Below, in pieces: positions 1 through 64,000 of a DNA stretch of 64,000 nt. A program made the translations under genes and the position numbers. The number at the start of each line of letters is the position of its first letter. Within the stretch, counting starts at the first letter, position 1. The DNA is from Octopus bimaculoides (taxonomy: Eukaryota): NCBI RefSeq assembly GCF_001194135.2, contig NC_068981.1, positions 15,009,849 through 15,073,848 on the forward strand, in the 5' to 3' direction. The notes below the pieces were generated by a model. It saw only the letters and a list, made by a program, of their open reading frames with translations, searched no databases and was not told the DNA's origin.

Positions 1-479
1 TTCATATCTTAATGAGTGAAATTGAAACGCTTGTGAATAGCACAGAGAGTATGACTGTTCTCTGTGATGCAGTATTTATATCACTGATTCATGAAACTTT
101 TGTTTCAATGCTTTTCACACTGATTGAATATATTTGATTTATTTTCATTTCTATAATTGTGAAATTGAGAAGGTTTCATTATATTATATTCCATTTAATA
201 GTAGAAGGCTCTGCTTTGTAATTTCCGGCTTTAATTAGTAATTTCATAATTAAACTGTAATAAGCTGGACGTGATTAATCTGATGCGAGGCAGTTTTCGA
301 CAACGATCAGATTGTGTTTAAGAACTGTTTCTGGAAAGAGAACTAATAGAGAAACGAGTGTGTATATGACTTTGTTATACTGCTGCTATATTTAAATCGA
401 TTCATTAACATGAATGAAAAAGATACCGTCCTGCATCACTGGATATTTAGACTTCCTTGTCTCTGAATCTACAGCCGAA

Positions 480-1004
480 GGTTTTGGCAACCTGTCTGAA
501 GAATATGCACACATTTGAAAGAATCCTTTTACCTCCGCTTTTGGAAAATGATAGTTCCGTGAGCACTAATCCCTTGAACAAAGCCTCCGTCTTTCTTTGT
601 TACTCGTTGTAAAACCACCTCTGTACGTACACACTTCGAAGCTTTTGCTAAGCCTATCTTCTTCCAACCGACAAAGCTCCTTATACTGCATAAAGGGAAA
701 GAAACTGCGTAAACATGCTTGCTTACATCAATCTAATCAGATCGCCTCTTTTCACGGTAAAATTTCCGCTAAGTTCAGACATTTAGCATCTGACCTTCAC
801 CGTAATTCTTATCAAGCACTTCAATAGCTCACTGCTGGAATATAGATTCATGTCTGAAATCATACTGCATTGTGTCTCTTTCTTAAGAATGGTCACACAT
901 TTCATTCAGCCAACTATTGTTCTATTGCACTGACTTCTTAGATATGAAGGTAAATGCAACGTACTTTAACAATAATATTTTCCACCGACTTTTAATCTCT
1001 GTTT

Positions 1005-1051
<47 letters not shown>

Positions 1052-1620
1052 TTTTTTTTTCTCTATACTACGTGGGCTACCAGTACAGCATCTGTAAAGA
1101 GAAACTCACTTAAGAACTACTCTCTTATGTTATTATGTTACTCAAGAGGATGATCTAGATTTAGAAAATGTTGGCTAAATTAATCATGTTGCCCTGAATA
1201 TCTGCAAACCTTCGTACATGACTCGGAAACGAATCTTCTTAAAATTCCTAACTAGAAGTTCCATCTGTCCCCCTCTTCGGTCAGAAGGACCTCTTTCCGC
1301 CCCACTATCAATAAATTGTGACGTGTCAAAGACTTTAGTATTGCACACCCTAACACATTCTTTTCCTTCTCTCCGTCAATGATCTATTTGCCATCATCTT
1401 CAAAGCTGACGAAATTTCCATAGACGAAAGGACACTTTGTGTTTTTCTAATCTTCCCAAACGCATCCTCAACTGCTTGCAATCTGAACACGACATGTCAC
1501 ACATACTGTGAATGACTGAATGAATGGAGATCTGAGAGTTTCCTCCAATACGTTCATGCCAATCATATATTTTTTCAAAAACCAGAAGGACGAGTACTAC
1601 TCATGTGAAGTAAAACACGT
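480..1620 (+). mobile_element. Highly decayed CR1/L2-type LINE reverse transcriptase remnant
   Basis: Scattered RT-like motifs in the expected order but broken by stops and frameshifts: RLSLLLVVK (~590), SNRQ (~660), PNTFFFLLSVNDL..KADE (~1350-1415, cf. GPTLFLLFINDL..YADD). Interrupted by a (CT)n tract. Confidence 0.35.
1007..1048. repeat. (CT)n microsatellite
   Basis: Directly visible; produces the LSLSLS ORF artefact at 917-1153. Confidence 0.95.
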
Positions 1621-1729
1621 CGCATTACCTAATCCTGGACAGTAGACAAAATGGTGTTCGTGATCATTCCATTTGTTAAGATATCCTTGTACATAAGCAT
1701 TTTATTTGGAAAAAAGATATTTACAGTTA

Positions 1730-2170
1730 ATAGTTATCGCCAACCCAACATGGTAGTCCAAAAAATAGGACGAATGCTGCCGTTGATTAGCTCCAAGAAG
1801 ACATTGCTTCTAGCTAGCTATGTGACACACGATTCTGTGTCCAATATAACATTCGAACAGGGGAGGTCAGCCGCTACTACTTGCTGGTCTGGAATATTCA
1901 GACTAGGTAAATAATCCTTCGTACAGACGGTCAGTAGCGACGCCTGCTGGGTTCGGCTGCTCTACATTGATAAGAGGCAATACCTCGAAACTAGTCTGTA
2001 GATGGCAGACCAGTAAAGGGAAGCGGCTGACCTCCCTTGTTCGAAGGTTATAATGGATACAGATTCGTGTGTCACATAGCTAGCTGGAGGGGATGGCCAC
2101 TTGAAGGTAATCAACAGCAGCATTCGTCCTGTTTTTTTCTGGACCGCCATGTTGGCTTGGCGATAACTAT
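1730..2170. mobile_element. Fold-back / long-TIR non-autonomous DNA transposon (MITE-like)
   Basis: Arms 1730-1906 and 1991-2170 are reverse complements (about 80% identical by eye) around an 84-bp spacer; ORFs 1651-1914(+) and 1962-2150(-) give near-identical peptides (GRML..ASYVTH.SVS.ITFEQGRSAA). No clean TSD. Confidence 0.75.
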
Positions 2171-4854
2171 CAATATCCAGTACCGCTTCCGTAGTCTCCT
2201 TTAGAGAAACTTAGAAATATTAATATTTCTATAAATTATTTACCTTCTATAGGAATGCATTCTTCTTTTTTTTGTTTTTGCAGACCGCTTTATTAGAGCC
2301 CTTATATCCACAGTCCAAAATATTTCAGCCGCAAACATTTGATACTTCTTCGGAAAGTATGAGATTCACGGTGTACTCCTGTTTCCATATCTGCTGCTGA
2401 TAAATATTAGAATTCGAAAATGTTGAATATGTATTACGCCGACTAAATGTCCATATCCTTTTTTGGCTTACAAAGACAAATGGCCACACATTCTGAAGGG
2501 TGTTATATTCGACATGACTATAGTTATTGGCATTCTGTTTCCTTGACCCAGAGAAATGTAATGCACGATGACTCTCTTCAGAATGAAGATGCATTGAACT
2601 AGATATCCCAATACTAAACTAAATATACTAAGTATTCTAATCCTATTGCATTTCATCGTACTCTCTAGCGATATTGGTAGTTTACCATCATACCATACCT
2701 AGGATAGTCGTCCCTTTACTGAAAAACGTATCAGCTTGTTGTTGACATTGTATAAGGAACCATTCCAACGCACATTTGATGACTTCTCGCTTCTCGTTTT
2801 CCTGAGAAAAGACAAATTAACTGACAGTGAAACTTGTAGCGAAACCGCTGGAGCGTTTAAGATACAACTAAAATTATTCCTCCTATGTTTCTACTTGGCA
2901 CTGAGCCAATTTCAGAGAGAATTAGTAAGCTGTGTCGTGCAGTTCAAGGCGTATCTGTCTCTGCCTGGCATCATCTTATACACCGTTTTATGCTAACCTC
3001 AAAACTGTTTTTCTATTTCGTTAAGCAACAAAATACAAATCGTTGACAATCCTACATTGTCTTCACCCCTTATTAGTTCTACTTAATTCGATTTAAGCAA
3101 TTACTAATGAATAATTACAAACGAATAAATTCACCGATATTCATTTAGTCTCATATGTGGTGATTCTAGTATCGCACCGTAATGTTTGCAATTATGGAAA
3201 ACATTATATTATAGCTCCTTTATCAACTTAAACAAAAGTATGTTCTGTACATTGTATGGAATATTTCTTTGTATTTAAAAGAGAAAATTAATGTCTTTCA
3301 AATGAATATCAGCATTGTGTTTCGGGTCTCTAAATATATTCTTAATCAAACAATGTTATTAATGATGTGGTCCCTCACAGGCATTTGCATTAAAATAGTG
3401 TTGATACCTTATTATCAATAAGTTCATCACATGACCAATTTCGTTGGATAAGCAATATAAATAAGAAACAACAGACGAATTAGATCGATTTAAATGCTAT
3501 GAATATCGATTTTTGTTTTCTACACAAAAGCACACAAAGAAGAAACGTATTCACCAAAGTAATCTGAGGAATTTGTATTTTGAGAAAAAATTACGAGAAA
3601 AATGAAATTAACTTTCGTATGTATAGAACACTAATTTATGCGCAATATAAAATGCGTTAGAACAGCATCATCAGCATCCTACTTATTGCAGCAAGACACA
3701 AGTCGAAAATGTTAAAATGAATGGTATTAGATATTAAAGGTCAGAGTTATATAGCAACTGGGAGTCTTCTCTGAAACTTCATTGAATTTCTGATTTCAGC
3801 AAATAATTAAATGTATGGTGCGATGATTAATAATGATCAAGATAGAGATAAGCAACTCATCTGTATTGATGCTAGTGCTCTTGTATTGTTATCTCATTGA
3901 CGTTATAGCATGCCATCACATATTGTTTTGATTTGTTCTGGCATATAATATCGGGAATTCCTATTGCCAATACTAATCTGAGATGACATCTCGAACTAGC
4001 CATTTGTTCGGATGTGAATTCGATTGGAAATACACTTGGAAATTAATGCCGGTCGGGAAATTCATATGATTTAAATTGCATATCTCACTAAATTTGCTAC
4101 TAATGGAAATTCTCCCTGTGGGAATTCATAACAATTATCTATAGAACAATAGGCCATTTATTTTTAGGCCACATTAACATGAATCATCAACCGAGTAAGT
4201 ATATTTGAAGTTTTACTCTAACTCCTATAATCTACATCAGTTGTTTATTAGAGTTATTTGGAAATTAGTTTGATAATGATCTTTGCTTCACATAGTCATT
4301 AGCAGACCAACACTAATCAGCAGAATGTGGAGAAAGCAAAATTATCTGTAGTATTCCTACTTGCTGAGACAGTGATGCGTTTTCAAATTCTTTCTTTGTA
4401 AGCATTTTGTTTCACTTGTGAACCTAATTTCATTGAAGGTGTTCTCGTTTCCCTTCCCTATAACATAGAATTCTCCGTTACAACGCAATTATCATTAAAT
4501 GGAATATAATAGCAGGATATATAACGAAAGCCATTCGAGTATTTATGTAGATATCTGAGTTAATAATGGTGTATCATCAACTCATTTGTATTAGAAAGTG
4601 TTGCCGTTCTGATAAATCAGGCAGTTAATTCATTTCCTGAAATTACATGCAGGGATTTCGCAGCATTTACATGCAAACGGTGCTGTTTTAAAACACTATA
4701 ATTTCGAATAAGTCTCGATGAAATTCTCAGTACAACTCTCATAAAATAATAGCAATTTCCAATTTCCCCGCTTATCTTCGAAATGATACACTCATTAAAT
4801 TTATTGCCAATAAAATACTACGTAATTTTAAAAATATTTTTTTTCTTCTTTTAT

Positions 4855-5065
4855 CTATTAATTGTTTCAGTCATTAGATTGCGGCCAAGCTGCTGCACAA
4901 CGTTGAATAAATTTTAGTCGAATGAATCGACCTCAGCATTTATTTTCTTTTAAAACTGATATTTATTCTATCAATGTATTATAATAAGTAGCCGGAACCT
5001 AAACACACCAGTACCGGTTGCCGAGCGATTGTGGGAGACAAACGCAGACATATAGGCACACACAC
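4855..5065 (-). mobile_element. SINE family A, 3' half
   Basis: TTGTTTCAGTCATTAGATTGCGGCC...AAACACACCAGTACCGGTTG is the reverse complement of the tail of the copy at 21897-22278; runs into (CA)/(TA) and a gap. Confidence 0.8.
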
Positions 5066-5379
5066 ACACATCATATATATANNNNNNNNNNNNNNNNNNN
5101 NNNNNNNNNNNNNNNNNNNNNNNNNNNNNNNNNNNNNNNNNNNNNNNNNNNNNNNNNNNNNNNNNNNNNNNNNNNNNNNNNNNNNNNNNNNNNNNNNNNN
5201 NNNNNNNNNNNNNNNNNNNNNNNNNNNNNNNNNNNNNNNNNNNNNNNNNNNNNNNNNNNNNNNNNNNNNNNNNNNNNNNNNNNNNNNNNNNNNNNNNNNN
5301 NNNNNNNNNNNNNNNNNNNNNNNNNNNNNNNNNNNNNNNNNNNNNNNNNNNNNNNNNNNNNNNNNNNNNNNNNNNNNNA

Positions 5380-5414
<35 letters not shown>

Positions 5415-5780
5415 GTATGTATGTATATATATATGTATATATATGTATTTACGTATATATCTAAAGAAAAAGTCAAAGTAGCACATGCTAAAATAATTTT
5501 ATCATAAAAAAACATGTTAGTACTGTATTGTTTTTTTAATATTTGCATGGGTGTGATTCTAAGCAGCAGTAGTAGTAAACTAGGAAGGATGTAGCGAAGA
5601 AGAAGGAGACGAAGAAGAAAGAGAAGGAGAAGAAGAGAAAGAATAATAGAAGAATGCGGGAGTGCTGTGATAGTAGTAGGATGTTTAGTGGTTAAGTGAC
5701 CTACAAAAAGTGGTATAACAGCTACTGTCCCAATCACCTCAATCATTTTTACACCCAATACACAAACACAGAGACACGAG

Positions 5781-5975
5781 ATAACACTAAACAGGCGGGA
5801 AGAACCAGAAGTGATAAAAATTATCAGACTAACACACAAAGAACTAACAGGAAACCAAATTAACATACTCTCCAAAGGGCTCAAGTTTACACCCATCCCC
5901 AACGCCCCAACTACAACGAAATGAAAAAAGACATTGCGGAATTTTGTAGAAAATTACGACTCACTGATGAGGTAT
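5781..5975 (+). mobile_element. Penelope-like element ORF N-terminal remnant
   Basis: Translates IIRLTHKELTGNQINILSKGLKFTPIP, then after a frameshift NYNEMKKDIAEFCRKLRLTDE; LSKGLKFxPxP...DIxEFxRKLRL is characteristic of PLE ORFs upstream of the RT. Confidence 0.75.
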
Positions 5976-6007
5976 GCGACAAATACAACGTGAAATTAAA
6001 GTGCAAG

Positions 6008-6304
6008 TGGTTAAGCTCTCCACAGACACGTGTACCCTTAACGTAGTTCTCGGGGAGTTTCAGCGTGACACAGTGTGACAAGGCTGACCCTTTGAATTAC
6101 AGACACAACAGAAACAGGAAGTAAGAGTGAGAGAAATTTGTGGTGGAAGAGTACAGCAGGGTTCGCCACTATCCCCTGCCGGAGCCTCGTGGAGCTTTAG
6201 GTGTTTTCGCTCAATAAACACTCACAACGCCCGGTCTGGGAATCGAAACCGCGATCCTATGATCGCGAGTCCGCTGCCTAACCACTGGGCCATTGCCCCT
6301 CCAC
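6008..6304 (-). mobile_element. tRNA-derived SINE family C, near full length
   Basis: Minus-strand head with Pol III box A TGGCCCAGTGG (6292-6282) and box B GGTTTCGATTCC (6250-6239), followed by ~230 bp of non-tRNA body; not a canonical tRNA cloverleaf. Confidence 0.8.
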
Positions 6305-7614
6305 CCATATCAACATATACACAAACAAAATCAGAAGCAGATTTTCTCTGACGAGGAAGGAAATAAACCAGAAGCCGCGGTCCACTGATATTACCTTATG
6401 CTGAGAGGGGGTGCTAAACTCTCCTGTTCGAAAATACAAGGTCATTTATATGTTATACTAAGTAACATAATCATAAAACATTTAGAATCTTCTTTAATTG
6501 AACAAATGTATGCGTTTTGTATATAATTTAAATAAAATATATTCTTTGTAGACGATCTGTGCCTCAGTAGTGTTATGTAGTTCCAAAATACAGCAAAAGA
6601 ATACAGTGTTGCATCACTAGATATGTATAGTTAACTATCAAATACGTCCATAATATTGTAATATTTATGTATACCATCTACTTCAGTTAAAGGTCAAGAA
6701 ATATGTGTTCAGGATAAATCAAACATATATCTGTGATTTATTTAAACGTATTTATTATGCCCTAAATCGAGAGACTCTTTTTTTACTATCAGCATGAAAA
6801 AAATAATTGGAATCAACCATTGATGTTTTTGTTGAGAGTATTCATACAGTATTTATGATGTGAACAACAGACACTTTATTATGTAGGGAAATTCATTATA
6901 ATTATTGAGATCAATGTTGTGATTTAGCCCGAAGACAACTTAGCTCTACCAAAGTTTTCAAAGTTGTACCTCTTTTGACTATCAATTATCTAGGATTTTA
7001 TTATTAAATAACCCCACCAATTTTTTTAAATACAGTAACTTGTTATTTGAGATAGAATTTCTTGTAATTTGTTTATTGAAGTTCGAATGCATGTGAATAA
7101 TAATGATTATACCAAGCTTTCAGCTCCCTTCCTAGATACCAAATATAAGTATTTTAAGTTGGATATGCATTAAACAGCATTTATTTTTACACAAAGTACT
7201 ATGTGGATGATATATATTGCATATGCATGCATGTTGTAAAAATTAAAAGCAATTTAATAATAGTTGATTTCATTATCCAAACAATTTCCAATGTTGAATT
7301 TATCTTCCCTGGTTGATGGTTTTGACATTTAACAATCCGAATTCGCAAACACGTTTTAACAGATATGATTTCGATTGATTATGCACCTGGCACACACAAA
7401 AACTAAGCGGTTTCAGGCTTTCGGATTTACAGGTGGAAATAACGACGGCTATGAGAATTAGTGAAGCGTAAACACAAAACTGTGTACCTGCCTAATTGCG
7501 ACTTCCGAAGATATAGACAAGTAGATGGATACACAGGTAGAAAGATAACTAAACTAGAATGAAAACAACTAGATATTCATGCTTATATCTACAAAATGTA
7601 TTCTTTTTATTTTT

Positions 7615-7900
7615 TCATTCTTTTGCTTGTTTCAGCCATTAAACTGCAGCCTTCCTGGGGCAAAGCCTTGAAAAATTGTATTCGAACGAATCGAAGCCAT
7701 TCCTTATTTCATTTTGTAAGACCCTTACTTATTCTATCAGAACCATGTGCCGACCGTATAGTTTACGAGGACGTAAACACAGCAACACCGATTGTCAAGT
7801 GTTAGTAGGGAACAAACGTTGACATAAACACGCGAAGGCACGCGCGCGTGCACAGGGGCACTCACACACACATTTACATATGTTCATATATATACATATG

Positions 7901-7948
<48 letters not shown>

Positions 7949-8120
7949 AACACATACACACATGTATATGTATGTATATTTCTGTCAATCAAATCCACTC
8001 CCACTGCTTTGGTTTGACCCGACGTCATGGTAAAAGACACCTAACAAAGTTACCCCATAGTGAGACTGAACCCTGAACCATGTGACTTGGAGGTACAATA
8101 CTTATTGCACATCTACACCT
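7615..8120 (-). mobile_element. SINE family A, full length, diverged
   Basis: Tail (7615-7830), internal (CA)/(TA) microsatellite and head (7975-8120) all align as reverse complement to 21897-22278. Confidence 0.8.
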
Positions 8121-8205
8121 GTTCACACACACACACACTCACTTACGCATACACACATGCACACACACATACACACACACATACACACACGCACACACAC
8201 CCACC

Positions 8206-8241
<36 letters not shown>

Positions 8242-10820
8242 NNNNNNNNNNNNNNNNNNNNNNNNNNNNNNNNNNNNNNNNNNNNNNNNNNNNNNNNNNN
8301 NNNNNNNNNNNNNNNNNNNNNNNNNNNNNNNNNNNNNNNNNNNNNNNNNNNNNNNNNNNNNNNNNNNNNNNNNNNNNNNNNNNNNNNNNNNNNNNNNNNN
8401 NNNNNNNNNNNNNNNNNNNNNNNNNNNNNNNNNNNNNNNNNNNNNNNNNNNNNNNNNNNNNNNNNNNNNNNNNNNNNNNNNNNNNNNNNNNNNNNNNNNN
8501 NNNNNNNNNNNNNNNNNNNNNNNNNNNNNNNNNNNNNNNNNNNNNNNNNNNNNNNNNNNNNNNNNNNNNNNNNNNNNNNNNNNNNNNNNNNNNNNNNNNN
8601 NNNNNNNNNNNNNNNNNNNNNNNNNNNNNNNNNNNNNNNNNNNNNNNNNNNNNNNNNNNNNNNNNNNNNNNNNNNNNNNNNNNNNNNNNNNNNNNNNNNN
8701 NNNNNNNNNNNNNNNNNNNNNNNNNNNNNNNNNNNNNNNNNNNNNNNNNNNNNNNNNNNNNNCACACACACACACATATATATATTTATTTCAGAACACA
8801 CACTGTACAACTCTGAAAATCGGCAATCAATGAACGTAGGCTATTAAATCTGAATATAATCAAATAATCAATGTTTGTGCTACAATCGTTCCTGTCAAAC
8901 CGCCAAAGGTTCCTGATAGGAAACGTTATGAAATACAATGATTCGAACTTCAATTTATCACGTGTCAATACTTCAGAATAAAACAGATTATGCATTTCCA
9001 TTTTAAAATTTGAAAAAATCATAAAATTCAGTTTCAATAAAAATTCTTATGTGCTTTTCGAAAAAATGTTGTGCAAGGGAAAAGGGTTTGCTATACTTTA
9101 TCGTTTAGCTCCAGTAGTTTCAACCAAATAGGTGATTAAATAGTATGTTCTCATTGGATAGTGTTATCATCTGTGAAACTTAATTGTTTGCTGTGGTTCT
9201 ATTGTCGATTTTAGATTTCATTTCATGGATCACATAACACAAAAGCAATTTTATTTCAACATTATAGGGAATGAATACCGTAGCCATAGTAGCATGTTAT
9301 AGATATCAAAACAAAAACAAGGACATGAAAAAACATAGTATATCTTTCACTTAAATTAATGTCGACATCAGACGATTATTAAAATCTGTATATTGTATCA
9401 AATATACTAAAGACCTATTGCAAGTGAAGCATTAACTTAGTGTTATAGAAAGATTACGAGATAAACAGTTTGGACGAAACTCTATACATACATTCATCTC
9501 TCTCTCTCTCTCTCTCTTTTTCTCTCTTTTTCTCTTTATATATATGTACTACTTCGTAAATATTTGTTCTAATATATACGTAAACGTAAGAACATCCATT
9601 CATATCTACGTACACACTCACATATTACATACATACATGCACATATATATGTGTGCATATTTTTATTCTGCTAATACTTTTAGTCTTTCGAATGCGGTTA
9701 TAGTGGTAGAACGTTGAAGATACAAGTACTAAACTTTATCGATCCTTATCTTTCGAATATGTATAACAGTGTTTTAAAGACTCACCTTCCATGATTCACC
9801 TCAATAACCATAAGATCGTTCCGAGGAATTAAAGCGTCAGTCGTAGGTATGTACACACATATGAAACAGGCAATATTAATGCATGTAACCCACTACAACA
9901 AGTTGTGTAGTAGGTACAGCAGTGACAAAACAGACAACCCTGCCTAGCCTGCTTGGTAATGAGAGTGGTTTACGTTGTGCATTCCTCACGACGTAAAAGA
10001 ATGAGTCAAAAGGCGAATGAAATCCACAGAATAAACGACCATCATGCAGCTGGAATGTGGGACCGATTAACTGTTGTTCTGATATCTCTCTGTAAGGAAA
10101 CCTCGGATATAATTCCTGCGGTTTCATGTGCATCCAAAGATATAGTGTAGCTCTTCTTCTAGGTTAAATGCATTCGCTATTCAGAGAATGGGGTTGGTCC
10201 TTTGAAAATATTTTCATCAATTTTAAAAGCTTCAGTTCAGCATCGCTTGATTTTAACATATCCATTGTATGTTGCATAAATAACATTAGTGGCCTTAGCC
10301 GACAAAGGAAAAACGCCCAATGAAAAATGCCAGGATGGCATCACCTAATGTCCCAGTGTGGGTGGTAAGCTCTCTGAAGACTTGTTGTAACATGCGTCCT
10401 CTGTGCAAAAGTGTGTAAGACCCTGAAAAAGTCACACCTGTGTTGCTCCTGTTTAAAAGAATTGTTGAGCGTTGGCATTATTCGAGATCCATTTGCAGAC
10501 ATCGCGCACATACATACAAGAAACATTCATACACACATTCAGAAGCACACACGCACAGATTTACGTATATATANNNNNNNNNNNNNNNNNNNNNNNNNNN
10601 NNNNNNNNNNNNNNNNNNNNNNNNNNNNNNNNNNNNNNNNNNNNNNNNNNNNNNNNNNNNNNNNNNNNNNNNNNNNNNNNNNNNNNNNNNNNNNNNNNNN
10701 NNNNNNNNNNNNNNNNNNNNNNNNNNNNNNNNNNNNNNNNNNNNNNNNNNNNNNNTGTGTGTGTGTGTGCGTGTGAGTGTGTGTGTCTGTGTGTGTGTGT
10801 CTCTGTGTGTGTGTATGTGT

Positions 10821-10858
<38 letters not shown>

Positions 10859-11094
10859 CTAAGATTTAAAAGAAATAATTCTTGAGTTATTGAGGACCAA
10901 TGCTGTTCCAAATAGTGCAGATTTCTGACTTAATGTAACAGTTATATTACCACCAACCTCAATTAGGAAACTGCCATATCTCTTGGTCGCGGTACCTATA
11001 ATAGCTAGGAATAATATAAAGAACTCACCACAATCTTCGTTTTCCCTCTGTCAAATCCTAGTATTTCTCTATTTTCTGCCATTCTTTGCCTCTA

Positions 11095-11240
11095 CAGTAG
11101 TGGCTTCAAATTTTGGCCAGAAAAGATGAAAGGCAAAGTCGACCACGGTGGTATTTGAACCCAGAACGTAAAGACGGACAAATATCTGCCAAACATTTTG
11201 CCCGGTATTCTAACGATTCTAACAGAATGCCACTTTCGCT
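11095..11240 (-). mobile_element. tRNA-derived SINE family B head
   Basis: GATGAAAGGCAAAGTCGACCACGGTGGTATTTGAACCCAGAACGTAAAGACGG is the reverse complement of the head at 53640-53760; box-B-like GGGTTCAAATACC on minus. Confidence 0.75.
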
Positions 11241-14200
11241 TCAGCATAATATAGATCAAATCAAATACCGGGGTCTTTTATGATTTAGTAAGTGCTGTCT
11301 CGACGCCCCCAGGTGAAGAAGTTGGATTTCCCAAGACATATAAATAGAGGTAGTCTGGCCGTGGTGGGGGTGTTGAGTAGAAGTTGAGTAGCAGTCGAGT
11401 AGCAGTTGTGTAGCGGTTGAGAAGAAATCATCCAAAGGTGCTAGATAGCAGTAGCTTGAGACATAACAGTATCGAACAGTATCTTGTACCTGCAATGTAT
11501 ATTTTAAAATATTCTTAAAAGATTACAAAATAAGTATTTTAAAGTGTAAAACATAGATTACTGATGAAATAATTTCTATATTGTGAAAGGACAGAGCCAC
11601 CCCTAAGGTATATTACCAAAGATACCGCATACGTTATTAATATGAATATATTCAGCATAGTGTTAATGAAATCTTATAATATCAAATATCGGGCACTTGA
11701 GATTTTTCTGTAATTTTTACTAAATATAAGAATCCAAAACTGATAAGAATCCAATACTGCATTTCAGTAAAACGCTGAAGGCATGTAAATATAAAATATC
11801 ATATATCACTATCGCCTCTTCACAAATTCTTAGTAAATGTATATATGCTGGTACACCATTTTTAGATGTTATATTTTTGAAAGGTCATGTAATAGTAATT
11901 ACTGAGAAAATCTGCACGAAATATATTTCTACCATAATTTTAAGATTTAGAGGCAGAAACTTCATCGATTTTAAGGTTTTACCAAGATCATTAATATATG
12001 AATACGGTTAGCGGACCATCAATAATGAACATCAGTAGAATGAGAGGCATAATAATGTCTAGGGGTGTTTAGTGTAATAACGTGCTGACGTCTTATTTTA
12101 ACATTAAATGAAGTTTAAAGTGCACTAGTCAATTGAACTTTCTACACCACAGGTGCTATGCGACAATATTAGAAATTAATATTCATTGGAATAGCATGCT
12201 AGGTATGCTTCAAGCAAGCTGAGGCATCATTATTACTGTTGGAAATACTTTGTGTGCATTGTCTTCACGCCTATGGTTCCTAAGCTATAGAACATCTAAT
12301 TCATATTTAATTAAAACAAAAGGAGCGTTTCAAATTGCAAATAATTTACATAGACATTTACCCATCTAATAATACATTGAACATGCATATGTAGTAGCAG
12401 ACCCCTATTCTAAATTGATGCATGTTCAAACACACCTTGTTTTCACATCCAGTTAACATACATTATTTCGTGCAACGTTTATTTATATATTATAAGTTTT
12501 AGAAGCTATTTTCTTTTATATAAATATTATATGTTTACCTTATACAATAAATATCCAAAGCATACTCCCTTTCCTCTATGAAAACAATTTTCTTCATATT
12601 TCAGCCAAAATACGAATTCTGCCACTACTAGACAATAGACGATTTTTTTTTTAATATTATATCAATAGATAGTTTTCACTTTATCCAGTAATACATGTCT
12701 CCTTGAGACATATTATGTCAACAAACACAGGCTAATCATTCCCTAAATGGCCCTCCTAGACTATTTGAACAGTGATATTCCATCTATATAATGTATACTC
12801 TCAAAAGACATGCATTCTATGGCTACCTTCTAACATTGATATCAGTAGATATAACACAAATTATGTTCCATTGACTATTTCGGTGTCTAATACTGCATAA
12901 ATCTATGTATATGGCATTATCCTGCTGTATAAATGAGTAACATTAAATTATTGTGTTGTGAATGATTTCTGATTTACAGCTGGCTTAGGTTTTCTCTTTT
13001 GAGTCAGTCACAAAAATATTTTTAACGTGAGAAATAATTTTCCAGCTAATACATAACATGCAATCGCATATATATAAATTTCTGTTACAGTTATTTGCCA
13101 GTTTGTAGCGGGATAAATTATAGATGGATGGGTGTACGGTAGAAATTAGAGGAATTAAAGTGAAATATAACGTTCCATTTTGTATCCTTCTTCCTGTATC
13201 TCTGAATATTGCGTGTCATCACGCATCTAATGCTTTATTAACACGAGTTACGTAGTTTTTAGATACATATATTTTACCACTTCATTTTCATTCCTACAAA
13301 GAGTGTCAAAAAAACAATTTCAAATTATGACTATGCTCCGGAGAAAATTGTAATTAAATCTCATATTTTTTATGGTAATATAAGCTGCAATTACGTATGA
13401 GATACATACCATTAATACTTGCTCTAATTATATATGTTAAACATAAATCTTTGTGAATGACAAACCTGTAGCATGTATATGCTTTATTCACATCACTAAT
13501 CGTGCTCGCTATTACCTTTATAGCATTGTAAAAATCACACATAATATGGTTAATATTACTCTCACATAATTTCTGTTTTCCTATACAAGTGACAGAATAT
13601 TGACTTCCAAAGTAGGAAAAAAATAATATACTGATTATTGAGAGCAGTATTGCCTACAATTTTCCTACTTTTGCAGAACTGTCACGTTGTTCACACAGTA
13701 AAGAATTACATTCAGAATATTATATTTAAATGTGTCTTCGCTTGTAGGTATTACTTTATTTCATATAAAATACTTTCGTACAATATGTTATTTCCTGGTT
13801 GTATTTTGTCATAACTTTTATAAAGATGTAATTTTCTATGTACAAAGTAATTTAAACACAGACAAAACTCACGTTAATTCATTTCATTCTTCTATCTTCG
13901 TAATTCCGTTTTAGTTTTCAAGAAATCTTTCTTACAAACATATATTTGACGATCCTCTCAACATTTCTATAAAAGGAAGAATATTTTCGCATGTAAATAT
14001 TAAAATCTATATGTTTAATTTGTATTTTAGTTTGATTGTTTATATAACCGAGTCTCTATTTTATGCATGTGTACACGTGGTGTCTGTATAATAACTATAT
14101 TAATACGTTCTTAATAATTTGAGATGGTTGACTGGCAGATAATTGTAGGCTCACCGACTGCCATTCCTAGGACATCGAGGCTCTGTCATTAGGTATATTT

Positions 14201-16229
14201 CAGCTGTGGAATCATGCCTTTAAATTTTGTGTTTTTTCTAAATTTGTTATGGTCATGCGTCTCATAATGACGATAAATAGGACATTGGATTTGATTTGAA
14301 TGGCTTCTTGTGGGTGTGGAAGCTAAATGTGCAAAGCAGAGTGTGATATCCCGTGATGGTAAATGTTCCTTTTAATACAAATAATTCACGTCCTATATTG
14401 ATCTTGTTCACTTGTGTTTTATGTGCATTGAAGTCACTTTAATGATGGAGTATAAAGCATATAACATTTTTATAGTTTGGTATTGTAATCAGGTGTGACA
14501 GTTTGTAAGAATATGTAGTTAGCTTTTATCTTGAATACTTAAGATTAATATTAAATATTTAGTGATAGGAGCAATTAACGTCTAAGTAGAAATAACTGTG
14601 TCTTCAAATAGAAAAATAAAGACTTTTGACTGATATAATTTTAACTATTTCTCAAGTACGTAAAAATCAATTTGTAGAATGACACAGAAACTAAAACGCA
14701 CGTATCGAAGCTATGACTATGAATTCACTGAATAAGCGTTCAGTATTGAATATTAGTTGCCGTAGTAAAATACTATTGCTGAGAAAATTATAACAAAGGT
14801 TTCACGTTAAGGAAAAACAAAAGTGGAAGGAGATTGAGTATTTTTAATCATAAAACTTCATAGAAGTCACGTATCTCATCATGGAATATTGAATGTGTAT
14901 AACTATTGTCCTATTAGTGACTGAATGCAATTCATGTTGTGTGAGGCGTACCTGATTGAAAATCTTTCAAGTCGTTGGTACACGATGGTGTACACCGATG
15001 AACTATATGAGTAATCCTGTGTTAATCATATATATTTTAACTTGCTGAATAATGCCGATGTTACAATATTTTGTGATTATGATTTGACCCCAAAAAATAA
15101 TATTATTCTAAAACCATTTCAGGTACGTACGAATGTGGTGACATCATTATGTTACGTGCTGTACATTGCTTTCCGTTGTTGCGCTGCAGTGTATCCATGG
15201 TGCCTTATAGTGCACCTTTGTTTTGAGAATCCAAGGCACAAGTATGCAAACAATAATAAATCAAGTACTTCACAATTTCCTTGTTGAATTTCATAAACTC
15301 GAATGAAATTATGTTTCAAGAGTTAAGCTGCAATGCTACTGTTCCATTTTGGATCAGATGGCGCAAGTACAGCAAAAACTTATGACTATGAAAATCCTAG
15401 TTACTTCTAAGAAAGGCACATACTGTTATAGTTCACAAGCATGCATGCATGATATATATATATATATATATATATANNNNNNNNNNNNNNNNNNNNNNNN
15501 NNNNNNNNNNNNNNNNNNNNNNNNNNNNNNNNNNNNNNNNNNNNNNNNNNNNNNNNNNNNNNNNNNNNNNNNNNNNNNNNNNNNNNNNNNNNNNNNNNNN
15601 NNNNNNNNNNNNNNNNNNNNNNNNNNNNNNNNNNNNNNNNNNNNNNNNNNNNNNNNNNNNNNNNNNNNNNNNNNNNNNNNNNNNNNNNNNNNNNNNNNNN
15701 NNNNNNNNNNNNNNNNNNNNNNNNNNNNNNNNNNNNNNNNNNNNNNNNNNNNNNNNNNNNNNNNNNNNNNNNNNNNNNNNNNNNNNNNNNNNNNNNNNNN
15801 NNNNNNNNNNNNNNNNNNNNNNNNNNNNNNNNNNNNNNNNNNNNNNNNNNNNNNNNNNNNNNNNNNNNNNNNNNNNNNNNNNNNNNNNNNNNNNNNNNNN
15901 NNNNNNNTACTTATGCTTGAAAATAGATATTTTCGTTAGCTAAAATTGAAACTGCTAAATTTACTATGAATGTTTGACTTCCTAATTTTAGATGTCAAAG
16001 TAAATTCTATGTGTTACTTATTTTAGTGACTACCTGGCAGCGAAAAATCATGTGTTGCAAAATGGCTGTCAGCATATATCACAAACAAAATATCTTCGTT
16101 TCAAAAACGTATTCCCTCCGCCGAAACCTGCAGGCTTTAAACATAACAGCAATTTAATAGAAATACTAACCAATACCTAGCATTCTAATCAAAACCGCCA
16201 TTTGTTTTTTTTGGAGGACGCTCTACTCC

Positions 16230-16500
16230 GAACATCAGACTGAGAGGTAAGCTATGTCCGTTTTGCAATGATGTGGCCAAAATCTACATCAATAAGACAT
16301 GTTAACAGAGATGTTATGATTTATATAGACAGCGAGACTTGTAACGATTACCATTTGTTATACGCAAACGTATACACCAAATACCACCAGATTTATGTTG
16401 GTTGCACAACAGAGAAATTAATCAAAAGATTTATTGTGCATCTGTGTGAAATCTGATACAATAAAATTACTTCGACGCAACATGCTGGGCATTTTAGCGC
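16230..16500 (+). mobile_element. Penelope-like element GIY-YIG endonuclease remnant
   Basis: KLCPFCN (Cys pair), then ETCNDYHLLYANVYTKYHQIYVGCTTEKLIKRFIVHLCEI*...TQHAGHF matching PLE FTCxSxNVIYxIxCxxCxxxYVGxTxxxLxxRFxEH...VAxHF; contains stops. Confidence 0.7.
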
Positions 16501-16805
16501 AAGCGACTGTAAAACTCCTGAGCACCTGAAAAGATATATTCTCAGAAAATATTCTGATTCAACCTGATTCTCAGTCTTCAAAACACATGAAGATAAATAC
16601 ATTTGTGAGTTATTACGCACAGCAGAGATGAACTATATGACATAGGAATTTCACCAGATTTATACAAAACCTTTTGACTATGTTCCCTTAGCTTTTGTCT
16701 GGTTTTCTTCACTTGAAACTTGACTTCTTTTTGGTGTAGATAGGAAGAAGGATACTGCAGTTGAAACTTGTGTGTACTTTTTTTTTTATTTTTCATAATT
16801 CTATT

Positions 16806-17138
16806 CTTACTAACTTAATACCGCATTTTGCACTTGGAATTTCATATTTATCTTCGTGAAGAGTTTAGTCAATTTAAAAAATATCCTGGACTAAATGCGG
16901 TGCTCCAGCATGGTCACAGTCAAATGACTGAAACAAGTAAAAGAGTAAAGAGTATATTTGAAATATTGCTGAGCTAATCTGCATGTGTCTATATGTGTAC
17001 ATACAGGGTAGGTGTTAAATTTGCGTCTTGGCGAGTGTGTATTTAATTTTATTAGCATACCTTACTAACTTAATACCGCATTTTGCACTTGCAATTTCAT
17101 ATTTATCTTCGTGAAGAATTTAGTCAATTTAAAAAATA
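16806..17138. repeat. 78-bp direct duplication flanking a 177-bp copy of 22208-22384
   Basis: 16806-16883 and 17061-17138 differ at 2 positions; insert 16884-17060 matches 22208-22384 with 6 substitutions. Confidence 0.95.
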
Positions 17139-18167
17139 AATACATGAATAATAATGAAGTTTTAGTATTGTGATATAAGACTTTCATTTATAATACTCGA
17201 ATTTCTCCGCCTGAAGATATTTAACTTATAAAAGCGCAGCATTAAATTTAAATTAAATAAACAAAAAACAAGTAATCAGCAATATCTAACGATCTCTGGT
17301 TTGAATACCATAATATTTATAAAAGTGATTATAAAATTTATAATTCTCAGAACTACCACAAATATGTCTACGTATCTGAACTATAGAATAACTCGTTAAA
17401 AACTAGTTTATACAAGGGCAGAATGTTCTAAGTAATTCTAGATTATGCGATAATTACCCATTCACAAAATGTTGTCAGCGTGAAAATATGTATTTTACCT
17501 AAGTATAATTTGAATTAATAACATTCCTAAACTTTTATAAATGTTATATTTGTATTGTCGCCCATACTTTAATAAAATGAAAGTATTCAACTCGCCTGAT
17601 GAATACATATCAAAAGTAAAATATAACGATGAATATTTAACTTACAATGGTCTACATTAAATTCTTCTATAAGCAGATAGACAAGATTTTATATTCTATT
17701 TCATTAAAAAATAAATAAATGAAAGTTTGCAATTCACTGAATGCATTAATATTATTGAACTTTTTTTCCTAATTATACTAAACGAAACAGTAGCAGATTT
17801 AGTACCCAGGAAATGAATCATTATAAATTAGGTCATAATGGTAGCGACATCAACATAAATAACAATAATAATAAATCCATCGCCATAGAGCAATTTGCAT
17901 ATATTTAACTATTTTTTGTAATGTTGTTTATTCTATGCTGAATTTATTTTATTTATATTCAGTTTACATCATCATAAATTGTAGCATTAGTCTACGTTTC
18001 CATTTTCAGTTATTTTTTGTAAAATGCATTCCTGAATTCACTCTGTGTACTCGGCTGTATGTAAATGTATGTACATTTAGATTTATCTCTACTTATATAC
18101 AGATACTTGCTTATATTATTTTGTGCATATAATTATATATGCGCATCTATTATATTCGCATTCATCC

Positions 18168-18199
<32 letters not shown>

Positions 18200-19989
18200 T
18201 TGAACATGCATATATATATATATATATATATATATANNNNNNNNNNNNNNNNNNNNNNNNNNNNNNNNNNNNNNNNNNNNNNNNNNNNNNNNNNNNNNNN
18301 NNNNNNNNNNNNNNNNNNNNNNNNNNNNNNNNNNNNNNNNNNNNNNNNNNNNNNNNNNNNNNNNNNNNNNNNNNNNNNNNNNNNNNNNNNNNNNNNNNNN
18401 NNNNNNNNNNNNNNNNNNNNNNNNNNNNNNNNNNNNNNNNNNNNNNNNNNNNNNNNNNNNNNNNNNNNNNNNNNNNNNNNNNNNNNNNNNNNNNNNNNNN
18501 NNNNNNNNNNNNNNNNNNNNNNNNNNNNNNNNNNNNNNNNNNNNNNNNNNNNNNNNNNNATATATATATATATATATATAATATCTTTAATAGCATTTTG
18601 ACTCAGCTACAATTGACGAACCCACTCTGCTGTCAGAAGCACCTACATGTATCTTAGTCTAGCAGGGTACCAAATAATATACAAACATACACACAGACAT
18701 ATACATTTACATGTGTGGGTCAGTATGAGGTAGTGTGTTTGCATAAGCGTACATATCACTGTTTGGATTTATGACAGTTGTCTTCGCGACCAACAACCCA
18801 TCTTAATCTTAAGCTGATACATTTTATGTATATGAACTACTTGTATCTTATCCGTAATTTTCTCAGACCCTTCTCTTTAACAATTTTAAGTATATTGAGT
18901 TCTTCAATATTTAGTGCTTTACTATATTTAGAAGGACGCATTTGAAGAGATGTTTATTCAAGAAAGTAACTTAGCTTTCATTATGTTGCCTTTCACTTCT
19001 TTTGTATCTTTGTAGCATTTCTTACTGCATTGTGTATCTGTACTATGCTAGTTATATACAAATACATACACACAGAAACCCACATATACACACACACATG
19101 CACTCATAAATGTGTGTGTTATTTAATAAACACAATATACGATTTTATATGCTACTATTTGATTCATGTCTTTTGATCCTGCCGAACAGCGTTTTTTTAA
19201 CACTCCTGGTATCCTAGTACAATCATCAGCCATTGCTCACGTGGCATACCGAACGTATTTTGTTGATCATACCATCCCGGAACAGTAGGCTATGTACTAG
19301 GGTCTGACAAGACGTATGTAGAGCTGGGTGCTTTATGGACGCGAAGCCATGGTTAACCCAGTTAACCTGTCATGAATATGTATCTCTAAACATTCTACTG
19401 CTCTTTAATTTAGAGTGTGCTTCTCTTTGAATTTATTTTATGAATTTACTGATGATATGTGTGTATGTGTGTGTGCATGATGAATTTAATTCTAAAATAA
19501 GAACTTAGTCTTAACATTTTTTAGTAATGACTACAATTGTCTCGGTGCAACATTATCAGCTACTAAATGCTGAATGTTATAAATATTATCCTCATTATTG
19601 CATTAATATGACCCAACGAATGTAGCATAAATGCTAGTCTTCGGGTAAGTTAGGTCCAAAGAACTGTTAATCATCTTTAGTTTCTCTTTATATATACCTA
19701 CACAATTATACTATTTTTAGCTGTCCATTGACAAAGAACAATATGGAAATACAAAGATATATAAATGTGAAAATATATTATAAATAAATTAATGGTAATA
19801 AAAAAATAATAGATACAGAACCCCTTTTTTACTTCTTCCTTAATCGCAGACTTGTCCTGACAGTTAGGAAAATGAACGAGCAATCTAAGTTAATAAAGTG
19901 CTTAAATGATAAATTCGAACAATCGTTTCTCTCTGGGTCTTTTATCGATCCGCTTCAAAGGAAGTCAGAGGGAGCTATTTCTATTTTTT

Positions 19990-20205
19990 ATCTTTTACAT
20001 TTTTCAATCATTACACTGCAGCCATGGTTGGGCACCGCGTTGAAGAATTCTTATTCGAATGAATCTACCTCAGTACTTGTTTCTTGTAAGCCTGGTACTT
20101 ATTTTATCGACCAATTTTCACGAATCGGGAAGGTACGGGGACGTAAATACACCAACAACTTTGTCAAGCGGTGGTGAGGGACTAACGGAACACACTCACA
20201 CACAC
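19990..20205 (-). mobile_element. SINE family A, 3' half
   Basis: CTGCAGCCATGGTTGGGCACCGC...GGGGACGTAAATACACCAACAACTTTGTCAAGCGGTGG aligns to the reverse complement of the family A tail; runs into a gap. Confidence 0.8.
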
Positions 20206-20744
20206 NNNNNNNNNNNNNNNNNNNNNNNNNNNNNNNNNNNNNNNNNNNNNNNNNNNNNNNNNNNNNNNNNNNNNNNNNNNNNNNNNNNNNNNNNNNNNNN
20301 NNNNNNNNNNNNNNNNNNNNNNNNNNNNNNNNNNNNNNNNNNNNNNNNNNNNNNNNNNNNNNNNNNNNNNNNNNNNNNNNNNNNNNNNNNNNNNNNNNNN
20401 NNNNNNNNNNNNNNNNNNNNNNNNNNNNNNNNNNNNNNNNNNNNNNNNNNNNNNNNNNNNNNNNNNNNNNNNNNNNNNNNNNNNNNNNNNNNNNNNNNNN
20501 NNNNNNNNNNNNNNNNNNNNNNNNNNNNNNNNNNNNNNNNNNNNNNNNNNNNNNNNNNNNNNNNNNNNNNNNNNNNNNNNNNNNNNNNNNNNNNNNNNNN
20601 NNNNNNNNNNNNNNNNNNNNNNNNNNNNNNNNNNNNNNNNNNNNNNNNNNNNNNNNNNNNNNNNNNNNNNNNNNNNNNNNNNNNNNNNNNNNNNNNNNNN
20701 NNNNNNNNNNNNNNNNNNNNNNNNNNNNNNNNNNNNNTATATAC

Positions 20745-20784
<40 letters not shown>

Positions 20785-20974
20785 ATATATAGTTTACTCC
20801 TGATCAAATTGCATTCGCTACAATATTATCTGGGACCAAATATGACACTTCATGCATTGAGTAGATATTAAATTCTATTAAACTTTAACAATATTTTTGA
20901 AGCAATGAACAATTTTCTTCAAAACAATGATATAATTTGTCGATTTCGAACTTATTGTATTGCTGCATGATAAA

Positions 20975-21180
20975 CAACAGTACCACTACCATCGCCACAA
21001 TATCTGTCATACACAAACCATGCAAAGTTCTGACGCCACCACCATCACTACCTTTGACTTTACCGCTTTCCCTTCCATCACCACTGTCTGTCACATCGCT
21101 TATTCATCCCTCACCCCCTCGGCTACAACCACCACCGACCGTTACTACCCCTACCGTATCTATGTCAGCTATTACTCTCA
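20975..21180. repeat. Degenerate (CAC/CAT/TAC) trinucleotide tract
   Basis: Low-complexity tract giving T/P/H-rich ORFs in several frames; a similar reverse-sense tract lies at about 24270-24445. Confidence 0.7.
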
Positions 21181-21896
21181 ACCCAACATGAGCAAAAGTA
21201 GGAATGTTAATGAATAGTGTGAGAGGGGGTCGAAGCGTGACGCATTGACACACATAAATTACTTTTCGTATTTTATATATATATATATAAGAATATTTCT
21301 GTTGATTTATTTTCATGAGCCCTTTATCCTATTATAAAAGAGAAAAACAGACGGTAACTCCTTAAGTGTCACCTATTATAAGTGTATGTTTTCTGTTTCT
21401 TCATGTTCCTCTTACGAACGTTCTTTTTTCTAATTTGAAATACTTTCATATCGATCATCTGTCGGTAATTGTTAGATTCTCTTCGATTTTATTCATTATT
21501 TCTTACAATATGTATACAACTTTTATATTTACCTTTACTTTTTCATTTCTTTTCGGTTTCTCTTCTAGAATGCTAACTTTAAATTTATGCTTATATTGCT
21601 CGTTATACATAATCATAAAACATATTAGTATATTTCGCTTTCGTGGCGTAAGTCTATAAAAATTAATTTTATGCCATGTAAATTAAGTGTGGTGGCAAAG
21701 AAACTGAAAGTACAGGCATGAATTAATCTGTAAATAATGAAGTTAATGTTATATCTATCTATCTATATCGACTTAGATCTCTAATTACTCTACCGTATTT
21801 CCTTCGCAGTAATAAAAATGAAGTTTTGAACGATAGAAAATAAGATCAAATGTCGAAAAGTTCTTCAGTGAATAATGATGTTGTTTATTTTTTCCA

Positions 21897-22278
21897 GGCG
21901 TAGGAGTGGCTGTTTGGTAAGTAGCTTGCTTAGGAACTACATGTTTCGGGGTTCAGTACCACTGCCTGGCACCTTGGGCAAGTGCCTTCTACCATATCCT
22001 CGGGTCGACGAAGCCTTGTGAGTGGATTTGGTAGANNNNNNNNNNTATATATATGTGGGGGTTGCGTGTATATGTTTGTGTGTCTGTGTTTGTTCCTCGC
22101 AACATCGCTTGACAACCGATGCTGGTGTCCCTGTAACTTAGCGGTTAGGCAAAAAAGACCGAAATAATAAGTACTAGGTTTACAAAGAATAAGACCTGGG
22201 GTCGATATCCTGGACTAAATGCAGTGCTCCAGCATGGCCACAGTCAAATGACTGAAACAAGTAAAAGAGTAAAGAGTA
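21897..22278 (+). mobile_element. SINE family A, full length (best copy)
   Basis: tRNA-like head GGCGTAGGAGTGGCTGTTTGGTAAG...GGGTTCAGTACC, internal (TA)/(TG) microsatellite with a 10-bp gap, tail ...CAGTCAAATGACTGAAACAAGTAAAAGAG; multiple copies in the window. Confidence 0.9.
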
Positions 22279-23844
22279 TATTTGAAATATTGCTGAGCTA
22301 ATCTGCATGTGTCTATATGTGTACATACAGGGTAGGGGTTAATTTTGCGTCTCGGCGAGTGTGTGTTTAATTTTATTAGCATACCTAATGATTCTGTCTT
22401 ATTCCGAAGAATTTCAAGACAATACGATGAAACCGCGATTTGTTCACTGACAAAATTCCGTACTGCTGAGATGCAACATGGAATTTTGTCAATGAACAAG
22501 TAAAGTTTTCAAAGCGACGAAAATATTTTGACAAATTAAATTTAAATGTTGAAGTCTATCTAACAGTTTTTGAATGTTTTTAAATGGCTTATAAAAACCT
22601 TCCACGCTGCAATTGTTTTGTTTCGACACACCATCTCTGATAAAGTCACCTGCTATGCAAGTACACCTCCGTAATATATACATATACACCCACCACACAC
22701 ACACAAGATACAAACATATATATGGTCTAATGACTTTAAATATTTGAAGTTTGACATTTATTTAATTTTACTTTGGTTTTTATATTTTATATTTTATATC
22801 ATTCAACTATGTAGTAGTTGAATAATATTCTTAAGGCCGCAATTTACTCACACGCAGTACTGGTGTCAAGCTACATTTTGCCATTAAGAATATCGAGATT
22901 TAGTCCAGTAGAAATAAGTGTACATCACAATTTGTAGCAACGTTATATGAGATTAAATAACGCCACCAACCAAGATTAAATCGAAATACCTATTTTTATT
23001 TTATAAGCAAAAACACAATTATCTTAGCTTTAATGATAGATGAAAGCATGACAAATGTTATAGCCTTCTTCCCATGCAGCAAAATCTTGTATCATAAAAG
23101 TTGTGAGGTAAGATATTATGAAAAAAATATAAGCAAGGCAAAAAATTGGATTTAAGCATAATTAACATTTTCATTTTGAAACAAACTATATTTTAGTTAA
23201 GCTTAAATGATAGTGCGGAATTAGAGGAATTTCATCGTACCAATCCCATGCAATGGGGTTTTAAAAGAAAAAAAAGTTATGAGCCTTTCTTTCTCAAATT
23301 TGAGAGTGATACTATACTTTTTTTATTAATATAGTTCTATAAGGTTACTTTTGATATATGTCACCGGCGTCATTGATCTAACGAAAAAAGTATCAATGAC
23401 ACCGCTAATTCACACATTTGTGGTATTATTAATTAGCATAATAGCATAGTCTTGAAAAAACATGGATTACATAGTAAAACGCGAGCAAGAGAAATAATAT
23501 TCTTAAGATTATAAACCTGGAAAAATTTAGGACAAGCTATTGCACTTGGAAAAGTTCAGAACAAATTATTACATCATGTAAAGTACAGAACAAGAAAATT
23601 TCTACTTAAAATATTGCAGCTAAGGATAAAACTTAAATATTATTAAAATTATTTGATCTTAATTTAGAAAGTAACATTATGATTAAATAAGGTGTCATCA
23701 TTTTGGTAAAATATTAACACACTAGAATACTTAAAAGATAACAGGCAGAAGTATCAATATAGCTAAAGTTTTATGCAAAGTACAATAGTATATATAGTAG
23801 GCAAATTCATTATGTAAAATAATAGACGTTGAGTCAAGACTAAA

Positions 23845-23955
23845 CATAAGTAAGTACCAGTTACGCACTAGGGTCGGTGTAATCGACTTAATCCCTTTGT
23901 CTGTCCTTCTTTGTCCTCTCTATGTTTAACCACTGTGGGCAATAAAGAAATAAAT
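23845..23955 (+). mobile_element. SINE family B 3' part
   Basis: AAGTACCAGTTACGCACTAGGGTCGGTGTAATCGACTTA resembles the post-head segment at 53770-53810; ends in AATAAAGAAATA. Confidence 0.7.
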
Positions 23956-25654
23956 ATATATTTAGCGGAGTCCTTAAATCAACATGTCTGTGTGTTTGTG
24001 TGTGTTTCTGTGGGTGCACATGTGTGCATGTATGTCTCTGTGTGTTTGTGTGTGTGCGTATTGTGTTTGTATGTGTGAACGTTTGGGGGTGCCTGTGTGT
24101 GAGTCTGTGTGCGTGTGGGGAGTGTAATAATAAAGGAAAAAGGGTAATATAGGCAAACTAACAATGCGTTCCTAAAAGTTGAGGGTACAATCAAAGAGAG
24201 TATCTCTAGATACCGTCAGTTGGATGGCCGAATGGGGAGTGACCTCGTTTCAATTCAGTGATTGTGCTATTAGCAGCAGATACCCAAGTGATGGTGTTGT
24301 TGATGGCGTAATGGTCACACATGGTAATTGGTGGGTGACTGCCTCTCGGTTCGCAGTAGTGATGGTGCATGCAATTATTAGTATCGGTGTGGGCGATGGT
24401 AGTAAATGCTGCGGTGATGTCTACATCAGTGTTTTTGGCGATGGTTGTCCGAAAGTCTTTTCACCACCAGTAAATATTACGTTAATTTTCTATTATCAAG
24501 GTTAGAGTTTCACAAGAACGATACCAGAATACCCAATGGTAGAAGGAAGCTGTTTCGGTAGCCTTTCCAACAATCACCAAAGCACAGCCTCGTAAAATAT
24601 CACACGGGATATGGCGACGCATCATTTTGTGCCAAGAAAAAGATGGTGTTCATACAGATTTTCTCGATGTGTTACATTGCCAGTGACAATGAAAGTGAAT
24701 ATACTAAAACCAGTACATGTGTTTGATATTATTACGTTGTTCCTCTATTGTTCTTATTACTTACCGGTAGGGGGTGATAAGACTATCGGACCACCCAATA
24801 CAATGAAAGCTGACGAACTTTCAATACAAAGCGATGAGAATAAATTAAAAAAATTACCACCAGCATTTTGGTTTACGCTCTAACAACTGTATCAATTCGT
24901 CATCTACGATGCCAACATAACAGTTAAAATACATTGTTTTGTAGAATTACTTAATACCGGGAAAATATGACTTGCATATGTCAAAAATAATTGGGAAGAA
25001 AGAGGATTTACTTCGAATACAGATAGAGAGAGAGGGGTGCTAGAGGGATATTGCCAATATATAAAACTCTGCGAACTACTCAAGCTGAAGAGCATTCACT
25101 GATGCTTGAAACCTGAAAATTATAATTGATCCGCGACAGGTGTTAAATATCGTTTTATGAAAATAAATATGTAATTCATATAGACATGTATACTGTACAT
25201 ATCTCGTCTAGTCATTTTTTTTATCACGCTTTCATAGTAATAATATTTTGAATGGCTGGCACAAAATATGCAGAATATTTAAAACATTAAAATATTTAAA
25301 ACATTAACCACTGAAGCTACCAAAAGCAAACTTTATTGTGATATTATGGAACTTAATTGCTTTAAATTATCATTTTTGCATGCCATATGAAAATACTGCA
25401 TCGGAGCTAATGTTTTGTTGTTTTTGCTGTCGTTGCCTTAATAAATATATCAACTTCATGTGCGAACGTGCTATATTCAAGTATAAATGCACTGTAATTG
25501 GTAGAATCATTTGATTATCAGTTAAAACAATTTTCCCGGTTTTTGCACACTTCTTTCGAATCAGTCCGTGGCCAAATTTACCTTTGAACCTTTTGAAGTT
25601 GTATTCAGTAATGGATTCCAATGCTTTGATAGGTTCAATTCAATACTATTTCTT

Positions 25655-25668
25655 CAATTCTCTTTCTC

Positions 25669-25712
<44 letters not shown>

Positions 25713-25815
25713 ACTTACTTAGTTTATCTCTATATCTCTCTCTATCTCTATCTCTATTTCTCACTCTTTTCCCGCTTTTACTCGTCCCCCCCCTTCTCTC
25801 TCTCTACATCTCTCT
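25655..25815. repeat. (TTTC)n and (CT)n/(CTAT)n compound microsatellite
   Basis: Directly visible. Confidence 0.9.
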
Positions 25816-27059
25816 TTCTCTCCGAAAAATCGGTGTAGGTCTGACAGAGAGATAGAGGGATTTCTTGCAGATTCCGAAGCCTGATAAACGCAATATTTCA
25901 TGGCGTCACACCGCTACGTCTACATCAAGAATTAGTGACCTGAGGCAAGACATAATATACGCATTCTACCTTAATTCTGCATAAAATAATGTTTACAGTA
26001 GTCTGTAGATGTATTTAGTACTGTTATTGAATTGAAGGTACTATTTGAAAAATCAGATATTTTTTTTATATGGAATGAAAATATATCACGACCTATGATT
26101 ATCGAATTATCGAACATGCTTAGATAAAGAGGAAATCATACTAAAAATACTGCCAGTGCTATACGCATATATAAAATCCTTATAATTAATGCCTAAAACC
26201 TATGAAATCACACATCTTGATAGTAGAATGCGTAGTCATGTGAACATGTATAGAGGTAGATGCATACTACGAATGTTACAAGCTGAGAGCAGATTTAGTT
26301 GGTGTGTATATTTGGTATATCAGTCTCTAAGAAATTATAAATGTATGTTTAAATATCATATTTAAAATATATATTATAAATTGCGTGACACTGCGGAACA
26401 TTATATATTAGTCTTGCTGCATTAGCCTTTCCTTGAGGAAGCGATATATACAGAAAATGTAATTGAAGCATCAAGAGATTCCTGGCCAGCTTTAGCAGTA
26501 GTTGTAGTAAGATCCATAGCAGCGACATATGTATAGCATCATTCTCAGCAGCTGCAAAACTATATTATCTTATAGTCAGTGGAGTAGATATGTAGCAGGC
26601 AGTTGATATATTTCTATATTTACATACTCATATATATTTATTTAATAATGTGTTTATAAGTTTATTTATTTCAACACAGTCTGAATGAAGAAAAAAATAC
26701 TAAGATACTACATAAGGAAGGAAAATTGACTTTTAATAAATATTATGTCAAGATTTAATAAAATCTTGAGACATTTCAGATGATTTCCCTTCAAGTAGTA
26801 ATGCAGATGTTTACCGAAATAAAATGACAATCGTATTTTTAAAATCAATAAACAGAAATAAGAAAGTGTTTAAGTGCTTGTTAATATGTGGTGGTACTGA
26901 GGTTTCAAATGTGATTAAAATATACCTTAGGATTATTGAGAAAGTGCTAACGCAAAAACAGTTCATATCATAAACATTCATATGTCTACATTATTACATG
27001 GAAGTGTATTTATACTAATACTAAAATACGAATACTACACACTATATAGATATGTATAC

Positions 27060-27133
27060 GTCTCTCTCTCACTCTCTGTTTCTCCCTCTCTCTCTATCTC
27101 TCTGGGCATCTATCTATCTATCTATCTATCTGT

Positions 27134-27210
<77 letters not shown>
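27060..27210. repeat. (CT)n-(TATC)n-(CT)n-(TA)n compound microsatellite abutting the LINE 3' end
   Basis: Directly visible. Confidence 0.9.
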
Positions 27211-27214
<4 letters not shown>

Positions 27215-28650
27215 TAGATATGTTTCGACCAAAGACTGGTCCAGGCTATGTCTAACTTAATAAGATTATCTAAATCCTTTTTAAGTCAAGTTTTGTGTTA
27301 TTATGGTTCATTCAAGTTGAGCGAATTGTATCCAGTGATACGTGGCTTATCTCGTATTCTTTGAAAAAAAATCTGCCCAGACTCCGTTTAAATGTGATTG
27401 GATCCTTTTCTTCTTAGATCACTTTTGGGACAATGTTGAACAGGGCAGGGCTTGTTGAGGAAAAGAAATTATGTCGCAATATACCTATATGTTGTGATCC
27501 AGAATTGGGCAGGGAACGTATGGACCGTAGTCCCAGCCTTGGATGAACCTTGAAGCTAATGTTCAGGCCGTTTGGGTAATTCTGGCAGTATATCCTCCGA
27601 ATCGTGCAAATGATGTACCGCTCGCGGCGGTGCCGTAGAGAGTAGAGTTTCAAGGCTTTAAGGCAATCCCAAAAATCGAGATCAGTCATGCTCTTAATTC
27701 GTTTAGTGAACGCCATCTGAGGTGATTCAATTTTCGAGATGTTATGTTTTGTATGAAGAGACCACAAGGAGCAGCAGTATTCGAGGAACGGCCGTACAAA
27801 GAAGGAGAAAAGTGGAATGATGACACCTTGTTCTCTGGACCGGAAGGTTCTTAAGATCTAGGAGCTTATCCCACAAGCTATATTGACCTTATTGTTTATG
27901 TGGGCACTTCCACTGAGATTATTATCAACAATTACTCCTAGGTCTCTGATACTATTAGATGCTGTGAGCGGTTCCCCTGAAGGAAGAGTGTATGGCTGTT
28001 CTGTATAGTCTTTCTTCCAAAATGAATCAGCTCAAATGTTCCCTCGTTTAGTTGCATTTTATTTTTGTCTGCCCATTGACTGACTGGACTGCATACAGAT
28101 CAGAATGGAGTTGAGTTCGGTCTTCTTCTTCATTGATGATTTGCTGGAGCTTAGTGTAATCAGCAAATATTTTTTCTTTGCAATATTTTACGACGCTGGA
28201 AAGTTCGTTTATATAGATTAGAAAGTGGAGAAGCCCAAGACAGTCCTCTGAGTGGCACCACTGGTGACTTTTGGTGGGCTTCACTGGACTCCATCGACCA
28301 GAACATGTTGTGTTCTATTCGCCAGGAAATACTCAATCCAGTGTAGAAGTTTTCCACGGATTCCAACATTTGCAAATTATGAGAGTAAGATATTACGGTC
28401 AACCCTGTCGAACGCTTTACTGAAGTGAAGATATATGACATCAGAATTCAAACCTTGTCCCAAGGCTTTAAGTATATCCTCAATGTGGTGTAAGAGCTGT
28501 GTAAGACAGTCTCTGCCACAGCGAAAACCATGCAGATTTGCATTTAGGAGTTTGTAGATCTCCAGAAAACCAGCTATCCTTGATCTTATCACTCTTTCAA
28601 ACACTTTAATGATGTGGGAGGTAAGCGAGATTGGGCTTATAATTGACTGC
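27211..28650 (-). mobile_element. CR1-type LINE, 3' half of ORF2 (RT) plus 3' UTR, pseudogenised
   Basis: Colinear motifs across frames: PISLTSHIIKVFERVIR, HGFRCGRDCLTQLL, VIYLHFSKAFDRVD, FLIYINEL..IFADYTKL, IRDLGVIVDNNL, LEYCCSLWS, LYSLRHRRERYII; several stops and frameshifts; ends at a (TA)n tract. Confidence 0.92.
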
Positions 28651-28882
28651 CTTGGCAGAATTTGAACTCTGAACGTATCGGCAGACAATAATAATAGTTT
28701 CAAATTTTGCCACAAGGGCAGCCTTTTGGGGGAGGAATGATTCGATTAGATCAACCCCAGTGATTCAGGATAAAAAGCAAGTCGACATCGGCAGAATTTG
28801 GACTCGGAACGAAGCGGCAGAAAATTTACCGCTAAGCATGTTGCCCGGCGTGCTAACGATTCTGCAAGCTCGTCACCTTACT
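28650..28882 (-). mobile_element. SINE family B copy plus a short second head fragment at the LINE 5' junction
   Basis: GTCGACATCGGCAGAATTTGGACTCGGAACG...GCTAAGCATGTTGCCCGGCGTGCTAACGATTCTGCAAGCTCGTCACCTT matches the family B head reverse complement; a second GCAGAATTTGAACTCTGAACG fragment at ~28655-28680. Confidence 0.75.
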
Positions 28883-31800
28883 ACTGATAATAATAATGCA
28901 AGGACTAAAAGCGTATCAATAGTAAATGAAGCTTTTCTGTTCCTAACCATATAAGATGTAATACTGCAATCTTGCAAAATTGAAGCTTATTTGCAACTTC
29001 AAAATTCTTGCTAATAGTAACTCATGTTCGTATGACTTAGTATTGATTATCACCTATTTATCCAGCCAACACATAAAACCTATTGTGTTCTCCTATATTC
29101 TAACAGCTTCTGTGTTGCTGATGCTCTCCTTTTCCTCTGGATACCCAGCTCATAGATTTGAACAGGCTGTCTCTGCCACAAACATAATAGTTAGATTACT
29201 TCCCTCCTACTCCGCATAAGACTACTACACCGTTATGACGCTGAGAACTTCTAGGATCATAAAATCTTGCAAATCTATATTGTCCTTTACTCGTACCACA
29301 TTTTGTTCATATCATGCGCAGCCATACAAACATCTTTCGTGCTTCAAATGCTTCAAATGGTAATATCTTTACCAAACATTCTGACAATGAAGCCTCTGCT
29401 GTACTAGGCCCTCTTCTCTGTTACAAATTGTTCGCATGGGTATTGCACTATATATACTTACCGGATCCCAAATCGTTCACAAATTACTGTAAACATTATC
29501 TTGTACAACAGGCAAAAAATTGCCAACACACAGGCTAAGACTTATCGATGAGGAATTCACAAAGTTGTAGGTGCAAAAATATGATAGAACAGATCTGCAT
29601 TACTTGTGTTCTTGCTATTGTTATAGGAAACGTGAATATCTCTCTACATAAAAATACTCATTCTGTGTGTTTCATTTTTTTTTTTCAACAAAGTTTTACT
29701 TTTTTCTCTTTCTTTTTGTCTTATTTTTGCGTAGCTGTCACGGATTTTCTTTTCAGACTGCGTCTTGCCGACAAGTTTTGTTGAATGTCAGATAATAAAA
29801 AAAGTGTAAACATGTTTTTTCGCACAATGGATGAAAAATGTATCAAACAAAATCTGCTCAACTTTTGTGGATTACTTCGTACGAACTGACACTGATTAAA
29901 TCATACGCATATATTTTTACGAAAAGATATTTACAAAAACTAATTCTCAAAACGAGCGCATTGCAGTACCTAGGTGATCGAAAATCGAACGTTTTAGTGA
30001 ATACTTTATATATTTAGCCATAATATTACAATGAAAGTTATCCCATGATTATATAACACCAACAGAAAGGAGGTGACAGTCACAAGACTATTACTCATAG
30101 AATAGCAAAAGTACTATAGTCATATATGTTAATATATGCCGATAAATAGTTCAAGGCTAATCGCGCATTGCTTGTAACCCAAAATCAAATACGAACCTTC
30201 ATCAATAATGGAGTTTAGGCAAACAAAAACGTGCAACAAAATATTAAAGCGGAGTGAGGAAGGTAAACGTGAAAATCAAGACATTCAAACCATCAAATTC
30301 ATATCTGGTTGAATCATTAGCTTTTAAAGCGACACTAGTATTGCGTTTGCTAGATAAGAGTGATTTTCTTTGTATTGCTTTGAATAGCCACCTAACAGAA
30401 AAAGCAAAAACCTATAACAGACAAGTAATTCAGAAAAGTCTTTTATATATGTGAATATATGTTTATGTATGCAAATATATATACATATATGTAAATATGT
30501 GTGTGTGTGTGTGCGTGTGTGTATGATTGCGTGTGCTTGTGTCTATGTGTGCGCCTATGCACAATATTAGGATAAAGTCAATCAGAGGTTGATCAAAGTT
30601 TACTTCCGATAACAAGCGGTCGTATTCGAGATTCCTCCTTCAAACCAAAAATCTTGCTTCCTCCTTCAAACCAAAAAACAATTTTTCCGCTGTTTCTGTA
30701 GCACCAAACATTAGGCCCAACTCATGGGAGCTTCTATATATTCAACATATGTCCACTCACAGATATCGAAGCTGCTCTTTCCCAAGACTCGTGTTTTCCC
30801 TACCTCTTGCAGTTACTCTACAATGCAATGCTTTCTTATTTACACCCTCTACCATATTACCCGCTTCTCGTTAAGTGTACGAAACAAGTCCTACTTCTTT
30901 TTGCCATTTCCCATCTGACCTCGACACGACCGGTTTCTCTTCTCTCTTGGCCCTTCAGTCAATTATAAGTGCTCGCAACCTACGCACGTTTAGAAAACAG
31001 AATATATTTTGTAACATCTAGATTTTAAAAAATTCAGATTAATGTAGTCATGACATTTAAGTTGAGCTAAATTTTGCCATTAACATATCGAAAGGGGACA
31101 CAAAAAAGCCCCGTGTATATAGGTTAATGTTATTTAAGAATCTACAAACCCTAAATACATTCCGTGTGATGTTGGAAATAATCTAGCGAGTCATCTCCAG
31201 TTAAGCTTTCTTCTTCTTTTATTCATTATATCATCATCTAAAAATGAGTTGGAAAATATTTTCTGGTTTCTACACGTTCAAGATCGATATTTAATTTGAA
31301 TATATAGGTCTAACGGTGAAACGACTTGTACGCGAAAATATATTCATTTAATTGAGGTATATAATGAATATTAATGATTTGATTATTGATTGATTTGCGA
31401 ACATAATCGACCATGCTAACTTAATTTAATATGGAAAAAAAAAGACTTGAAGTCTGTAAAGCCGATTAAATTGAATATTATATTCTGATATAGAAAATAG
31501 AGTTTTAGCCTGTCACGAAGTAGTTTCCGTTTTTCAGAAAGTACATAATGTAGTATAAATCAAAGGAAAATTAAAATGTTCATTATCCCAATCAATAAAG
31601 TTTCTAGTGAAAACATTCATGATGAGATGCAATTTTATATTATATTCTACCTTAATATTATGTCGTCATTTTGATAACAGTAATCACAGCGTTTGCGAGG
31701 AAACAACAGTCAAGAAAACCTTAATAATACGCTATAAAAATCGTGGAGTTATCAGGACACATTCTTGAATAAACAACTTTTAGTCTTTAAGCTGACACTG

Positions 31801-32836
31801 GAATTCTTTGTCTTGCAAAATGACAGGTTGAATTTGCAAATGTACCCAAGCCTGAAATATAATCCGAATAAATACGGATATTTGTAGAAGTAAGGACTGC
31901 AAAGTTTTACTGTGGTTAAGAATTAAATAGACAGTTGTGTCTGCTAGAAAGAAAATCAATACCAATGATATATAATTTTAAAGAAATCACGCAACAAATA
32001 GCTCTTCGAATTTCTAAAGACGTTTCAAACATTTTATTAAGATACGTGCTATTGAGTAACTCCTGTGTCATTCTCACTGAGAATTATAAGTATTGCTTTG
32101 TTTAAATTTTTGTGATATAGTTCAATGTTCGATCGATTGTGTGATGTGAATCAGTGTATTTATTCTTGTATATACGTTCACACACACGCACACATATATT
32201 TACATGTATACATTTATCTATATGTATGTGTGAATATTTGTGTTGGTTGGTAGACAAATCACTGCTTTTCAGCCCCACTCTGGGCCAAATAGGAAAGTAA
32301 ACACATTTCCTTTGCAAATGATGTGAGGATAAAAGAGTTTCGAATTGTCTGTGGAACGTCACTGATAATACGTTAAATAAAAAAGTTATAAATTTGGTTA
32401 CCATTGTAAGACTACCTTTGTCTTTATAAATGTCCTAGAAATTTCACATTGCCTTGGCTTTGTTGTCCTATTTTATTTAACATATAGACGTTCAAACGTG
32501 ACCCGCATTAGACTCCTCACTCATACTATTATCGAACCGGGAGTCTAACAGTGGTCCTTTTGTAGCACTTACATAGTGTTATCTGCCTTTTGAGTCTTCT
32601 GGATACCAAAACCTCCCATATTACCTTTTCACAAGAGGAAATCTAAACACAGTTTAATTTTGAATAATCAGTATACACATAAACAGTACAAACATCACTG
32701 TAGAAAAATGAGAAGAGTAGTACATTCTTTCTGTCCTACTGATAGGCAGAAATTAGAGGGGAGTAAAAGAACAAGGAAGAATTTAACTACATTATGCTGA
32801 TAGATATGCTGTAGTTTCGGATACATTAGAGTAGGC

Positions 32837-33336
32837 CAGGGGTCACCAAAGTAAGTCCGAGGGACCCCCTATGGGTCAGCGAGGAATTACAGGGTTTCAC
32901 GATAGCCAAGGGGTCGAATGGTGGTCGGCCTGAGAAAGACCAACTCACCCTGAGGAACTGCTTGAAATACATCGTCAGCGCCATGCTCATTCCTCACGTT
33001 GATGTTGTCGATTTCAATAAAATATATCCAGCAATATGATGCGTTTTTCACATTTTCTCACCGTGAACACAATTTCATAAAAACTGAAAGTTTAACACTG
33101 TATACTCGTACACATCGTTTTAAATGTAAAATATGTCAGCTTCAATAGAATTTCTTAATTTGTCGTACATGTATATTTTAGCTAACATTTTAATTGACAG
33201 TTTCATTACCCAGTACGCATTTAAGATATGGTACGGTAGGGTAGAGCATTAAGATATTTTAAATGATGAGAGTTGTCGATCCGGAAGGAGAAGTGGCTAA
33301 AGGGGATAGATGGTCGAAAAAGTTTGGTGACCCCTG
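32837..33336. mobile_element. hAT (Charlie-like) MITE, 500 bp
   Basis: Perfect 14-bp TIRs CAGGGGTCACCAAA / TTTGGTGACCCCTG; flanking 8-mers GAGTAGGC and TTGTAGGC (6/8 identical, central TA) fit a decayed 8-bp TSD; no coding capacity. Confidence 0.88.
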
Positions 33337-33595
33337 TTGTAGGCCATTTATGGATGTTTAGCTTTTACGCTCGTGTTTTTGTCATAACGACCAAAGTGAT
33401 GCGAAATATTCGTCTTTCACGGAGTCAGTCATAATAGTTGTACTCTCATGCTTCTGCGCATCAGTGATATAAAATAGACATGCATTTACTTTTTCTTTTA
33501 TTTCAACAATAGTACAGCGTCGTACTGTTTTGATTTATTTGTACTCTTCTCGGTTATGCTTGCATAGTTACTTGTGCATAACAACACACACACAT

Positions 33596-33647
<52 letters not shown>

Positions 33648-34412
33648 CTATATGTATATATATATGCACATAATTGTGTATCTATATTAATATATACTTA
33701 TATATCTATGTGTACATATGGTGAGTGTGTAAGTAGGCGCAGAACGGTGAAACTGAAAACAACTTCCTTTCACAAGCTTGAAAGACGGGCTTAGATCACC
33801 TTGCACGATAGCCATGCAATACTTTGTGATGTAAATTGTATAGAGTGTAATTCAACTAACACTAATTCATTATTGAACCTGTGAATTAAAACAGTCTTGC
33901 CACAACGATTCCGTTTTAGAATTACAACAAGAGAACAAGTGCTTGAGAAACAATCAGTTACACGATAAGCAGCACATAGTAGGAATAATCAAACAAACCA
34001 ATCCTCTTTAGGTGAGACACAAAGGGCTTATATATATATATATGTTAATTTGTTTTTACGTTCCACTAAAAAAAAATGGATATGCCCACAGATAATTTTA
34101 CCTTGCAAAATCAGATGCTTATAATGCCGATGTGTTTACTTAGATAGGCGAACACAGACACAAATATGTACAAATACTTGTATANNNNNNNNNNNNNNNN
34201 NNNNNNNNNNNNNNNNNNNNNNNNNNNNNNNNNNNNNNNNNNNNNNNNNNNNNNNNNNNNNNNNNNNNNNNNNNNNNNNNNNNNNNNNNNNNNNNNNNNN
34301 NNNNNNNNNNNNNNNNNNNNNNNNNNNNNNNNNNNNNNNNNNNNNNNNNNNNNNNNNNNNNNNNNNNNNNNNNNNNNNNNNNNNNNNNNNNNNNNNNNNN
34401 NNNNNNNNNNNN

Positions 34413-34632
34413 CGGTAAGTTCGTGCCGATTTTTAAGGGGAAGAAAAAGGTCAATAAGTACTTGCCACTACATTTTTAATCAACCAAATATGAACCATTT
34501 TGTTGCACAATGCGTCTCCATCTTTCCTTTAACTTGAAACTACCCTCTTCCCAGAATTGAGGTGGTTTCATGGCAAATAAGTTGAAAGGAAAGCTACAAT
34601 AAATCGACACGAACTTTCCGGAAGACCCAATA
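34413..34632 (-). mobile_element. Mariner-derived MITE (left end lost in gap)
   Basis: Inverted termini CGGTAAGTTCGTGCCGATTT / AAATCGACACGAACTTTCCGGAAGACCCAATA, ending at TA; minus strand encodes a mariner transposase C-terminus KERWRRIVQQNGSYLVD*. Confidence 0.8.
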
Positions 34633-36207
34633 TATTAATATGCATGTGTGTGTGTGTGTGTGTGTGTTTGCATTTGTGTAAGCTTCGTGCATACTTGTAT
34701 GAGTATCTGTGCGATTAAATAATTCTGTTAGCGTAGTTGCAAAGAGATATTTATGGATGCTAAAAACATTAGAATTCGACTATATATCGTCATGTAACCA
34801 AACCGTGTGTTAGTAAAGGCAAGTTAATTTTTTCAGGATATTGGAATCGATTTCCAGTGCAAAGCAATAAATATATTTCACGGGATATTTTAGTCCCAAC
34901 CTAAAGATAGATTTGTCCCGATTCTCTCGATACTTGTTAAGTCTTGCTTTAAGATATGTGTGCATATTTTAGTAAAGAGTTTCACGCTAACACAGATACT
35001 CCTGATACGCGAACACAGATATTGAGTGTACACATAGACACACACTCATATATTCATTCATTTATTCAGTTCTCATTGTGCCTTGTGAAATTTGAGGCGA
35101 CAGCAAGATCATTCCACCTTCTAACACTGAGTGCATCCTTAACAGCTGGTTCCATTCTTAACCCTCTGATTTTATAATATTTTGTTATTGTCTACCGTCA
35201 CGTTTCCTTTAGTGGCCACGTCTTCTTTTACCTTGTGGAAACCATTGGAAATCGACCCTGACAACTGAGTTCAGTTTATAGCGACAAACTCGACCTAACC
35301 ATTCCTATTTCCATACTTCAATAGTTTCTCTTATTGGCTTCATATTAGCCTTCGTATGTAGTTGGCTACTGGAGATCATATTCAGCCAGTAAACCTTCAA
35401 AATTATCTGTAAACATTTATTTTGAAACACCTCCAATTTCTTTTCGATACTTTTTTTATTGTTTTCCAACATTCAGATCCATAGACCGGGATGCTAAGTT
35501 TGGTGCTTTTGTAAAATCGTATTTTTGGTGCTCTTGATAAGTATTGATGAGATTAAAATATCGAATGTTTGGTTGAGATTGCTGATACTTGTATCTGTTT
35601 CATGAAAGCATTCACGATCCATTGTTATTCCATTCATACACACATATCGTAAAATATAATTGGCAAATAATCGCTCAGAGATTTCATATTGCCTATACGA
35701 GCGCGCGCACGCACACATACACACACGCGCACGCACGCACACATACACACACGCACACACACACACACTCACACAAACACACACACTCACACACATATAT
35801 ATGTATGTATAAATATTATATTTTATAGAAGTCCCTTAGCAGACCTCAAAAGATTCAAACTCATTCTTCGATGTCTTTACAAAAATCATTTCACAAGGTA
35901 TACAATGCTATAAGAGGGGTTAGGTTGAACGAGTATAGAAGCAATTATTGAGATAAGCAAATTAGACACATCAAATTCATTAAATGTATTAAATACATAA
36001 AATACAAAATATATTTGTATTTATACACGCAAAGCTTGAGAAAGCAAAAAGTGGAAACTTTCAGATGATGAATTTATTTGTATAAGTCTATATATTTATA
36101 TGAATATGTCCAACATGCACATAGTACGAATGACATTCATATTCTGTGTAAGTCAGAACTATTTATATGAATATATACATGAATTTAAAGCATATATATA
36201 CATATAT

Positions 36208-36320
36208 ATTCCTAGGATATTTTTCGATGTTATTGCTAAGGTTAGTGTCTGGAATCGAACTCGAAATCTTAGGAGTAGTAGTCCGCGCTCTTAACCACTA
36301 TGCCATATGCCTATGTGCAA
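36208..36320 (-). mobile_element. tRNA-derived SINE family D head plus first ~25 nt of tail
   Basis: Minus strand GGCATATGGCATAGTGGTTAAGAGCGCGG...GAGTTCGATTCC (box A, box B), then TAACATCGAAAAATATCCTAGGAAT, which recurs on plus at 36489-36514. Confidence 0.75.
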
Positions 36321-36488
36321 TTATGGAGTGAATTTTAGGGCTTATAAATCTAATATTTTCCTATCCTTCCTTAATACCGGTTCCTATACGTTACTCATAT
36401 CTGCACTCGGTTTGCTTAGGAGGTTGTTGTGTCCTAGCATATGTGATGCTCCTTTCAGTTTTCATATTTTCCATTGGTGTTTTGTATC

Positions 36489-36640
36489 TAACATCGAAAA
36501 AATACCTTAGGAATGAGAACCCAGATTCGAAATTTCCCCCAGATACCCGATGAAGGCTGCAGAATATATCAGCCGAAACGTTGTGTTAACACCAAACAAG
36601 ATGAGGTCAAATATCCGTCAAATGTAAATAATGTAAATAG
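36489..36640 (+). mobile_element. SINE family D tail, PLE-like terminus containing a hammerhead motif
   Basis: Begins with the 25-26-mer that follows the family D head; contains the motif at 36542-36587; ends in AATGTAAATAATGTAAATA repeats. Confidence 0.6.
36542..36587 (+). ncRNA. Minimal type-I hammerhead ribozyme motif (U4C variant)
   Basis: GATAC-CCGATGA-A-GGCTG[CAGAATATAT]CAGCC-GAAAC-GT-T-GTGTT: stem I 5 bp (2 G-U), stem II 5 bp perfect, AC/GU minimal stem III, predicted cleavage after 36582. Confidence 0.65.
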
Positions 36641-36939
36641 TATACTATTTTTATTCCTTTATAAACTGTGAATTCCCTGTCTAGAACTTCCATACATACT
36701 CACCTTGACATTGATGACGGAATACCCAGTGTATGGAGATGCTAACTAAATACTTGGGATATCCTCAAATCAGCTGTTAGAATCCAATAATTAATTAATT
36801 AACTCATTAATCAGTTAATTACTTTAAATACACCTCTCTCTGAATATTCTAAATAACGGGAGATACTCGTCCTGCCTCGGTTTTGTTGTCCACTTTGCTC
36901 TAACGCACACACATACACACACGCACACACACATACACA

Positions 36940-37080
36940 TCTTCCAGATCCACTCACGAAGCTTTGGTCAGACCGAAACCACAGAAGAGGATACTTACAC
37001 AAAGCCATGTAGTAGGACTGAACCTGGAGCCACACTTATCGGGAACAAGATTCTTTACCATAGAGACACCCCTATGCCTG
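36940..37080 (-). mobile_element. SINE family A head (inverted relative to the neighbouring tail)
   Basis: AGATCCACTCACGAAGCTTTGGTCAGACCG...GGACTGAACCTGGAGCCAC is the reverse complement of the head at 21897-22035. Confidence 0.75.
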
Positions 37081-37264
37081 TAAATATAAATATATGTGTG
37101 TGTGCGCGCACGCGAATGTATTTGAGCAAAATGTACAAAAAAACGAGGGTGGACGAGTATCTCAAATCATTTAAAATATTTAACTAGAGTAAGGTGTATA
37201 TGAGGCGTGTGGTGTGTGTATGTGTGTATGTGCGTGTGTATGCGTGCACGTGCTCACGTCTTTA

Positions 37265-37410
37265 TGTTCGTGTTTATCCCCGATCCACAGCTTTAGAACT
37301 GGTGCTGGCGTGTTCACGTCTCTGTAAATTAACAATTCGTGGAACTGATTCGCTATACTGAAGCCTTAAATGCGGTTACCTAGCATATCTGCTGACCATT
37401 GTCTGAATCA
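37265..37410 (+). mobile_element. SINE family A tail, diverged
   Basis: GTGTTTATCCCC...GGTGCTGGCGTGTTCACGTCTCTGTAAATTA aligns in plus orientation to 22085-22150. Confidence 0.6.
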
Positions 37411-38890
37411 TGTTATAGAGGAAAGATATATAATTGTACAAAAATACATTGATAAATTTGGCATAAAACTGCTTTTACTTGAGTGAAACATTCTTTGAGA
37501 GTATATTATAAAAGTTATATTATATATAATCCTTTCTATTGCAGCATATATAATGCATAACTTACGATTCCAAATTATCGCTGTTTGGTATTTAATAATT
37601 TACATTTATCAGCATTCAGTCACTTGCACATTTCTAGTGTTTAAGGTGAGAATATAAAATATAAGAAGCAATGCTAGGTTATTAATAAATAAAGAGGTCT
37701 TTAAACAAAATATTATCACTAATACATATATACGATTTATTCACAGAGTTTTATGTAATTTGCATGAATTAAAAGACAATTTTATGTGATTAATATAAAG
37801 TAAAATGTTTTAAGAATGTATGATTGATGGGGTTCATAGTAGATAGAATTGCACCTAGAACTTATTTAGTTGTATGCACATACATTAAATAGCAAATGGT
37901 GGAAAAGCTAAATTTATGCAACCAGATTCGATGAAGTACCTATCAATTATTAAGATTTTCGTAATTGATAATATTACTAGAAATGCTACAACATCATTCT
38001 AAACGAGGATTAACGATTTAAGAATATGGATCCTCTCTTCAGGTATATATATTAATGTTTCCTTCCAACACACACACACATACACACAGACAAAAACACA
38101 CGCATATAAGCACACAAACACCCACCAAAACAAACATGCACACACACACCGGAATTTATGTGTGTACATAAATTTAATTGGTGTGCACGCACACACCCGC
38201 ACATAGACACATATGTATGTGTATGTATGCATGTATGTATGTATATATGGTAAAAAAATTAATGAGTGTGTGCGTTACATAAATAATATTTTCAGGATTA
38301 AACAAAACGTGATTTGTGACGGCCTAAGGCGGTATCATTCTTTTTCCCGTTGCCTTCGGCGGACTGGTCATGATTTTCTGAGTTCCTCGCTCTAAGCATC
38401 CCGTGTTTATAGTCATTCAGGGCAGTTTTCATTTCTCCTACGGGGTACCCATTTTTTGGTATTGTCTTGGAGCCCTAAGTCTTTTTTGGTTGCTACATAT
38501 TAATTATTATTCTTTTAATTGTTGCCCTAAGCCTTAATTTTGTTTATTGTTTTGTCTCTCGTCTCTGATGCATCCCGTTTTGTTAAGCTTTGGTCCTATT
38601 ACTAGCACGTTTCGATAATGGCCGAAATTGCGCTTGACCGTCTGGCTGATAAGTAAAGAGGAGGTGATGAACTTCTGTGTTTTCTGTTCGTCTGTGTATT
38701 TAGTATATGTACAGGTTTTTTTTAATTATATGTGTGTGTGCGTGCGTGTNNNNNNNNNNNNNNNNNNNNNNNNNNNNNNNNNNNNNNNNNNNNNNNNNNN
38801 NNNNNNNNNNNNNNNNNNNNNNNNNNNNNNNNNNNNNNNNNNNNNNNNNNNNNNNNNNNNNNNNNNNNNNNNNNNNNNNNNNNNNNNNNN

Positions 38891-38938
<48 letters not shown>

Positions 38939-40781
38939 ATATATATATTTATCATCACCCCACATGCATTACCTACACTACTAACAGGTTCACGTACGTG
39001 GGAGCACAAGTATTTTCTTCAGTCATGCCTGAAGAACGTACTTGGATTTCCATGTACGTGAATCTGTTAATAGCGTGATTTATGCATGTATGGTAAGCGT
39101 ATGAAACAATATTATTACTCTCGCTAGATGGAGTACTCTTTTTGTAGAACCTTATTTCACGGATCAACTCATATGTATATATATATACGTCTCTGACGAA
39201 ACACCGAATGGATTAGGAAAATATGAACAGCTTCTACCACATTTTTGTTCGCAGCTATTCTATAGACGATTTGTTGTTTGACAATAGTTGTAACACGCAG
39301 TGATAGATAGCAAAAATACTATACAACAATGCATATATTCTGGAGTACATTATATCTATTTATACTTAACAGTTCAACATTTCTGATGTCCCATTTGACA
39401 ACTTGCCAGTCGGCAAGATATTATCTTAATCTATTAATTCTAAATTAGCTGATCAATTTCATATAGCAGATGTCTTTACGTATCTGAGTAAAACTGAGTA
39501 TCATTATAACGACTAAAAATAAATAGCAGTTTACTTATTCGTTAAAACGTTGATGGTTTAGAAGATATGTACCATATTGTGTACAAGTTTTCGCGTATAT
39601 GGTTACACAAATGTAATGACAATATTAATTACAGATTAATTAGGTTTGTTGGTTTTTACGGAAATAAATGTCAGTTCATCTAATTATGGTGTTACAAAAA
39701 TGAGTCGTAATTAATACGTAATAAAGAAAAAGTAACTGAATACGTATAGATTTAAAATACTGTCATAGTTTTATGATTTATATAAATTATATTGCTTAAG
39801 CATAGACTTGTAGTACAATAAATATAATTTACAAGAACAGCTTATGCATTAAAAACAGAAAAATATACACAAGGGAATTACTAAGGATTTGTTTTCAGAA
39901 AGTGCAGGGACGATTGTTTTGCGATGAACTATTTGGAACCGACTATATATGAATAGAAATTTTGCAAAATATTGAAGACACTTAAGTTTCTTTTATTTTT
40001 ATTGTGCATTATATTTGTTGTTGCCATTGCTACATGCTGATGAGCTAACACATTATTAAAGCATTGATGAGAGTACCGCTAAAATCTCTTTTTCACATAT
40101 ATGAAAATGAATCTTTACGTAATGTAATCCTATATAAGGTATATACAGTTTGAAAAACCTTTACTTGCTCTTCTTTCTCCCCATTTCATTCTTGCTTCTG
40201 TTGTTCTTCGCCTCTCCCCTTCACTGTCTCTCTTTGCTCTCCTATATTCTACTTCTTCCCATGTTTTTCTCCCTCTACCAATCTTTCCCCTTACCCCTCG
40301 CTGGCCACATGTGTCCGGCTACTTATTCCTTTCCGATCTTGGCCATTGCTAAACTCGCACGAACTTTTTCTCTCTTCATTCCAGTTCGTCACATCACAGC
40401 GTTCAGTATGCATATATATTTTTCCCGTCTGGCCTTATAGCCCTTCTTGTTTATTTTCACTGTTTCATTTTCCTGTCTTGTTTTCTGTTCGCCACTACAT
40501 CCCTCCGCGTTACAAATTAAATTTGTTTCTACGGGAAGAGCCGTTCTAACAATGCGTCCTGCTCTAACTCTTCGAAACACTTAGTTTTAGAATGGTGGCA
40601 GCTGATAAAGGAAATGTTCTATATGTGGCCTGTGTGTTTTCTGTGCTCTGTTTACGTTCTGTTTCTCATTTTGTCCATGTTTTTTGCAATGTCCTGTACC
40701 CATATATGCATCTATATATACATGTAGATGTAGTTATGTACGTTCATGTTCGTATATATGCATATACTCACAAATTATTTG

Positions 40782-40823
<42 letters not shown>

Positions 40824-41154
40824 NNNNNNNNNNNNNNNNNNNNNNNNNNNNNNNNNNNNNNNNNNNNNNNNNNNNNNNNNNNNNNNNNNNNNNNNNNNNN
40901 NNNNNNNNNNNNNNNNNNNNNNNNNNNNNNNNNNNNNNNNNNNNNNNNNNNNNNNNNNNNNNNNNNNNNNNNNNNNNNNNNNNNNNNNNNNNNNNNNNNN
41001 NNNNNNNNNNNNNNNNNNNNNNNNNNNNNNNNNNNNNNNNNNNNNNNNNNNNNNNNNNNNNNNNNNNNNNNNNNNNNNNNNNNNNNNNNNNNNNNNNNNN
41101 NNNNNNNNNNNNNNNNNNNNNNNNNNNNNNNNNNNNNNNNNNNNNNNNNNNNNN

Positions 41155-42030
41155 TTTAACGAAAAAAGAAGCTTATTTACCAAAGTTTTAACATCATCTG
41201 CTTCGCAATAGTAACATTGCGCAACAATACACCGGTCCTATCGTTCCTGCGCACTTTTGGAATCAAACCAGGAACTCGTTTTCCGTAAGCGAGTCGAAGA
41301 CCTTCTTCGATTCTCGCTGGATCTTGACAACGGTGGTAAAACAGTGAACTTCGAGCTGAGTTTACATCTTGAAAAAAAAAAAAAATAGAAGTCCGCAGGT
41401 GTTAAATCTAGTGAATAGTGTGGGTGTGGAAGTGATACCATGTTGCTTTTTGCGTGAAACTCACGAGGGATGGGAGCTTGGTGACAGAGTGCGTGAATCA
41501 TTCAGTACATCTGGTTCCATACATGCGGTCGCTTTCACCAAATGTCTCCGTCAGACGCTTCAAAATGTTGTTGATTGTCCTCGACGATCCTCATGCACAA
41601 GCTGATTAATTTTCTTCCAATTTCCGGGGGTGTCGCTCGTGGAATGTCCTCCAGATATTTCATCGTCTTCCGGGGACGTTCTTCCGCTTTTGAAGCGCTC
41701 GTGTCACTTGAAACTTTGCGTACAACCCATTGCATCATTGACGTAAGCTTGACGAAGCATCTTCAATATCTCTGTAGCAGACGTTCCAAGTTTACCGCAT
41801 AATTTCATGTGGGCTCTTTGTTCCAACTTCCTGTTTATGACAATAATCGTAGAGAACAGCTTACACGTTATCACAAAAAACACGAAAGTCACAACTTGTG
41901 AAGTAAACACAGCAATGTTGCTCGACACACTGCCTAATGAACGTCACTGCTAGTTCTCACTGCACACGCGACCGTGTGCCGCCATCTGTTGCCGCACTAC
42001 ATAGCTAGTCCGGGAAATTGTTGATACACA
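41155..42030 (-). mobile_element. Internally deleted mariner transposon
   Basis: Minus strand: N-terminal HTH (QRAHMKLCGKLGTSATEILKMLRQAY), HPHYSLDLTPADFYFF (YSPDL motif), C-terminal RCI; TIR-like GCTAGTCCGGGAAATTGTTGATACAC at ~42003-42028; other end lies in the gap; too short for an intact transposase. Confidence 0.88.
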
Positions 42031-43265
42031 CACACTCACAAACACACACTCTCTCACACACATACACACATACAAGCACATACACAAACACACGCGCACG
42101 TATATATGATCACATCTGAGGGAATCAGTGATGCGTAACGCGAGTCAATAACGAAAACGAATTCACTGTCCAAAACCAATACTTATATGTGTGAAATTGT
42201 TTGTGTGTGAGTGTGTGCTGTACGTGTTAGTGTGCGTATGTGTGCTTGTATCTGTTTATCTGTGTTTTTGTGTAGGCGCCAACCAGAGTGCATATATAAT
42301 TATTTGTACTATGCATAGTTTTTCATCATTCCCATTACAATTGAAACGTATCGTGGTTGACATTTAGGGCTAACTCATAGTTTATCGATTGAACATGTGA
42401 TCGCAATGCCTTGTTTGGCATATGAATATGGCAAATAACTGGGGTTTATTTTTTAACAATGCCACAGACTAACTGGAAACAAAATGTCTAGAAGCAGTTT
42501 ATAAACATAAAATCATAACCATTGGCTGCACTTAAACATTCACAGTGATTTGCATTCAAAATCTTTTACTTGTTTTTGCAACAAAGTGCCTCCATTGTAT
42601 AAAAAACATATTTTTAAAAAGATATAATCAAAATTCTTCTATGCTAGCTGTATCACACTATCATGATCAGTTTTTCTCGACACTATTTTTCTACAGGGAA
42701 ACATTCCTATGATTGTGTGTATATTTCTCAAAGTATATCTAAATATTTTTAAAGTGTGTCCGCGAGAAAAATGTATTCTGGTTATTTTGAATACACTATC
42801 TGCTTAGTCACCAATATAAAATTATTTGTTGAATACAAATCTATTAATGTATGCAGAATATCCGTATGCGTTGTGTGTGTNNNNNNNNNNNNNNNNNNNN
42901 NNNNNNNNNNNNNNNNNNNNNNNNNNNNNNNNNNNNNNNNNNNNNNNNNNNNNNNNNNNNNNNNNNNNNNNNNNNNNNNNNNNNNNNNNNNNNNNNNNNN
43001 NNNNNNNNNNNNNNNNNNNNNNNNNNNNNNNNNNNNNNNNNNNNNNNNNNNNNNNNNNNNNNNNNNNNNNNNNNNNNNNNNNNNNNNNNNNNNNNNNNNN
43101 NNNNNNNNNNNNNNNNNNNNNNNNNNNNNNNNNNNNNNNNNNNNNNNNNNNNNNNNNNNNNNNNNNNNNNNNNNNNNNNNNNNNNNNNNNNNNNNNNNNN
43201 NNNNNNNNNNNNNNNNNNNNNNNNNNNNNNNNNNNNNNNNNNNNNNNNNNNNNNNNNNNNNNNNN

Positions 43266-43322
43266 CCCTTCAAGGAGGTTTCCCAGCATGGTGGCAGTCA
43301 AATGACTGGACAAATTAAAAGA
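43266..43322 (+). mobile_element. SINE family A 3' end
   Basis: CCCAGCATGGTGGCAGTCAAATGACTGG matches 22228-22256; remainder in gap. Confidence 0.65.
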
Positions 43323-43341
43323 TAAAATATAAAAGATACAC

Positions 43342-43342
<1 letters not shown>

Positions 43343-43393
<51 letters not shown>

Positions 43394-43449
43394 TGAGTGA
43401 AACAGAGCGGGAGAGAGAGAGAGAGAGAAAGAGGGAGAGAGAGAGAGAA

Positions 43450-43488
<39 letters not shown>
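43343..43488. repeat. (GATA)n then (GA)n microsatellites
   Basis: Directly visible. Confidence 0.95.
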
Positions 43489-43492
<4 letters not shown>

Positions 43493-43554
43493 TAAATATG
43501 TAGTTATATGTGGCTCGTTGGCGATTTCTTCTTCTTTGGATTTTCTCTTTCTCC

Positions 43555-43587
43555 TTTCCGACGAAGAACTATGCACGAAACGTTAAA
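43555..43587 (+). ncRNA. Decayed minimal type-I hammerhead motif in a PLE-tail-like repeat (~43490-43745)
   Basis: TTT-CCGACGA-A-GAAC[TAT]GCAC-GAAAC-GT-T-AAA: same layout as 51303-51339 but U4C and two mismatches in stem II. Confidence 0.5.
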
Positions 43588-43855
43588 CTCTCTCCTTTAA
43601 CCGAGCAACAAGCTAATATACGTCTTTTGAACGTCGTCATGTTCGTGTTGTTTTTCTATCTTGTTTTCGAATTTTTCCTTTTTTCTCCGTTCATTTGTAG
43701 TCTTTATTTATTTATATTCACTTTATATATACTTTATATATACTTCACACACAAACCCACATATATATTTACAAGTATATTCGTTTATATGTACGAAGGT
43801 ATATATTTATGTAGTACATATCTTTAAACGTATGTGTATATGCGTGAGTGTGTGT

Positions 43856-43902
<47 letters not shown>

Positions 43903-44130
43903 TATGTGTGTGAGTGTGTGAAGAGACAGATCTCGTTGCATTTGCAGCTGCAAGATAAATGCATAGCTAATCATTGGTGGTGTCATACTTCTATTGTGAT
44001 ATAGATTGCCTGAGGCATTAGCGGTACAGTTGTCCCACCCACAAAAGCAATATTTCATTGTAACTCTTACGCTTTCTGAATTTGTTCGGTATACCGAAAA
44101 CGAATATACTGCATATGATTCAATTTGTAT

Positions 44131-44226
44131 TCACAAACGCACACACAATTCCTCATGCATGCACATACGCACACACAATTCCTCATGCATACACACACGT
44201 ACACACAATTCCTCATGCATACACAC
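44131..44226. repeat. 30-bp minisatellite, 3 copies
   Basis: Unit NCACANACGYACACACAATTCCTCATGCAT at 44131, 44161 and 44191. Confidence 0.95.
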
Positions 44227-44234
44227 GTAAACGT

Positions 44235-44505
44235 TTAGTCATCTATTTTGCGAATACATATCTCGCCAAAAAACAACATGGTATCTCTTCTACACCCTCC
44301 CTATTCACTAAATTTAACACTGTGGTCTTCTATTTCTTTTTCAAGAGGGAATCGCGGCTCAAACATCACTATTTTACCACCGTTGTCAAGATCCAGAGCG
44401 AATCGGAGAAGGTCTTCGAGTCGCTTACTTAAAACGAGTTCCTGGCCTGACTCCAAAAGTGCGCAGGGACGCTAGGACCGGTGTATTCTAGCTGTGCGAA
44501 TACTA
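44235..44505 (+). mobile_element. Mariner transposase C-terminal remnant (same family as 41155-42030)
   Basis: AKNNMVSLLHPPYSLNL; nucleotides 44360-44487 align to the reverse complement of 41227-41355. Confidence 0.85.
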
Positions 44506-44898
44506 CCCACAACTCTCTTACCTCCGACTTGGGCTCCAAAGTCATATTCTGTACAAACATCAGCCGAGGAGGCTGGAAAATGACGAACCAAATGCTCGGA
44601 AACGAGCTGGAGCCGACGATATATACATATANNNNNNNNNNNNNNNNNNNNNNNNNNNNNNNNNNNNNNNNNNNNNNNNNNNNNNNNNNNNNNNNNNNNN
44701 NNNNNNNNNNNNNNNNNNNNNNNNNNNNNNNNNNNNNNNNNNNNNNNNNNNNNNNNNNNNNNNNNNNNNNNNNNNNNNNNNNNNNNNNNNNNNNNNNNNN
44801 NNNNNNNNNNNNNNNNNNNNNNNNNNNNNNNNNNNNNNNNNNNNNNNNNNNNNNNNNNNNNNNNNNNNNNNNNNNNNNNNNNNNNNNNNNNNNNNNNN

Positions 44899-44943
<45 letters not shown>

Positions 44944-45519
44944 TATGTATATGTGTATTTGGTGTGTTTATGTCCATCGGTGTCGTTTGTTTACGTACGT
45001 AAAAATAGAAAAGTACCAAATTTTAAATAATTCCATTAGTTTGTTCAACTATCACTAAACGGTGATACTTTCCTATGACGGTAGTCCAATGATTGCAAGA
45101 CGAAAAAGTGCGGAAAATGATCGCACACATAGACAGTTTGTACGTAGGTAATGTTCACTGTGAAAGCATCAGAAATAACTTTGTGGCATTCTATGTTGTA
45201 TACGGATATGTTTTTGAGTGGTGAAACGAAAATAAGAAGAATAATTGCAATGGATTATATTTTTGACATACAAAAAGCAGCATGGAATGATTTAACAAGC
45301 AGTAGTAAACAGTAGCGTTTTCCTTTTGAGAGTCATTCAATCATTGTGGACATGAATATACAACAGTTATACCTTTTGAATTGAGTATAGGTATAAACAT
45401 ACAACCACCTTTATACAGTCAGTGAAAGACACATATATATATATATATATATATATGAACTGTAATTTTATCTAGTGTCTTAGAAATAGGAGAATTTATA
45501 TAGCCTAAAATTAGAATGC

Positions 45520-45860
45520 CCGGTGGTTTATTCTTAAGCCCCGTTAAAATGTATGTAGCAAAATGCAGACATGAAGAAAAATAATATTTAGAATAACTGT
45601 CGGCTCTTAAGTTTATGTAAAGGAGAGCATACAAGATATCCTTTTAACCTGTCGACATAAGGTTTTGTTATAGTAAGGATTTTCCATTTGATATTGCAGC
45701 CTACATCCTCGTCATTAAGTTTCCAGATTCATTCCGGGAGATTTGTTGGATGTCTATTTTCTGGGTCTCTAAAGGTTGAAAGTAGATTGATGTATACATA
45801 GATATTCAATAACATTTTTACTGTCTTCCATAATACTTAAGGATTGCAATGACAGGAGTT
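45520..45860 (-). mobile_element. Penelope-like element GIY-YIG C-terminal remnant
   Basis: Minus frame STFRDPENRHPTNLPE*IWKLNDEDVGCNIKWKILTITKPY, later FSSCLH; compare PLE SFR....TxLSKYIWxLK......IKWxIL..AKPY...SxCRH. Confidence 0.7.
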
Positions 45861-46405
45861 ATCCTCCCCATGAGATACTTGCCGATATATAGGTATATGT
45901 GTGTTTGTGCATTTGCGGTTTGAAACGCTAGTTATTTTATGATATTTGCAGAGCTTTGGTCACCGGTGCTTTGAAAGTTCTCGTTTCGAGCTATCGTGAA
46001 TTCTACTGCTGTTTCTACTGCTACCACCTATCTGTTTTTCCCGAGTTCTTTCCCAAAGACTGCAGTAAAATTACTCTTAAGGAAAGCAAAAAAAGGTTAC
46101 CATTTCAAGTGCTACAAGTGAATATAGTCTAACAAATAACCGAATATTAGATATTGAACTTTCATCGGCATACTATGCCTTATAGTAACAGAAGCAACTG
46201 AATATAAGAAAAGGTTTTACTTCAGTACAGCTATGAGGAAATTGTTGAAACATGATTTTTTAAGAGCATGTATGTAAATGACACATTTTTCATTAAATTC
46301 AGTAGAAAATGTCTAATTTCATAATATTTCAGTTCTAAATGTTATCAAACAGAAGGCAGTTACTATGATGGCTAAAATCGAAATTCAATACTAAAATTAA
46401 ATCTG

Positions 46406-46625
46406 CAAGGCGGTGAACTGGTAGAATCGATAGCACGCTGGACAAAATGCTTGGCGGCAAGTCATCTGTTTTTATCGTCTGTGTTCAAATTCTTTGTTCA
46501 AATTTACCTTCATTCCTTTCGGAGTCAATGAAATAAGAATTAATTGAGAACTATGATCGATGAAATTGTGTTATTCCCTCCTCTCAAACTTGCTGGCCTT
46601 GTGTCAATATGTGAAAGCAATATTA
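46406..46625 (+). mobile_element. SINE family B, diverged full copy
   Basis: Head AAGGCGGTGAACTGGTAGAATCGATAGCACGCTGGACAAAATGCTTGGCGG, GTTCAAATT box B, tail CTTGCTGGCCTTGTGTCAATATGTGAAA. Confidence 0.75.
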
Positions 46626-46959
46626 AATGTTCCGTATTTATTTTTATAAATAACAATTTTCTGTTTATTACCTATTTTCTAAATACTATTCTAAATGTCA
46701 AAATCTAGTTTATAGATTTCAATATTTCTCCTTCTTAAATGACAGCAGAAAGTGGAAAATCAAGTAAAATAATGAGGTAATGTATTTGTAAGTAATTAGC
46801 AGATCAAAAACGACTCTGTAAAACGCTTGAAGAACAGAAATGTGTTTCACTATCTAAGATTAACTATATCAAATATTAATATAGTAATATGCGCGTTATC
46901 TATTACCGGAATAGTGCGTCAGAAAATTATCTTCTTTAGAATAACCTATCTGTCTACAT

Positions 46960-47026
<67 letters not shown>

Positions 47027-50000
47027 NNNNNNNNNNNNNNNNNNNNNNNNNNNNNNNNNNNNNNNNNNNNNNNNNNNNNNNNNNNNNNNNNNNNNNNNNN
47101 NNNNNNNNNNNNNNNNNNNNNNNNNNNNNNNNNNNNNNNNNNNNNNNNNNNNNNNNNNNNNNNNNNNNNNNNNNNNNNNNNNNNNNNNNNNNNNNNNNNA
47201 TATATATATATATATATATAGACGCAGGCGATATGTACACACGCGCATACACACAGACAGACAGACACACAGACGTGCACACCCACAGACACAAACACAG
47301 AAGGCAGACAGACAGATACACACACTCACACACACAAGCACACACACACACACAAGCACACACACACACACACGCACACGTGTGTGTGTGTGTGTGAGTG
47401 AGTGTGTGTGTGTGTGTGTGTGTGCACGTATACCAACGCGCATTAGAGCTTATATGTNNNNNNNNNNNNNNNNNNNNNNNNNNNNNNNNNNNNNNNNNNN
47501 NNNNNNNNNNNNNNNNNNNNNNNNNNNNNNNNNNNNNNNNNNNNNNNNNNNNNNNNNNNNNNNNNNNNNNNNNNNNNNNNNNNNNNNNNNNNNNNNNNNN
47601 NNNNNNNNNNNNNNNNNNNNNNNNNNNNNNNNNNNNNNNNNNNNNNNNNNNNNNNNNNNNNNNNNNNNNNNNNNNNNNNNNNNNNNNNNNNNNNNNNNNN
47701 NNNNNNNNNNNNACACACTCACACACACAAGCACACACACACACACAAGCACACACACACACACACGCACACGTGTGTGTGTGTGTGTGTGAGTGAGTGT
47801 GTGTGTGTGTGTGTGCACGTATACCAACGCGCATTAGAGCTTATATGTGCATCTGCATGAGTAAGAACGAGGGCGATTAGGACTGAAATTCAATGCAAAT
47901 AGTAGATTAATAGATTTTAAAAACGAAATTTCAGTGTTTGAATAATAGTTTAGTTATTTTTCCGAAGCGTTAAGGATGAATTGAACATGTACTGTTAATG
48001 ATATTGAGTAAAATAAAAAAAATAAATAAATAAATAATCTCGTGAAGATACGACAATCAAATGAATTAATCTGCCATTTGTTTCGCTTGGTGTTTACATC
48101 GAGTACTACGCGAATGCCTGGTGGTTGCATGTGATATAACATTTGATAAACAACGAAATATATATAAAACTTTTTGATGCTCTTGTTAAGTCCAAACGAT
48201 CAATGTTATTTGGAATGTTAATCTGTTGACCTCGGATGAAAGTAGTGAGCGATGGTTTCACAGCAAATGATGGTATCAAAGGGACAGTTATCTCTCACGT
48301 GAGAAATGACTTGATTGTTGATATTTATGATTGTTTGGAAGGTGGCGAAGGGATAATATTTACTTGAAGAGCGGAAGGAAGAGATTTATTACCAGGGTAA
48401 TTGGAAATCTATTGATAGTCCATCGAGGATATGTCGAGTCCACAGATATTACTGGAGAATAATGGTAATTGTACATTGGATTATAGTATTGCGCACAAAT
48501 ATTTCTGCCTTTAAAGAGATTCTAGTGCGCGTATTCCACTCTTCTCTACCTAGGAAGTTAGAAATACGCATAAACCCTGATGTGAAAACTCATATTACAT
48601 TGATTTTTAAGGCCACCGACCTTGAAAGTATGTCTGCCTCTTTTTCCATTGTTTTACTTTTTTTTTTTTTCACAAATACTTAGTTTTGGCTGTCTGAACT
48701 AAATCGCAATTTTGCGTATTTATCGAGGCAGATCGCGTATGCCTCTCTCGTTTTCCTGCGAGTGTGAGCTTGTATGTGCATGTGTATTGCAATGTAAATG
48801 TATCGCAATGTAAGTATCAACGTGTTTCTTTCGTACATAATCACATAAATGTTCGTTTGAAAATCACAGGAAAGGCCGAATGCCTGACGGTTGACAATGT
48901 GTAACAGATTATGTTGATGGTGCTCATTATTAGCTGTAGTAGTAGTTGCTTTTTATTAATATCGTGTTTACGGTTAAAGTTTCAGTTGGACAAATTAGCC
49001 ATTACGTTTCTCCTGCATGAGACAGCAAGTTGTGATTTGACGGATATTTGGCCGCAAATGTGCCTCTAATTAAAAGCTTTATTGTTTATGGTGTGTTTTC
49101 AGATATTGTTTATGCATGTTTGGAGAGTTTCACTTAAAAGAGCATTGATTATATACCTTCTCTATACTAAGGCTTACAGAGAAATAATAAATATATTTGT
49201 TTTAAGGAAATTATCACACATGGATATTGACTGTCTGGAAATTATAGCATTCGTTTCTGTTTAATGAAGTAAAGTTTATTCCTGATACATTGAAAAATGG
49301 GTTAGCTAATTATTTCTTTATTAATCAAGCAGAATGAAACGTGACTAAAGAAGTCATCCTAGAACGAAATTTGGCGACGTCTATCGGAGGCTATGAAATG
49401 AATGTACATCACAATCAGGACCGTAATGATTATTTGTTCAACAATTTAAACTAGAGATAAATGTTTAAATAAAATCACTGATAAAGCCATCTGTCTTTCG
49501 AATATATGAATGTGTATATACATTATTTAAATTTTGCAACAGATAATGTCTCCTGGCTAAAGACACTGACAATCTAAGAATTTCTACTAACAATAAACAA
49601 ATAGGAGTCGAACAAATATTTTTAGACTGGAATGGAAACTGATTTTGAGAAGAGAATAAAGAATGTGGAAAATGTATTTATACGAGTTATGCACAGTCAT
49701 TCAAAGCAAATATTTATCAAGCAATTCGCAAGAAACTATTCACTACTGTGACATCTGCTTTTATGTGATTTTTTTTCAAAGGAGAGGGAGCGAGAGATAG
49801 GGAGAGACAGACAGACAGAATGAAAGACAGAGTGAAAAATTTAAACATTGATTAAAGAAAGAAAATAGCAGGGGAAAGATGCTACATTTAATCTAATTAT
49901 TTATTTTTATGCGGTATCTAAAGAACTTTAAGAAATTTTCTCACATTAGCATTAGTTCCAAAATGTGTTATGTTCTTCAAAATAGTTTTAAACGGTGATT

Positions 50001-51094
50001 ATTGACAAAATTTGCGTAAATACAAACACCTAAAGAAGACAAAAAAATACTCGCTTATGGATGTCTGTAATAGTTTTTAGTAAGTGTTATACGCATATAT
50101 ACTTAAGATTTATTTAGTAAAAACATTTTTTAACCTACCAACTATCTGATAAATCATTTTTTTCAAAACTATGCAAAAAATCTTTGTTTCAAATACTTGA
50201 TTCAAAAAATTACATTCAATGCGGTTAATTATTCTGTTTGACCATATATAGGTTGATTTCCAACCGAATATCTTTACCCACAATTCCCTTCGCTCATATC
50301 GTATAGAGCCTCAAAGCAGTAAACGGGGGAATAAGGTAGTTCTTAGTTTCTTGGACATGGAAAAATCGGATGTTTCACTGTTGAAACGATTTGGCTCCGA
50401 AGTCGAAAGATCACGTTGGTATCACAGTGTTAAACCTAGCATATATCAAAAAATCATGCAAGCAATTATAACGATGATGACGTGGACGACAAATACAATG
50501 ATGATTACGACAATGACAATGACGATGCTTATCATGGTGGCCATCACCACGATCACACCTACGAAGATGATGTTGACGATGATTGTAACGATGATGAGGA
50601 CGACGCCGACGACGATGGCGATCACACGACGAAAATTCTATGGCTCATAGCGATGAATATGCTGACGTAGACGGTGAGTATTTAAAGTAATAATTACAAC
50701 AGTCATACTCACATGACCTTATTGCTTAATCTTAATCCGTACCTTGGTCAAAAACTTAATCTGACTGCTGTGTACCATGAAGAGAATAAAAATAGTTTTC
50801 AATGATAGCATTGAATTATATTGAATAAAGACAGCCAAAATTAATATAGAATTAGAACTGAATTTTAAATCGTATTATAAGCAATAAGACAAGAATTAGC
50901 TTCAGTCTGACCGCCGTAAACTAGAATTACTTGCAGACTGACTGTCGATATAAACTGTCTCTCAGCATTATGGACATATTTTATAATTAGTATATTGCTC
51001 TTTAAGACAACTTCTATTGCGCAATTAAATCAATTAGCAGTGATAATAGATCATTTTGCTGGAAATTCATTACTAATGCATGCTTTTAGTCATT

Positions 51095-51245
51095 TGAAAG
51101 TAATGCTTCCGCAGCCCTTGCTTCCGGGGTAATTCTTACCGCGTGGTACCTTGGCCAGGTGTTTTCTGCTATTGCCTCGAGCTTACCGAAGCTTTGTGAG
51201 TGGATTTCATTGACAGAAACTGAAAGAATCCCGTTGTATACATGC
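51095..51245 (+). mobile_element. SINE family A head
   Basis: GCGTGGTACCTTGGCCAGGTG...GCTTTGTGAGTGGATTTC...GAAACTGAAAGAATCCCG matches 21960-22035; followed by (TA)n and the hammerhead-bearing repeat. Confidence 0.7.
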
Positions 51246-51264
51246 ATACATATATATATATATC

Positions 51265-51437
51265 AATTTTTTTTCTCCGTGTTTTTCTCCTTGTCTCCGT
51301 ATTCTTTCTGTTGAAGAGCGTAGCTCGAAACGTCAAAGACTTTCCGTATTCCCGAGCGTCATACTAATATATCCTTTTGTTATTTACACCACCTGTCCTC
51401 GTCCGTTGTTATTATTTGTATATTCTCCCATATATAT
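51265..51437 (+). mobile_element. PLE-terminus-like short repeat inserted in (TA)n
   Basis: T-rich 170-bp unit bounded by (TA)n on both sides and carrying the hammerhead motif; architecture similar to 43490-43745. Confidence 0.6.
51303..51339 (+). ncRNA. Minimal type-I hammerhead ribozyme motif (A6U variant)
   Basis: TCTTT-CTGTTGA-A-GAGC[GTA]GCTC-GAAAC-GT-C-AAAGA: perfect 5-bp stem I, perfect 4-bp stem II, GUC cleavage triplet (cleavage after 51334). Confidence 0.7.
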
Positions 51438-53639
51438 NNNNNNNNNNNNNNNNNNNNNNNNNNNNNNNNNNNNNNNNNNNNNNNNNNNNNNNNNNNNNNN
51501 NNNNNNNNNNNNNNNNNNNNNNNNNNNNNNNNNNNNNNNNNNNNNNNNNNNNNNNNNNNNNNNNNNNNNNNNNNNNNNNNNNNNNNNNNNNNNNNNNNNN
51601 NNNNNNNNNNNNNNNNNNNNNNNNNNNNNNNNNNNNNNNNNNNNNNNNNNNNNNNNNNNNNNNNNNNNNNNNNNNNNNNNNNNNNNNNNNNNNNNNNNNN
51701 NNNNNNNNNNNNNNNNNNNNNNNNNNNNNNNNNNNNNNNNNNNNNNNNNNNNNNNNNNNNNNNNNNNNNNNNNNNNNNNNNNNNNNNNNNNNNNNNNNNN
51801 NNNNNNNNNNNNNNNNNNNNNNNNNNNNNNNNNNNNNNNNNNNNNNNNNNNNNNNNNNNNNNNNNNNNNNNNNNNNNNNNNNNNNTATATACATACGTAT
51901 GTATGAACGTATTTACGTATGTGTACGCGTGTATGCTAAGTGCAATAGCAGTTTGATTTAAAGAAATTTTCAGGAAATACCTTGTCTCACTTCTGTGAAC
52001 ATTACTAATCTTTCGATGCACGAACAAATAATTTAGTCCAACTTCTTCATATAGTTATGATGCAAATTCTGAACAGAAATGAATATTATTATCGTGTCCA
52101 GAGGTAGCAGAGATTTTTTTTTTACTTGTGTCTACTTTGATTAAAATCGCATTTCTGTTTAATTCCATCTGGCTGTACGTCTTTGGCATCGATTACTGAA
52201 TGATAATGACTTAAAGTAATTAGCGAGGGTGAAATATCGCGAAAGGTGTATGTCAATCTATTTAGCGTTAATGATTTTTAGAATTCGTTAGCTGAAAGTT
52301 ACACGCTAAATGTCTCTCATCATTACTCTGTTATTTAGGGAAGAAACCTGTTCAATGCTTTATAAAGAATATGTATATAATTGGAAATCACAATCGAAGC
52401 CAAATATATTCAATTAAGGAATTTCCTAACTTGAAGAAAATTTACAGATTAAATGGGAAGGAAGCCTGAGACTGGCAAGAATTAAGCAATGACCATATAT
52501 TATTTTGATTTTGAATCTCTTAATACCTTCTAATGTTACCTTGCAGCTCGTGTTAAGATAATCTGATAACAATCTATGCCTGGTAGTCGTAGAACAAAAC
52601 TGATCCTAAACTTGTAATTAGGAAAAAGTGTAAGACGAAATATCTAAAATGTGGGTAGATGGAAAGATAGGCAGAATAAGAATAGTACAAAAGAAAAAAA
52701 GCTTAAATGTAGTGAGCAGGATGATGGGTTTTAAATCAATTTAGAAGACGCATTGGACTCTGGGTCGATAGGTAACACAATAACGAAACGTTATAAAGAA
52801 CTTGACCTTTGGACTTTATAATCGATAAATGTCTAAAACAGAGCCAACAGAGCCAACAGAGAATAAGCTCAGTTCGAAGTTGAAGTATTTACATTTATCT
52901 ATAGTGAACTGATTTTTTTTTTGTTTTTTGTTTTTGCAGCAGATGGAAAAGACACAGCAATTATTACATAGTAGTGGTTCATTTCATAGCTATCGTAACA
53001 GAATACAGAAGGAACAACATACAGTGTTACAGTTGGCAACGGTGCCACATTATTATTATTTTTTTTATCTTAATAGAAATGGAACGTAATGAAACTGTAT
53101 TATTAATCTAACTACGAAAGTTATCATATATAATTATAGTCTTACTGATTATGAATAAATTATACATATCTAACTTACATAAATAAGTAATGACACGTTA
53201 TAATTGTAAAGTCTTTAATTGTTAAGCTTTACGCTCTTTAATTATAGGGATACACACGTCATGTCTTACGGCAGTATGGCTTATACTAGCATCGTTGTTA
53301 GCGTGGCATTAGGATCTGTATCTATACATATGTGGCTGTCAGTGTGCGTGTGTCTATGAGTATATATATATATGTCTGTGTGTGTGTGTGTGTGTGTGTG
53401 TGGTGGAGTAGGCCTGTGTGGAAGTGGGGGTATACTAGTGAGTGCTGTGTATGTTAGTATGTTGCATGCAATGTTTATATAACCGGACAAATTTGGCAGT
53501 ATACTATGTAATCGGCGAGCAGCTGTGTGAAATTCTCTATCAGAAGAAATTAAAACAAAAGCGAGTAAACGAGATCAATGAAATTTATGAAATAAATAGG
53601 ACAATAACAGTGCTATTAGGTGATATTTATGCGCAAGTA

Positions 53640-53858
53640 GGGCTGTGGATTGGCGGAATCCTTTACATGCCGGGGAAAAAACATTTCTCAGCATTTCGTC
53701 CGTCTTTACGTTCTGAGTACCAATTCCGCCGAGGTCGACATAGACTTTCATTCTTACGGGGTCGATAAAATAAGTACCAGTTGATGACTGGAGCTGATGA
53801 AACCGACTTACTCACTTCCTTGAAATTGCTGGTCTTGTGCCAAACATTTAAACCAATA
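53640..53858 (+). mobile_element. SINE family B, full copy
   Basis: GCATTTCGTCCGTCTTTACGTTCTGAGTACCAATTCCGCCGAGGTCGAC...GGGGTCGATAAAATAAGTACCAG...GAAATTGCTGGTCTTGTGCCAAA; matches other family B copies. Confidence 0.8.
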
Positions 53859-56800
53859 CTTATATACAAGTGTATCCGAGAAATGCGAATGCTCGAAAAT
53901 GCCATTTTATTTATTTTTATTAGAGATGTAAGGTTTCTATTAATATTTGAAAATAATTGAAAAATAAATAAATACAATCAATTCAGGAAAACAAAAAATG
54001 CAATTCATAACAGTTACACAATGATGGTCTGAGGCCTCGAACGTCCGAAGCATGAGAAAAAAGTGGCAAATTTCACCAAGACGGAAAAGACCACAATGTA
54101 AAAGCTGGTAAAATTCGTAGAGAAATCGAAACTGTGATGAAAGGATGGAAAAGGAAATGTAACACACGTGGTGTAGATTGGAAACGGCGGAGGGAGAAAC
54201 TTTGTCTTTTCTTGTGGGAGAAGAATGGTCATATAAAATGGTCGTATAAAAGACAGAAAACCAACCAACCTATTACAGTTTGTTAAAATATGTCATACCG
54301 GCCATGATGAAATAGCACAAGGTATAGAAAATACGTATTCGCCTTTATATATTTAATCCTTTATACGGAACACTCAATATTTCATCTATTCAATAAGACA
54401 TATTCCATATATTCAATAAGACATTCAATACTTTATTTCATTGTACCAGCCATTTTTATTTTATATTATATATAGTATATTATATTATATATTGTATATT
54501 CCATATTCTATATCCCACATTGGTTTTGCAGGAATATAAATAAAACATAAAAAACAGACAGTGTTGGAACTCTTTTAAACAAAATAATATATTCCTCTAT
54601 ACACAATCATACAAAACCCTTTTTTTTGTATTTATTTTTACTCGCATATANNNNNNNNNNNNNNNNNNNNNNNNNNNNNNNNNNTATATATAATTTGTTC
54701 ATCAATATCGATATGTCAGTGCTTGTGTATGAGTGCTAAATATTTATTACAGATATTTAATTGAAAGAAGTTTTGAATGCAAGCACATTGTTTTGAGGCT
54801 AGTGTTTCAGGGAAAAATAGGAAGGCAGTCTCATGAGGGACCGGTTCATTGGTAGTTGAACTTTCCAATCATAATAACGCCGATGACTGGAAATATTATT
54901 GGTAGCATACCAAGTAATTCTGCACGAACTGATCCAGCAACAAAATATTACTTATCTTATTATATATCATTTGCATTCTATCTACTATTAACTACTGATG
55001 ATATTATGACGGCAGTTATTTTATGGGTCTTTATATAAAATTGCAACTAGTAGTAAATTCATTTTCAGCATTGAACCCGGCATAATTACATGAGGTAATA
55101 TATCTGGTAATGATAACTTCATTTTGGATATAAAATACCTTTAACGATATGAGACTAATACATTGTACTTCTGAAGATTTCGACATATCGGCCCTGAAGG
55201 GATTGATACAAAATTCGCATTCATTCACTTGGTTTAGTTGCGATACAGACATACATTATTCATTATCATCCATAGTGGAAATATATGATTGAACAGTGGA
55301 TCAATAGGTTGGATTCAGATACAATTGGGCAATTAGACCTGGTGCAATATCTTTTATAATTTATTCTTTCCTCACATATATCGGTCATTCTGCTGTAAAT
55401 TGGCAAACAATACATCAATCTGAATTCGATTAGAACTCATTTATTTTCTCTTGCAAGTTTTCTCTTCCTTCTATCTCCTTTCCCTCACCTCTCATTCTAA
55501 AAACACGTAGATGTGTGCATATGCGTAATAAAGAGACTCTTAGTCTCTATCACTTTCATTACCTCCCTATATCTTTTTCTCTCAGTTTCTCGTTCTACGT
55601 CTCCCAGTTTTTGTGCCTATTCAGCACTACGAATTAGGTCAGTACATTTTACAACTAAGCATTCGGCACGTGTAATTGTCCTTAACACACGCACACAAAG
55701 AAAAAAAACACGTTTGTTGTACCAACAAAGATGCTTTTATAAACTGTAATTGATGTAGCCTTTGCAGGTGACAATATGAATGAATCCCAAAATGCATTTA
55801 TTTTGAAACTAACGCACGAAAGTAACTCTAAATAAACTAAACTGCTGCAATATAGAGACTGTACAAGGCGAAGAAGTAGAAACACAATTGAGTTGGGGAA
55901 AGTTATTGAAAGCATATTTAAAGACTAATGCGCTAAGAGTGGTAGAAAGTGGTAAGATTTGAGGGACGAGGCAAGTGGATATGGGTTTAAAGCAAATTTA
56001 GTAAGTGAAAGTACAAAGTAATTCCCAACGCAAATGAAAAATGGTTTCTGAAGGGGAAGAGATGTAATAAATGGAAAATTAGTGAATGTGTGAAACCCTG
56101 TAATATATGACGTACAACGAGTACTTTGCTGAAAGGGTGAAACTGTGTGTGGGTAAGAGTTCTGTGAGCATAAGTCAATTTTGAGTAACTCGAAAAAGTT
56201 GACTGATTCAGAAGTGGAGGAAAAACGAAGTGCATTTCTGATCTGATTTGCGAGAAAAGTAATGTTTAAAAGTTCGAAAAATTATTGGCATAAAGAACGG
56301 ACAGACGGTTATTTCCAAATATAAGAATGTAAAAACTTACGAGCGACTGATACTGAAGACAAGATTTGAAGTAACAATTATTTAAAGAAAGATTAGGTGT
56401 TCATTAGAGTGGTAGAGGCGTTCAACTTGTGAATAATGTCGACAAGTGAATATTAATGCCTGGACAGTTAAAATCCTACAGATTATACATAGTTGTCATT
56501 TCTTCTGCATTGATATTTACTTAACTCACCTCATACGTTAATACCAATGGGGAGCACATTAGAAAGTGCTTTCTTTTTCAAGTACAAGCAACATTCTCCA
56601 TTCATAATAGAATCGCTTGCAAGATCTTTCGGGATGTGGTTGTCCTACGCCACGCTGCTACGTAAATTTAAAAGCAATTATAATATTGCCATATATCATT
56701 TGTAGAAAATGATATCAATCAAGAAGAGAGATCACATAATGGAATGGAACATGGTTCAAATAGGAAGGAAAATAATATGTATATACTGTAGATTTATAAT

Positions 56801-57361
56801 AATCTAAAGAAGTTGAAGAATTTTGTAGATGATTACAAAGTTATTGCCTACAGAGTTTGCCAACGTCGTTGATAATGGAAATTACAGAACACATATATAT
56901 GTCTTTATATATGTATCTATGTATGTAAACTATATATTGCCATAAGTTCCGCGACTCTGATAATACAGTGATCCGAGTTGCTTAAGTTATCAAGGATCGC
57001 TGTGCAAGTTCATCAGACTCTGGTAATACGGAACCATAAAACGTACAGTATCTTGTATTTAAATTAGCTAAGTTAATATTAATATTTTCTATTTACAAAG
57101 TTAATATTTTCTATTTTCAAAACAAATTAAAATGCTCTTAGATTACTTTTAGCAAATCTATCAAAAGTTATGTTCTCATTGATTGTTAACAACTTCTTGA
57201 AATATATGAAACTGGGGGATAAAAGTACGCTGTAAAATACACTGATCTATGACATTATTTTTCCTCATTGGTAGTTCAACTCCTTGAAATTCTACATTAA
57301 ATTGATGCATCAAAATAGAAACGACAGCCGCAGAATACCGATTTTGCATTTGGCAAAGAAG

Positions 57362-57364
<3 letters not shown>

Positions 57365-57433
<69 letters not shown>
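57365..57433. repeat. (CT)n microsatellite
   Basis: Directly visible; gives the RERE/LSLS ORF artefacts. Confidence 0.95.
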
Positions 57434-57436
<3 letters not shown>

Positions 57437-58718
57437 GTTTTCATTTTCAACTTTTGGTACGATGATTACAAAACTCCTGAATGAATTTTCTACCAATACA
57501 CTCCCAATACTTATTGCGTTTCTCCTCAAATGTAATTCCCAAAATCATCCCTCGTGAATCCTCTTTCGTTTTCAGTCCGATAAATGACCTCTCTGCAAAT
57601 TGCTTCCATAAAGCAATCACTACTATAGTTTAGATATAAATGGTATGACCTTCACAGGTTTTCTCAAACTTTCTAAGTAAGTGTAATTTATAATCATATA
57701 TTAGCAGTAAAGACTTATACTTAATAAGCTATTCTATCATAAATATCTACAATCTATTACCTGTTTGCCATGAGTAAGCTGAAATGGATTACATTTCCAT
57801 AGATTAGTTTCCCATGAATCCTACGTTTTGCCGATTCTACTCATTAACTGTTTCGAAAAGAGAAATGATTGATTACTGTGGAACGGTTTAAACAAAGGTA
57901 GCCAATGTTCAGATCGCTTTCAAATACTCATAAAGACAATGAAATCACTATTCATTTCATAAGCGTTCGGCGGGTGTATACGTTTATTCAGCTCAATATG
58001 TGTATACGTTGTAAAGTTGACATAAGTTCATTTATTTTTGTTAAAATTGAATTACTCTCTTTAATATCCTATTTCGAAATTCTGGAAGGTGACGCGTAAG
58101 GTGTATTAGTCCTTTCGTGAAATATAAATATAATTAAGAACTCTTATGCTTTTCTCCAGGCAAGTGGCAGACGAAATGAGCGGTTGAATGCTAGTTTAGA
58201 TACAATACATTCGAAAAGAGCATAAGTATATCCCCAATATATAAAAAACCAACAACATTTTCCAAAATGTCAAGCGGCGCTAAATAATAGTTTATGCGGA
58301 ATGTATTGCTATATTTAGGTTAACATCTAGAATTTAGAATTATTCCAACACAACAATCGTTGTACATCACTGTGTCAAGATATTGAAATGGTGAAGAATA
58401 AGTGTTGTTCATTTTGGCAGCTGACAAGTTTTTGTGTCCCAGAATTGAACAATTTATTGTAATGCGTATATAATTTTTCGGGTCATTCAGCTCTCCTTTG
58501 AAAATGAAAATGCTGGTATATCATTTACGTCTGTATCAAAATATGGCCTGAACAGAAATCAACATTTATAATGATACAATAATTCACTTGAGACATATCA
58601 ATATTTATTTTTATTGTAGTGTCTAGTAGATTGTAGATAATTCTGACATTCTTGAAGACTGCTTCATTTATAGATTAGCTTCTTGTACATTGTTTTTAGA
58701 AAAATAATTGAACAATAT

Positions 58719-58721
<3 letters not shown>

Positions 58722-58793
<72 letters not shown>

Positions 58794-58806
58794 GAAGAAA
58801 GAGAGA
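58722..58806. repeat. (GA)n microsatellite
   Basis: Directly visible. Confidence 0.95.
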
Positions 58807-59424
58807 ATCGTGATATTTCGTGTGATTAAGCATCTTATCAAAATAACAGACAGAATAAAATTAAATGGAATTGGTTAATACAAAAGTAACCAAAATATTT
58901 TCGAGCAGCCAGGGTTTAATATCCGCTTCAATTTCATCGTATCTGGCACTTATAATTCAGAAATGTTAGTAGAACGTTTTAGCAAATTTTTCACAAGATT
59001 GCTGTGATCAATTTAACTGTTATAATTGGTATGTTCTTGTGGTGTCGATATAATAAGAATGGTAAAATTTGAGGTCAGTAGCGTATTAGCAAATAAATAA
59101 ATAATTAAAAAAATATGAGTATAAAATAAAATCTTAAAAATTAATGTTATTTTCTTCAGATTTTGCAAAAAATCTAGACATGATAATATTTTCTAAAAGA
59201 AGTTGTATATGTTTTATAATTCTTCAACAAATTTTAAATGTAGTATCAAAACATAAGATTGGATTTTAATGGAAGTGAGGCGTAAATTAAGGCCTTGTAC
59301 TTCTATGAAAAGTTTTATTATGTATTCATAGAATTCTCTCTAGAAATGCCTTTTAGTAAATACCAGGATTATAACACAGACATGCATGCACGAAATTGCA
59401 GCTCCCCATGACATATACACACAC

Positions 59425-59505
<81 letters not shown>

Positions 59506-61434
59506 CTATATATATATATATATATAATCATACGCACATAAATACACGTGTGTACGTGTGTTTGCGAGTGTATTTGTGTGTGTGTACGTGTTTATGTGTG
59601 TGTGCATAAGTAGAGGCCGACTGAAAAAGATACCTACTTGGAAATTAAAACGCATGGTTCTTTTTATTGCATCATAGCAAGATTTTAGTGGCCATTTTTA
59701 CTTTATGAATTTGCCATAACTTACACGGTGACTACGGATGCACAGAGGTCTTGCAGTAAGTTCGTGTGAAAGTGCCAACGCGTTCTCCAAACTCTCACCT
59801 CAATGAATTTGTTTAGGAAGACCTCTAAGCACCGCGCACTAATTTCATCAGTGATTGAGGAATTTAAAGCTACCAGGGCAAAGAGAAATCAACAGAACGC
59901 TTCTGTCAGAGACTGATAGAGAGTCAGATATGCCAACATAACCATAAATCGTCGCAGGAGGTAAAATCCCCAGGAAGTTCAGGAGTTGTAACCTAGTGGA
60001 AGGACCAGAAGTTTGTTGGAGCGTTCAGTCAAAGAATGCTAGGTTTTGGTGATTACGCACTAACAAAGAGAAATAGGGGCAATAGTTGCAGCGGTCCAAG
60101 CATTCGAGTGTCCATTATTTTCAAAGGATTTCCGGCTTACTGCCCAGGGAAAATTTTCCCTTCTCGTACGTTCAATCTGTGACTTCTTGCCGTACCCAAG
60201 TAGAATTAACCTATGGGATAAAGAGGAAAACCCACGATTTTCTCCTTGAACCACATTTGATTTGATAAATGCTTTAGGATACTGGAAGAAGGTTCATACA
60301 AGAGAGGCAGGACAAGATTTTTATAGTATTCTGTAGAGGGTTAAGGCTAGGAAACAGCCACCATCACTGACGAAAGGTATCAAATTCTTAAGCGAAAGCG
60401 TCAAGGCTCATAGGATGTATGCAAAAGCGACAAACCCATTCTCAATTCTGCATTCAGCCTCAGATGGGGCGTTGCAAGTGGACTTACAAAATATATTTCT
60501 ATTCCTAGAGGTTGTAGCGGTACGTCGCGTCTACCAGACATGTTTTGTTTTCCATAAGTTCTAAAACAATATATATACATATATATATANNNNNNNNNNN
60601 NNNNNNNNNNNNNNNNNNNNNNNNNNNNNNNNNNNNNNNNNNNNNNNNNNNNNNNNNNNNNNNNNNNNNNNNNNNNNNNNNNNNNNNNNNNNNNNNNNNN
60701 NNNNNNNNNNNNNNNNNNNNNTATATATATATTATATATTTATATACAATTTCCCAGACATTTACACAATAATTCAGCGTTATAATAGTAGAAGTTTAAC
60801 AACATAGAAAAAATGAAATAACAATACATGTAATCATTATAAATAACGAACCCTATAATATGTTCAACCTTATGCGAATGAAAAACAATTCAGAATAGCG
60901 AGACCTGAGATTGACAGTCAACATACATATCCAACATTTGTTTCCATCATCAGCTACTCAACGGATATCACTACGGTCTGGATTCCTGGTATTACCACTC
61001 TGTCCACACGCGTCAACAATGTTTAAAACATACATGACGCTTAGCTTTCTACTGAGAAATAGGAGTAAAGCATTAACATAATATGTCATTTACGTCTACA
61101 CAGATTTCAACTGCGAAAATTTAAAAAATCGTATTAACTTAAGCTATGAAGCTAGAAATTAAAATGTAGTATCCATAGAGGATAGAACTATTTCTCCAAG
61201 ATAAGACAGTTTTTTTCTCAGATATAAAGAACAAAATACAGACAGCGAGCTTATCGTATTGAGGAAAATATCCTGAAACACTGATACATAACATAATCCA
61301 TACATATAGATTAGTTAACGAGTATAGACGAATTCATATGACAGTATGCCATCTAAAGCACATTCCAAACACGAAGACACACCAAACACGAACCGAATGT
61401 AAACACACGAAACAATATACTTTTTAACCAATAG

Positions 61435-61593
61435 ATAAGTGTGACTGCGAAGTAGGAAGTTTGCCTCCGAATCTCATCGTACCGGATTCAGCCCTATCCC
61501 GTGGTTAATTGGGCATGTATCTTCTACAATGCTTTCGAGCCGACTAAACCTTGCGAGTAGATTTTGAATACAGAAACAGAAAGTAAATCCACA

Positions 61594-61627
<34 letters not shown>

Positions 61628-61840
61628 TGTTTGTGTGCGGGTGGGTATGCCTACGAGTGTACGTTATTATGGCTGTGCTTGTCCACCAACACCGCTTGGC
61701 AACCAACACAGTCGTGTTTACGTCTGTTCGGCTAACGTGTCTGATAGAATAAGTACTGGGGTAGACCCGTTCGACTATGATTCTTCCAGTTGGTGCCCCT
61801 ACATGTGTACAGTTTAATGCCTGAAACAGTTGAAACATAG
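61435..61840 (+). mobile_element. SINE family A, old full-length copy
   Basis: Diverged head, internal (CA)/(TG) tract and tail (CACCAACACCGCTTGGCAACC...GATAGAATAAGTACTGGGGT...CTGAAACAG) colinear with 21897-22278. Confidence 0.7.
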
Positions 61841-62525
61841 CAGATAAATCATTCATAAATATGATTCGCAAGTGAATAATGGGTAGCATAGTTGATGTCA
61901 GAAGGGAATCATATTATTTGCCTCTATTTATACAATACAAATGAAGGCTTGTAAGTTTTTGACTTCCAAAAAAACAGCAAAGAGCAGAAAATATTGCATC
62001 TATATGCTTATTTCCGGTTATTTAATTTCAGTTCGCTCATACAACTAATATTAATCCTAATTGTAAAATAAACATGCAGATATACTGAAGGCAAATAGAG
62101 TAATAGAGAGTGTGTGGCACTTCGGCAAGTATTTCATGTATGAAAGTAAGTTCATCAGCATAGCATTGAACAAAAAAATCTTCGTAAATACACGCAACTG
62201 CACATATTATAGATTTAAAGTGTACATTTGTATAACAGTTCGGCAACAAAACACATTCTTTTCGATCGAATCGTCTATAGAATAAGGATGTCATAGATTT
62301 TCATTTGTGAGAATAAGATGAGCAAAACTTTTATACATAAAATAGGAAACATGAAAACCCGATGCGATAACACCCTCGAGGATATTTCCCTATTCCTCTG
62401 ATAACCTCCATTCTTATGGTTTCTATTTATCAATTTGCGTATGTTTCAACTCACCTTAGCTGGAAGGTATGAAAGCTGCATCTTTTCATTGCTAATACAA
62501 TGAAGCATTATATCTGAAAACAGAT

Positions 62526-62563
<38 letters not shown>

Positions 62564-62858
62564 ATATATATGTGTGTGTGTGTGCGCGCGTTTGGGTGTG
62601 TATGTGTGTGTGGAGGTGTGTGTGTATGTATATATACATATACATATACATATACATGCCAATATACATAAACGAATATACATGCATATATGAATGTATG
62701 TATATATACACGTATATATNNNNNNNNNNNNNNNNNNNNNNNNNNNNNNNNNNNNNNNNNNNNNNNNNNNNNNNNNNNNNNNNNNNNNNNNNNNNNNNNN
62801 NNNNNNNNNNNNNNNNNNNNNNNNNNNNNTATATATATATATATATATATATATATGC

Positions 62859-62893
<35 letters not shown>

Positions 62894-63850
62894 CATATAT
62901 ATGTACATATATCTATATTTATACGTATATATAAGCCCGTATTATAAAGATCTCATTTATACGTATGTATTCCTGCAGCAACATTAAAAGTTGATCTTGT
63001 GTAGAAGAAAGAGAAGAAAAAACAATCAAAACCCATAATACATTATATATATATATATTATATATATTATAATATCAAATGTATTTCATTATTTCGCTTA
63101 CAAGAAAAAGTATGAAGTACGTACGATATAACGGAACATGATAACATTGGTAACTTCAATGAATTCACTTAACAGCATATTTCCTTAAAATGCCATATTT
63201 GACTAACATAAATTGTTATGATTGCTATAACTGGTAGGCATAAGTAACAAGTACATTAAACACCGTCCTTTATGCCCTTGTAGATATTAATTTACATTAA
63301 AATAATGCTGTTTCATGGCTCCAAGCTAGATACACGTTGGAGCATTGCTCATCTGACTGCATTACTGCTACTACCGCCTCTGTTTCTTCAGTTACTATTG
63401 CATATACATACAACCAATTCTACATTCAAAAAATGTCATACAGCTGTTGAGCAGCTAGATAGTCGCCAACATTCCATAACCGTTATCTCGATCACACATT
63501 GCATCTCTCTGCGTACAACTCACGCGACTGGACACTCTGCAATGCTGAACAATTCAAATCTAAAGACGAACTTCAATAATTAAATAATTTGTAAGTTTAA
63601 TTACCAAGTGATTGAGACTCCTTTGTAGAGAAAACAACGTTGTTCAACTATGCTTAAAAAGAAAAATAAGAAATGAGTGTAAACACAAACAAACATGATT
63701 GAAGAAGGAAGTACAACCACTGAAGCCTATTAACGTGTATATCAAACTTTTCGTAACATGAATCCTACACTGTCTGTGTATTTTCAGCAAGAACGTCCAT
63801 TATCAATCTTAATCGAACTGTAAGACGCTTGACTTGCGCATTGTCATAGA

Positions 63851-64000
63851 AACCGCGGTTACAAATGCTACGGGAAAACAGTCAGCCACCTTCTATATAT
63901 GGATGACCTAAAATTATATGCTAAAAATGACAAAGAGCTAGAAACACTACTACAGACAGTACACGGCTTTACCAAGGAAATAGATATGAAATTCGGATTA
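63851..64000 (+). mobile_element. Non-LTR retrotransposon RT fragment, R4/Dong-like, runs off the window
   Basis: Open frame NRGYKCYGKTVSHLLYMDDLKLYAKNDKELETLLQTVHGFTKEIDMKFGL with the catalytic YMDD; SHLLYMDDLKLYA...MxFGL is typical of R4/Dong-type RTs. Appears 5'-truncated at ~63850. Confidence 0.88.

What the first reader, a model, noticed from the sequence alone, without database searches (positions are those of the whole stretch)
16806..17138. Templated insertion: 177 bp copied from 5.3 kb downstream, bracketed by a 78-bp duplication with microhomology at both junctions
Seen: A(16806-16883)-insert(16884-17060)-A'(17061-17138). The insert equals 22208-22384 (6 substitutions) and spans the end of a SINE plus about 105 bp of its unique flank, so it is not a SINE retroposition. 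Left junction shares ATA with donor 22205-22207; right junction shares CT with donor 22385-22386; no poly-A. Established: jump-and-return copying with 2-3-bp microhomologies and a tandem duplication is the signature of replication template switching (FoSTeS/MMBIR) or polymerase-theta-mediated repair. Inference: a fixed germline repair scar; donor/insert (6/177) and duplicate (2/78) divergences are similar, consistent with one event.
Basis: partly seen in the sequence, partly recalled or inferred. Interest (0 to 1): 0.7.

Follow-up and report, generated by a model that had tools for sequence, protein, structure and literature searches.

The report
Local templated insertion repair scar
A 177-base stretch was copied from about 5 kb downstream and pasted between two copies of a 78-base target sequence, which is the ordinary, well-known footprint of error-prone DNA break or replication repair, here seen cleanly in a probable cephalopod genome.

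Summary
A (16806-16883) and A' (17061-17138) match at 76/78 positions. The 177 bp between them match 22208-22384 at 171/177 without gaps. ATA is shared at the left junction and CT at the right.

The insert is the last ~70 bp of an old tRNA-type SINE plus ~107 bp of that copy's own flank. Neither this flank nor A has any other copy in the window. The insert also carries a ~10-bp deletion private to the donor SINE, so it came from that locus or a very close paralogue.

There is no poly-A, no polyadenylation signal and no transcript-end signal at the insert's 3' end. The flanks share no homology beyond the microhomologies (joint chance about 0.002). The structure lies about 900 bp or more from any assembly gap.

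Best explanation, about 0.75: DNA-level, microhomology-primed copy-and-return template switching, either MMBIR/FoSTeS-type or polymerase-theta-type repair of a staggered break. Insert length and donor distance favour the replicative version.

Not testable here: read support, the empty allele in relatives, and genome-wide copy number of the flank. I found no independent sequence for this locus.

It is a known kind of mutation, so interest is low to moderate.

The parts
16806..16883 (.). A: left copy of the duplicated target site (78 bp). Its last 3 bases, ATA (16881-16883), are also present at donor 22205-22207 (left-junction microhomology).
   Evidence: family D6, 97% to A'; single-copy elsewhere in the window
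16884..16953 (+). Insert, part 1: copy of the last ~70 bp of the donor SINE's 3' tail, including the donor's private ~10-bp deletion.
   Evidence: weak hits (65-80%) to other SINE copies cover only this part
16954..17060 (+). Insert, part 2: copy of ~107 bp of the unique flank downstream of the donor SINE.
   Evidence: (the flank-only query hits just 22280-22384 and 16956-17060)
17061..17138 (.). A': right copy of the duplicated target site. Its first 2 bases, CT (17061-17062), are also present at donor 22385-22386 (right-junction microhomology).
22205..22386 (+). Donor tract: 22208-22384 copied, plus ATA (22205-22207) and CT (22385-22386) shared with the recipient junctions.
   Evidence: family D3, 182 nt, 97%
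21898..22277 (+). Donor SINE: tRNA-type head with a B-box-like GGTTCAGTACC, an internal 10-N gap at 22036-22045, and a tail ending ...GTAAAAGAGTAAAGAG. The copied tract starts inside it at 22208. Both ends are approximate.
   Evidence: alignments A1 and A2; self-BLAST

Best explanation
This is a DNA-level templated insertion made by two microhomology-primed template switches.

A growing 3' end had just copied, or ended at, the right edge of A (...AAAAAATA). It left its template and paired through ATA with the same strand about 5.3 kb downstream, inside an old SINE. It was extended for 177 nt across the SINE's 3' end into unique flank. It then let go again and re-paired through CT with the left edge of A, so A was copied a second time. 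The result is A-insert-A', with the donor left intact.

Shown: the anatomy, the copy direction (donor to recipient), the microhomologies, the absence of longer homology, and the absence of retroposition hallmarks.

Inferred: the enzymology. A 177-nt tract taken from kilobases away fits replicative repair of a collapsed or stalled fork (MMBIR/FoSTeS) better than typical polymerase-theta end joining. Polymerase-theta inserts are usually short and copied from right beside the break. Repair of a break with ~78-nt complementary 3' overhangs, with one end extended on the distant template before joining, gives the same product and is not excluded. My rough split within the 0.75 is two thirds replicative and one third end joining.

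The ~3% divergence, with changes on both the insert and donor lineages, implies an old, inherited event.
For: - Exact anatomy.
- The insert crosses the SINE/flank boundary, and the flank is single-copy in the window.
- The insert shares the donor SINE's private deletion.
- Microhomology is ATA plus CT, with joint chance 0.0016-0.0018.
- No extended homology in 120 bp on either side. The left flanks are at shuffle level; the right has only a marginal off-junction match at p about 0.05.
- The donor lies in cis, in the same orientation, about 5 kb away.
- Of the two differences that can be polarised against other SINE copies, the insert keeps the family-consensus G at 16899 where the donor now has A (CpG to CpA). 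The insert has a derived T at 16914. Substitutions therefore accumulated on both copies after the event.
- Literature: FoSTeS/MMBIR junctions show 0-6-bp microhomology and templated insertions from 7 bp to 13 kb (PMC5120786). Tandem duplications equal to 3' overhangs, near full length and with microhomology when made by polymerase theta, are reported in PMC8355091. Templated inserts occur as heritable scars in natural C. elegans isolates (PMC4490562).
Against: - No read-level or second-assembly confirmation could be obtained. The window is a gap-rich draft with 18 N-gaps.
- The genome-wide copy number of the 107-bp flank is unknown, so a third, closer donor locus cannot be excluded.
- Ascertainment: only donors inside the same 64-kb window could have been noticed. 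This weakens the proximity argument against genome-wide mechanisms.
- The equal-divergence argument for a single event has no statistical power.
- 3-bp and 2-bp microhomologies are also seen in other joining pathways.
Confidence: 0.75

Rival explanations
1. RNA-mediated insertion. A transcript running from the donor SINE into its flank was reverse-transcribed at the recipient site. This could happen by LINE target-primed reverse transcription (a 5'-truncated SINE with 3' transduction, as in a class 1 templated sequence insertion), or as a cDNA or RNA patch at a break (class 2).
For: - The tract starts inside a SINE whose head has a B-box-like motif, so it may be transcribed.
- It is flanked by a target-site duplication.
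- 5' truncation with microhomology is usual for LINE-mediated inserts (my own knowledge).
- A degraded LINE reverse-transcriptase fragment lies in the window at 27414-28715.
- RNA-derived templated insertions are documented in humans (PMC5110952).
Against: - No poly-A or LINE-type tail, and no AATAAA.
- The tract runs through two T4 runs (22344-22347 and 22369-22372) and ends 12 nt past the second, so its end is not a Pol III terminator.
- The SINE's own 3' tail, the part a partner LINE would recognise, is internal to the insert rather than at its end.
- A 78-bp duplication is far longer than usual target-site duplications.
- A donor 5 kb away in cis and in the same orientation is not expected for a diffusible RNA, although detection bias tempers this point.
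Confidence: 0.08
2. Assembly artefact. The A-insert-A' arrangement was created by contig extension or gap closing in a short-read draft and does not exist in the animal.
For: - The window is a draft with 18 N-gaps and 4800 N.
- It contains at least one clear assembly-type duplication, with overlapping contig ends either side of the gap at 47458-47712.
- The SINE-derived part of the insert is repetitive.
- The donor lies within mate-pair distance.
Against: - The structure lies inside one contig (15908-18236), 899 bp and 1099 bp from the nearest gaps.
- The copies differ by point substitutions including transversions: 2/78 and 6/177. At one site the insert keeps the ancestral base that the donor has lost. 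The insert therefore cannot simply be donor reads placed in the wrong spot.
- The gap-edge duplicate differs only in microsatellite length.
- Junction overlaps of 2-3 bp are far below any assembler's overlap requirement.
Confidence: 0.07
3. Two independent events: a 177-bp insertion and a separate duplication of the 78-bp unit, or a tandem duplication later interrupted exactly at its junction.
For: The divergence figures (2.6% and 3.4%) cannot distinguish one event from two of similar age.
Against: - The insert sits exactly at the A|A' boundary and both junctions are clean. A second event landing precisely there would be a coincidence.
- Single-event models give this product directly.
Confidence: 0.05
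4. The 177-bp unit is itself a small multi-copy mobile element that inserted with its own target-site duplication.
For: It is flanked by direct repeats. I found no further support.
Against: - Only two copies exist in 64 kb. One of them is colinear with a full SINE upstream, so the unit's 5' end is an arbitrary point inside another element.
- No terminal inverted or direct repeats were reported at the unit's ends.
- A 78-bp duplication fits no known transposase or integrase.
Confidence: 0.03

Closest known systems
FoSTeS/MMBIR templated insertions at duplication junctions (human constitutional rearrangements; PMC5120786)
   Same: - The donor is retained, so this is a copy and not a cut.
- 2-3-bp microhomology at both switch points.
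- A templated tract of tens to thousands of bp taken from a nearby locus.
- Copy-number gain at the return point.
- No long homology.
   Different: - The scale is tiny: a 78-bp duplication and a 177-bp insert, against the kb-Mb rearrangements usually reported.
- It is an old, diverged scar in a non-model invertebrate rather than a de novo event.
- Replication dependence cannot be shown.
Polymerase-theta-mediated end joining with templated inserts, and small tandem duplications from breaks with 3' overhangs (PMC4490562, PMC8355091)
   Same: - Microhomology-primed extension of a 3' end on another template, followed by release and re-annealing.
- A tandem duplication equal to the staggered overhang.
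- Heritable scars of this type occur in natural populations.
   Different: - Reported inserts are short and copied from sequence in close proximity to the break. Here the tract is 177 nt, copied from about 5.3 kb away.
- A natural source of ~78-nt complementary 3' overhangs is hypothetical.
Templated sequence insertion polymorphisms (TSIPs) of the human genome (PMC5110952)
   Same: A short stretch templated from elsewhere is inserted with the donor intact. Class 1 has target-site duplications and class 2 has microhomology.
   Different: - TSIPs are RNA-derived and come from distant, seemingly random loci.
- Class 1 has poly-A, a polyadenylation signal and a TTTT/A target; none of these are present here.
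- Class 2 lacks target duplications, whereas this insert has a 78-bp one.
SINE retroposition or 3' transduction
   Same: The insert contains a SINE 3' end and is flanked by direct repeats.
   Different: - The SINE tail is internal to the insert.
- 107 bp of unique flank follows it.
- There is no tail at the insert's end.
- The duplication is several times longer than usual.

Membership tests
Replicative template switching (FoSTeS/MMBIR) scar | The inserted tract is a copy of sequence that remains intact at its source | tested here: met
   171/177 identity with no gaps; the donor remains colinear with its SINE
Replicative template switching (FoSTeS/MMBIR) scar | Short microhomology at each switch junction and no long homology | tested here: met
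   ATA and CT, joint chance about 0.002; flank alignments at shuffle level
Replicative template switching (FoSTeS/MMBIR) scar | Return to the original template with a copy-number change at the return point | tested here: met
   78-bp tandem duplication bracketing the insert
Replicative template switching (FoSTeS/MMBIR) scar | Arises during replication or break-induced replication (fork collapse, Pol delta/Pol32-type synthesis) | not testable with these tools
   Sequence alone cannot show this
Polymerase-theta end joining with templated insert | Microhomology at the junctions | tested here: met
Polymerase-theta end joining with templated insert | The insert is short and templated from sequence immediately flanking the break | tested here: not met
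   177 nt copied from about 5.3 kb away. [quoted passage not shown]
Polymerase-theta end joining with templated insert | Dependence on POLQ | not testable with these tools
   Needs genetics
LINE-mediated retroposition (SINE copy, 3' transduction, class 1 TSIP) | Target-site duplication | tested here: inconclusive
   A duplication is present, but at 78 bp it is well beyond the usual range. Typical lengths for this genome's LINEs could not be measured. The donor SINE's own duplication is no longer detectable.
LINE-mediated retroposition (SINE copy, 3' transduction, class 1 TSIP) | Poly-A or LINE/SINE-type tail at the 3' junction; a polyadenylation signal or terminator at the transcript end | tested here: not met
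   The insert ends ...TTTTATTAGCATAC. There is no A-run and no AATAAA, the T4 runs are internal, and the SINE tail is internal.
Small mobile element with its own target duplication | Multiple copies sharing the same two ends; terminal repeats | tested here: not met
   Only two copies in the window, and one is continuous with a SINE upstream. No terminal repeats. The genome-wide count is not testable here.
Assembly artefact (unmerged contig ends or gap filling) | Lies at a gap edge; copies identical apart from slippage or error | tested here: not met
   899 bp and 1099 bp from the nearest gaps. Differences are point substitutions, with the ancestral state kept in the insert. Contrast the gap-edge duplicate at 47320-47848.
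Assembly artefact (unmerged contig ends or gap filling) | No reads span the junctions | not testable with these tools
   No reads and no second assembly could be reached

The most novel reading that the evidence does not exclude
The patch was copied from a nascent or read-through transcript of the donor SINE locus acting in cis, that is, RNA-templated or reverse-transcriptase-assisted break repair, rather than from DNA. A broader version: long local templated insertions are a systematic, non-retropositional route by which SINE fragments and their flanks are spread in this genome, inflating repeat-fragment counts.
Probability: 0.07. Interest if true: 0.55.

Novelty: new member of a known kind. 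Interest (0 to 1): 0.25.

Why it matters
On its own this is a neutral scar in AT-rich non-coding DNA and has no evident function. It has three modest uses.

- It is an unusually clean natural example of a two-switch templated insertion. Donor, recipient, both microhomologies and the duplicated target are all still legible.
- It shows that SINE fragments in this genome can be moved by DNA repair as well as by retroposition. That matters for repeat annotation and for dating by fragment counts.
- It gives a search template: A-B-A with B mapping within a few kb. A genome-wide scan with it could measure how much template-switch repair has contributed to a lineage known for heavy repeat content and rearrangement.

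My literature search found no paper combining cephalopods, template switching and microhomology.

Tried and rejected
Independent sequence for the locus. All of these returned nothing, so read support, the empty allele and genome-wide copy number remain untested.
- Exact-protein look-ups of four ORFs: two in or across the structure (16891-17058 minus strand; 16828-16977 plus strand, which spans the left junction), one in the left flank (16578-16796 minus strand) and one over the donor (22215-22499 minus strand). None is on record.
- A homology search with the 94-aa donor ORF found no hit.
- Exact-pattern scans of metagenome contigs with a 36-mer from the donor flank and a 31-mer from A found no hit.

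Other checks that found nothing:
- Rfam and tRNA scans of the window, run to name the SINE.
- A search for the donor SINE's own target-site duplication, intended to fix its exact ends and give a typical duplication length.

Explanations considered and rejected:
- Homology-driven recombination or gene conversion. No homology exists beyond 2-3 bp.
- Helitron-like capture. The insert begins A|TC, but it has no CTRR end and no 3' hairpin, and Helitrons make no target duplication (read).
- Reverse direction of copying. The donor tract is continuous with a complete SINE, and the recipient carries the duplication.
- Pol III read-through transcript. There is no terminator at the tract's end.

Not done:
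- I ran no further search on identifying the organism through the LINE fragment.

Full report

Yes. I read 16600-17400 and 21900-22700 and recomputed the comparisons.

- A (16806-16883) and A' (17061-17138) are identical at 76 of 78 positions. They differ at 16837/17092 (G/C) and 16863/17118 (G/A).
- The 177 bp between them (16884-17060) align without gaps to 22208-22384 at 171/177.
- The repeat finder reports the second pair as 182 nt (16881-17062 vs 22205-22386). This is because ATA precedes the tract and CT follows it at both places.
- Outside these limits the sequences do not match, so the boundaries are sharp.
- In a whole-window self-BLAST the two pairs have E-values of 1e-82 and 2e-31. 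They are two of only seven non-trivial repeat pairs in 64 kb.

Two details need qualifying. The 5.3-kb spacing crosses three N-gaps (18237-18559, 20206-20737, 22036-22045), so it is an estimate. Because of the shared bases, the duplicated target is 73-78 bp and the copied tract 177-182 bp, depending on how those bases are assigned.

**2. What is the inserted sequence?**

The donor lies at the 3' end of a SINE with a tRNA-type head. The head starts at about 21898 and has a B-box-like GGTTCAGTACC.

I aligned six other copies of this SINE family from the window: 4847-5081, 19982-20204 and 7559-7831 on the minus strand, and 37350-37431, 43272-43326 and 61792-61835 on the plus strand. They share the tail ...ATGACTGAAACAAGTAAAAGA(TAAAAGA)n and diverge immediately after it. 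This places the donor SINE's end at about 22277.

The insert is therefore ~70 bp of SINE tail (16884-16953) followed by ~107 bp of that particular copy's flank (16954-17060).

- A BLAST query made only of the flank (22280-22384) hits nothing in the window except itself and the insert. A hits only A and A'.
- The donor SINE has a ~10-bp deletion (GACTA----------AATGC) that none of the other copies has. The insert has it too.

The insert was therefore copied from this locus, or from a very close paralogue I cannot see. It is not an independent SINE retroposition.

The direction is donor to recipient. The donor tract is continuous with the rest of its SINE, whereas the recipient has only the fragment and carries the target duplication.

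**3. Junctions**

The left junction shares ATA and the right shares CT. With the window's base composition (34% G+C), the chance of at least 3 matching bases on one side and at least 2 on the other is 0.0016 analytically and 0.0018 by random sampling of window positions.

Local alignment of the 120 bp on the outer side of each junction shows nothing beyond this. The left flanks score at shuffle level. The right shows only a marginal match (p about 0.05) that lies about 95 bp from the junction. Homology-driven recombination is excluded, and microhomology is the only pairing available.

**4. Retroposition hallmarks**

- The insert ends ...TTAATTTTATTAGCATAC. It has no A-run, no AATAAA and no short-repeat tail.
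- The two T4 runs that could stop RNA polymerase III (22344-22347 and 22369-22372) are inside the copied tract. The tract continues 12 nt past the second.
- The SINE's own 3' tail, which a partner LINE would need to recognise, is internal to the insert.
- A 78-bp target duplication is several times the usual length.
- Human class 1 templated sequence insertions require a target duplication, poly-A, a polyadenylation signal and a TTTT/A target. Class 2 insertions lack target duplications (PMC5110952). This insert fits neither class.
- A degraded LINE reverse-transcriptase fragment exists at 27414-28715 on the minus strand, so reverse transcriptase was once available in this genome. That is only permissive.

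**5. Could it be an assembly artefact?**

The window is a gap-rich draft with 18 gaps and 4800 N. It does contain an assembly-type duplication. The sequence 47320-47457 ends exactly at a gap and is repeated at 47713-47848, starting exactly after that gap. The two copies differ only in microsatellite length. That is a pair of overlapping, unmerged contig ends.

The structure under study differs in kind.

- It lies inside one contig (15908-18236), 899 bp and 1099 bp from the nearest gaps.
- Its copies differ by point substitutions, including transversions.
- Two differences fall in the SINE part and can be polarised against the other family members. At 16899 the insert keeps the consensus G where the donor (22223) now has A, a CpG-to-CpA change. 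At 16914 the insert has a derived T.
- Changes have therefore accumulated on both copies since the copying. Misplaced donor reads cannot produce this, and it implies an old, inherited event.

I could not obtain reads or a second assembly. Four exact ORF look-ups, one homology search and two metagenome scans all returned nothing. I leave about 7% for an artefact.

**6. Mechanism**

The simplest account is a copy-and-return. A 3' end at the right edge of A pairs through ATA with the same strand about 5 kb downstream. It is extended for 177 nt, dissociates, and re-pairs through CT at the left edge of A. A is then copied again.

- This is the iterative template switching described for FoSTeS/MMBIR. 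Those junctions show 0-6-bp microhomology and templated insertions from 7 bp to 13 kb (PMC5120786).
- An end-joining version gives the same product. A break with ~78-nt complementary 3' overhangs yields a tandem duplication of the overhang. Duplications made by polymerase theta are near full length and show junctional microhomology (PMC8355091). One end would have to be extended on the distant template before joining.
- Polymerase-theta templated inserts are described as copies of sequence in close proximity to the break (PMC4490562). A 177-nt tract from 5 kb away is atypical for that pathway, so I favour the replicative version about two to one. Sequence cannot settle this.
- DNA folding shows no unusual structure at the recipient site or at the donor's start.
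- A strong hairpin (22440-22499, z = -4.35) lies 55 bp beyond the donor's end. It might have hindered synthesis, but the distance makes that speculative.

The better argument for a single event is that the insert sits exactly at the A|A' boundary.

**7. Ascertainment**

A donor could only have been noticed if it lay inside the same 64-kb window. Proximity is therefore weaker evidence against a genome-wide (RNA) mechanism than the raw odds suggest. It still counts, together with the same orientation and the missing retroposition hallmarks.

**8. Comparison with what is known, and novelty**

This is a new example of a known class of mutation, scaled down from the kb-Mb rearrangements in which the class was defined. 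I found no paper combining cephalopods, template switching and microhomology, so it may be undescribed in this group.

The organism itself was not verified.

A specialist would not be surprised by it. Its value lies in being a clean exemplar, a caution for repeat annotation, and a template for a genome-wide scan.

**9. Verdict**

| Explanation | Probability |
|---|---|
| DNA-level local templated insertion by microhomology-primed template switching | 0.75 |
| RNA-mediated insertion | 0.08 |
| Assembly artefact | 0.07 |
| Two separate events | 0.05 |
| Mobile unit with its own target duplication | 0.03 |

Interest is 0.25.

Noticed in passing
window 47320-47457 and 47713-47848 (gap 47458-47712): A ~138-bp sequence ends exactly at the start of an N-gap and is repeated starting exactly after it. 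The copies differ only in microsatellite length. This looks like two overlapping contig ends that were not merged, so the gap is probably spurious.
   Followed up: partly
window 22440-22499: A near-perfect ~24-bp-arm hairpin (TTGTTCACTGACAAAATTCC...GGAATTTTGTCAATGAACAA). As DNA it folds at -19.9 kcal/mol with z = -4.35 against shuffles. It lies 55 bp downstream of the end of the donor tract. It could be a small palindromic element or a polymerase obstacle.
   Followed up: partly
window 27414-28715, minus strand: Broken ORFs from a degraded non-LTR retrotransposon. There is a weak Pfam RVT_1 match (E = 7e-5, below the gathering score) with an FSKAFDRVDRNILL motif. Frameshifts separate the pieces.
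   Followed up: partly
window 41226-41452 and 44267-44487: A 227-bp inverted repeat pair at 85% identity, about 2.8 kb apart. These may be two copies of an unclassified repeat in opposite orientation.
   Followed up: no
window 4847-5081(-), 7559-8120(-), 19982-20204(-), 36903-37431, 43272-43326(+), 51093-51207(+), 61484-61835(+): Multiple old copies (about 65-80% identity) of the same tRNA-headed SINE family. Several are cut by N-gaps or microsatellites. The family tail is (TAAAAGA)n-like rather than poly-A.
   Followed up: partly
window 15452-15476, 18211-18235 and several other gap edges: In the gap-spanning translations, many of the N-gaps are bordered by (TA)n or (CA/GT)n microsatellite-like sequence. 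The contig breaks therefore seem to reflect short-read failure at simple repeats rather than complex structure.
   Followed up: no
window 17115-17140 vs 22480-22504: Marginal similarity (GAATTTAGTCAAT... vs GAATTTTGTCAAT...; 20 of 25 aligned columns with one gap; shuffle p about 0.05) between the end of A' and the right arm of the hairpin downstream of the donor. It is probably chance.
   Followed up: no
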